Shown here: piece after piece, positions 1 to 64,000 of the stretch
Layout: each line of letters opens with the position of its first letter
How positions within the stretch are numbered: position 1 is the first letter of the stretch
Assembly (NCBI GenBank): GCA_010909165.1
Contig: VJWM01000192.1
Coordinates: 357,411 to 421,410 of the forward strand
Direction of reading: 5' to 3'
Length of the DNA stretch: 64,000 nt
Source of the DNA: Anthoceros angustus
Taxonomy: Eukaryota > Plantae > Anthocerotophyta
Program-made: the position numbers and the translations under genes
Notes under the pieces: generated by a model
Databases searched by the model: none
Seen by the model: only the letters and a program-made list of their open reading frames with translations
Told to the model about the DNA's origin: nothing

Positions 1-54
1 TATTACAAAGGGAAGTCCGATGGCCTAGCAAGTGAGAAGCAGGAGTGGGACAAT

Positions 55-684
55 GTGGCTAGAGGACTCAAAGAGGAGCTCCGCATCACAAGGGAACTCC
101 TGGACCAGCAGCGACAACAATCGAACCACCTTGCCAACGCCTACGGGACGGAGGACAGGAACTGCAGGAAGGAAGTGCTGACGGTCCGGCATACCTTGAA
201 GGCAGTACAAGCCCTCAGGGAGGAACAAGCTAGAGCCACGGCAGTAGCAGTAAAGCGCTTGGTAACAGATGCCAAGAAAAAAGATGAGGAGATTGGGAAG
301 CTCACCTTGGAACTGGAAAGGGCAGAGATCGAAAGAGAGACCGCTGTAACGAAGGTGGCAAATATAGCCGAGTGGGAGGAGCGCGTCAACCCACTACGAG
401 TTAGAATCATGGACGTACAGAAGAGGGAGAGTGGCAGAGTGGCCACTTACTACAACAACCTCTTGGAGACCATCGAGGAAAGATACAACAAGGAGGAAGA
501 GGAAATGGATCTGGCCATCCTAACGCCTAAGGGCATGGCAGCTTTGGAGGCCGAAGTGGCCGGATGGTATGAGGAGAGACGGGCTGTATTGGACATAGCC
601 AGGCAAGCGAGTGAAGAAGCACCCGAGACCACCCCCCGTAGGACCTTCCTTGGTGGGAGCATCGGACGAGGAAGAGGGAGGTAA
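55..684 (+). mobile_element. Coiled-coil accessory ORF of an unclassified repeat element (probably 5'-truncated by the window edge)
   Basis: 209-aa E/K/R-rich heptad-like ORF. It is followed by a T-tract/GGGTGTG motif at ~990 and a further fragmented charged ORF (~1490-2040). No RT or transposase motif seen. Confidence 0.4.
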
Positions 685-3245
685 GCCTGATCCTACCAGT
701 GCATCTACACGGGTAGACACTATGGCGGCCAGGGGAAATTCGTCTTCTCTGAAGGGAGGACAGGAAGAAAGGGGAGAAGACCCCGGAGGGAAAACTGTGG
801 AGCTACCTAAGTCCACTGGTAGGTGTGGAGAGGTAGGAGGTGTACCTCCTACCAATGGTATGGTAGGAGGGGAACCTCCTACGGATGAACCGGTAGGTGG
901 AGCACCCCCTACCAGAGAAGAAGGGGAGATTGTTTCTTCCTGTGGAAGACCACATGTACACTAACCCCTCTCCGAAGTGTCGGGATGAACGATTTTTTTT
1001 GTTTTGGGTGTGTTAGTATAGCAAAGTGCTTTGAGAATCGCTGGTAAGGCCTTTATACGGAATGGTCCTTGGCCCTTGGTGATAATAATTTTCTTTTTTT
1101 CGGACCTTAGGTTTCGACCCCGGATAGGTAGGTCGGAAATAGAGTTCTTGGGTTTTGGTGATTTTTGGAATATGAGGTGTCTATATATGCTAGGAACGCT
1201 GACAATATGCCACAGTTGGGTAGTCAAGTGGGGAGGTGGCCAGTTCCACCACGGTGGCCGAAGAACGGGACGTACAGACCAGGGGGAGTTTACAACCCTA
1301 GTGGCGGAGCTACCGCCACCGAGCGCAATCGAGAGAAGGACACACGACCGCGAGGTCGCGTCCCGTGCCAGACGCCGAGCGAAGCCGGCAGAAAGCCGGG
1401 CGCGCACATGCAAGGCGCTGGGCCGAGTCTTTGTTTCATTGCAGTAGAACGGGTCATGTCGAACGGGCGGTGGCGGCGGAGGAAGGAAACCAGTGGCGGC
1501 GGAGGAAGGAAAAGAGGCGCTGAGGCAAGAGCGCCAGCGCGAAGAGGAGTGGAAGAAGCGTGCAAGGGTGGTGTTCCCTTTTTCTGACCAGCGTCTGCAG
1601 GTGGGTCGAGTTTCTTTTTTCTGGGGAAACAAGGAGGAGAGGGAGGGGGTAGAAACTACTGGCTGCACATCTTGACCGCCACAGGAGTTTACCAGTTGTT
1701 CCTTCGAATAGGAGCTGGCGCCTACCCCCCGCAGGTAGTGCTGGAGGAGATGAGCGAGGCGGAGGCCAGAGCATGGAGGGAGGAGCACACGGTATGGCTG
1801 TCCAGTGAGGAGGAGCGGGACAACGGATGTAGAGGCCACAGGCGCGCAACGCCCACGGAAAGGCGCGAGGAAACCGCAGGCAGCGAGAGCGAGGTGGAGG
1901 TTTTGGGGAAAATCGCTCGGATCAGAGGCGTGGCGGCGAGAGGGACCTATGGGTCAGAGCTGTGCAAGCGAGTGAAGAAGCACCCGAGACCACCCCGTGG
2001 GACCTTCCTTGGTGGAGCATCGGACGAGGAAGAGGGAGGTGGCTGATCCTACCAAAGGCATCTACAGGTAGACACTATGGCGGCGGGGGAAAATCTTCTC
2101 CAAGGAGGACGGGGAAGAAAGGGAGAAGACCCCGGGAAAACCTGTGGAGCTACCTAAGTCCACCTGGTAGGTGTGGAGAGGTAGGAGGTGTACCTCCTAC
2201 CAATGGTATGGTAGGAGAGGGAACCTCCTACTACGGATGAACCCAGTAGGTGGAGCACCCCCGTAGAAGAAGGGAGATTGTTTCTTCCTGGAAGACCACA
2301 TGTACACTAACCCCTCTCCAAGTGTCGGGATGAACGATTTTTTGTTTTGGGTGTGTTAGTATAGCAAAGTGCTTTGAGAATCGCTGGGCGGGCCTTTATA
2401 CGGGAATGGTCCTTGGCCCTTGGTGATAATAATTTTCTTCGGACCTTAGGTTTCGACCGGATAGGTAGGTCGGAAATAGAGTTCTTAGGTTTTGGTGATT
2501 TTTGGAATATGAGGTGTCTATATATATGCTAGGAACGCCGACAATATGCCACAGTTGGGTAGTCAAGTGGGAGGTGGCCGCCCACCACGGTGGTCAAGAA
2601 CATGGCAGGGGACGTCTGGAGTTTACAACCCTAGTGGCGGGCTGGCGCGCGGTCGGGCGCAGGCGAGAGAAGGACACACCCGGCACATGAGGTCGCCAAT
2701 TCGAGCCAGGGGACGTCGAGCTGCGGCAAAAGGCGGCGCCATGCAATGCGCTGGGCCGAGTCTTTGTTTCATTGCAGACAGTAGAAGCGGGCGCGTCTAA
2801 TGTCGAGCGGTGGCGGCGGAGGAAGGAAACCAGTAGCAGTAGCGAAGGAAAAGAGGCTGAGGCAAGAGCGCCAACGGTGAAGAGGAGTGGGCGTGCAAGG
2901 GTGGTGTTCCTTTTTCGACCACGTCGCAGTGGGTCGAGTTTCTTTTCGGGGAAACAAGGAGGAGAGGGAGGTAGAAACTCGCACATCTTGACCGCCATGA
3001 GGAGTTTACCAGTTGTTCCTTGAATAGGAGTCGGCGCCTACCCCGCAGTAGTCTTGGAGAAGAGCGAGGCGGAGGCCGGAGCATGGAGGGAGGAGCACAC
3101 TGCATTATGGCTGGTCAGTGAGGAGGCGGGACAACGGATGTAGAGGCCAGTGGCGCGCACGGAAGGCGAGGAAACCGCAGTGAGGCAAGAGCGAGGTGGA
3201 GGTTTTAGGGAAAATCGCTCGGATCGGGCGTGGCCGTGAGCGAGA
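606..3245 (+). repeat. ~1.36-kb tandem duplication; second copy deletion-riddled
   Basis: GCGAGTGAAGAAGCACCCGAGACC recurs at ~606 and ~1968, and the downstream sequence is colinear. Copy 2 has many 1-nt deletions. Confidence 0.9.
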
Positions 3246-5029
3246 GGACCCCTATGGGCCGTGAGAATCATGAGGCGGCAAATATTGATTTTAGGCAGGC
3301 CGCGACATCATAGGTCCGAGGTTTCCTTTTGGGGTTAGGGGATAGGGTGTTCTGAGAGCCTGCAGAGCTGTAGTTTCCTGGATTGGTAGGGGTGCTCGTG
3401 GTAAGAGCTACAATTTTTAGACACTGGCGATGCGTCTCCTGCTGATTGGCTCCTTCACCCTCTTTTTGCTCATGTCCCCTCCCCAGCTTCTGTCTTCTTC
3501 CTAGCTTGTGGGCCCTACTAGAAATGGGCACCCTATGTTACACTTTATGTTAAGATTTGGACCCCTGGATGTAACACTCATGTTGCAATTTTGGGGTCAT
3601 GTAACACTTTTTGGGCCCCTTGTTACACTTTGGCTTGGAAACCATACTACGGCTGTTGTTGCAATCATGTTGCAATGGTGTTGCACTTATGTTAAGATGA
3701 AGTGAGAGGTGGTTTTTCCCTCTCTCAAAATTGCAACATGATTGCAACATCTAAAGTGTTACAAGAGAGGTCTTGTAATACTTTTGGAGGCTTGGTACCG
3801 AACCTCCTCCCCATCCACCATTGCCCTTTTACTTTTCCCCTTTGAAATACCACGTTTTACTTGGTAGTTACCACCGATACGCCCTTCAATACGACCATAT
3901 ATAAATACCTATACCAATACATCCTTATACTATACGCATGTACTCTACGGTGATAAATGTACTATATTATTCTAAGTGCTATACATTCGTATTCAATTTC
4001 ATATAAAATAAGTTTGTATATTACGCGTATTATATAGTACACTGGTATGTACATATTCATGGTACGATACTTTGTATTTACTATACCTGTAAATAGCGAC
4101 GGCCCTTTATACCCCTACTTTATAGCATGCTGGCTTGCGATTTGTCCTTCCCACGTCACCAATAGCCATCGGCTTCCTGCCATGGCGCCCAAGAAGATAC
4201 TGTCCCCACCTATCACCTTATTGTAACGCATCACAGTGAGGTTATGCCCCTACAAGATTGTGCTGTGCGGAGGAGATTTGGTATCGTTGGCTTATGCTTT
4301 TACGCCTCCATGTAAGGCACTTCCTACTCCATCGTATGCACCTACAGAAACTTCCGCCTCCTGCTCGATTCGCAATTTTCTTCTTCCTCCCCTATGCTCG
4401 CCGAGGCAAGGTTTGCCACTTCCACGCTTCCTCCTCGCCCGCAGTACACGTTGCACATACAAACCAGCATGGCCATCATGAGTTATCGAGCGTTAATGGA
4501 TTTCCACAGCAAAGCTGACCATTTGCCTTACCTTCCCTCCATTCCCTCCTCTTTTCTTCTGCCCTTCTTGTTGGACATTTTCCTCTTCCGTCCTCCTTCT
4601 TCCGGCTGTCGCAGCCCGTGCCCTTGTCACTCGCCCACCGCCGGCTGCCGCCTCTACTCCTCCTCCCGTTTTCCTCTTTCGGCCTCCAACACCATAATAT
4701 TTGAACCGGCGGAATATACGAACCGAAAACCCGGACCAAATTGGGTTCCCATCCAAATCGTAGTCCGTAAGTTTAGTGCTTGAGGTTTGCGCATCCCGTT
4801 TTGTGGGTGCTTTCACACGAATGTGGGTATGTTGGTGCATTCGGACCTCTCAGACGGTTTAATGTCTTATAGGTGTGAAACGAGATCTACGGATATTTTG
4901 CAGCCAAGAAGTCATCCTTGACAAAACGAATAACAATGTCACTCATAGTTAAAGAAGGAAGAACGGCGCGGCATGCGCCTGCCTTAGTTCTAACCATGCG
5001 TTATGGTACTTTCAAAACTAAACTAGACT

Positions 5030-7578
5030 CACTTCCCCTCGGGGATTCTCGGCTTGAGGCGTGGCTCGGAGGCATTGTCCCGACACGCTATCTAACACAA
5101 CTTCCGTCCTTCGAGTCGAGCATCCTCGGGATCCTCGAAATTGTCGTTTCGACCATAGCATTTCCGTGATATCGACCGCATCCTCCTTGCTCTTCTCCAA
5201 ATAGTCGGGATGCCACAATGCGAGACGGTTTCTTGGCGATCATCTATAAGATCTCCGTCTTCTCTTTCATCCCGCTCAACCCAAGTGGGACTACGGGCTG
5301 GGATGCATCCTTCTCGGACAAGCTCAATTCTTTTGCCCGACTGGGTGGGGCCTCGGCGGTGTGGCTCATGGGTCAACTCCTCCTCTGCGTCCGGTAAAAC
5401 TTCATAGCCATGAATCCTTTGCGGAATGAACTCGCAGGCTTTGTCAACCTCCACGGCAATGCAATTTCGCCACAAAGGAGTGCCGCTAATGTCGTTGTTC
5501 CACTCCACGCATGCATCTAATATCCAATCTCCTTCTGGAGAAGTTCTTGATCAACTTCATCATTAGACCCGGTGGCCTCGATGCGGAAACAACCAGCTTG
5601 TCGACATGTATAATAACTTCTTCACCACGGTGTGTGTGCAATAACCGCCGCCCATTATTGAAAGAGCCACGCAAGGTATTCGAAAGATGGACACCTTTGT
5701 CTTCTTGCTCGTGCGGTCACACCCACCCCACGATGATGTACTCCATGTCAAAGCCTCCTTGGTCATTGTGCATATTAGTTTTGTCCCAAACAAATGAGAC
5801 CATGCCTCCACCTGCACACCACTTCCTCATACTCTCCCTGACAATATGCAGCTCTTCCACACCATGCATTACTATCATTCTGATCTCGTCGCACATTGTC
5901 ATATCATGGAAGGAATGAAATATGTTTGCCATTTGCGCCTGCTCAAGTTTGACATCATACTTCCCCTTGTTGAATCCCCTGGGGACATCCATCACCAGCG
6001 TTGTATACTTCCGACTCCAAAGAAACCCTCTCATTTCTGCCACATCTCTGCGCACCACTTGATACTTCACTAACTCCTCTGTTTTGGGCACAGTAAAAGA
6101 TTGCAGCCCTTCCTCCATGTCCATGTCCGCAAGTGCCCTCTGCTCATCCTCCAGCCCTTTCCATGTGTGGACCTCTAATATAAAAGCACGGAAATCTTGG
6201 TAGCTTTTTCAGGTCTTCAACATCTTTAACTTGCTGCAAAATAACACAAAACAAGTGAGGTTGCCGAAAGTCAGATTGCGGGGACAATAGGGAAAGGGAG
6301 GGCGCCGGCATGCCGGCGCCCTCCAATAGTTCTATACTGGTAAGAACAGCAAAACTCACCTTCCCTTCGAAAGCGGTCTGAAATCTGGCAATGACTTCAT
6401 CCGTTGAGTGCACCGGGTACTCCTTCCTCACCATCTCGAATGAATTGCAGCCTAGATGCTTCGCCATAGCCACTTGGATCACATGTAGTTTCTTCCGAAG
6501 AGTGATCTCCTTGGCCATACCATTGAGGTCTATGAGACCTGTCACGACCTTCTCAGTGACACTGATCAACATCTTTTGGCCAGTCTCACCCGGTGGAATA
6601 CCCTGAAAACTTCGCCAAGGCTTCCCTTGCATGTCCTTTGGCTTCACAAAACTTTGGTCCACCGACTTCGCCTCATCCGCAGTCTTCCGTTTCCCCTTGC
6701 TCTTTTTGCTTGTCCTGCGGCAACATGTTTGGCTTGTTCTGGCAATTCCATGGCCTCCCACTTCGTGAAGATCTTATCGACATTTTCCCACACTCTCCCC
6801 TCAAGTTTGGCGATGCAAAGGATATGTGTGCGATTGTCGACCTTGTTTTGCTTGTACTGCTCATCCTCTCTGGCCTCATCATCATCTATCAAGCCCAGCA
6901 CCTTATATAGGTTGAACTTCCAGTTCATGGTCATATTGACTCCGTCCCTTTTTGCTATCTGCAACTCATCTCGCAGATACCGAACTTGCTCAATGAACGT
7001 CATCTTCCTCCGTTTGTCAGACATGGTGTTGTGGTCTGTGGCCAGAACCCTCATCTCCTGTAAGTGAGCCCACAATAGACATGGGCTTCCATCCATTGGA
7101 ATCTCGCCTTCGATGGAGATATGTCTGCCAGATGCTTCATCGCTGCATAGGTGTGATTGCCCCCGAGCACTCCCATCACATACTTCTTGGCTCTAAACTT
7201 ATTCCAGTCTATAGATTGAATGTCGCTGCAGTCCGATGGGTCAATCATGCACAGTAGAGGCAGCACACCTTCCTCAACCCGACCTTTCGAAATAACTCGA
7301 GCCAGGTAGTTGGTCCATGCCTCGTCCACAATCCGAATCTGTGCATCTGGAGTAAGAAAGGATGCAGGCCTTAAATTCTCTAGCTTCAGAAGAACTGTTT
7401 CCGGAACCACTTTCTTCGCGTAAGCAGACTCTCTGATATTTCGCAAATAATCTTCATCCTGGATGGAGGCCTCCAGCCTCTCCCCATCAGTCGCAACATG
7501 TATAGTCGGAATATCGCTGGTATCGGCAGCTCCTGCTACGACAAACAACATGGCAATGGTGGACGGCAGTGGGAGCAT
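5030..7578 (-). pseudogene. ParB/Srx-like domain fused to a beta-class N4C/N6A DNA methyltransferase (frameshifted as assembled)
   Basis: Stitched from ORFs 7051-7578, 6644-7096, 6144-6761, 5717-6124, 5486-5674 and 5092-5508. ParB-like part: IRIVDEAWTNYLARVI..PLLCMID..GVLGGNHTYAA..EAHVYCGLT..EMRVLATDHN. MTase part: TLVMDVPRG (motif IV position), VSFVWDKTN..MEYIIVG, RPPGLMMKLIKNFS-EGDWILDAC-SGTTTLAALLC-RNCIAVEVD (motifs X and I). Candidate GTGAGT..TTTGCAG intron at 6359-6234. Confidence 0.75.
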
Positions 7579-7628
7579 TGCAATTAATTGTGCCTCTTTC
7601 TACACAGCTGTCAACACTGTAGGAACAC

Positions 7629-7658
7629 GTCGTGGACTCATACGTTTGAGTCCACGAC
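7629..7658. other. Perfect 12-bp inverted repeat (hairpin) upstream of the ParB-MTase start
   Basis: GTCGTGGACTCA-tacgtt-TGAGTCCACGAC. Confidence 0.85.
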
Positions 7659-8586
7659 TGGTCGGGTACATGGTGCTTGGCATGTATGGGTTCGACCGTA
7701 CATTCATGCTAATTGGGAATATAGGGGATTTCTCGACCGTGACGACATCACCATGTCATGGATTCCCATATGGCACATGCCCTAGGATACCCACTACATG
7801 AAAAAAGAGGCTAGACGTTTTCGCGTTTGCGCAACCCCAACCGGGCGTGAGGACGAGTGGAACCCGCAATTCCACATGGCGCGAGGGTTCCAACATATTT
7901 TAATTTCATGGAGCATTGGAAAATGGCGCGAGGAGAGAGGCCAATCGGACCACACATGGGATGGCTTGGATCTACATTATTCAAAGCCGGTTCACGATCC
8001 CGATCACCAATGAAACAAGAAATGGGGACATGGGTTGGCATAGTCTCTCCCATACCATCTGTTGTTACGTTTTTCTTCACCATAACAAGAACTACAACAA
8101 AAAAACGTTACATATCCACCTAGTTTGTAGTAGTGAATGATGCCGGTGAAGGGGAAGACCAATGTATACGTAGAGGAAGTGTTCAATCTACCTTCGCCTG
8201 CGTCGAAAAGTGTTTTCAGTCAGGAAGGGGGTGGAAGGAATGAGAAGTTCATCTAGTTGGCCATCTCAAATTTACAAGCAAAGTAGATAGTAAGTATGAT
8301 GCAGCAGGGATTGTCTCTGCTTTGCGCATGGCTAGCAAGTTTGTTGGTCTAATGTCTCTGCTTCGTGTGTGGCTAGCAAGTTCGTCAACTTGAGGATCGA
8401 CATGATAGATATTGCCAGCTTGATGGGATCTTGAGGTTTGTCGTGAAAAGTTTTACGTTCATGAGTTTGGAGGCTTTGCATACTTCATATAGTGTAGCAT
8501 TTCCTTCCTTCCAGCACATAAGTGAGCATTGGGCGCAAGTGAGCTGCACCTTGAAAACATATAGGTACATATATATACGGTGAAAG

Positions 8587-8587
<1 letters not shown>

Positions 8588-8627
<40 letters not shown>
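8588..8627. repeat. (TA)n microsatellite
   Basis: About 20 uninterrupted TA units. Confidence 0.97.
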
Positions 8628-8633
<6 letters not shown>

Positions 8634-9380
8634 CACCAATAAATAAATATTTTTAGTGCTACATGGTACAAAATATGTATAAATCAAAGACTGGAGAAAA
8701 AAATTAAAACTTAAACCTCAAAAAACAGACGGAGTAACGCACTGGTGAAATAAGGTAGAAAGATGAAAAATTAAAAGAGGTAAAAGCATTGGTAGCTGCC
8801 CTATTGAGAAGATGCATGTATTGCATGCTTCATGCAATCTCTTATTAGAGAGGAATTGCTGCAGCCACTAATGAAGAGCTGCCTAGGTCCGAGGATTCTT
8901 AGTGCTTAGTGATCTGCAAGAATCCCCTGATTTAGTAGCTGCTTAGTTGAGGCGAGCCTGCGGGATACATGAGCGCTAGAGCAAGGGCTTAGTATCATTG
9001 AGTTTAATGTGCGCTACAAGCCTTGTGTTGAGAGAGTTATCCACAGCTTAAAAGTGAGCTTGTCATTGAGTCAAGGGCAGTGGCCAGTTGGGCGTAGATA
9101 GCCAGACGTATGCAAGTCGTCAATTAACAGCAGGCTACTTGGAGCCTTAGGCTCCAAGTACTAGGCACAGCACAGCACACGATACAACACTAGGCTAGTG
9201 CTGTGTCGTGAGATTGAGAGTGCTGAGAGTTGTGCAAGTCTCTATGTGGAGTTAACTAGAGAGGTCCTAGACCGCTGGGAAACCAGCACTTGTCGCTTCC
9301 TTACTGGCTGTGTAGTTAGGGGCATGACTGATGTGCACTTTCAATACATCATATGGGCGCGCTCATAGTTTTTAAAATGT

Positions 9381-9546
9381 TGTTTAAATTTTGGCACCCA
9401 TACTTGTAAGGACTTGTAGGACAAAAGGGCCGAGGAACTCTTTGGGTGGGGGTGGCAAGAAGGTGTTTAAATTTTGGCACCCATACTTGTAAGGACTTAT
9501 AGGACAGAAGGGCATGAGAACTCTTTGGGTGGGGGTGGCAAGAAGG
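9381..9546 (+). repeat. 83-bp tandem repeat, 2 copies
   Basis: TGTTTAAATTTTGGCACCCATACTTGTAAGGAC... starts at 9381 and 9464, with a few substitutions. Confidence 0.9.
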
Positions 9547-10478
9547 TGAGTAGCCCGAAATGGCTGCAAAATTGTGCGCTCTTAAGGAGCAGGACTTCCC
9601 GCTGGCAATGTTCCCCCTGTGTACACACAAAGATTGAAGCATCTTACGCAAACGATCATTCAAAGAAAGTCAGCAAGGTGCAACAATGCTTAGAATGCAA
9701 AAATCAAGACGGCCCCACACACTCCGACATTGCGCATAGGAGCTCGTAATCACAATCCGGAAAAGGAACGAAGCAAAGCAAAACACCGCACTCTGGTTGT
9801 GGCAAGAATTGCGCACATCGTAGCTACACAGAGCACAATCTAATCCTTTGATGCAAAGGATGCAGGGTTTGCTGGCGCACCGCGTTGGCAGCAACTAGAA
9901 CCGAGAAATGATTGCTTTGCACATGGCGTTGTCCATGGCAGCGTGGACCTTGCAAATAGCTTGTTCAACTCCGCCAAGCGCGCCGCCAGGGCACGGCCGT
10001 GTGCTCGTAGCAGGCTGTGCACTGGCAGCACGGACGGCAACGGTGGCACTCCTCGATTGAAGCTTACCTCCAGCGGCCATCTAGGGCTCAAAGCAGGACG
10101 GTGACGAGAGAGGCAGCAAAGCTAGTACGATGCAATCATGGCTCACCTTGCCTCTCGACTGGTCAGCCTTCAGATTTGAGTATCAGCAATAACTGCTAGG
10201 ATTTCCTCGTTAGGACCATCAAATTACAAAGCCGAATACAGCACCAACTGAGTATTATGCGAGAGGGGTGAACAACCATACACCAGAGCACATGGGAAAT
10301 CTGCGCACACTCACAGACCCGTATGGAGCTTTGTACAAAACTAAGCAAAGTGAATTCCTATCACTAATTCTGTTTATGTTCGATGGTCTTGAGGACACCT
10401 CAATCCTAATCCCTAGATCATGAACCCAAAAACCTTAAACCCTAAACCTAAAAAACATCATAAAATATTGTCTTTACA

Positions 10479-11650
10479 TTAAGGTGAATCTTGAAAGTGC
10501 GTATGTGAAGCATTATGTACTTGGAAAAGATTATATTTGGGTCTACCTGCTGCATCTGCAATTCCCCAATGCGTCTCCACCGGATTAAAAAGATCTGGTT
10601 TTTGATTTTCATCTGTTAAACCAAAGAGAAAGACAGTCAAGTGGCGGTGTGGTCTCATAGGAGTTCCCTCTCCCCTGTTCAAGTAGTTCACAAGATTTGC
10701 GTTGTAGCGATGTGCATTCGCCACATTAGCATATTGATTACCACTAGTAGGCCATCCCGTTTCTGAAACTATAATTCTCATATGCGGGTGACCTATTTTG
10801 CTTAAAGCCGATACGGCGTAGTCAAAAGAAGCTTGAAAAGCACTAGGATAACTCTGACCTTGAACATGATTATCTTCGAAAGCCCAATTAAAGGGATAGT
10901 TAGAATTAAGAGCATAGAAAGGATATATATTAATTGAAAATGAACCATTATATTCATGGAAGAAGTTTGCTATATCTCTCATGAGGGGTAATACCTCTTC
11001 CCTGAATGCACCATTGAGAGGATCATTAGAGGGGTCAGGAGCTATCACATCACCACTAAAGGGAATCGTGAGCTTTACAGAATGTAAATTGTTCGAAGCT
11101 AAGACAGAGTGCACATTGTGAAGTGCACTCATCACTTGTGGGCCACGAGCAACAAAATCTGACAAATTTGGCAAATCTGGCTCATTGCCTAATGCAATAT
11201 GGCTGTGAACACAGAGAAAACGCTCATGAGCATACATGTTTATCAATTATTATTAAATAATGGATGCATAAACCACAAAAATATAAAAAATGTAGGTTAT
11301 ACTCACGTGATACTTGCTCCTCCATTCACATAAGGTAGGATATTTGTCCGAACCCAAGAATGAGCGAAATCTCTATCCGCCATAGCTGTTACATTCTCAT
11401 TTGAACATCCAACCATGACTTCTAGCCTTGCATGGTTTGTTAACTCGTGTAAATATGGATGATCTGGTTCAAAAAACTTGATTCTATTGAATCCATATTC
11501 ATGTATCAAATCAATACCATGTCTTGGGTTGAGTGGATGTGAGGACATCATCCCCCAATTAATACCGATCCCTTCAATTTGCGGAAAGTATGGTAATCTA
11601 CATAATAATAATAATATAAATTGTAAGAATAAAGTTCTTCTCAAAGCCAT
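10479..11650 (-). CDS. Glycoside hydrolase family 17 endo-beta-1,3-glucanase, secreted; 2 exons (11650-11307, 11202-10479)
   Basis: Signal peptide, then IGINWGMMSSHPLNP, acid/base ALGNEP, INIYPFY, nucleophile VSETGWPT and HWGI. The GTGAGT..CACAG intron joins in frame (T|HIALGNE). Confidence 0.92.
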
Positions 11651-12069
11651 GATGGAAAAAAATAATCCCTGCGTCTTTCAAGAAAAAAATCCCTTATGTC
11701 ATTTCGTACTCAAACTTTTAGATATTAAAAATTCCTAGCTTTAATCTTAGGAGTAACAACCCCTTTCTCCTAGGGGGCACACACACAACTAAAAGGCAAC
11801 AACTCACACATGAGTCAAAGGACGACTCAAAGACCATGCGTTGCAGCACCTTACCATGGGGAAAAAAATATTAAGAAGACACCACTTCTTTCTCTTCCTT
11901 CGATCTCCTTCTCAAAGCTCTCTTCCAAGTACATATATGCTAGGCTCCTACCTCTAAACTCCTTATTGCTTCGCAACAACAAGAGTGTGGAGGAAGTGAA
12001 GTGATTGTCTATGAACTACCTCAACCCCTTTTGTTGTGAGACTTTCTTTATCCCAATATAACTATTTTC

Positions 12070-12600
12070 TTGAGTCTATTTTTTTGGCTTTGTTAAACCT
12101 TAAGCAAGTTTTAATTACCATCAATATTAATTTATTAACTTCGATCCAGCTTTAAACATGTTGGCTTTCTTATACCTCAAGCAAGTCTTAAATATCACTA
12201 ATCTTCACTTACTAACTTTAATCCAAGATAATTAGCTTTCTTAAGCCTTAAGAAAGTCTTAATTATCATTATTTTTAACTTATTAACTTTAATCCAGCCT
12301 TAAATATGGTGTCTTTCTTAAATCTTAAGCAAGTCTTATCTATCACTAATCTTAAATTACTAATTTCAATTAATCCCTAAACATATTGGCTTTCTAAAGC
12401 CTTAAGCAAGAGTTAATTACTATCAATCTTGTTTTATTACTTTAATTCAGTCTTAAACACGTTGGCTTTCTTAGACCTTAAGCAAGTCTTAGTTGTCACT
12501 TATTTTCAATTACTAATTTTAGTCTAAGATACTTAATTTTCTTAAACCTAAATCCATTAAATTATTAATCTTCATTTCTTAAATCATTAATTTCAACTTA
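12070..12600 (+). repeat. Degenerate AT-rich minisatellite, ~75-bp period, ~6-7 copies
   Basis: A CTTAAGCAAGTCTTA-like core recurs at ~12099, 12176, 12247, 12323, 12401 and 12477. Confidence 0.8.
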
Positions 12601-12689
12601 ATAACTTCAATTTCTTTTAAAGCAATGGAGACTTTTTAAAAAAGAAAGATTGGAAAACCCATCTACCCGAACCGAGGGGGGACACAAGG

Positions 12690-13368
12690 GGCCAATCACC
12701 CCAGACTTCGCCAACCTCACCTCCCTCACCGAGCTCAGTCTCCGGTCAAACAATCTCAACGGCACACTCCCAACCTTCCTCTGCGACCTCCACAACCTGG
12801 TCACCCTCGATCTGACCTAGAATTTTTTCTCAGGCTCCCTCCCGGCCTGCATCGGCCGCATGCGGCAGCTGAAGCACGTGCAGCTGGGCTACAACTCTCT
12901 CGCCGGGCCCCTTCCCGCCTCCCTTTCCGCCCTGCACAAGCTCCAGGAACTATCGTGACCGACAACCAGTTCAGCGGCCGCCTTCCCAGCCTGCCCATTC
13001 CGAGCCTGAGGTTGCTCGGCCTGGACGGCAAAAACTTCGTGGGCACCATCCCGCCTCACTACGGCAGCCTCTTCTCCCTGGTGGACCCCAGGCTGGGAGG
13101 ATTGAACGTCTCTGCGGACTACGCAAACGAACCAGAGGTCGTGCTCTACAGCGACCTGGAGGGCACCATTCCCCAACAACTGGGTGCCCTGCAGAAGCTC
13201 CAGGTGCTCCACATCCGAACCAGCAACATCCACGGCGTCATCCCGCAATCCTTCAGCACTCTGGTCAATTTGGTGGACCTGGAGCTGGATCGCCTCAGCG
13301 GCCCCGTGCCCGATTTCTCTAAACTCGCCAAGCTCTAGACGGTCGAGCTTGAGAACAATCTGTTTTGA
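12690..13368 (+). pseudogene. 5'-truncated, frameshifted paralogue of the LRR gene at 15045
   Basis: Colinear DNA similarity to ~15570-16247 (TDNQFSG..GGLNVSA..EPEVVLYS..). It has the same terminal AACAATCTGTT(T/C)TGA stop and a similar 3' flank. Confidence 0.85.
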
Positions 13369-14007
13369 AGTGTAGTAAGCGGGCTAGTGGGAATGGAAAA
13401 CCTCGTGCTGGTTCAGGAATGCTTTGCATGTATTGTATGTACGTTTGGGTTCACTGGTACCGCCTTTGCACGGTACCCGACTGTGAACTTGTGAAGGAAT
13501 TCCCGTCTTGGATTAGATATAACAATAAACTGAATTTTTGGAAGTGTTGTTTGATTGCTGAGGTGAACCTTTGCTGAACAGCACCATCACAAAGGATTTT
13601 GCTGGATAACCTCAGGTCTCGGCAACCAGGCATCTGCCGGTGGGTGCGTATCTGGCAGAAGGCTTGAACTCTAGTTGGAAGGATGCCGTCGCGGGAGTGG
13701 AGTTTGGAGTCTGTAGCTGGTCCTTCTTCTTTTCTGTACCTATCAGTCAGATTGAACACGAGGTGCTTGAGGAAGAACGTAAACTAGTTTCTGACACAGT
13801 GGTATTTGGCAGAGTGACGGGGTCCTCTCCCTTTGTTGAGTGTGGATAAGGCAGGTGGTCAAAGTTCTGGTCCTCTGACTCCTCCAGTGTTCCACTTGAG
13901 ACGTAGTTGCAGGATAGGCAGGCGACTTTTGTCAAGTGCGGAAGGCTGCTGAACCCAACCGGGTACGTATTGAGTGACACGCCGGGGGAAATGTCTGTGG
14001 CTGAAGA

Positions 14008-15453
14008 GCCCTGGGTATCCGGTCGGCTTTGGCTACCAGAGTGCGTCCGAATTGGTTGAGGTGCGGCAATGCCCCCATGTTTTTTGTAATGTATGTAATA
14101 TTCGATGAGAGAGATGCAGGCCTACGACTTTGGTCAAGTGCGGAATCCATGAAGCCAGCCAGGTAGTTTAAAGGTAGAAGGCCAGCCTGGTCTTGAGTGA
14201 CATGCGGAGGAAGATGTCCGTGGCTGAAGGGTATGTAAGGGCCAGGGCCTGAGGATGAAACGCAGATCAAGCTGATTTGAATTATCCTTCACAGTGTCAA
14301 TGGCTTTGCACGCGGCTGGCAAGGGATGAGTGAGAAATTGATGGCACGGGAGAGGGCACATTCGGTGGAGATGGGGCAGCTGGTAATGCCAAGGCGACTG
14401 GCATTGGCCATTTGTTGGCTGTTTGTTGTGCAGCTCTGTGTGAACGTCGCCTCGGCCTGCAACCCAAGCGACCGAGCTGCATTGCTGGCCTTCAAGGCGG
14501 AACTATTTGACAGCTTGGGGACGCTGGACTCGTGGGTGGAAGGCGGGGACTGCTGCAATTTCTACGCTGTCACCTGCAACAAGCAAGGCAGGGTGGTGAA
14601 CCTCACCATCGTGGTGCCGGAGCTCGGGGAGGACTGCGACGGGGTCTACGATATCTGCGAAGTTGTGCAGCGCACGGACAACAGCTCGACCCACAACTTG
14701 CTGGGCAGGACCATCTCCAAACTCTCCGCCCTGGGTATCCGGTCGGCTTTGGCTACCAGAGTGCGTCCGAATTGGTTGAGGTGCGGCAATGCCCCATGTT
14801 TTTTGTAATGTATGTAATATTCGATGAGAGAGATGCAGGCCTACGACTTTGGTCAAGTGCGGAATCCATGAAGCCAGCCAGGTAGTTTAAAGGTAGAAGG
14901 CCAGCCTGGTCTTGAGTGACATGCGGAGGAAGATGTCCGTGGCTGAAGGGTATGTAAGGGCCAGGGCCTGAGGATGAAACGCAGATCAAGCTGATTTGAA
15001 TTATCCTTCACAGTGTCAATGGCTTTGCACGCGGCTGGCAAGGGATGAGTGAGAAATTGATGGCACGGGAGAGGGCACATTCGGTGGAGATGGGGCAGCT
15101 GGTAATGCCAAGGCGACTGGCATTGGCCATTTGTTGGCTGTTTGTTGTGCAGCTCTGTGTGAACGTCGCCTCGGCCTGCAACCCAAGCGACCGAGCTGCA
15201 TTGCTGGCCTTCAAGGCGGAACTATTTGACAGCTTGGGGACGCTGGACTCGTGGGTGGAAGGCGGGGACTGCTGCAATTTCTACGCTGTCACCTGCAACA
15301 AGCAAGGCAGGGTGGTGAACCTCACCATCGTGGTGCCGGAGCTCGGGGAGGACTGCGACGGGGTCTACGATATCTGCGAAGTTGTGCAGCGCACGGACAA
15401 CAGCTCGACCCACAACTTGCTGGGCAGGACCATCTCCAAACTCTCCGCCCTGG
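14008..15453 (+). repeat. ~719-bp near-perfect tandem duplication of the LRR promoter and 5' CDS
   Basis: GCCCTGG occurs at 14008, 14728 and 15447. Only one homopolymer indel was noticed between the copies. The first copy gives truncated ORF 14326-14808. Confidence 0.93.
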
Positions 15454-16247
15454 AGGTGCTCTCCCTGACGAACTTTCTCTTCTTTGAGTCCCTGCCCACG
15501 GGGCTGGGTAAACTCAAGAATCTCAAGGTCCTGCGCCTGGAGGAGGCTCTCTTCTCGGGGCCACTCCCCCCAGACTTCGCCAACCTCACCTCCCTCACCG
15601 AGCTCAGTCTCCGGGTGAACGATCTCAACGGCCCCCTCCCAGCCTTCCTCTGCGACCTCCACAACCTGGTGAGGATCGATCTGTCCCACACTTCTTTCGC
15701 AGGCCCCCTCCCGGCTTGCATCGGCCGCCTGCGGCAGCTGGAGCACCTGCAGCTGGCCTACAGCTCTCTCACCGGCCGCCTTCCTGCCTCCCTTTCCGCC
15801 CTGCGCAAGCTCCAGGAACTGAATGTGACCGACAACCAGTTCAGCGGTCCCCTTCCCAGACTGGCCAAATTTCCGAGCCTGAGGTTGCTCGGCCTGGACG
15901 GCAATAAATTTGTGGGCACCATCCCACCGCACTACGGCAACCTCTCGTCCCTAGTGGACTTCCGTCTGGGAGGATTGAACGTCTCTGCGGAGTCCGCAAA
16001 CGAACCAGAGGTCGTGCTCTACAGCAAGCTGAAGGGCACCATTCCCCAACAACTGGGTGCCCTGCAGAAGCTCCAGGTGCTTCACATCCGAGCCAGCAAC
16101 ATCCACGGCGTCATCCCGCAATCCTTCAGCACCTTGGTCAAATTGGTGGATTTGGAGCTGGATCGCAACCGCCTCAGCGGCCCGGTCCCCGACTTCTCCA
16201 AGCTCACCAAGCTCCAGACGCTCCAGCTTGAGGACAATCTGTTCTGA
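15045..16247 (+). CDS. Secreted extracellular leucine-rich-repeat protein (PGIP-like), intronless; true start may be a downstream Met (~15090-15105)
   Basis: Signal peptide, LRRNT cap (CNPSDRAALLAFK..SW..GGDCC..VTC) and ~9-10 plant LRRs (LxxLxLSxNxLSGxLP). No transmembrane or kinase domain. Confidence 0.9.
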   Translation: MSEKLMARERAHSVEMGQLVMPRRLALAICWLFVVQLCVNVASACNPSDRAALLAFKAELFDSLGTLDSWVEGGDCCNFYAVTCNKQGRVVNLTIVVPELGEDCDGVYDICEVVQRTDNSSTHNLLGRTISKLSALEVLSLTNFLFFESLPTGLGKLKNLKVLRLEEALFSGPLPPDFANLTSLTELSLRVNDLNGPLPAFLCDLHNLVRIDLSHTSFAGPLPACIGRLRQLEHLQLAYSSLTGRLPASLSALRKLQELNVTDNQFSGPLPRLAKFPSLRLLGLDGNKFVGTIPPHYGNLSSLVDFRLGGLNVSAESANEPEVVLYSKLKGTIPQQLGALQKLQVLHIRASNIHGVIPQSFSTLVKLVDLELDRNRLSGPVPDFSKLTKLQTLQLEDNLF

Positions 16248-16749
16248 AGCTTAGGAAGGGTGCCAGTGGGAATGAAAAAACTCGTGCTGGTTCAGGAATG
16301 CACTGTATGCATTGTATGTATGTTTTGGCACACCGGTACCGTCTTTGCACGGTACCCGACTGTGACCTTGTGAAGAAATCCCGGTCTGGGGCCAAGATAT
16401 AAGGAAAGACTGAACTGTTGGAAGTGCCGGTCCACCTCCAAGGTCCCTGCGTTGTGCCTACCTTCATCATCCACAAAGACGACAGAGGGATCCGGAGCAT
16501 CATCATGTTTCCTATGCATGTGTGCTTCACGCCCCTGACTGATCTTTGAGCTTTCATGGTGGGATTTCAAGAGAAAGATTAGCTGCTAGGAAAGGTGGCT
16601 GCAGAGTTCATGGGGGGTCCAAGCCATCCGGCATATGTGCAGTGTCAGCGTGGGTGCAGGCCGGCAGTACGGGCGCTATGGCAGATCCAAGAACTTGCTT
16701 GCGAGACACAACGTCTCACTGGAAGCCAGAACGTCTCTGCGCCTGGATG

Positions 16750-17350
16750 CTCTGGAAGAGCCATTTTTGCCCATGGTCTCCACTTTTGCAGATTTCTTGG
16801 GATGTAAAGGGCGAGACAGGAGACGCAGTTTCCAAAATACCAGTCGCCACCTCACAATTCTTGATACATACTTGGTCTGAACATTGACATGGTTATAAAA
16901 TGTGACAGCTTGGAGGATGCTCGCAGAGACGTTTGACAGTTTGGGCCACAAGAGATGTGGTTTCTACGGACTACTTCGATTTCCACTGACTGTCAGCATG
17001 GACTTGGTGTAGAATCTCTTCATTTGTATACAAGAATGCAGCAGGAAGGCATCTGCCCTGCAGATAAAACCACATTTGCCTGCCTTTGAAACGCGTGTGC
17101 TAGCATTGGAGCTCTACATGAGGGAATGAACCTTCATTGGCAGATAGAGTTCTAGACCAAGTCTGGAAGCTGACATTGTCATTGGCAACGCACTTGTGGA
17201 TACCTATGGGAAATGTGGGAGCATTGGCAATGCTCGCCGAGTGTTTTATGATCTACCTTCAAGACATGTTGTGCCGTAGAATTCAATGCTTGTGGGGTAC
17301 GCTGAGCACGGTTTTCCCAAGAATCCCTTTCTCTCCATGCAAGTATGCAG
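16750..17350 (+). pseudogene. PLS-class pentatricopeptide repeat (PPR) gene remnant
   Basis: A frame at ~17160-17335 reads LEADIVIGNALVDTYGKCGSIGNARRVFYDLPSRHVVP*NSMLVGYAEHG, a typical PLS PPR motif. More degenerate motifs lie upstream. Confidence 0.75.
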
Positions 17351-18084
17351 CAAGAGGGCATAACTTGCGCTGACATGTTACTTTTATGTCTCTTGTATGA
17401 CCTTATTCGGAAGGATAATTCAATAGATATTAAAATAATAAAATTAATCAAGAACATAAATGAAAGATTTTGATAAGGTAGAAGTTATGCAATTATATTT
17501 TCATCACTTAGAAGACAAGTATAACTCAATAAATTCTTTTTCAGGTGCTAAAGAGGTTTCACTTCACAACAAGCAAGGCAAGTCAATGATCTTTTGAATC
17601 ATGAGAAATGATCTTTTGAATCATGAGAATTGACTCACTGGCAGAGCCAATGTGTGAGCTGGCCCACACAAGTTTAGGTTTACGGTTTAGGATTTATGGT
17701 TTAGGATCTATGTTAAAGTTTACTTAGTTATAATCAAGGCTTGATTAGAGCTTGAGCTTAAGAAACCAACGATGAAGGGAGTGATAATTAAGGCTTACTA
17801 AGGGCTTAACCCCTAAACGACAGAGCCTGTTTTCTGGGTTTTTGACTGAACTTTATCAGGGATTCTTGGCAAGGCCATGGATATCCTCACAATAAATCAT
17901 TATAATCGGAGGTCAAGAGTATGCCCATTCGAATTTACATACAGACGATTCGGCCATTCACAATATGGCCCTTCATTCGCATGTAGTCTGGCCTTAGTTC
18001 AGGGCATCTTTTAGGAATCTCACCTCTGTGCCCATTGTGGATGAGGAAAGAACTGTGGACTCCCCCTCAGGAAGGTAATAGGCG

Positions 18085-18765
18085 TGTTTTTTTTTTTCTT
18101 CTTTAGTGTGTGGCGTGGGAAATAAGGCGGAAAAAGGGGAAATAAGGACGAATGGGCTGGATTACGACGGACAAGAAGGGCTGAAGAAGGGATCCGTGTC
18201 GGACAATGTCGGGAACTCCGGAGTAGGCTACAAGGAACTCCGGATTAAACTCAGGAGCGGACCAAGGTAAGTCCGGTGGAGAAGGAGCGGGACGTAACAG
18301 GCAAGCGGGACACGTGGACGGTACCGAGTGGAAGAGTGACATGCAGCGGACCAAGACCGCAGAGTTGTCAGCAGCCGTTATAGGCAGGTAACCATGACCC
18401 AAGGACATGCACCAAAAAGGCGGCGGGCGTGAAGTTGAAGTACACGATGCAGGACTCTGGCAGTTTCTAGCAGCAAAAGGAAGTCTTCCTGCGCATCAAT
18501 TACGCCCAAGGCCCCGGCGCTGAGAGAAGACCATTTTCCCGGTCGACTTCTCGGCAGTTCGTGCAGTCGCTCGAGTTGAGACACCCCGCTCTTTGGCGCT
18601 TTCTCTTCCGACGTTCGAGCGCAACGCCAGGTGACCTTCATCTTCTTTCGGCATGTCGATTCCTCCGCAGCTCAGGAGCCTCGCAAAGAGTGTCACAGCC
18701 CTCCATACCTCGGCCAGGCGGCGGGGCGCACACACGGGGTGGCGATATAGCAAACAAGCGCTTGT
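18085..18765 (+). mobile_element. Head of an unclassified T-tract-ended repeat family; homologous to 52170-51500 (minus). Likely continues at 26294-26890 beyond the Copia insertion
   Basis: T-run then GTGTGGxGTGxGAAATAAG..GGAAATAAGG. Long colinear matches to the reverse complement of 51500-52170, for example CGACTTC.CGGCAGTT..GCAGTC..AGACACCC.GCTCT.TGGCGCT. Confidence 0.7.
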
Positions 18766-21700
18766 TGTTTATTTTGCGAGGAGCGAAAAACAGACTTTGT
18801 AAAATGATAAAACAAAAAGTGTGTGTCCAAAAAGTACATATGGCCTCACTATATATGTAACTCAAAAACGGTTCACATGACGAACCCTAACTAGCCGCAC
18901 CCTTTTATATTTAACACTCCCTCTAAAGGTAAGCTAGGTTAGGTTAAACGCGTTCACACCGCTCTGAAAACGTTACGCCCGACTTCACGCTGTCAGTGTA
19001 CCAGTACGCGCGAGCCTAGCGTAAACTCCCGTCGCCATAAGAATCCTCCAGACTATCCTCTTTACCATTTCTGTACTCAGCTTCGTTTGCGTCTTCATCC
19101 TCGAGCACTACTCCACGCAGATAACTGAAAGCATGAGAACTCGAAGGGGAACGAGCTACGAGTGCCCTGAAGTGTATTAGAGAAGGAAAAAAGGAAGGAG
19201 AATCCATGAGAAGGATTCGTGTCATGAATCACCACTGTGGACACCATGTCCCATTGAACAACCGGTAGCTGCGTGTCATCCTTCGCCACTAAACATGGTC
19301 CTTTGCCGGGGTCGAGGCGAAAGGACGGAGGAGCAAGAGCATCCAACGGGGATGCGCTACTCCATACATGCGGCCCCAATCTTGGCTACCAAGCTAAAGA
19401 TGGCCATGGAAAGAATAACAGAGCTGGAGCTTATGCTGGCTGACGGCAGGGCACCACCGCCGGGTGACAAAGAGCAGGATGTGAAGCCTGCTATATGAGA
19501 GAAGTATCGCGTTGCCAGGAGATTAGGTCTTAAGGTAAGCTTCATCCTCCCTGCAAGGCTATCCATCTCCCTCTTTCGTTTCACTAACAGGAAATGTGTG
19601 CAGTGTCAGCAGCTCTTGTGTGCCTCCAAGGAAGACTGAGGGCACAACACAATTCCCAAGGGAACCTTCGGGTTCCCACCCCACCCCACCACAGATAAGT
19701 TATCCGAAATACTTGGTATAGTCGTCCAGGCCTAGCCCTGAAAGATGTTGGTAGTGTTTATGCTTTGCCAATCCTTTCGTTAGCACATCTGCGACGTTAG
19801 AATCTGTGTGCACATAACCCACCTTCACGACTCCGCGCCCCACCACATCTCTAATGTAGTGATGTTGAATTTCTATATGCTTAGTGCGGGCGTGAAAACG
19901 TGGATTAGCGACAAGGGCTAAGGCTGACATGTTATCACACATGATAGGGGTAGGTGTCTGGGTCTGGTCGAGGTCATGAAGGAAGGTCCTTTCCCATTCA
20001 CCTCCTTTGAAGCATCATCAATGATTTGTACTGCTTACATGGAAGGCAGGCTATGGAAGATTGCTTCTTACACGACCAATTCACAGCAGCGGAAGATAAC
20101 AGGAAGTAGTATGTGGAGAGACTTTTTCGAATCGACGCCACGAAGATTGAACCCCTAAGGTAAGTTTCACTGCCTAGTCCTTCGATAGAAGAGTCCATAA
20201 TTGTGGGTTCCTTTGAGATAGCGGAAAATCCGCTTGAGAGCCCAATGTGTTCTTCCCGGATTCTCCGAAATTGTGATACTGCTTACAGATCGGATATCCG
20301 CCTTGTCCAGCTAAGAAGATTAGACCGCCGATCGATGTCTCAGAGGGGACATCCTTCATGTCCTTAATTTCTTCCTGGGATTGTGGGCACTGGAGACTGG
20401 TAAGTTTCACGCCCATAGCGAAAGGAGTAGTCGAGGGTCTAGCTTCGTCAAGTTTGAACTTGTGCAAAATGTCATTGATATATTTATGCTGGTGAACTAT
20501 CAGCAGCCCTTCCTCTCGCACTTAAGATTTGAACTCCCAACAAGATTTAAGTTCTCCGATGTCTTTCATCTCGAACTTGGTACTTAGCTTATGCTTAACA
20601 TCGCCAACAGAGTGTTATCGGCAAGAATGACATCACAACATATAGGCTAATATGACGAAGCCGCTTCCTTGACTGAGTCGGTAAACATTAGAGTCTGCTG
20701 TGCTTTGGACAAAGGATATACTGAGCAGGAAAATATGCATAGTGATATACCATATTCGGCCACTTTGTTTTAGTCCATATATACTTTGTTTTAACTTGAG
20801 CAGTTTAAGCACTTTGGTGGGATGTTCAGGATCTTCATATCCTTCAGGCTGTGCCATATACAGGTCTTCATCCAGGTCTCCATAGAGGAAGGCCGTGCAC
20901 ACATCCATTTGCTGTAAGTCAAGGTTCAACTCTGTTGCAAGAGCCAGCAGTATGCGAATGGATTGTGCTCGAACAACTGGTGAATGTTTCCTGGTAATCT
21001 AGGCCCTCAACCTGGGTAAATCCTCTTGCCACCAGTCTGGCTTTGTATCTGGCAATCTCCCCTTTGGCATTGAGTTTAAGTTTAAAAACCCACTTACAAG
21101 AGATGGCTTTGCGTCTAGGTGGGAGGTCAGCGATTTGCCAGGTCTTGTTCTTGAGCAAAGATTGGTATTCATCCTCCACTGCTACCTGCCACTTGGAGCA
21201 ATCTGGGCCATGGAGGGCTTCCTTGTATGATAGGGGTTCCTCGGCAGGGAGGATATTCTGTAGCACCAAAAACTGCCAAGACGTTCGAAAATCGATGGAT
21301 TGATAATAGGGTTCTAACCACTGGTCTGGAGGTGGCCTATGGCGTGTGGAACGTCAGAGGTTGGTTCAGGATCAGAGTCAGGTTCTGAATGCTGAACAGG
21401 GTCCGGTGACATCCTCCTCATCAGCCGAATTTGAACTATCATTTGCAGTGAGATCATCTGTTGGTTCACCCGGGTCTACTGTAGGGTGAGGGTCAACAAC
21501 AGGGGGAGCCTCTACTGAGTCATCTACATTTGCAAATGGAAGGTTAGGGGGTTCTTCTACGTCATCTGTAGGGAAGGTGACAGTATCAAAGCTTTCATTT
21601 GCATCTACTCCCTCTAAGGGGTTAGAGGGTGTGGGGTTGGTAGTCAGTGTGCAAGGTTCTATGAAGGTGACACTGCGGGCAAGGACTAATGATTGAGTGT

Positions 21701-24700
21701 CAAGGTCATAGAGTTTGTACGCTTTCACATGTTCACTGTACCCCACAAAAAGGAGACGTTGAGCTCGGTCCTCTAACTTCTTGCGTTTTTCTGCAGGAAT
21801 ATAGGCGAAGGCCTTGGATCCAAATACTCGGAGGTGGAGCAAACTAGGATTTCGATGCCAGAAAACCTCATAAGGAGTCTGTCCAGTGACAGAGCTGGTA
21901 AGTATCCTGTTAAGTATATACGTGGCTATAACAATAGCCTCCGCCCAATACTCTTGAGGTAAGTTGGCATGAAGTAGCATACTCCTGGTCATTCCAAGTA
22001 GCGTCTGATTTTTACGTTCAGCAACTCCATTCTGTTGCTGAGTGTATGGAACAATAAGTTGTCTTTGAATGCCCTGTTCTTGAAGGTAATCATCAAAGGC
22101 ATTGTTGACAAATTCTGTCCCATTATCACTGCGTAGGACTTTAAGTAGGCATCCAGATTGTCTTTGTGCAAGTGGGAGCCACTGCTTAAAGTGCATGAGA
22201 GTGTCGCTTTTCAGGTGCATGGGAAAGGTCCAGGAGTACCGACTAAAGTCGTCCGTGAGGGTTAGATAGTACACTGCTCCACCTAGAGATGGCTCGTGGA
22301 TCTTTCCAGAGATATCAGCATGCACAAGTGCAAGGATCTTGCTCTATGTGCGCTTTGGGGAATGGTAGCTCCGCTTGGCAAGGATGCACGACTCACGATG
22401 GGAAGATCCTAAAACAAGCGGTAGGGGTTCTCTGTGGCAACCTATGCGTGACATGTCAATAAGTTTATGCACATTAGCGTGTCCTAGCGTGCCACAGAGA
22501 TGCTAAGCGGGTTGACTTCACATTGACAGGAAACGAAGAATGACTTACAGGATGAGGAGAACACCTCAATTCTAACCTGTACAAGTCATGGTCGAGGATA
22601 CCTCTAAATGCACATGCGCCAAAGGAATTCTTCACAGCAGCAGCATCATCGACACGTATCTCATACGCTCGTCGCATGATCTTGCTCATTGAGAAGATTC
22701 TTGGCCATTTCGTGTACAAATAGAACTCCATCGATCTTCAAAGTTGTGTTGTTGTCGAGAATGCAGGTACATTGCCCATGTCCTTCAACTTTAAGGCTAG
22801 TGTCACTCCTTTCATCACCAAGCGGACTTTATCCTTCATTCGCACATTGTTAAACTAGAAAATAAATTCTTGTTGTTGCGAGATATGAGCGGTGGCTCCC
22901 GAGTCCAAGAACCAATCATCATGGCGTGTGATGAAGTTGTCATCGATAGTGAGGATCTTCACGTAGCCTTAGAGTTTTCTCCTTTCTCCTTGACAACAAC
23001 ATTCGACGGTCTTGTGGATTGTGGTCGTTGTGGCTCACCACCTTTCTTCTTGCGGCACTCACGTGCCCAATGTCCAATGACACCACACGATTCTGATTTC
23101 TGTCCGCTTGGGCACTCGAGGAAGATGGGGCACCATCGACCCGACCACCAGTGTCCTACCCTTCGATTTCTTAAACCGAGCGGTGAGCACCTTGTCGCTT
23201 TTGTGCATGGGAAAGGTCCGAGTACCGACTAAAGTCGTCGTGAGGGTTAGATAGTACATGCTCCACCTAGAGATGGCTCGTGGATCTTTCCGGAGATATC
23301 AGCATGCACAAGTGCAAGGATCTTGCTCTATGTGCGATTTTGGGGAATGGTAGCTCCTTCTGTTTGGCAAGGATGCACGACTCACAGATGGGAAGATCCC
23401 TAAAACAAGCAGGTAGGGGTTCTCTGTGGCAACCTATGCGTGACATGTCAATAAGTTTATGCCTGTTAGCATGTCCTAGCTGTGCGTGCCACAGAGATGC
23501 TAACTGGGTTGACTTCATATTGACAGAAAACGAAGAATGACTTACAGGATGAGGAGAACACCTCAATTCTAACCTGTACAAGTCATGGTCGAGGATACCT
23601 CTAAATGCACATGCGCCAAAGGAATTCTTCCCGTAGCAGCATCATCGACACGTATCTCATACGCTCGTCGCATGATCTTGCTCATTGACAAGATTCTTGG
23701 CCATTTCGTGTACAAATAGAACTCCAGCGGTCTTCAAAGTTGTGTTGTTGTCGAGAATGCAGGTACATTGCCCATGTCCTTCAACTTTAAGGCTAGTGTC
23801 ACTCCTTTCATCACCAAGCAGGACTTTATCCATCATTCGGCACATTGTTAAACTAGAAAATAAATTCTTGTTGTTGCAGATATGAGCAGTGGCTCCTGAG
23901 TCCAGGAACCAATCGTCACTGGCGTGTGATGAAGTTGTCATACAGATAGTGAGGATCTTCACTGTAGCCTTAGAGTTTTCTCCTTTCTCCTTGACAACAA
24001 CATTCGCTGACGGTCTTGTGGATTGTGGTCGTTGTGGCTCACCACCTTTCTTCTTGCGGCACTCACGTGCCCAATGTCCAGCGGCACCACACCAGTTACA
24101 GTTTCCTGTCCGCTTGGGCACTAATGAGGAAGATGGGGCACCATCGACCCGACCACCAGGTGTCCTACCCTTCGATTTCTTAAACCGAGCGGTGAGCACC
24201 TTGTCAGTTTTGTTTCTAGATCCACCAGTGGCAAATAGGCGTCCTTGCTCTTCCTGAAAAAGGGCACCAATAACTTCTTCAAGCTTAATGGTGACAGGTT
24301 ACCAGCAGAGGATGCCTGGTGAGCAATTCGGATGGGTCCATTTTGTGTGGAAATAAAGTTTTGGTAGGAGGAGGGGAGGCTGCTCAACAGTTGAGCAACA
24401 GCCTCTACCTCGTCCATCTTGCAGCCAAGGGCAACTATTTGAGCTCTCGATGGCGGAACTTGGTGACATGAGATGCCACTTTGTCTCCCTCCCTCATGCG
24501 CAGCCCATAGAATTCTGCTGGCTGCACATAGGGTAAGAATATTATGTACCCCATATGTGGCTGCAAGTTGATTCCAAATCTCCGAAGCACTGGTGAGATA
24601 CTCGACATCAGGTACGAGGTCAGCATCCAGGCCTCCAATAAGTAGAGCAAGTGCTATTGAGTTCAGTTGGTCCCACTTTTGGATGTCATTAACTGACGGG

Positions 24701-26293
24701 GGAGGCGAGGAGTCGGGGTCAGGTTTCTTAAGTGTAGCATCGACCACGCCCACACCTCGCAACCAAAGTGGACTTCATGCGAACTTTCCAGACTTGGTAT
24801 CTTGTTCCATTGAATCGATCCTTTTCTTTGAGTTCAGAGGTAAAGGATGGTCCTGCAAGATTGGGAGACTGTCCCGAGCCAGAAGCCATAGACGAGGTGG
24901 TATTCTGCCCGGATTGTAAGTTGAGACGACCAAGTTGTTGTGTCAGTTGATCTATAGACGCTAGGTACATGCGTAATGTGACCCTCCTTGAGTTATGACT
25001 CGTGGAAGAGAAAACACTAATTACAATGTTACCGTGCTGATTGACTTTCCTTGCAGGACTTCTAATACGTGATTCGCAAGGAGGGAGGTATTGGGTTTAT
25101 GCCAGGATACACATATGAATATATAGCTATCCATCTGCCCTGACACAGACTCAACACTAATCCCTCCTAGCAAAATGAGAGCTAGAGGTCAATAATTGGC
25201 AATGTCATTCGACTGGCAGAATATGATAAGGTAAATCTTGACGCTTAATAAAAAATGCCAGTTGTTAGATTGTCAAAGTGCTCTTGGTGAAGAGGTAGAA
25301 CCTAACTAAACCGTCGCGTATCCAGATTGTGTGAAGAGGCGCGACCGGTAGGTTCTCGATCCTGAGGTCCTGAGATGCGAAAGAGGGTCGACGCTCCAGC
25401 TTGATGACTGCTCGAGTGACATGGAGGATGCCAGGCGATGCTTCATCAAGATTGGTGACGTTCGGCTCTCGCCCAGCGCTGGCCTCCGCCTTCAGGAAAT
25501 GGTCAAGATGCAATCACCGGAGGAGAGATCGATGATTTCTCTCCTCTGGCGCCCAAGCTCAATCTTTTTCATGAGATCAACCACTTCATTGATCTGGTAT
25601 TTGATTGAGCTTGATGTCGCTGTGATTGCTCGTCCTGACAGGTTATCAAGGTGATCGACTGTGGTCTTAATTTCTTCCTGATTTGACAGCACTTCAGATA
25701 AGGATCTCTCGACCCTAGTGACGCTTGCAAGTAATCCCGGCGTCTTGATCACTCTTGTCGCTGGGTGCAGGACAATCACATGGTGGTTCTGGACGGGAGG
25801 AGCCGTGAGGATTTGTTGATCGGCTATGAAACAAATCCGGGTTTTGACCCCTCCTAGCGCATCTTTGTCTGTATAGATTGTCAACCATGTGATTCCTATT
25901 GGGCTGTAGTGGACGTGATCTGCGTCCTGGTCCTGAGTGCCTGTCAGCGAAGTCCTTCAGCCAGATGTAGGGGTCATCCTGTTCATACAGGTCTAGAATA
26001 GCTTCTAGGGGGGCGCCATGTGCTTGTGGAGGAGAGATTCCTCCACGGCGAGTGCGGCAGCCTCTTCTATACCACCTACGCGGGCTTCCGCGACTCAGCA
26101 TCATTCAGGGAAGATAGAATCCAGAGCTGTGCTCTGATACCATGTTTATTTTGCGAGGAGCGAAAAACAGACTTTGTAAAATGATAAAACAAAAAGTGTG
26201 TGTCCAAAAAGTACATATGGCCTCACTATATATGTAACTCAAAAACGGTTCACATGACCAACCCTAACTAGCCGCACCCTTTTATATTTAACA
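18766..26293 (-). mobile_element. Full-length Ty1/Copia LTR retrotransposon (Copia-1)
   Basis: 151-bp LTRs at 26143-26293 and 18766-18916 (TG..CA, 1 mismatch). PBS TGGTATCAGAGC at 26142-26131, PPT AGAGGGAG next to the 3' LTR. Gag (UBN2-like, CCHC CNWCGAAGHWAREC), protease WFLDSGA, integrase (21378-22325), RT ([16 protein letters not shown]) and RNase H (HARTKHIEIQHHYIRD) are in Copia order. No clean TSD. Confidence 0.96.
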
Positions 26294-26945
26294 CGCGTCT
26301 GGTGGCGCCGGCATACAGCGAGCATCGGCGCATGAGCCAAGATGTGGGTGGGGCGGCCAAGAAAGCGACATCGGGGAATTCAGCAAAAGCCAGCACCACA
26401 CAGGGAGGAGGATCAGGCCCTGAAAGACAAGGAGGCTTGAAGGGGAAGAAGAAAACGCAACCTGATCCTGTGCCTTCGCCATACAACCTGGAAGAAACTA
26501 TGCTTCTCAGGCGGCTGACTAACTCACTTGATGCAATGAATTGTCTGTAGGGAAGGAGTGGATTTTGCAACAGGAAGCAAAGCCGTTGGATGATGCGGCC
26601 CTATGGACACCGCTTCTGAAGCTGTGGGTTACAGGGTTTGGACCAGCTAAGCCAAATCAACGAGCAAGAGTTAGCTGGGTTGTATGGGCAAGTCTGGATA
26701 TGTCGCAGCAAGAACCTGAATTCGAGATGCTGCTTCCAACCAAGCCACACCAACTGGATGAAATTCGCCCAGTGCCAGAGGAGTTCAAGGTTATCACTGT
26801 AGGCCTTAGGATGTTCAAGCTGAAGAAGTGTTCCCCTCATGTGCTGACAACTGCCTTCCGAGAGGCCAAACAAAATCAAATCGTATGAACGGGTTGGCTG
26901 ACATTGTGTTGTGATTCGGAACTTTGGTTTTCATTTCGCTCTACA

Positions 26946-27400
26946 TTAACTACCAAGAACGTGCATGTAGCTGTGGGCAAGGGAGTCTCGGGCCAACTTA
27001 AGGAAAGCCTGCAAAGGGAAGGCCCCCTCCTCAATGTCCGAGACGAAGGCCTCCAAGATGGGAACATCCCATATTAAGAAATGAGCGGTGAAGACGGGGG
27101 TAGAGAGGGCCCAGCTCCCAAGGAAGGCCGCCGGCATCGAGGCCTCCATGGCCAGCAGACCTATGCCCCCAAAAGCGATAGCAAGGGACGCTTGCCGCTG
27201 CGCAAAGCCCCCTGCGGCACAGTCAAAGGTCCCTAGCCCGATAATGTCTCCAAGTGCATGCATAATTTGTAGATCAAAATTCCGTAGGCTTAATAAAAAA
27301 GCTGGGGAGGGAGCCATCGTCCTAGTGAGATAACTCGGCCGAAAATTAGGACAAAAAGATGCCAAATGCCACCTGAGGGTCCTCTAATAGAGGTAGGTCG
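26946..27400 (-). mobile_element. Fragment of a non-LTR retrotransposon, post-RT region (CRE/RLE-type-like)
   Basis: QRQASLAIAFGGIGL..PAAFLGSWA resembles the QASLP..GGLG..AAFLxS segment C-terminal to RT in RLE-bearing LINEs. Confidence 0.5.
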
Positions 27401-27442
27401 CCGACGTGGGCCATAGATGTGAACCCTTGTTTCAGTCCTAAA

Positions 27443-27568
27443 GCTTTGCACTAAGGGGCCAACTGTATTTGCTCATTCCGGAAAGTAGACTGGAAAATGA
27501 TTTGGGCTTTGCACTAAGGGGCCAACTGTATTTGCTCATTCCGGAAAGTAGACTGGAAAATGATTTGG
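27443..27568 (+). repeat. 63-bp perfect tandem duplication
   Basis: GCTTTGCACTAAGGGGCC...GATTTGG occurs at 27443 and 27506. Confidence 0.92.
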
Positions 27569-27862
27569 TCTTCGGCAGTCATTCGGTGGACATATATTAA
27601 GAATGCGGAAGTTTAGATGGATGCTCGAAGAGGTTTTATGACTGCCATGATTGCAGGAGCGTCGGAAAGTAGTCATCCCTCAGAGCTGATTGTTGGGCCT
27701 GGTAACAAGCTGTCCAATGACAAGGCAATGTTCTCGCACTGGGAAGAAGATCTGGAATCACCTCGAAGCACTAACAACTGGATAAAAAGATATGGAGAAC
27801 CTGTAGGACATATTTGATGTCAGTTGTAACGACAGTGCCATAAGGGTCATCTAAGCACTAAT

Positions 27863-28118
27863 CCACTAATGGGAGTTTCAATAAACTCATAACTCCACTA
27901 ATGGGAGTTCCAACGAACTCATGACTCCACTAATGGGAGTTCCAATAAACTCATGACTCCACTAATGGGAGTTCCAATAAACTCATGACTCCACTAATGG
28001 GAGTTCCAATAAACTCATGACTCCACTAATGGGAGTTCCAATAAACTCATAACTCCACTAATGGGAGTTCCAATAAACTCATAACTCCACTAATGGGCGT
28101 TCCAAAAAACTCATGACT
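27863..28118 (+). repeat. 32-bp minisatellite, 8 copies
   Basis: CCACTAATGGGAGTTCCAATAAACTCAT(G/A)ACT repeated head-to-tail at 27863, 27895 ... 28087, with no spacers. Confidence 0.95.
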
Positions 28119-28153
28119 AAATGTCACTAGGGAGATCCAATGGACTTATGACA

Positions 28154-28183
28154 GAATCGCACTCCTTCCAAGGAGTGCGATTC
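28154..28183. other. Perfect 14-bp-stem hairpin
   Basis: GAATCGCACTCCTT-cc-AAGGAGTGCGATTC. Confidence 0.9.
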
Positions 28184-28994
28184 ATCTCTTGTTTATTTAT
28201 TATAGATAAGTCATAAACCATGACAAATCTGTGCGCATGAACTAAAACTCATAAAAGATGTATATGCCTGTTAAGAGGGAAACGTCCCAAATAACCCAGG
28301 TACATGAGCCAAAAACTCATGGGAAAAAGATGAGCGAAAAACTGCAGAGAGGTTTCCGGCAAGCGAAAGCCTCACATTGCAGCTTGCGCCGCCATGCTAA
28401 ATGCTGGCGATTCTAACCATAAAGATTTGAGTGATTCTGAATTCCCTTGGTCGACTAGAATACCGCAGGCACCCAACTTACCTTAACCTACCCCCTGGCT
28501 TATTCCGGGAAACTCAGGGCAAGCGATTCTCACTCCAAATAATTTCACTTTCCCTACAGTTCCAGGATAGCTCAACAAAAAGGAAATGCCCCACCGAAAC
28601 CCCCTCAAGTAAAAGGACGCCAAAACCCATTATTCTAAAGACAACCGCCATGTATGTCATGGCCTCGAAATCACAGGTGTCCCAGATGTTCCAGCTCCCA
28701 TTCCACATCCAGATTCATCTGCCACAAAAAAACACTCAAACTAGGTCAGCCGCTTGTTAGCGGCCAACAGGACCAGCAAGCACGATGGTCTATAGCCCAG
28801 CAAGGAACAACTTTACCGAAAGCACGTCAACGACCACTGACCACCAGGCTATTTGGCCAGATAAAGAGAGCCAAGATCCAAGGCGCAGCCCTGCACAAGG
28901 CACCACATACTCTAACAATGGAACCAACAGCACCAAATGTAACTCAGGCTGACTTTAGAAAAATGTTGAATTGAGCTTGAGGGCAGAGTGGTAC

Positions 28995-31857
28995 TTAGTC
29001 GTCAAGATAGTAATAAGATCCAGCAGACTTCTGCTCTCTGTCTTTTGTAGACTCGGCCTTGTTTATTCGGGGTCTGTAATTGGTTGGGTCTCGCCGGAAA
29101 GTAATATCCAAATGCTGCGAAACAGACAAACTCTGGTGTGACTAAATACTTCTCAAGCTAAAAGCATTCAGTGCCATTGCATCAAGCCACCTCCTTACAG
29201 ATAGGAAAAGGTTCATTCCAGTCAGGAGACTTTGGGGTGTATTTGCAATACAGTCAACTGATGGCTGCCCTTCATACACAATAACCCTGTCTGCCAGATA
29301 AGTTGCCATGATGAAATCATGCTCAACGACAAAGGCAGTTTTCTTTGCATGTAAAATAAATCGCTTGATGACTTTAGCTGCCACGATACGCTGCTCAGAA
29401 TCCAGATAGGCACTTGGCTCATCTATCAAATAGATATCAGCAGGCTGTACACCAACAAACCCCAAGCTGTCAGCTTACAGTGCATATCCAGCTTTGATTG
29501 CATGCAGCAGAATCAAATGCATGGCTGATAGTCTTACCTTGCCCAGACATAGGCACAATGCCACCCGCTGAAGCTCACCACCGGATAGATTTGCAACTTG
29601 CTGGTCCATCAAAGCTTCTATTTGCAGTGGCTTCATGACATCAGTGTTGAACTGTGGATGCATGTAAGAATCCCTAATCTTCTGGTGCAGTAAATGCCGA
29701 ACAGTTGAGCCGAACTTTGGACTAATCTTCTGAGGCTTATATGATACATTGAATTCAGGCACTTCAATCTCTGTGTCATCCTTCATGTCAGGCTTCAAGA
29801 GCCCAGCCTGCAAATCAATATTCCAGGTCATGTCCAACTAAGACCTATAGGCACAAGCAACAAACACAAACCCCTCCAAAACAGCAAGTTGACTAACCAG
29901 CATTCGAATAAAGGTGGTTTTTCCTGTCCCGTTTTCACCCAACATCACAATGATCTGTGAATCCGTAAATTCTCCCTCCTTCACGGCCAGCTTGAAGGCA
30001 CCTTGTGTCTTTGTCATATTTGGATATCTGTATCGTGCATATGTCCTTATTTCCTCAGCACTTTCTTGAGGGGTCTCCGCCACCTTCAAAGAGCATTCAT
30101 TTCCAAGTGGAAGCCGTGAGCGACATGTATCATACCAGAGTTAACTATGAAGAAGGAAATCCACGACAAAATATCTCATATTCCTGCCATCCCTAAAGAG
30201 AAACGAGCTACAAATGCAATACAGAATTCATAACGAGCTGAGAGCATACCCTGAATGTCAATGACTCGTCCCTGAACCTCAAGTTCTCAGTGGGCACAAA
30301 ACCAGCCAGAAAGATATTTATTCCTTCTCGAACTGAAAATGGAAGGGTCACAACCCCATATGCCCCAGGCTTTCCATAGAGACAGCATATAAAATCCGAC
30401 AGGTAGTCAAGAACACTCAAGTCGTGCTCCACAACAATCACGTAACTACAATAAGAAAACCGAAGAGATAAGAACGTCTTGCACCTTCATATGTCATCAG
30501 CCCCAGAAGCCAAAACAATCGACATGCATTGTTATAGAAGAACTCACCTGTTTGGTCGGAGAAGAGAACGTACCACTTGGGCAGCTTTCAACCTTTGCTT
30601 AACATCAAGATAACTTGATGGCTCATCAAACATATAAATCTCAGCAAGCTGGACAGCCACAACTGCAATGGCAAAACGCTGCAGCTCCCCTCCAGAGAGA
30701 TCCCCAACGTCACGATCCAGCACCTGGTTCAGGTCAAGGTCCTTGCACAGAGCTTCCCTCAGATCCCTCTCATCCTTCTGAGACAACACCTCTTTGACAT
30801 TGCCCTTCACAGCTTTAGGAATGTGATCCACATACTGAGGCTTTATGATTGCCTGCAAGAGCAAACCTCATTCAGCTCCCAACCTTTTGCTGATCTAACA
30901 GCTACTTAGAACTCAGACAACATCCACAATTCTGATGCAGACCTTCAGATTATCCTCAAGAATGCGGGTGAAGTAGTTCTGAAGTTCAGAACCTCTGAAA
31001 TAGGTTAGAATCTCTTGCCAGTCTGGTGGATTCTGAGGCCAATGAGCCAATGCCGCAAATCAGAAAGCAATCACATTAAGGGATCCAGCACACTACGCCA
31101 TAAAAGTGCAGAGCTCGGTGCTCACATCAAAGGAATCGGAGAATGCATGGGCACTTACATCAAATCTCCCAAGGTTGGGCTTCAGCTTTCCCGCAAGCAC
31201 TTTAAGAGCTGTGGACTTGCCAATACCATTGGTCCCTACCAGACCTAGGACTTGTCCAGGCCTTGGCACAGGCAACCTGTAAACTGCTGCATGAGTCGAG
31301 ATTCTATTCATAACCAAGAACAACACACGACAACGGAGTGATAACAACCTATGTAACTTGAACGTGTTTGGGCCATATCGATGAGTTGTGTCCTTATCCA
31401 GGTCTTTAGGCAAATTAATAATGGCAATCGCCTCAAAAGGACATTTCTACATCACCAGGATTGACGTGTTATTTACATCTGCGCACACGATAGGTCCGCA
31501 GGTTCCGCCCAAGGTTTGTGACGAGAGCTGAAGTTTGGGTAAAGAGTAAAAAGCCTACCTTGACACATATACCGCAACCAATACAGAGCTCCTCGGAGAT
31601 GAAGGCGATTTTGGAGGCCGCTGACACCTCGATGCACAACTTGCCTGCACCACGATCGAGAGGCTGCAGGTCAAATTCACCTGGAGAAGAGAAAAGATGC
31701 GCAGACATGCGTCCAGTCCACACGAATTGGTAGAGGCGAATTGAAATCACAAACCCGTTTTAACGACGGGACAACTCTTCTTGCATTCCTGCCGACACTT
31801 CTTGGGCTTGCATCTATCCGCCTGCACAATAGCAATCCTTGTCAACCTGTCCGCCAT
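28995..31857 (-). CDS. ABCE1: ABC transporter E family member (RNase L inhibitor, ribosome recycling factor), multi-exon
   Basis: Starts [26 protein letters not shown], with the Fe-S motif CIGCGICVK. Walker A motifs GTNGIGKS and GENGTGKT, two LSGGELQR signatures, and C-terminus [12 protein letters not shown] introns. Confidence 0.97.
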
Positions 31858-31936
31858 CTCGAAGCGATCGGTGGACGCCTTCACCCCAATTACTAAGCAG
31901 ACTTCAGGGGGCTCTTGAATCTAGCTATCCAAGGTT

Positions 31937-31944
31937 TAGGGTTT
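31937..31944 (-). promoter_or_regulatory. Telo-box (AAACCCTA) with adjacent GGCCC site-II-like motif upstream of ABCE1
   Basis: The minus strand reads GAGGCCCGGGCTAAACCCTAAACC about 80 nt upstream of the ATG. Telo-box plus site II is an established signature of plant translation-machinery genes. Confidence 0.6.
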
Positions 31945-32488
31945 AGCCCGGGCCTCAGGCTGCGAGAGTAGTTCACATCAACCGCTGAAGCTTCAAAAAG
32001 ATTTTGCTCTATCGACAGGCGGTTGGGTATGGTGTACCAAATTCCATTCCGTTTTACAGTGAACTTGTATTTATATTTGTATTCCATTTTATTTTCGGTG
32101 AACCACATGGGACACCGAAAATATTTTTCGGTTTTGTGTCCTGTTCTTACCGGATACCTAATCTTTCTTGTCCCTAGAGCTTGAGGGTCTATTTCATGTA
32201 ACCCTCTATTCCACCTTTCTTCAAAAGACTGCTCAGTCCAACCACCCCACCTCCACTCCCCTGTATTTCTTGCTTGCCTTTCAGTCCTCCTGGAAGTTAG
32301 CCTCTTTAGGTTGCAAGACTTGCTGGTATGCCCAGTCTTCAGCTTAGCTCGAGAGGCTTGGCTTCGGTTCCAAAAGTCTCCGAGCCCAGCCCCTCTTCCA
32401 ATTTTTACGTCCTCCTCCCTATAGGTCCATTCGCAATGAATTGTAATCCACCTATCTCTCATACACCAGATCTCTTGTCTCTGGATCC

Positions 32489-32830
32489 TTGCCCACTAAA
32501 CTCCAAACTTACAAACAATTTTTCCATATCCTCTTCAAATCTGGGAGACCCTTGCTTCCACTTTATCTTTGCAACCATGTGATCTTCAACCTTAGCATGA
32601 TTATGGGTCATTTTCGTGTGGGGTCTCACCATCTCAGAATAGAGATAGATAGATGGCTTTATCCAAGGCCACTTAAGGAGACGAGAATATGTCGGTTATG
32701 CAACAGGGAAGTTGAGATGGAGAAACACTTTGTTTCTTCTTCCCCGTCTATGAAGATATCAAGAATGCTTTGCAAATTTATTCACAGCAGCTCGGTCTTT
32801 GCTCCAAAGTTTTTTCTCTTTTCCTTACCC
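32489..32830 (+). mobile_element. LINE ORF2 3'-end fragment
   Basis: FRVGSHHLRIEIDRW..RICRLCNREVEMEKHF matches the C-terminal zinc-finger-like tail of LINE ORF2 proteins. Confidence 0.65.
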
Positions 32831-35719
32831 TATTCTTTACAAGTGTCTGCCTGAAACAAATGTGGGATTTTAGAACAGAGCATATCCAGCTTTTCAACCT
32901 ACCAGATATTGGATAAACCTCACACCACTAGTATTTAGGTCAAAGTCAGAATAGCGCTTAAACTTCAATGCTTTTATGTATCACTGTCTTATTAGTCCCA
33001 TGACGAAAATTCCGTCCTTAGTAGACTTCAATATAGTTTTTCTTCTTCTTCAAATATCTACGTCATATAGGTATCCAATACTTATTATGGATAGGTCCAT
33101 AGGATTTTTATATAGTACGTATAGATTCGTGTGTATTATATGTGCAACATCACCTTTTACCTCAAAGCTTAAAATAAGAATTCTCACCCTCACAAAAGGG
33201 GACAATGGTGTACCAAACCAGCCACCAATAGACTTCCAATCTTCTGCTTTTCCTTGGTATCTAAACTAGATGTCCAACTTAGCTCAATGCTCCGAGTTAG
33301 ATTTGGTAGGGTTGGGCCAAATGATCAATGGTTTGATTGGTAACCCATTAGGCTGCAAATAGGCATGCTCACCTCGGCCTTGGCCAACCCGATCAGGCCG
33401 TGATTGGGCTTGTTCAGCCTGGCCTTGGGCAGCCCAATGGGGCTTGATCGAGCAGCAAGGGTCATTCACGCTTTAAAGCCCCAATTCCAACATACAATTT
33501 TCTAGTCATAGTCCACCACGATGACGACTAGGAGAATCTTGTACAATCATCATCTAAACACAAGTTGAAGAGGGAGGTGTCATGTCGTGTGATACTAATC
33601 TCTGCACTTGAGTTTAGTGTTTGATTAGCATTAATTAATCTAATTACTTATCTTTAAGTAAGTAATTAGTGTTAATTAATCTAATGTGCTTTTGTTAATG
33701 AATCATTGATTAGTGTTAATTAATCTAAGGTACTTATGTTAATTTAAGCATTGATTAGTGTTAATTAAACATGGTTAGCAATAGCTAAGTGGATAAGCTC
33801 AAGTAATATGCTTTGGCATATTCCTTGCATATTATAGTGTATTCTTAGGATATTTCCGGCATATGCTAATGCCAATAGGATATCTTAGGAATATGCCGAT
33901 GCCAAGGGCTAGTATATATAGACCCTTCCATTGAGGACAAGCTCAGATCATGGCTTGTCCTCTATATATGCAATGCAAGGGTGTTGTGAGGAGGCCAAAG
34001 CTATGACTCTGAGAGCGATGTGTGAGGAATTTGCGCGTTGTTCTCGTGGGGAGAGTGTGTTTGTGCCATGATGTGCGAGCTACTTCCTCCTGTTGTTATT
34101 GGTTTGCACCTATATATCTGCGTATTAGATTTGTTTGCTTGGTTGTTGGTCGAGGAAGTCCTTATATGAATTCAAGTGCTTACCTCGTGCGACAGAGGTC
34201 TTATGGGTGGACTCTTGTCGAACAGGTTACCTCAAGGGAGGAGAGGTTGGATTTCATTGCACTTTATCCCAGTGATGTCACATAGAGTACAAAGTAAACG
34301 AAAGCCACTTGAGCAGCTCAGATTACTGCTTGTGGATCCAAGCTGCTCGAGCACATTAATGGAAGCAGCTCAGATCCTTACTAGTGAGGGGGATATTTCC
34401 CTACTTGAAACAATCAGGTGCTTGCTGGAAATGAACCCTCGAAAGAAGAGAGGGAAGAAGGTGCCCAAAACCGTCATCGTGTAATATATGAACATCCGGT
34501 TATAAAGTTATGAATGGATGCGTATATTCGGGGCTTCAGACCATGCAACGTTATTTACATGACTAGCTTGACTAGACCCTGCTACCTAACCCGAACTTTG
34601 ACGCAATCTATGAGCGCTTCATGTTGTTTAATGACAAGACCCAGAAGCCAATGTCTACTAGAATTTTCAGATCTCTTTATTCTTGCAAGGCTACGATGGC
34701 TCTATCATGGTCACCCTAATCGCATCAAATATTGTTCCCATCAAGTTATTGGCTTCCTCCATATTTCACGGACATATCGATAGTGGCGGCCACCTACAGG
34801 AACTTTTGTTGGTGGCTCTTGAATCCTTTTGTTTATTCGCTGAAGAGTAGTATTTTTTCTTGCCAAATTCGAAGAACAAGTTGGTATGTCGGCACGGAAG
34901 CACAGGCTTGTCTTGTTGGTTTCTTTGTTTTTGCACCGTGTATTTATTTGTCCTCCTGTGGCATTTCCCCTAGAACATCAGCTCTCTTCTACTAGCGATT
35001 CTATGCCCCTCTTTCCGGTCATGTGCATGGCTTTTCTTTGGTGGCTCAAGTTTTGACGCGCATGTTTTAGTTTTCTAGTGTGTCTTTCTTTTTTGTGGTT
35101 CCAGTCCTTTTACAACACGGAAAAACCTCAAATGTTAGTCAACTTTAGTACTGCAACCAAGCAAAAATCATCATAGCAAATGTTCATACGTTTAAAATCA
35201 TCTAACTGTAAGTGACTCCTGGTTAGCTTAAATATGACCCCTCCGTCGAAGCCGGATTAGATACTTAATTCCAGCTACAAGCACAACCGTCACTTTAACC
35301 CCACATCTCAAACGCCCAAAGTAGCTTCAGAAGCCCAACAATTTGCAATCGTTGCAGCTCTATCTGTAGTGCATCATAGTGAGCTCAAAACTAGGCATCC
35401 AGGTTTATTGCTACCACACAGGAGATTTGCTTACAAACGTATCTTCAAGATAAACATCATGCCAAATAGTGAACGTGTTCACGCTGCCTCACGGTGCATG
35501 GATCATATACCTTTTTGCCTTGGCACTTGTCTTAAAGGAATGTCGTTATTCTTCGAATACGTCCACCTTACAATACATGCCATCATCAGGTTGGATTGTT
35601 AGATCTTAGGAAAACTCACTTTAGCTTCATTACATATTAACTTCATATACTAAATATTAAATATTCATTAGACAACACACAAACTACTCGTGACATAAGG
35701 ACTTTTCTTCTTGGTTGCT

Positions 35720-36297
35720 TTGGCACGACTTTCGCTGACGGCCAGCCGGGCGCGCACAGTCCCGTGTCGTTGTAGTAAGGGGTCCGTTCCCAAAGGAATG
35801 ATTGGTTCCGTTTTGCACGTCTCGAACCGATTCTTGCCTCGCCGTCGTGGCCGTTTCCACCCAAGATCGCGCGCGCTCGCGGTTTTACTATTAACTACTC
35901 TTAAGCGTCCACCGAACAGACCCGGCGTGGCCAAACGTTTAAGGACTCGTTCGCGTCCGTATCCTACCAGTCCGTCCTACGTTTTGTCTAGTCCGTCCTC
36001 CTTACCACTCTCACTACGTTCATCATTAGTTGGGGAAGAGTGGGTGGGTTGCGTGGTCCGGACCTCCGTCGCTGTTCCACCAGGCCTCTCCGTCCGGGCT
36101 CTACACGCCCTCCCGGAGTTCCACCGGTCTCACTCGTTCCGGTCCATCCGACGTCGGCCACCTGCTCTGGAAGAGCAAGGGTCTATGGTCGTTCGCCCCT
36201 GCACACACCACCACACGTTAGGGTCCGTCACCAGGACCTTGATCAATCTCTCCGGGGCTGTCGTGCCTGCTCAGTGACTCAGGACTCGCGTTAGCAA
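35720..36297 (+). repeat. Dispersed LTR-like repeat, copy 1 (homologue at ~61900-62420)
   Basis: The copies share CCGTGTCGTTGTAG.AAGG.G..CGTTCCCAA(A)GGAATG, CGTTCGCGTCCGT and the terminal GTGACTC.GGACTC.CGTTAGCA. Confidence 0.7.
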
Positions 36298-36630
36298 GGG
36301 ACGTACAAGGGTTGTTAAAAATAACCCGCTTAGTTATTTGGACATTGCATGGTATCTTTGGGTTAGCTTAATATAGGTAGGTTAGCTCTGGTAGTTATAA
36401 CCGTCACGAAAGACTTTGCTTATGTATTGTTCTCACTTTGTTTTGTTCAGTGCAGGATTCTAGCATACAAGCGTGTTGAGCGATGTGTGTTAGAATATGT
36501 TACATAGTATCGAGCCAGCACTTTGCTGGCCACGGCTAATTGATCCACTCTTTGATCACAAGTTTCTTTTATGGGATTTATCAAAATACATCTTGTTTTC
36601 TTGTATAGCTTCTAATGCAGGAAAGGCAAG

Positions 36631-37089
36631 ATGCCTCGCAAGGGAGTTTGTAGGCATTCATGGCTTGATTCTGCCACATCTGACAGATCAAGACCTTTGG
36701 TGGCTTCAGATGTGCAGGTCTTTGGAGAGCAGTTTGAAAATCTTTATTTCAAGAAATCTTTAACTCCTGAGCAGCAACAAGAACGATTTCGTTTCTTGAA
36801 AACATTTATCGATTCTTATGTTCCAGACCATTCTGTTGTTCAATCTTCTGCACAATCCGTAAACTTGGACAGGATAGGCAGACCTTCTTATGTGGAGTCG
36901 AAGCCTATGGAAGCCAATGCCTACAAAATCTATAAGTCACAAGGTGAATCTAGAAATTGTGATATCTTCTTGAATTCTTTATTGAATGTCAAGTCTGCTG
37001 TTTTGGAATCCTCCCACAAGATAAATCTTCTGAGTGTGCGTTTGGATATCCTTGAGAAGCAAAGAGAATCAGAACTTCTTCTGCCGTGA
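36631..37089 (+). CDS. Extra ORF between PBS and gag of Copia-2 (152 aa, unknown function)
   Basis: Uninterrupted ORF with a C-terminal heptad-like segment (SHKINLLSVRLDILEKQRE). It is preceded by an acceptor-like TTCTAATGCAG. Confidence 0.5.
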   Translation: MPRKGVCRHSWLDSATSDRSRPLVASDVQVFGEQFENLYFKKSLTPEQQQERFRFLKTFIDSYVPDHSVVQSSAQSVNLDRIGRPSYVESKPMEANAYKIYKSQGESRNCDIFLNSLLNVKSAVLESSHKINLLSVRLDILEKQRESELLLP

Positions 37090-40000
37090 ACCAAGAGTTG
37101 GTTGTGAAGAATCATTCCAAGGAGGTTCATTTTCTCAAGGAGCAGATGGCTCACTTGAGCACTCCGTCTTCCTAGCCTATTTCTTAATTATCAGGCATCA
37201 TGGCGACTGATTCTATCTCAGATAAGTTACAAGACAAAGATAGGCTCACCTCATCTAACTATGATGCCTGGTCTTTCCGGGTGAAATGTATATTAGAAGA
37301 GAGACTGTTGATGGACGTCGTTGATGGTACAATTCCCAAGAGGATTGCTGGAGATGACTCAGGCTCTCTCTCACCTGGAGGCATAAATAAGAAGTTATGG
37401 ACTATGAAGGATGAAATGGAGTGGAATCATAAAGATCGTAAGGCAAGGACTATCTTGGTGGCATCAGTCTCACAAGAGATGATCCCACATATTAAGCTTA
37501 CCCGATCCTCAAACGAGGTCTGGACGCTGTTGTCGGACACTTACGAGTCTAAGGACATTATGTCAGAAGTTGCTGCTACAATGCATTTCCAGAATCTTCG
37601 AATGAAGGAGAGTGACTCAGTAGAGAGTCACGTCGCAAGATTCAGAGCAGCAAGAGCTAAGTTGGCCTCATGTGGAGTGATTCTATGTGAATCCAGAGCA
37701 GCAGTTCAGTTGTTGGCCTCTCTCCCTCCAAGTTATGAACAATGGAGTTCCAGCCAACAAGCTTCTGCCACTGTTACTCCTGCAACTGCCTCATCTCCTG
37801 CTACAACGAATTTAACAGTTCAGAAGATAGTGGGAGCTTTGTTGCAGGCAGAAGCCAATCGAAAACATATGAACATCAAAGCAGGTGGTTCAACTTCTCA
37901 CCGTCAAAGTGACACTGCGCTCTTCTCTCGTGGGAGATTTAGAGGCAGGGGTCGTGGACGTGGAGGCTTTGTACGCGGGAGAGGACGTGGTTCCTTCGCC
38001 GGTCCTAGCTCTAGTTCACAAGGAAGTGGGAAGAAGTCAGGTAATTACAATTATTGCAACAAACCTGGACATTGGATAAAGGATTGCCGAAAACGCATGG
38101 CTGATGAAGCGTCTAAGGGGAAACAACCAGAAGCAAATGCAACCAGAGCTTCTACACCTGGACTCCTGGTCGCATGTTTGTCTTCGTCTGCCAAAGACTC
38201 ACAAGTTTGGTTTTTAGATTCAGGTGCTTCAAACCATATGTGTTCCAACAGCAGATCTTTTGTCTCTTTTGAACCAGCCCCTGCCAGTCATGCACGTGCA
38301 GTTGTGTTAGGAGACAATTCAGAACTTCCAATTAAAGGAATGGGCACTGTAGTTGTAACACTTCAGAATGGTGACACTCTGCAGCTAGAAAATACCTTAT
38401 ATGTACCACAGTTGACTAAAAACTTGGTCAGTACTATGGCGTTAGGTAAGACAGGCCTGTATAGAATTGTCTTTGAGGGTTTGCAGTGTGTAATCTCTAC
38501 TGTTTTGTCTCCTCTGGAGGTCATAGCTCGCGGCATACCCATAATGACTTGTATGTCTTAGATTTTGTTTCAGTAGCCCGTCATGAGTCTGCACATGTTA
38601 TGGATACACCTTTGTCAAAATCTGCTCTAGCATTTAGATGGCACTGTAGATTAGGTCATCCCAACATTGAGGCCATGAGAAGATTATTGAAAGAGAAGAT
38701 GGTAACTGGTTTCTGATTCGACATACGGACTTGGAACTTTGTGTTGCTTGTGTTCATGGCAAGCAGTTCAAGTCTCATTTTGAATCTGGTAAAACAAGGA
38801 AGGCAGCAGAGGTTTTAGATCTCATCCATCTTGATATATGTGGCCCCATGTCTATGCCCTCTTGGGGAGGAGCCGGATATTTTGTTGTTTTGAAGATGAT
38901 AAAACACATTTTACGATATGAGTCTGAAACACAAGAGTGAGGTGTTTGTGATTTTAAGAGATACCTCGCTTATCTTTGAGCGCCATCTGGTGTCAAGTTG
39001 AAGTGTATCCGTTACGATAGCGGCAAGGAGTACCTCTCAAGCGCCTTTGGGAATCTTGCCAAGGCGAGGGATTACCAGACAACTCACCATTCCCTATCAC
39101 TCTGATATGAATGGACGTGCTGAAAGACGACATCGTACCATTCAGGATGCTGCCCGCTCTCTTTTGTTTCAGGGGAGGCTTCCAATTCGCTTCTGGGCAG
39201 AAGCGGTGCAAGTGGCTACATATTTACAGAATCGTACAGCAATTTCTTCTTTACAAGGATGTACTCCCTTTGAGTCTTGGACAGGAGTCCGACCTGACAT
39301 TTCCCATTTGCGTGTTTTTGGTAGTATTGCCTATGCACATATCCCAGACAAGTTACGTCATAAAATTTCTTTTAAGTCAAAATGTCATGTGTTTATAGGA
39401 TACACTGCAGGCATCCATGGCTATAAGTTGTTCGAACCTGTTTCTCGGCGAGTTGTCCATGCTCGCACTGTGGTCTTTGATGAACGCTCTCTTTTGAAGC
39501 CTCCTGTCCTTTCTGAAGATGATACGTTATTTGGGTCAGTTCATGGTGAAGCCCTTGTTCCTCCAGAAGTTGAGTTAGCTGATTCTGACCTTAGTGATGT
39601 TGCAGTTTTTCCGGAGTTTGATCCGTCTCATCCTGATCCTCCTGATTTGGATCTGACTCCTCCACCAGTTGACCCTCCCGCACCTGCAGTGCCTATTGAG
39701 CCAGATCCCCCTGTTGAGCCAGATCCCCTTGTTGAGCCAGATCTCCCACCTCCTGTTGTTCCAATTGCTCCCGACTTTGCTGTTGATGACCCGGTGGAGT
39801 ACGTCATCCCCCCTCCAGATCCTGATGCTGCTCCTTTGCGTCGTTCTGCAAGGCATCACAGGAGTAGAGATCAGTGGCTTGACCCACCTTATGAAGCTCC
39901 GGACTGGCGGCCTATTGCACATCGACCTGTTCCTCGGACAGTGGGAGTTCGACCCGATGAGATTGTTGGGGAGTTTGTTCATGTCACCGTTCAGCCTGGC

Positions 40001-43000
40001 TATGAACCTCAGTCTTTTCATGAGGCTGTTTCTGGTCCAGAGTCCCGTCACTGGCTGGCTGCTGTTACCTCTGAGTATGACTCGCTTATTCACAATCAGA
40101 CTTGGGAGCTTTGTCCCCCGCCTAAGGGGAGGAAAATCGTGAGTAGCAAGTGGGTTTTCAAGCTTAAATATAAAGCTGATGGCACTATAGCGAGGTACAA
40201 AGCCCGTCTAGTTGCTAGGGGCTTCTCTCAGGTGCCAGGCCTTGATTACCATGATACTTTCTCTCCCGTGGTCAAGCTCGATCTTCTGAGCCACATTTGC
40301 CATGTCTGCTTTCTTCTCTCTGTTCATTCACCAGATGGACGTTAAAACCGCATTCTTACATGGCAAGCTTGAAGAGGAGATATATATGCAGCAGCCCGAA
40401 GGCTATGAAGTGGCTGGAAAGGAAGACTGGGTATGTAGATTACTCAAGACCATCTATGGGCTGAAGTAGTCCCCGAGAGCTTGGTACCAGTGTATCGACG
40501 AATTTCTCTTGGAGCTTGGTTTTAAGAAGAGTAATGCTGATTCCAATGTCTATTTTCTGCAAGATGAGACAGGTTACGTAGTGTTAGCCCTCTATGTGGA
40601 TGATTGTATCTTGCTTGGGACTGATCTGGAAGGCATCAACAAGGTGAAGTCGCTCTTAGCTGGTAGGTTTGATATGGTTGATGTAGGGGAGGCATCTTCT
40701 TGTCTTGGCACTTTCAGTGCTGCGAAGTTCGAGACCGCACGTTAGTGATACATCGGAAAAGTACATTTTGATATGTTATTCAAGTACAAATTGTTGGATG
40801 CCAAGCCGCGGCTACCCCTATGGAGGCGGGTTGTAAACTTAGCTTGCGGTCTCCTCGGGCCTTTCTGAAGTTGAAGAGATGCAAGGTGTGCCATATGCTC
40901 AGCGGTTGGATCATTGATCTTCTTCAAACCATACAAGGCGATGTTTCTCTTCCGATCGACATCCGTCAGTTCTTGAAGGAACTGGCAAGATGCGGTCATC
41001 GATGAAGAGGATTTTGCGCTATTTAAAAGGGACAAGCAAGCATGGAATACATTATACTAAGCGAGGCATACGAAGGAGAACCACTTACGTTGGTTGGCTA
41101 TTGTGATGCCGGTGGCGTCGAATCCGGACACTAGGAAGTCGATTACCTATCGTTCCTTCTTCTTTGGTGGTGTGATTACCTGGTCATCGAAGAAACAGAC
41201 TACAGTATCTTTGTCGTCTACAGAGGCTGAGTATGCTGCTCTAACTCAGGCAGCAAAGGAAGGCATATGGCTTAGGAGACTTCTCTGTGACCTTGGACAA
41301 GAGCAGAAGTCACCTACAACCATCTATTGCGATAATCAGTCGGCACTGACCTTAGCTCAAAATCTTGTTTTTATGCTCGTACCAAGCATATAGAAGTCCA
41401 TCACCACTTCATCAGACATGCTGTCTCATCTGGTCAGATTAGTCTTGAGTACATACCCACTGATTCAAATGCAGCAGACATTTTAACTAAGTCTCTAGCG
41501 AAGATAAAGCACAATCAATTTAAAGAAGCATTAGTCCTAGACTCTGTTCACCTTATCTCTCGATGAGTATTAGGGTGCCAGCATGAAATTCAAGGTTATC
41601 AGTTTGTTCTAGAAGGACTCGACTACGATCTGAGCGCTAAATAGCTCTATCAAGGATGTCTCCTTGTTCTTGCTTTGTCTTAGTATCTCTAGGTAGTTCG
41701 GATCAAACTTGTGCTCGAGCTCTTCGTCGAATCCTCGTCTTACATCCCATACTCCACTCCGGCTTCATCATGCATTCGTTGTCGGACAGGAGCACAGGGC
41801 GTTCTGCGATCGAGTTTAGTGAGTAGCGGTTGGCCTCAAACCACAACAATAGTGGAAGCAGTTTAGAGGTGCAGCATGCTTACTGTAGAATGAAATGAAG
41901 TTCCCGTCCTCTCCACCCCACCTGAACCAGTCCTCTCTCACCATTGGAATGCCAGTGATTGTTTAAACATAAGCTTCAGGTGTCAGTGGGTCGTTGATCC
42001 CATTACCATCAGTGATCAACCTCACAGTCTGTGTTCTATGCCCTCTTGGAAGAGTGTAAGGTCTTGGGTTGAGGGGTGCAGGAAGAATAACGTACTCCTC
42101 CTCTTCTGGTGGTGGCGCTTTCACTGCGTTCAGAGGACCACGAGGTGAGAGGCGGCTGTACGCATGAGTGGGAGCGACGACTCTTGGAATAACAGTCCTC
42201 GCGGCAGCTTCTCTTGAGTGTTCTCGGTGGGCGGTGGCACCAGTAGGTGTTTGAAGCTGCCTTCTCAGTGCGGTGACTTCGTGCACGAGCACAGCTTCAC
42301 GCTCCTCCAGCTGGTGAACCCTCTTTGCCCAGTTCTGACTCGTGCGGTGAGCTTCTCTCTCCAGTTGCTTCAGCCACCTTGGAACTCTCCCATGGCGCGG
42401 ACACATTGGAGGACGGTCTGGACAGATACACTCCGGAGGGGCACCAACGTCAGCAGTAGCGTTCTTTGATGTGACGTTTGGGGCGAGATAGGCAGCAAAG
42501 TGTGAAGGTAGTGGCTCAAGCTCCTCACGAGGGGCTTGATTCTGGAGCTGTTGCTGACTTGCTTCTCGTCAACTCCCTTTTGGTCTTCTTGTTGTCCATC
42601 TCCGTCTCTTAGCTGGTAGGTTTGATATGGTTGATGTAGGGGAGGCATCTTCTTGTCTTGGCACTCAGTGCTGCGAAGTTCGGACGCACGTTAGTGATAC
42701 ATCGGAAAAGTACATTTTGATATGTTATTCAAGTACAAATTGTTGGATGCCAAGCCGCGGCTACCCCTATGGAGGCGGGTTGTAAACTTAGCTTACGGTC
42801 TCCTCGGGCCTTTCTGAAGTTGAAGAGATGCAAGGTGTGCCATATGCTCAAGCAGTTGGATCATTGATCTTCTGTTCAAACCATACAAGGCCTGATGTTT
42901 CTCTTCCAGTCAGCATCACGTCACAGTTCTTGAAGGAACCTGGCAAGATGCACTGGTCATCAGTGAAGAGGATTTTGCGCTATTTAAAAGGGACAAGCAA

Positions 43001-43579
43001 GCATGGAATACATTATACTAAGCAGGCATACGAAGGAGAACCACTTACGTTGGTTGGCTATTGTGATGCCGACTGGGCGTCGAATCCAGACACTAGGAAG
43101 TCAGTGTCGGCCTATGCGTTCCTTCTTGCTGGTGGTGTGATTACCTGGTCATCGAAGAAACAGACTACGATATCTTTTTATGCCGTCTCTGAGTGGTATC
43201 TTGCTCTAACTCGGCGACAAAGGCATATGGCTTAGGAGACTTCTCTGTGACCTTGGACAAGAGCAGAAGTCACCTACAACCATCTATTGCGATAATCAGT
43301 CGGCACTGACCTTAGCTCAAAATGCTGTTTTTTATGCTCGTACCAAGCATATAGAAGTCCATCACCACTTCATCAGACATGCTGTCTCATCAGGTCAGAT
43401 TAGTCTTGAGTACATACCCACTGATTCAAATGCAGCAGACATTTTAACTAAGTCTCTAGCGAAGATAAAGCACAATCAATTTAAAGAAGCATTACGAGTC
43501 CTAGACTCTGTTCACCTTATCTCTCAGTAAGGTATTAGGGTGCCCTGACTGCATGAAATTCAAGGTTATCCAGTTTGTT

Positions 43580-44783
43580 CTAGAAGGACTCTGACTCTGA
43601 TCCTGAACTGCTAAATAGCTCTATCAAGGATGTCTCCTTGTTCTTGCTTTGTCTTAGTATCTCTAGGTAGTTCGGATCAAACTTGTGCTCAGGCTCTTCG
43701 TCAGAATCCTCGTCTTCTGTCCCATACTCCACTCCAGCTTCATCATGCATTCGTTGTCTGGACACTGGGAGCACCAGACGTTACTGCAGTCAGGATTTAG
43801 TGAGTAGCGGTTAGCCTCAAACCACAACAATAGTGGAAACAGTTTAGAGGTGCAGCATGCTTACTGTAGAATGAAATGAAGTTCCCGTCCTCTCCACCCC
43901 ACCTGAACCAGTCCTCTCTCACCATTGGAATGCCAGTGATTGTTTAAACATAAGCTTCAGGTGTCAGTGGGTCGTTGATCCCATTACCATCAGTGATCAA
44001 CCTCACAGTCTGTGTTCTATGCCCTCTTGGAAGAGTGTAAGGTCTTGGGTTGAGGGGTGCAGGAAGAATAACGTACTCCTCCTCTTACGGTGGTGGCGCT
44101 TTCCTTTGCGTTCGAGAGGACCACGGTGAGGCGGTATGCGCATGAGTGGGAGCGACGACTCTTGGAATAACAGTCCTCGCGGCAGCTTCTCTTGAGTGTT
44201 CTCGGTGGGCGGTGGCACCAGTAGGTGTTTGAAGCTGCCTTCTCAGTGCGGTGACTTCGTGCACGAGCACAGCTTCACGCTCCTCCAGCTGGTGAACCCT
44301 CTTTGCCCAGTTCTGACTCGTGCGGTGAGCTTCTCTTTCCAGTTGCTTCAGCCACCTTGGAACTCTTCCATGGCGCGGACACATTGGAGGACGGTCGGGA
44401 CAGATACACTCCGGAGGGGCACCAACGTCAGCAGTAGCGTTCTTTGATGTGACGTTTGGGGCGAGATAGGCAGCAAAGTGTGAAGGTAGTGGCTCAAGCT
44501 CCTCACGAGGGGCTTCAGTTACTGGAGCCTGCTGCCTGACTTGCTTCTCAGGCGTCAACTCCCTTTTGGTGCTGCGACTGTCCATCTCCGTCTCTTCCGA
44601 GCTCTCTGTGTCCGAAACACGAATTGGGGATCTCCTTGTTCCCACTGAGCTGCGTTGCGCCATTCTCAGAGAGTTCCCAATTGTTGATCCGCTGAAGTTC
44701 TTCTTGCCGCCATGCGATACAGCTGCAAGCTTTGAAGTCAGGGACTTTACTTTCGGCATGCGTGAAGAGAGTCTGGAGTACAA
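43580..44783 (-). CDS. Antisense accessory ORF inside Copia-2 between RNase H and PPT (possibly two exons)
   Basis: ORF 44085-44783 continues via frameshift as in copy 41963-42406. It has CICPDRPPMCPRHG followed by a coiled coil. A candidate intron 43864-43765 joins to the acidic ORF ending at 43580. Confidence 0.5.
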
Positions 44784-47392
44784 TGAGGTTCTCGTGTTTA
44801 CTTGAGCAGTAGGCGGGTTCGCGAAGTACTGGGTTCAGGGGTTTTAGCGTGTATTTACACATAAATGCTCAAGATACTTGCAATGAGTGGGAGTGTTAAA
44901 AATAACCCGCTTAGTTATTTGGACATTGCATGGTATCTTTGGGTTAGCTTAATATAGGTAGGTTAGCTCTGGTAGTTATAACCGTCACGAAAGACTTTGC
45001 TTATGTATTGTTCTCACTTTGTTTTGTTCAATTCTGGGATTCTAGCATACAAACGTATTGAGCGATGTGTGTTAGAATATGTTACAAGGGTCTACAAGAA
45101 AACGCGGTATCCACCCCAAAAGAAAGATGCTTTAACATGATAATTTTTGAAGGGGGTGAATAATCTCGAAGGGGGTTTTCCGTAAATAATCTCTGAAGGG
45201 GGTTTTTGATGGGCCCTAAAACAGCGTTTTTAAGGCATTCCGGAAAACATCTCCGAAAAAAAGGGTGTCACCCACTAAAGTTCATACTTTCCATCCAGCA
45301 ATGTTTTTGTCGAATGGTGGTTGCAAACTCGAACCTATGGGATTAATGCAAAGTAGGAACAGTAAGGAAGGCCGTTCCTGCCGGGAAGGGACGACCGTAA
45401 ATTCAGTTTTGGGAGGAAAATGTGGTTTAGTAAGGACACAACAAAAGCCACGGACAGGGTATTTCCAAAACACAGTAACATTTGGAACCAAACGTTCAAC
45501 ATTCACGTTGGGACCCCGGGACAAACCGTGATTTCAGTTTCACTCATCACCAGAGTTTAATCCTTCATCATCACTTGGTCCAGCTTCTCCAGAATTGTCA
45601 TCACTATCTTGACACTTTGATTTCATGTTGTATGAAGCCGCGCCTTCATGAGCTTATCCCTTATCGCTTTTTGTCCACTTTACATGTTTAGTCGTTCAAC
45701 ACAAACCCATGTCTGAGGATGGTTGTTTCATTCACAAACACCTCTTGTATGTTTTTGGGTAATGGACCTTATTCCCTTTTTCCTCGGCATCGGACGGATG
45801 GGTTGGCTCTGACGGACTATGATGTTCTACATATCTCCTTAAATGCGCATCTGTGTGCTCGGTCCGATACCGGTGGATAAGAAAGTGAGGTGGTGCATCT
45901 AGCTTCGTCAATGACTCTCCCAATCCGAATGGCACATTATGTGTCCATAGTGCAGCCTTTGGAAACATCCTTCAAGATTTCCATTATGTCCCCATTCATC
46001 TGCATTCCACTATTGCCTTCCGGCATTTTGATATGCCCCAAGTACATATCACGCTGTGGGAGGTCCCTCAATAATGCCTCATCTAGCAAAGCTTCATCCG
46101 CACTTGAAGTGGGTGTATGATCCATACGCACGTGAAAACCACTTCCAAGGACTGTAGCACTAGCCCAATGTTATTCTCCACAATGATAGCAATCTCCTTC
46201 CGGTCCACCCAAAAGGCTTCCCACCACTTGTACTCTTCAGCATCACCTATGGGCGCAAATCTTTTAACCCTTCCAAATGGGCCACACCTTCCATCGGTGA
46301 TAGGATACCCCTTCTTGTCCCCTAGCTTCACCCGCATGCACCGTAGGATGGTGCTAAGGGAGGTGAGCCGGCCGCCTCCCTGCATGCCGCCGTGGGCGGT
46401 GCCTCCCCTAACACACCACCTTGTGGGCGTGGCGGCTCCCCAACCACGCCCCCATGGGCGGCCGGCGCCTCCCCTGACCCGGCCATGGGCTCCTCATGGT
46501 CTTCAAGAAAATATATTTAGCTCAAGATTGCAATTTGGGACCGTTGGTCAAGTGTTTGGGAAACAAGTGTAGTAATGAGTATGATTCGTGTTCAAAATCC
46601 ATATCTCCTTAAAACCTCAATTTTGTTGATTTTAAGGATGCTTGCATGGGCGCATGGGCAACTAACTTTGTTCATTTTAAGTGGCATTGCCTTAAAGCCC
46701 AAGTGGTTGCATTGAGTGCGAAGGTTGAAGACCACGATTGGCGACCTTTTGGATGAGAGAGACGCTAGATCTTTGTGTGGCGATCGACAGGTCGGCCGAG
46801 CCCAAGAATGGTACTATTGAAGGCGAGCAAGCAATGGAGAGCGACAACTTTGAGGCGGAGGATATGGACCGCCTCGAATATGGCGGTGGTACTTGACTCA
46901 ATTCGGCAGGCATGGATGAGTCGCCGGCACTCTTGAATGACTATTGTCGATCTTGATGACCACTTCCTCCTTTAGCAATTGTTTGTTGCAATGTTCTCAC
47001 GACCATTGAAATAAGACTCCGCTAATGCGGATTGTTTTCATTGTGTTCCACCACTTGAAAGTAAAAGTTTTCGGTTGTAATAAACATATGAAAATGGCAG
47101 CCCTCTATGCATTCTACAAAAGCAGACACACACCCTATTGTGCTCGGTTTGGTGTAGACTTGAAAGTCGTCCTTTATCACGGTATGACCTCGAGAAAGGT
47201 GTGTGAATTATCAAAGTAGGGCACATATCTTTGTTCTAGGAAAGGTGTTCTTAAGTGACAAGAAGTCTTGTCTCTCGACCAAAGAGGGTTATTATATTCT
47301 CCCCCTTCAAAAATTATCGTGTTCTTTACTAGAGCAGCCCCTGCCCTCTTATACTACGCCCAAAGGCAGCGTCTTTATTACACTCCTATTCT

Positions 47393-50300
47393 GAGATGAT
47401 GTCAAGCTCAGTGTGCCCTAGCCTTCCGCCCACTATTCCCCTTAGCCAGCCTATCTACGTCGTCGGCGGTGGGGCTGGGAGTGCCCATGATTCCGCCCCG
47501 GCGTTGGTGGCCCAATCCCTGGTCCTGACAGTTGCGGCGCGCCCAATCGGATAATCCACGAGGCGGGGCCCCTTCCCCTTCCCGAGACCCTGTCAGATTG
47601 AGCTACCGGCGGCGGCCTGACAAGCGCAGTGACCACCAAATCCTCTTCCTCTCCCCCTCTTAACTCACTGGTGGGTCCCTGCTCTGCGGGTCCACCAGGA
47701 GATTGCTCCGCCTGGGCAGGCTGGTGATGATCCCCCCTCTCCTCCTGAGTCCGGTCCTCGGGGTCCGGCCTTGCTTCCGGAGTCCGGACCTCAGGGTCCG
47801 GTCTCGTCTCCGGAGTCCGGACCTCAGGGTCCAGACTCGCGGGTCCCTGAACTCCCTCACCCAGAGCACTCCCCGGGGGTCCGTCCTCGCTCACCGGACC
47901 CCCTACCTGTCTTGGGTCTCCCTGGGCTTCTCCTTCTTTGACCCCCTCGAGGTCCTCCTCCCTTTCCTTCCCTGGTGGGGTGCGACGGACTTACCTCATA
48001 TCCGGTGGTGTCCGCCGTATCCCGCTCCTCCTGATGCTCCCCCTCTCCGCTGCTGCTCTCATCTCCGAACAGCGCTCCCAGGGTCCCGGTGGCAGCACTA
48101 TCCCCGGGGCCTTCGTCTCGCCCCCCTCCCTCTGATCCTTCCGGCGGTCCTTCAATCTGCCGGAGGTGAGACAGGACCTCCAGTGCCTTGAGGAGCTCTG
48201 AGTGGTAGTAGGCAAAGTCTGAATCGACTTGTTGAATTGCCTCCTCCACATGAGCCCGGAGCACCCGGTACTCCCTCCTCCAAAGGTGCTCCGGTAGTTG
48301 GGCGTCTTTGGTTGGCCCGCCGTCCGTCTCCACCGCAAGGCCGCCAATTGGAGTCTGCCGAGTCTCTCGAGGCCGCCAAGGCTGCCTCCGCCACTTCCTG
48401 CAGCCTCTGCTGCACATGCTCCTCCTCCGTCCGTAGTTCGCCAACTTCGCCATGGCGCGATGTTCCCCCTCTGCTTTCCGCAACCGGACCAGCAGCTTCT
48501 GCTCCTCTCTCAGAGCCCTCTCTCTGCCATCCATCCTGGCCTGGAGGGCCACCATCTCTCTTTCCAGGCGGTCCGGCAGCTCCGCCCGGCCCCTGGCTTC
48601 CTCCAAGTCCTTCTCTAGTTCGGCGATGTCCTGCTCCTTACTTTGCCGTCGACTCTCCTCCGCCCTCCAACAGAGCTGGAGTCGCTCTATCTCGAGCTCG
48701 TGGTCCATGATTCTCCCTTGGAGAATTCCATTTCGTTCCACGGTTTCCTGGAGCTGTAGCTCCAGGGTCTCCTTGCGATCCTCCAGCTCCTGGCGCCGCT
48801 CCTCCGTCCCTTGCAGCTTCCCTCCATCTCCCGGGTGCTGGCCTCCCTCTCTTCTTCACGGCTTGCCCGTGCTTGCTCCGCCGCCACCTGCTCGGCCTTC
48901 AGGTTGGCCGCGGCTGCTCCCGCCGTCTCCCTCCACCGGTTCCGGTCCCGCCGGTAGTGGTCCCTGTCCGTCTTCGCCGCGGCCTCGGCCTCCCGCGCCC
49001 CTTTCACCTGAGCCTCCCAGGCTTGGTGTTGCTCTTGCCGAGCCGCCTCGGCCAGGTCCTTGGCCCTTTTCGCCTGCCTCCGGGCCTCCTCTGCTTCCTC
49101 CTGGGCCGCTTCCCTCCGTCTGCAAAGGTCCTCTGCCTTTGCTCGTGCCTCCTGCGATTACTTCAGCTGTTCACACAGCTGAAGGATCCTGGCCCGGTCC
49201 TGTTGAGCGGACCTTGCCTCCGACTCCGCCGCTCGGCGCTTCTCCTCCTCGACCCTCGCGAGGGTTTCCGCCTTCCTCTTGGCCACTTGGGCCGCCTCCG
49301 CTTGACCCTGGAGCTCCACCATCCGTCTTCTGGTGGCCTCTACCTCCTGGTCTTCGCTGCCCGAGACCCCAGAGCATTCCGTCCATGACGCACGAGCACC
49401 CTCTGGTCTCTTCCACGGCGCGGGGAAATTCCGTGAAGTCCACCGCGGCCTCGGCCTCCGCGCCCTTTCACTGAGCCTCCCGGGCTTGGTGTTGCTCTTG
49501 CCGAGCCGCCTCGGCCGGTCATAGCCCTTTCGCTGCCTCCGGGCCTCCTCCTGCTTCCTCTGGGCGCTTCCCTCCGTCGCAAGGTCCTCTGCCTTTGCTC
49601 GTGCCTCTGCGATTACTTGCCACCACATTTGAAGGATCTAACCAGTCTGAGCGGACCTTGCCTCCTCCGCCGCTCGGCGCTTCTCCTCCTCGACCCTCGC
49701 GAGGTTTCCGCCTTCCTCTTGGCCACTTGGGCGCCTCCGCTTGACCACGGGCTCCACCATCCTCTTGGTGGCCTCTACCTCCTGGTCTTCTCTGCCCGTT
49801 CGAGCATTCCGTCCATGGCGGTGTGCGAGCACCCTCTGGTCTCTTCCACGGTACGGCGAGGGAAATTCCCGTGAAGTCCACCGCGGCCTCGGGTACCGGT
49901 CCCGATCACATCACCACCGATCGAGGCGGACTAGGGACTCCGGACCCAATCAGGACCCTCAAGTCCTCAGTGTTCTAATCCGGAGCTTCCACCTTCTTGG
50001 CCCTCTTGGCCGCTAGCTCCTTCTCCGCCCGCCTTCTCTTGGGGCTCGGAGGTGGTGAGGGTGGGGCGGCTCTCTGCCCCTCACAGTTGGTGGCGAGCGG
50101 GCTCGGTGGGGTTCTTGCGGTGTCCTCCGCCCCACAGGCCTTTGAAGGATCGTATGGCAAAACATGATGGTGGAAAGAGGAGAGGAGAGGAGGAGGCAAG
50201 TGTAACTCTCTCACATTGAGATGAGGCTTTGGAGGGTATTTATACCCTCCACCAGGGCTCCCTAGGAAGCTCCACAAGAAGCCCCTAGGAAGGAGCACAA

Positions 50301-52170
50301 GAAGCTTCCTAGTGATTAGCTTTAACTAAACAAATGATACTTAACTGACACCTAACTTAGACTAAGTGTATTAGTCTAAGTACATTGGGCTTTAATACCC
50401 TTACAGCCACATCCCTCTCCGCCCTCCTTACGGCCTCCCACTTCCCCGCCACTCCGCCGGCAGGCAGAGACCGTGCGATCTGGCCACATGAGCGTCTTCC
50501 TCCTCTTTACCTCCCGCCTAGTCCGGCGGGGTTGGGCCGGGCGTTGTGGGCTCTTGGCTCCTGGTGCGCGACCACCAACTCCTCCTGTTGCAACCTCCTC
50601 CCGTGGCAGGTGCTCGGTGGAGGGACTAAAAGGAGGGAAGCGGGAATTTCTTCCCACACTTCCCGGGGTGGCGAGGGGGTCCGTTCCAGGCGTATGGAGT
50701 CCGGAATCCCCTCCCAATCCTCCTCCTCCAGGACTCGCCTGGCCTTGGAAGGGCGGCCCTTCGCCTCCGGCGCTCTCCCCTCGCGCTCCGCCTCAAGCAG
50801 GGCCACCAGACCCTTCCGGAGTGCCCGCTCTTCCTCTCCCTCCTTCAGAAGGTTCAGGTGCCCCCACACATGGATGATGAACGGCGATAACGCCGACGAG
50901 GGCGGCTTCTCGCTCCGCAGCTTCCTGGCCTCCTGGTTGATCCTGGCGAAGATGATTCTTCCCCAGTTGGCCCTCTTCCCTCTTTGTAGGGCGTGGAGGA
51001 ATACCAGCAAGTTGTCACCAAGGTGGTCCACCTTGGTGAGCATATTCCAGTGGACAATGATCTTCGCCACCGCCTCACCCCGCGGTCCGGGCATCGACCA
51101 CCCGTTGGAGGACTGCTGCGTTCCCGGCCTCAAGAGCGCCGCCCTTGCCGCTTCCACCTTCCTCTTCACCTTAAGGGGCTCTGGGACTACGCCCCCAACT
51201 TCCTCCGCTGGGCGGTTGTAAACCGCCCGGACCTCTGATCCATCTCTTGGGGTCCTCCTCGATTCTTGAGTGGACCTCCTTGTTGGCCACCGCCAGCATC
51301 TTCCGGCGTATTCCCGGACTAGGGCGACGCCGAAAGTCGACACTGGAAGATATCCAGTGCCGACCCTCCACGACTCCCTCCGCCTCCGCCCGGCCGAGTG
51401 CGAAATCCGGGTAGCGTTTGGTGACGATGTTCCGTTCCACCAGGCGCCAGGGTTCCCAGACCTCCGCCGCCTTCTTGGGCCCCATTGTTGTGCGCCTCTT
51501 GGTCTGCTGTTGTGGCTTGAGGCTAAACAATTCTCCTTCTTCCCTCCGCCGCGTCGAACGCTTCGTTCGCAAAAGTGAGCCGCTCGCAATTGCGCTCGGA
51601 CGCTCAAAAAGACAGCGCCAGAGAGCAGGGTGTCTGAGCGCAAGAGACTGCGAAAACTGCCGCGAAGTCGCTCGGGAGAATGACCTTCATTCGGGGCCAA
51701 AGCGTCGGGAGTAACCGAAGCGCGGGGGGCGTCCCTTCGCTGCCCGTAACTGTCAGAGTCCTGCATGGCTTACTCTAGCTTTACGCTGCCGCCGCCGCTC
51801 GCGTACTCTAGCCTTACTCTGGCGCATGTACGGGCGTGAGTACACGCCCACACGCCATCGGCAACCCTACGGTCCCAGTCCGTGCATGTCATCACCTCTC
51901 AAGACTGCCCACGTGGCCCCTCTTGCCAAAGTACGGCCCCCGTTCCAAAGTTACCCTTCCTGACGTACTTATTGTGGCTTACTTCGGAGTGCAGTCCGGA
52001 CTCACCGCGATCTACTCCGGAGTGCAGTCCGGAGTCCCCTGTCTACTCCGGAGTGAGGTCCGGAGTCACCCCGCCTACTCCTAAGTGAGGTCCGGAGTCA
52101 CCTTATTACCCACCCTGGCCTTATTTCCTGTCTTATTTCTCACTCCACACCAAAAAAAAACAAAAAAACT
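47393..52170 (-). mobile_element. Unclassified repeat element with two ORFs and a T-tract end; no RT or transposase seen
   Basis: ORF1 runs ~51485-50507 (MGPKK.., LLVFLHALQRGKRANWGRIIFARI..SALSPFIIHVW, resembling plant-transposon accessory domains). ORF2 runs ~50200-47451 and is a frameshifted coiled-coil/Glu-Arg-rich ORF. TCCGGA-rich repeats occur near both ends. The left boundary is approximate. Confidence 0.6.
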
Positions 52171-54505
52171 AGCTCATTACCTTTCTAAGGGGGAGAGCCT
52201 ACGGTCCACAGTTGCCTTCAAATAGTACTTCCTAGGCATGAAAATCATGGTCGAGACTAATTCCTTCTCCCAATCTTTGTTCCGTAGCCGGTGATCGACT
52301 GTCTTTTCGATGGAGGCCCCATTTCTTGTAGGGTTGTAGGCTTGAATACTTCTCTGATATAGTGCACATTTTTTGTCTCAGCTTACATCCGCTCTTCCAA
52401 CAATTATTGTTTATGCTTGATGGCTTTGGGTCTTATCAGACTATAGTCTGATAAGATGATGGCAATAACGATAATCATCTTCACAATCTGTGTTCCATTG
52501 ATTTGACTTCCTCTAGAATATAGCGTACCGCTTGCTTCTGAAATTCTTCTTGTACCTCAACTGTCTACATGTTGTAATGAAGTTCCACCACTATTAAGGG
52601 CCCGTTTCGATCACGCATTGTTGCTGCCAATTGGGTGACATCCAGTTAGTAGTAAGGGAAGTTATGGCCAGTGGTGCACCTCATAAGCATGCCTGCTGAA
52701 GTTTCTTTTGGGAAGAGTTTATGGCAACTCGGCCTGATTGCGAGCAATCGGGTTTACTCGATCAGGCCCAGCGGCTGCTCGAAACAAGTGGCCGCTTATC
52801 TACCTTGTTCGGTGCGGTGCAACATGTCTCCAACTCAGTACAAATTGAAAGAGAAAAAAAATGGTAGATGGTTGGTGTCGCCGTTGGCATAATATATACT
52901 TGCACATATATATCCAATATTTGACATCATATGATGAATATATTTTATTTTTAATAAAAAAAATATGATGTATTCCATTGCCTATTGCTTGTGTATGCAG
53001 GGGGATGATAATCAAATCCAGCTGCCTCCTGCACCCCGACTCTGGCAGTGAAATTGGGGTGGAATTGATTGACCCTATTATAGCGGTCTGCAATTCCTCA
53101 AAAATAGGTGCTGGCAATCGAGAAAGGTGCACCCCTCCACCCCCCCCAGGGCGGGGGTGCACATATATCAATTGAATAAGAATTTCACAATTAAGCAGCG
53201 TGCGGGCGGATTAGTATTGAGATGCGTGCCATTCCCTTGGTGGTTTGAAAAAGTTCTAAATTGTCCCACTATGTAGGCGCACCGGCCTCTCTCATGCGAG
53301 ATTTAAAGTGCAAGATTTCCTACTTCGTATGATTATGATGTCCAAAAGAGGGTTCATCGATTTCTAGGAATTTTCCATCTATGGATGTAACCATCATCTT
53401 CAGAGCACGGAGACGAGAACGCGGATGGGCATCTTCACTCGGTGAAGGAAATTAGCAAAGAGGCACGTTGAGCAAACTTTACCATGGATGCATGACAAGT
53501 CCATGGACATCATCACAAAAAATCACCACAATCAAAGGCCAGGAACATGCTCATCAGAATTTCCAGACAGAAAATTGAGCCATTCAAGAACATGCTCATC
53601 AGAAGCTCAACATAATTTTTAGACAGAAAAAAGAAGTTTCATTTTAAACACTGCCGTTTAAGAAAAATAAAACGGGAACATGCTGACCTGGCCCATGCTA
53701 CCTACAAAACCGGCCTTAGGGGCCCATGCGACCGCCTCTTGCCGGGCCCGCCCCTAGCTAATAAGGGATGATGACCTTAGGCAAGAAAGACATTGGAGGG
53801 CCATCGTGGCGGCAAACCGGTGGGATATAACCTAGCCTTGTTTCAAAGCATATTCCAGAAGTCTCGCTTTCTTAGGGCATGAATGTGGACACCCTAAAAA
53901 TCCACATGTTCCCCACATTACCGGGCGCATGCATCTAAGGTCTGAGATGAAGAATCGATATAGAAACAATCCGGCAGCCCAGAACGCACCAAAAACCTCT
54001 CAAAGTGAGTAGGTTTGTGGGTTAAGTGACAATATCATGCATCCGGCCTGAAAAAAGATTACCGTACCCCAAAAGGGTGATTCGATATTAATTAATTAAA
54101 ATTTATAAAATTTAAAATTTCAAAAATTACTATACTTAAAATGCCCAATGTGTAAAAGTTTACAAATTTAAGATGCCGAAAATAAGGAAACTAGGATTTG
54201 TGTTAGAGCGGGGAGGTCTATACATATCTATTGATTTTATATAGATACCTATGTATTCTAATAAAATTTTAAAATATAAATATTTATATTGAACCTTATT
54301 TTTTCAAAAAATAATTATTTCGGCATTACCCTGTTGAACCACCCCACGGGGGTTCGGTACGCTTTCCGAGGCATTCTCAACACAACGCCTACTAATACCC
54401 CAATAATTAGGAACGAGTATAAATCTAAATGTATCTAGCTATGTGCCATATCCAATGATGAAAAATGTCATCTGTGAGTCCCCCGCTCGCTTAGACCCTG
54501 CTCAT

Positions 54506-57036
54506 TTAGCCATCGAGGGCACTGTATTGCCAGGGATCAAATTTCGTCGGTACTTCGTACTCCTGGCTTGCCGCTTCCACCGCAGCACGGTGCTCGCCGT
54601 ACTTGTGAGTGAACTCGTACACTTCCAGGTCACCCCAAGGAGTGGATGCAATTTCCCCACTCATCCTAAACCACCGGGGCACAAATTCTTCCCTCTTCTC
54701 TTCTCGGAGTCTTTTTTCTGTCCGTTGCTGTTCTTCGAGCCTGCCCATAACAAATATCCGCCAGTAATCAGCGTCCCCTTCACTTTGGCAATCCGTAGCC
54801 CGCTCAAAGCAGTACAAGAGCCACACACCTTGTTTTCTCAGAACCTGCCTCCTTATCACCCTTCTCCAAATGAAGTCTATCGGGTCGAAGACGGGAATCA
54901 GAAGGAAGCAACCCTCTTGGAGCAGTTTCAAAACTATTTATTTTGTGGGCAAACGACGTGAAGTCATACTTGTTGTCGCCCTGAGGTGTTGGTGCAACCC
55001 TCCACACCTGGTTTACAACAGAAAAGCTGTGAGAAGCCAGCGTTGATATGGTGAGTTGCTCAAAAAGTTTTATTTTACCTCCTGCTTACCTCCTGCAGTT
55101 CTGTGCTAGGAAGGGGCTCGCCATCCAAATCACAAGGTTGGCAAGACAAAGATGAATTCCATTTTCCCGTGACAAGGATCTGAGGTTCTTCATTCCTGTT
55201 GTACACATAGCCATCAACCTCATAGCGACCAGCTCTGCAGGGCCAAACATATTTTTAGCAGCGAGAATGAATTGGAAACCAATAGACCAAACACGTGCAT
55301 GGGCAGACACCATCGTACTTCATGGTGAAGAAAAAATGCTTATGCTCAATCACCAGAATAACATACCCAAACCACCCACAGGCCTGGAAGCATAGCACCA
55401 CTTTATCTCCTGTCGTGAGATTAGTCAAGACCATTTCTCCGGGTGACTCAACCCATGTTCGTCCGAAAATGAGATTGTGCACTTTCGTGGGTGGCGGCAC
55501 CAGATCTAGCAACTCACCAGACCTCTTAAGGACAACCCTGGTCCTGCACAGATGTGATGGACAGTTGTTCTCTGTTTCTCCAAGAAAGCAGCAAGCCACC
55601 TCATATAAGCGATTTGATAGCAAGCTTCAGACCACATGGTTGTCCTGCAAATTTACCTTCCAAGAGGATACACGTCCACAGAATTGCCCAGGAATTTGGT
55701 CTTCAACTTAGAAGTCACATCATATGCGAAGTGCTTATTTTCCGCATGACCGGAACTCATCGGAGGATGATGACTAACCTGCACAGTTATCCAATGGCGC
55801 ATCAGACACCACAAGAGGGTGGGTTACTTCTTGACGGCCAGCTTTTACTTGCAGAGTGTCTACCTGCTCTGAAATGAAGGTGATGTCATTATGGTTCACC
55901 ATCTCATACGTTTCTCCCAAAATTGGGTTGAATGGTTTCCAGGTTCGTCGATATGCATAGTACACAGAGACCGCCCAGCTTGCTACATAAGAGAAGAGGA
56001 GGTACTTGTCAAAGTCAGTGATGACAACCACCGAGCAGGGTCACTAAAAAGGTACAGACACTCATCCTAGCCTAGCCTACTTACCGGCATACACGATCCT
56101 CATGTATGGGTCATCACACTCGTCAGCTTTGTTCAGGAGATCGGAGTATTCCATTAACTGCAGTCCGTTAAGCACAAATGAAACAAACTACAGAAGGAAA
56201 TAGCTGAGAGCATGGATAAATCAGATACAGATCTTCAGTCAGCCGTGGACCTAGAGCACCTTACCTCCGCCATCTTCTGGAGCATCGTCATTGGTTCGAA
56301 AATTCCAACAGGGAGCGTCACCATGGATGTCACATCTGACCCGATGTATTTATGCATCATCTTCCAGTAGCCCTCTCGCTCCTACATGTCCACAATAGCC
56401 ATCACACGGACACCGTGACTTTTAAGGAACATAGAGAACTACGTGTAGGTGAAGAAGAGGAGGAGGAAAAATTGTGACGTGGGATCCAAGAGCCGGCAGC
56501 TGACAACAGCCTCTCGTTCCAAGCATGAACCCCATGCCGTAAAAAAAAACCAATCGCTCACTCACATGCCAATCCAATTAATAAAAACGATTTCCTAAAC
56601 ACCAAACTAAACCTCGATTACAAGGGATGCAGGCACACTGTCAACACTTCTTGCTCTGGATGTAGACAAACGATCTCGTTAGGATGAGCAGGCTGCGATA
56701 CATAAAGCATAGAAGGATGAGCACCTCACCTCCTGCTCAAACCTCCCCCTGGCCGCCTCCTCTTCGGCATCATCTCCTCCCCCTTCAGGATTGACTACTT
56801 CTAGCCCTTCGTACCCCAGTAGACTGCAACGAACGAACGACACGGCGACGAGAGAAAGCATGTAAGTAGGTGGGTGCAGAGACCAGTGGAGCTGTGCCAG
56901 ATCGGGATCCCGCTGGTGAAGACGAATTATCCAACCTGTTGACGCCTTTGTGAACAGCGTTGCCAAAGCTAGTGATGCCTGAGGAAAGAGCGGCAAAGAA
57001 GCCGCCGCCTTGCCTCCTCCCTCCTGACCGACTCAT
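54506..57036 (-). CDS. ORP3: Oxysterol-binding-protein-related protein 3 (ORD-only), multi-exon
   Basis: [86 protein letters not shown] and TPWGDLEVY all match the plant ORP3 family. Confidence 0.95.
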
Positions 57037-57222
57037 GGCGAGCGAGCAGCAAAAGCCAAGCCAAGCCTCCCAAGGAGCGACCCGATACCGTACGTGCAGG
57101 GAGAGGCGGGCCGAGAAGAGGGCGCCCACCGGACCGACAGCGAAGGTGGGAACAATAAAGGCAAGGCAAAAACAATCTACGGATGTGAATCTATCTAGAC
57201 TAGGCCACTTCACCCGTCTTCT

Positions 57223-59121
57223 ATGGCAGGCACAGTGAACCTAAGCCTGTGGAGCGGGATCGGTGTGGTGGGTGTGTTGCGCCCAAGCTGGAAGAGGAGC
57301 AGGGTCGCAGGACACCAGAGTGCGGGCGGGTATGGGCGGTCGCAACGAGCAAGCCAAGGGAAGGGGAAGGGGCAGCTTCAGTGTCGAAACAGCGCCGGCG
57401 ACGAACAAGCGCAGGCACAGGCTCAGACGCAAGCGGCGGCTCCAGCTAAATTCGATGTCAGAAGCAACTGCGTGACTCCGGTCTTCCGCGTTTCGCCCTA
57501 CTTTGATGATGTGAGCTCACTGTCAGTGACGGCCATTTTTGTACTAGACTGTCGTTCACTGGGCGGGATTGGAAGGCAACGTCCGGCCCAATTTTGGTGT
57601 TGGGTGATGGTCGCCTGCCGGGTCGGATTCCTCTTCGGGACCCAGACCCGAAGGCGGAATTTTTTTTTTCTTGCTATGCTGGTCGTTGTAGAATGGAGGA
57701 AGGCAATAAACCGGTGGATTGGAATGGATACAGTCCAGTCCAGTACAATCCACTACACCGTTGCTGCTTCTGTTTCTGTTGTGAATGTGAGCTTCATATG
57801 GTAACGAATTCCTGGCCTGCCATTTGGTTGGCGTAGGGAGCAGCCCAGAGGTCTGGCAAGATGGGCGTCTTATTCCTCAGTGAAGGCAATGTGTGTCGCT
57901 CCATATACGCAGATGCCGTCTTCGCGGCCTTGATAGACAAGGAGGGATTGAATGACTCAGTGGAGTGTTCCTCGAAGGTGAGAGCGATATACCCGCTTGC
58001 TCTCCTTTCCTTGGTGTTGTTAACAGCCAGGACTGGAGAGGACTCGACTTACTGGAGGGAGGGAAGGAAGGAAGGAAGTGATTCACAGTTCAGCTCGAAC
58101 GTGCTGCCAGTGCAGGCAACGAAGGACTACAATGCCGGAGAAGCGCCAGACGAACGAGCCGTGGAAGTTGCGAGGGAGGCAGGGTTGACGCTGCGGCAAG
58201 CAGGTGGAGCGCAGGTTTTTACTTGCCCGCAAGATCTTGTCAGGTGGGACCTTTTGGTAGTGATGGACAAGGCAAGACATCCCCTCCCCTCTCTACCCCA
58301 CCGATTATGGGCCTGGCCTGGCGTGGCCTGGCCTTCCCTTTCTCGCAGCTGCATCACGTATGGTTCATGGAAGGGTTCTTATCAAGGTGCAATGCAATGC
58401 AGTTCAATGCTTCGGATGTGATGAAGGAAGTCACTGTTTACGAAACCATCAACAAGCAAGATAGATTTTCTTACAAAGTCCGGCGTCTAGGAGAGTTTTG
58501 CGGGACGAGATTGGTAGGTGCTGGCTAGCTTATCCATCCACTTTGAGGCTGTTCTGCTCACTCTGATATCAGTGTTGGTGCTGTTGCCATGTTATGCACT
58601 GGAGGCTCAGCTTTCTCATGGCCTGTCCTGCTTTGCTTGTTTGCACTGACAGGTTGAAGACATAGACGATCCCCTATATGGAAACATGGGTGGTCCTGAG
58701 GAGGTGGTGAGTTTGGAAGACGTAACCTTCCTTGCGACTGATCTGTCTCACATGTAAGCACGTCATGCTCACGGTAGGAGTACCTAATGTGTGTCTTAGT
58801 CCATTTCTCTTGCTGTTGCCGCTGTCCCAGGAGCTGTTGCACCAAGCCTTGAAAGACATTCAAGAATCATGCGCTGGTTTGTTGAACTTTATACTGCAAG
58901 TCCGGCAGACGCTGCAAGGTGATTACTCCACTCTTGTCGACTCCTCTTATTCATTACGCCGCCTCTAATGTATCCTGGTGCTAGCAGACTGGCTACTTTG
59001 AATTGACGGGACCATGGTTGCGGCAGGATCGGAGACTCTTAGGGAAGGCGTAGCACGTCAGTTGAAGCAAATGGAAGCGCTGGATTGGCTAGTACCTCCG
59101 ATGTTGAGCAGCAAGTCGTAA
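57223..59121 (+). CDS. Low-molecular-weight protein-tyrosine-phosphatase-like protein with predicted organellar transit peptide, multi-exon
   Basis: VLFLSEGNVCRS (P-loop), DLLVVMDK|FN, IDDPLYG, and final exon ..LDWLVPPMLSSKS*. GT-AG introns. The start at 57223 is inferred from an S/R/G-rich leader spliced to the exon at ~57837. Confidence 0.8.
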
Positions 59122-59486
59122 ATTATACAGTAGTTGCCACGCCTCACCTCTTGTCACTTTTCGCGATTCGCTACTGCTCATAGGACATTCATGGTTATTA
59201 CGTTGTCGTATTTGGGATTCTCAAGAAACTCGATACTGGGCTAACCTTTGAATCCCAAGAAACTCGATCTAGGCTACGCTATGTGCGCTGGACGTGCAGA
59301 GCTCGGCATACTGCGAGGCTAGGTCTGTACGCAGGGCAGTGCTTACTTACTCCTAAACCCGGGAGCAACAGTAATACATAACCAAAGAGCGTAGGATGTC
59401 CCGTCAGCCGACTTGCATCTTCCTCCTCAGAGGCTCATCTGGGAATAGAGGCATGGGCCAAAATTGACTGGTGCTTTGTCGAGAGT

Positions 59487-61175
<1,689 letters not shown>

Positions 61176-61899
61176 GTCTGCTGCGGGAGAACTCGCAGGT
61201 GCGGCAACTTGGTCTCGGCGAGGGAGGAAGCGGATGGGACGAAGGCAGGGAGGCAACGAGGACTCTTAGCTTGGCTGGCTGGCTGGAGGAACGAGGAGCT
61301 CAGCGTCAGAGTCATTCGTTCCTCCTTCCACCGCATTTCTCACGCCGTTAATTTGATTCCAAATATGGAATATGATGCCAGCGGTAATGCCTAGGGTGGG
61401 TAGCTACTAGGTACCAGGTACATTTGCTCATAAAATCTATCGTTACCTACTTCGAAACCGATCTTCTCATCTTCTCGCCTCAAAAAAGAATTATTTGCCA
61501 CTTCGAAACCCATCTATGGAATACCGATCTCGTCAGGAAGCCCTTTAGAGTTTTTTTCGATGGTGATAAAAGAAGTTTTCCCGCCGCATACGACGGGAAA
61601 ACTTCTGATATCTCATTAAATCGGCCCGGCTTTGCCTCGTGTCGATCTCGTCACTAAGCTTTGTGGTGTGTGTGTGGAGATTCTTTTAGGTTTTGACACA
61701 CAAGGTTTTTCTTTGTTAGGGCATCGGGCATGGGCCATCGCACATCCATTCGCATTATCGCCCGTCGGTTGCCATAAGGAAACCGTCACCGAGCCTTTAT
61801 GGTAGATAGCGTGGAGGAGCCATCGCGGCGCCTGTTGCGACCATACGGGCCTTTGTGGTGATAACTGGAGGCACCATGTATGCGCCTCGTCTGGCTTTA

Positions 61900-62420
61900 C
61901 GTGGCGCGACTTTCTTGCGGCAATGCGTACGCGCGCAATCCGTGTCGTTGTAGGAAGGAGTTCGTTCCCAAGGAATGTCGGGGCTCCGTTTGCGGCGTTC
62001 GAGGCGATTCTCGTCTTACTTTCGTCGTTGATCCAGCGCTCACGCTCCTCGATTCCGTCTAACCGTCTTACAGGCCGGTATGGCCAAGCGTTTAGGACCC
62101 GTTCGCGTCCGTTCGTTCGTTCGTCTCTCACACCTCGTCCGTTCCTCTCTCCACTCACACTACACTTATCGGTCTTAAGGAAAGGCGCGGGTTACCAGTC
62201 AGGACCTCCTCGCGTTCTCGGGCCTCTCCGTCCGGGCTCTGCCGCCCTCCGAGTCCCTCCGGCTCACGTTCGGTCCGTTCGGTGGGCGCGGCTCGGGGCG
62301 AGCCGCAGTCCCGATCACCCTTCCACCGCACACCACAACACGTTAGGTCCGTCACGGGACCACGATCAATCCCTCCCGGGTATCGTGCACCTTTCGGTGA
62401 CTCGGGACTCACGTTAGCAA
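61900..62420 (+). repeat. Dispersed LTR-like repeat, copy 2 (homologue of 35720-36297)
   Basis: Colinear similarity with copy 1, ending in CGTTAGCA. Confidence 0.7.
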
Positions 62421-62839
62421 GAAGACACACAAAGGTGCAGAGCGGCATCAACACCAAGAAAGATGATTTATTGGGGCAGACCCTCTTATACTACGCCGGT
62501 CGTCTTTATTACACCCCTATTACGGTGATGGCCATTTCGGTATGCTAATCGGCCGCCTACCATCCTATTCCTCCCTATCTCCTTCGCGGCGGTGGGGGGG
62601 AAGGTCCGAGTTCCCTTGGGATTGGTGGTCCAATCTCCGTCACGGCGGTTGCGGCGCAATCGGATGATCCGGCCCTCCTCTCCCGGAATCACAGCCGGGT
62701 TGGGCTCGGCGGCGGCGGCGGCCGTTACCACGTCATCCTCCCCCTCCCCATGGGTCCCCTCGGTGGGGCCACCGCTATCCTCCCCTGCGTAAGTCGAAGG
62801 GGCTCCTCCTTCTTCGAGTCACCTCGGTCCGGTCTCGAC

Positions 62840-63008
62840 TCGGTCCGCACGACGAACAACCCGCTCAATACGCCGATCAACCAGGGCATCGTCTACGGCT
62901 CGGGGCACGGCGGCGGCGAACGGAGCGTTCATGTCGCTCCATCCCGGCGGCGGACAGTTCCTCGGCGACGGCTCCGTGCGGTTCGTGTCGGAGACCATCA
63001 ACCTCAAC
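62840..63008 (+). other. Planctomycete-like DUF1559 (H-X9-DG motif) gene fragment
   Basis: With one frameshift it reads VRTTNNPLNTPINQGIVYGSGHGG~NGAFMSLHPGGGQFLGDGSVRFVSETINLN. Almost all codons end in G or C. Confidence 0.7.
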
Positions 63009-64000
63009 CCTATGAGAGGTTTGCTGGTGACCTAATTCGGAAAGTAACTTTGGAAGGTGCATGCAAAAGTGAAAGCCAAAGCAAAAGCAGCCTCCGGATT
63101 CGGATCCAAATCTGGATCCACCAGCCAGCTACAAGCGGTGAGCCAATTGGAGAAGGAATGCACCTCACCTCAGCACGGGTGTTGACATGACTAATGTCAG
63201 CCGCCACGCCGGGTGTGCCGGCAATGTCATAAAGCGAAAGTTGCGTCACCAGAGGATTGAGCTTGAGAAGCAGGCCCAAGGGCTGACCAATGCCGCCGGC
63301 GGCTCCTAGAACGGCAACCTTGCGCTCCGGGGTGGAGGCCGAGGCGAACGTCCGGTTCAGCACAAGAGATGCCGCACGCCGAGCGGCCATGTCTGCTGCG
63401 GGAGAACTCGCAGGTGCGGCAACTTGGTCTCGGCGAGGGAGGAAGCGGATGGGACGAAGGCAGGGAGGCAACGAGGACTCTTAGCTTGGCTGGCTGGCTG
63501 GAGGAACGAGGAGCTCAGCGTCAGAGTCATTCGTTCCTCCTTCCACCGCATTCTCACGCCGTTAATTTGATTCCAAATATGGAATATGATGCCAGCGGTA
63601 ATGCCTAGGGTGGGTAGCTACTAGGTACCAGGTACATTTGCTCATAAAATCTATCGTTACCTACTTCGAAACCGATCTTCTCATCTTCTCGCCTCAAAAA
63701 GAATTATTTGCCACTTGAAACCCATCTATGGAATACCGATCTCGTCGGAAGCCCTTTAGAGTTTTTTTCGATGGTGATAAAAGTTTTCCGCGCCACGGGA
63801 AAACTTCTGATATCTACATGACATCGGCCGCTGGCACTTTACGTGTCCCGATCTAACTAAGCACTGGTGTGTGTGGAGATTCTTTTAGGTTTTGACACAC
63901 AAGGTTTTTCTTTGTTAGAAAGTCGGGCATGGGCCATCGCACATCCATTCGCACTTATCGCCCCATCGTCAGTTTGCCATAAGGAAACCGTCACCATCGA
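62996..64000 (-). pseudogene. Partial duplicate of mMDH exon 1, intron 1 and upstream region (copy of 60781-~61793)
   Basis: Near-identical at offset 2215, with ATG at 63390. Degrades with deletions toward the window end. Lacks exon 2 onward. Confidence 0.9.

Follow-up and report, generated by a model that had tools for sequence, protein, structure and literature searches.

A single gene combining a ParB-like domain with an N4C/N6A DNA methyltransferase has been described in the Ectocarpus Sola-1 transposon Sola1-1_Ec32, where it lies on the strand opposite to the transposase (PMC12477816). Work on related transposon accessory proteins has also supplied an idea of mechanism, namely that the Ectocarpus ParB-methyltransferase class binds and modifies its own transposon, and a red-algal example involves a ParB/oxygenase protein beside inverted-repeat arrays. 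Prokaryote-type amino-methyltransferases acquired horizontally by eukaryotes also include MpDN4MT1a/b of Marchantia and N4CMT of bdelloids, for which no ParB-like domain has been reported. As a host gene, DN4MT1 occupies a single locus and has its expression in sperm. Its motif IV is TSPPY (10.1101/2021.02.12.428880).

A gene with the same pairing of domains lies in Anthoceros angustus (GCA_010909165.1, contig VJWM01000192.1, positions 357,411-421,410 of the forward strand; this entire 64,000-nt stretch is referred to as the window). As originally predicted, its minus-strand open reading frames stitch into a protein of some 800 residues: the pieces joined from 7578 to 5092 yield a read-through of 789 aa, with an X at each of seven breaks. 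Six of the breaks are frameshifts, two of which compensate each other, and the seventh is an in-frame TGA (Table 1). With a probability of roughly 85%, the locus, which is devoid of a transposase, represents the decayed relic of an accessory gene from a cut-and-paste DNA transposon family. The architecture had been taken for uncharacterised, a view overtaken by the publication in 2025 of the Ectocarpus ParB and methyltransferase transposon gene, and the locus is a fresh but decayed representative of that published gene type. The one-protein pairing of ParB-like domain and amino-methyltransferase is shared with Sola1-1_Ec32 by description only. The Ectocarpus protein has 1104 aa and resides in a 21.5-kb element, whereas the copy in the window, of about 790 aa, is broken, lacks transposase and terminal inverted repeats (TIRs), and belongs to a plant.

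Table 1. Features of the locus in window coordinates, listed in the direction of the gene
Feature	Position	Strand	Remarks
Whole ParB-like/methyltransferase-like pseudogene	5092..7578	minus	ORFs, read-through, family profile alignment
ParB/Srx-like domain	6971..7497	minus	matched by P0002, P0003 and Chara proteins in blastx; AF2 model of P0003
IRIVDEAW	7315..7338	minus	ParB-like domain
PLLCMIDP	7237..7260	minus	ParB-like domain
VLGGNHTYAA	7141..7170	minus	ParB-like domain
EAHVYCGLT	7063..7089	minus	ParB-like domain
Frameshift 1	7060..7063	minus	between ...VYCGLT and QEMRVLATDHN; splits the ParB-like domain
QEMRVLATDHN	7028..7060	minus	ParB-like domain
Frameshift 2 zone	6644..6773	minus	both frames open; lysine-rich, poorly conserved
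Conserved middle region	6360..6641	minus	common to Chara proteins (P0001 1321-1421)
GT-AG intron, 126 nt, phase 0	6234..6359	minus	pyrimidine tract ahead of AG
Frameshift 3 zone (about 6186)	6144..6208	minus	between ...LPRFPC and FILEVHTWKG
Beta-order amino-methyltransferase-like domain	5443..6184	minus	motif IV ahead of motif I
Motif IV position, LVMDVPRGF	5972..5998	minus	family (I/L)FDFPYGF; canonical DPPY
FVWDKTN	5774..5794	minus	aligned with the family's TWCKPN
MEYIIVGWV	5720..5746	minus	
In-frame TGA	5717..5719	minus	inside the methyltransferase domain (...EYIIVGWV, stop, PHE...)
SRPPGLMMKLIKNFS	5537..5581	minus	counterpart of QKPYTLYSWLVNKFS in the family alignment (HPTQKP-type motif)
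SAM-binding motif I region	5443..5536	minus	broken into the three pieces below
GDWILDAC	5509..5532	minus	motif I piece
SGTTTLAALLCG	5469..5504	minus	motif I piece
RNCIAVEVD	5443..5469	minus	motif I piece
Remaining frameshifts	about 5535, about 5507, about 5467	minus	about 5507 and about 5467 compensate each other
Unconserved C-terminal tail and stop	5092..5442	minus	ORFs

The nearest relatives of the locus are nuclear proteins of Chara braunii. The read-through aligns colinearly with a profile of the Chara/metagenome family (profile positions 124-735, 125 bits), and the methyltransferase-only sub-profile scores 38.8 bits against it, the best of 2000 shuffles reaching 9.1. Without any joining of frames, P0017, the family protein of the metagenome element L002, was compared with every six-frame segment of the window (1629 in total), and the five colinear pieces were its top five matches (E values of 2.6e-7, 5.8e-6, 1.6e-3, 0.02 and 0.39). 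P0017 and the Chara paralogues annotated as 'DNA methylase N-4/N-6 domain-containing' (GBG86584.1, here P0001) are colinear with the window over the ParB-like, middle and methyltransferase parts. At motif IV these relatives read DFPYG, and they reach the PF01555 threshold, whereas the window has DVPRG and falls below every threshold. The long linker that had been proposed between the two domains is present, but its length is about 275 aa rather than about 330, and within it lies a separate conserved region that matches the family profile with an E value of 3.4e-11. An Atlas search with that region was uninformative, with a best score of 0.60.

Every motif quoted in the original prediction was found on the minus strand, IRIVDEAW, VLGGNHTYAA, LVMDVPRGF and RNCIAVEVD among them, and its central proposal, a fusion of a probable ParB/Srx-like N-terminus with a beta-order, PF01555-type amino-methyltransferase, holds. 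Both domain assignments are transitive, through relatives, because no piece of this gene in the window matches Pfam, NCBIfam or PDB. The ParB-like part is 30-37% identical to that of the Chara paralogues and P0017. The position of the ParB motif GERR is occupied by GGNH in the window, as G-G-(N/G)-H in the window and relatives together, and that of EN by HN (within 7060-7028). The GERR arginines of the CTP-binding pocket are absent from the window and from its relatives, and neither the pieces of the window gene nor P0002, P0003 and the Chara family match Pfam ParB_N (PF02195 and kin); both features set the family apart from ParB. A profile of the domain (A3) likewise found nothing relevant among PDB sequences.

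The fold was approached through P0003, the closest relative of the N-terminus, in place of the window's own broken domain. The core of its AF2 model has a pLDDT of 75-90, and almost every one of its 43 best Foldseek matches was a protein of the ParB/Noc/KorB/PadC/Srx fold. In VIA-align the model superimposed on ParB N domains with Z of 7.0-7.5, values that the program's own scale (Z <8) counts as middling, at an rmsd of 2.3-3.0 A over 73-77 residues; unrelated rows gave Z <=3.2. The modelled relative is predicted to match the fold of the N-terminal CTP-binding domain of ParB/Noc/KorB and of sulfiredoxin, with Gly-Gly-x-His at GERR and HN at EN, and by this route the N-terminus of the window gene is probably ParB/Srx-like. 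The full-length AF2 model of P0017, built on an alignment of eight rows, was too poor (pLDDT 43) and was discarded.

For the methyltransferase part, PF01555 did not match the window pieces even at E values up to 1, and Pfam and NCBIfam searches of all seven ORF pieces gave nothing relevant. A phmmer search of PDB with the two methyltransferase pieces and a word-based protein search with a 135-aa methyltransferase piece were also without a match. In the family, seven of the eight members tested match PF01555 (best E 6.1e-10, 39.9 bits, the cut-off being 26.7). The profile check once proposed for both domains bears out PF01555 through relatives, and ParB_N in none of the sequences named above. 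Against PDB, the family profile finds the DpnA-type adenine methyltransferase 5hek at 7.9e-8 and, with weaker scores, RsrI, MboIIA, CcrM and an N4C methyltransferase (E 0.11). The order of motifs in the window, IV, W-x-K-x-N, QKP-type and I, is that of beta-class methyltransferases (PF01555; M1.HpyAVI/DpnA-type 5hek, M.RsrI, M.MboIIA and CcrM), with DVPRGF ahead of the motif I region (5532-5443) in the direction of the minus strand. Unlike those enzymes, the window gene lacks motif IV's second Pro and its closing aromatic, has a split motif I and is broken in frame. On sequence comparison, D-V-P-R does not have the canonical form (D/S/N)-P-P-(Y/F/W); the family has D-F-P-Y-G where the window has D-V-P-R-G, an Arg replacing the family's Tyr. 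A likeness to DN4MT1 does not hold up, since DVPRG is of the D type and DN4MT1 has TSPPY. As the target, N6-adenine would be favoured over N4-cytosine, both by a motif IV of the D type and by the family's best matches in PDB.

The breaks fall in both domains. At the site of the first frameshift the family reads GLT-x-x-E-A-R without interruption. The second is given as a zone because both frames are open there and conservation is poor. For the third, at about 6186, an alternative splice acceptor that might rescue the frame was sought, and none fits. The split of the SAM-binding motif at about 5470-5540, noticed from the start, is real and leaves no intact F-x-G-x-G motif I in an open frame; the remaining frameshifts lie elsewhere, and the junction at 5719-5717, first read as a frameshift, is the in-frame TGA. 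If these breaks were assembly errors, the gene would be intact in the living plant and could encode a working host or transposon enzyme writing 6mA or 4mC. All six frameshifts are indeed of 1-2 nt, some at or beside short homopolymers (a T4 run near 6186, an A-rich stretch at about 6715), and the domains keep their order, most motifs survive, and the alignment with the family shows no large deletions. Against such an intact gene, one lesion is of the substitution type, motif IV has Arg for the family's Tyr, and six indels fall within 2.5 kb, in contrast to other ORFs of the window that run for 1.2-1.36 kb without a break and have strong Pfam matches. A short-read contig of DNA run X1 is moreover identical to the assembly over 6096-6208, that is, across the frameshift at about 6186. 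X1 may be the assembly's own sample and is for that reason no independent proof of the indels. Given the clean ORFs and the X1 contig, general assembly noise is not the cause of the breaks, and an intact gene is very unlikely. Read from its sequence, with the frameshifts, the TGA and DVPRG, the assembled copy is dead and presumably unable to yield a working enzyme. The candidate working DNA-modification system of the original prediction is not supported at this copy, for which the sole RNA run listed, a small one, also has no contig.

The GT-AG intron is in frame and stop-free, and its removal brings the length at that point to that of the family; the gene of Chara P0009 lacks an intron there. 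An origin by contamination from bacteria or phages, or by a transfer of very recent date, would fit with both domains being typical of mobile elements in prokaryotes. The canonical intron, the contiguity with GH17, LRR and Copia sequences on the same contig, the Chara nuclear proteins as nearest relatives, and the many diverged copies among reads of the same organism all speak against that origin, the probability of which is negligible. The locus is a eukaryotic sequence with an intron and belongs to a plant, as had been supposed.

The suggested link to a transposon is upheld by L002, an 8.9-kb element with 28-nt TIRs (96% complementary) and inverted-repeat arrays, in which a DUF7869 transposase-like gene (170.9 bits) adjoins the ParB-methyltransferase gene on the opposite strand, a placement relative to the transposase that is also described for Sola1-1_Ec32. 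Around the Anthoceros copy, tblastn and phmmer searches, together with Pfam on flank ORFs, found no transposase, DUF7869-like or other, in the flanks or the whole window. No convincing inverted pair brackets the gene; one seeded pair, with 78% complementarity, is at chance level. Because element ends were not found in the window, the description as a transposon remnant leans on the relatives and on copy number. For the latter, 251 short contigs of X1 pile up on about 5240-7380 at 85 to >99% identity, and none falls on the flanks 4836-5237 and 7382-7783. In its genome the locus is one of many members of a family, whereas DN4MT1 is present at a single locus. Membership of such a family is the one point in favour of the idea that the copy, dead as a protein gene, is used as RNA, for example by supplying small RNAs for the silencing of family copies that are still live. 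Such a role is also highly improbable: the one RNA run listed has no contig on the copy, and the window contains no inverted duplication of the gene. What the locus adds is that the transposon-borne ParB-like/amino-methyltransferase type, known in print from a brown alga and also noted in green and red algae, occurs in many copies in a plant genome, one that has GH17, LRR and Copia sequences as well.

The ancestral protein was probably of about 790 aa, with a ParB/Srx-fold domain carrying GGNH for GERR, a conserved helical middle region and a beta-class (PF01555) domain. In intact relatives its gene is the opposite-strand neighbour of a DUF7869 transposase-like gene, between TIRs and near element-specific inverted-repeat arrays. 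By analogy with the related proteins in the literature, the ParB-like domain of the family may bind the element's own repeats, and the methyltransferase may mark the element's DNA. The locus itself would do neither, having a broken frame, DVPRG, and no transposase or inverted ends nearby.

As a dead copy, the locus carries little weight by itself, and a study of non-5mC marks in plants would do better to turn to intact copies of the family than to the copy in the window. The locus does contribute a copy whose catalytic motif reads D-V-P-R. The nearest relative of the N-terminus, Logan contig L001, is uninformative on motif IV of a closer relative because it carries the ParB-like part alone. 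None of the variants listed for DNA reads on the locus lies in the D-x-P-R-G codons. That D-x-P-R-G is the conserved state of the family in the plant, rather than decay of this copy, is doubtful. If it were so, the product of intact copies elsewhere in the genome would be a ParB-guided methyltransferase fold of the beta class in which Arg stands for the family's Tyr. Such a protein would be a new catalytic variant, one marking transposon DNA in a land plant, or else a methyltransferase fold that has become a reader of DNA.

What lies on the minus strand is a transposon-type gene joining a ParB/Srx part to a beta-class methyltransferase, in a copy that is dead and isolated and, as assembled, a wreck. 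Its open reading frames run in a chain from 7578 to 5092, in which every ParB-like and methyltransferase motif quoted in the original prediction was located; read through with an X at each break, the chain gives 789 aa. Three-frame reading and alignment to relatives placed six indels and one nonsense codon within 2.5 kb. The proposed frameshifts that split the SAM-binding motif at ~5470-5540 are present, those at about 5507 and 5467 forming a compensating pair, but three more frameshifts and the TGA lie elsewhere. Excision of the intron brings the length there into agreement with the family in the profile alignment; no intron interrupts the Chara braunii P0009 gene at the corresponding place. 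General assembly noise was not accepted as the cause of the breaks, since the same window holds uninterrupted 1.2-1.36 kb ORFs with strong Pfam matches (LRR protein, Copia gag, integrase/RT) and one short-read contig, from the DNA run X1, matches without a difference across the frameshift at about 6186. These lesions, the DVPRG form of motif IV and the absence of the stretch from the single listed RNA run of this organism contradict the suggestion of a candidate working DNA-modification system. The observation is confirmed and its interpretation is partly supported.

Coordinates of features in the window and in L002, the metagenome contig coding the related protein P0017
Sequence	Feature	Position	Strand	Remarks
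Window	Frameshift 1	7063/7060	-	within ParB-like domain, …VYCGLT / QEMRVLATDHN
Window	Frameshift 2	somewhere in 6773-6644	-	lysine-rich stretch, conservation poor
Window	Canonical GT-AG intron, 126 nt	6359-6234	-	between …TAFEGK and QVKDVED…
Window	Frameshift 3	about 6186	-	…LPRFPC / FILEVHTWKG
Window	In-frame TGA	5719-5717	-	between …EYIIVGWV and PHE…
Window	Frameshifts 4-6	about 5535, 5507, 5467	-	split SAM-binding motif I region
Window	GH17 (beta-1,3-glucanase type) ORF	10479-11246	-	Pfam
Window	Two ORFs, LRRNT_2 + LRR repeats	14326-16247	+	Pfam
Window	Copia-type LTR retrotransposon body	21378-24762	-	gag, zinc knuckle, Pol beta-barrel, integrase, RVT_2
Window	Copia-type LTR retrotransposon body	37200-40345	+	gag, zinc knuckle, Pol beta-barrel, integrase, RVT_2
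Window	ORF	57861-58421	+	first 38 residues match LMWPc domain start, E 4.6e-12
L002 (1-8915)	TIRs	20-47 and 8844-8871		
L002	DUF7869 gene			
L002	Two genes of unnamed kind			
L002	ParB-methyltransferase gene			intronless, 789 aa
L002	GACCGATAGCGATATACG-type repeat recurrences	2254-2373, 3613-3642, 5676-5941		

The fusion emerges through relatives. Seven window pieces gave no domain call against Pfam and NCBIfam at E up to 1, and the two methyltransferase pieces had no match in the PDB. When the 175-aa N-terminal piece was run exhaustively with HMMER against 1.84 billion representatives, only five proteins came back: two from Chara braunii, two from Logan assemblies and one spurious repeat protein. 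One Chara match, P0001 (GBG86584.1), is annotated 'DNA methylase N-4/N-6 domain-containing'; its 1825-aa gene model has two ParB-like units (about 93-300 and 1097-1260) and probably represents two neighbouring family copies merged by gene prediction. A second search yielded about 18 Chara paralogues and the 789-aa metagenome protein P0017. From ParB-like domain through motif I, the family profile aligns colinearly with the window read-through (125 bits); the methyltransferase part alone scores 38.8 bits, where the best of 2000 shuffles reached 9.1. With P0017 set against all 1629 six-frame window segments, with no joining, five colinear pieces were the five best matches, and the two methyltransferase pieces reached E 1.6e-3 and 0.02. 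For the proposed fusion of a ParB-like domain with a beta-class methyltransferase, which no Pfam or NCBIfam match of a window piece shows directly, the evidence is solid, though transitive.

PF01555 is found above its curated cut-off in 7/8 family members tested, but in no window piece. Against the PDB, the family profile best matches the DpnA-type adenine methyltransferase 5hek (7.9e-8) and, more weakly, M.RsrI, M.MboIIA, CcrM and one N4-cytosine methyltransferase. The relatives are beta-class amino-methyltransferases, and their D-type motif IV and best PDB matches lean towards N6-adenine over N4-cytosine as the target. DN4MT1 of Marchantia, with its TSPPY motif, differs from this D-type family and is a different thing. 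Window FVWDKTN aligns with family TWCKPN, and SRPPGL…NFS with QKPYTL…KFS. Motif IV reads LVMDVPRGF in the window versus (I/L)FDFPYGF in the family, with the second proline replaced and Arg in place of the motif Tyr. Among the variants listed from X1 reads none falls in the motif IV codons, a hint only that D-x-P-R may be a family state and not decay of this copy. Any novelty would lie in this motif alone, and only if it is conserved in intact copies.

Sequence profiles (relatives of the window pieces, PDB profile search) gave no support for the ParB assignment. The AlphaFold/Foldseek comparison, made on P0003, the nearest relative of the window N-terminus, favoured it. The model, built with a 13-row alignment including the window's two pieces, has a core pLDDT of 75-90, and its top 43 PDB matches are nearly all ParB, Noc, KorB, PadC, SbnI or sulfiredoxin. 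A second aligner gave Z 7.0-7.5 against ParB N domains (rmsd 2.3-3.0 A, 73-77 residues), with Z <= 3.2 for unrelated rows; because Z below 8 is rated middling by the aligner's own note, the ParB/Srx fold is taken as probable but short of proof. True ParB has GERR arginines, which G-G-N-H replaces in the window, and hence the domain would be of ParB/Srx fold but not a canonical ParB. The 'linker' holds a conserved region (6641-6360, E 3.4e-11), for which an Atlas search identified no fold.

The architecture, which the original prediction did not recognise as characterised, is already known. The 21.5-kb Sola1-1_Ec32 transposon of Ectocarpus codes a 1104-aa accessory protein in which a ParB-like domain is joined to an N4C/N6A DNA methyltransferase; proteins of this kind are proposed to bind their own transposon and to modify it (Dinatale et al. 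2025, PMC12477816). A Bostrychia preprint describes Plavaka elements with ParB-like accessory proteins adjoining tandem inverted-repeat arrays, and ParB-fused Dam-type methylases are reported in chlorophytes and chytrids (Iyer et al. 2016). These precedents show that the architecture is not new.

The low-depth run X1 provides 251 short contigs (85 to over 99% identity) over about 5240-7380, and also at 4300-4700, with none on 4836-5237 or 7382-7783; a 209-nt contig is identical to flank 7855-8063. This pile-up on the gene body, absent from the adjoining flanks, places the gene body in a multi-copy, diverged family. Pyrimidine-rich 4300-4700, with the highest summed contig depth (up to 325), is a separate high-copy repeat adjoining the pseudogene.

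The possibility that the gene is transposon-borne finds support in L002, an apparently complete 8.85-kb element with 28-nt TIRs (96% complementary), where a DUF7869 gene (170.9 bits) lies on the opposite strand alongside the ParB-methyltransferase gene, and GACCGATAGCGATATACG-type inverted-repeat arrays lie beside and between genes. In the window, however, no convincing inverted ends surround the gene, and DUF7869-like signal is absent from the flanks and the whole 64 kb. Beyond the gene's 5' end, the transposase site in L002, 2.9 kb without a domain match separate the gene from a GH17 gene fragment; on the 3' side are a cluster of short palindromes and a tandem repeat with a unit of about 1.34 kb.

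The palindrome cluster (3536-3760), 1.3 kb from the gene, comprises short inverted motifs (TGTTGCAAT/ATTGCAACA and GTTACAC/GTGTAAC), holds 11/30 of the window's TGTTRCA/TGYAACA matches within 225 bp and includes a perfect 20-nt inverted pair (3657-3676 / 3730-3749). It may represent a MITE or the binding-site array of an element. The tandem repeat (590-3230; at least 2 copies, roughly 90-100% identity over matching blocks) is purine-rich on the + strand, with GC skew +0.17 to +0.23, and its long ORFs have no Pfam match. Nor do those of a G+C-rich block at 48000-52000 (0.60-0.64), which overlap on both strands and reach 419 aa. The GH17 and LRR ORFs, probable host genes, mark the contig as nuclear DNA of a plant. 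The ORF beginning like a low-molecular-weight phosphotyrosine phosphatase (LMWPc) domain probably represents a single host-gene exon.
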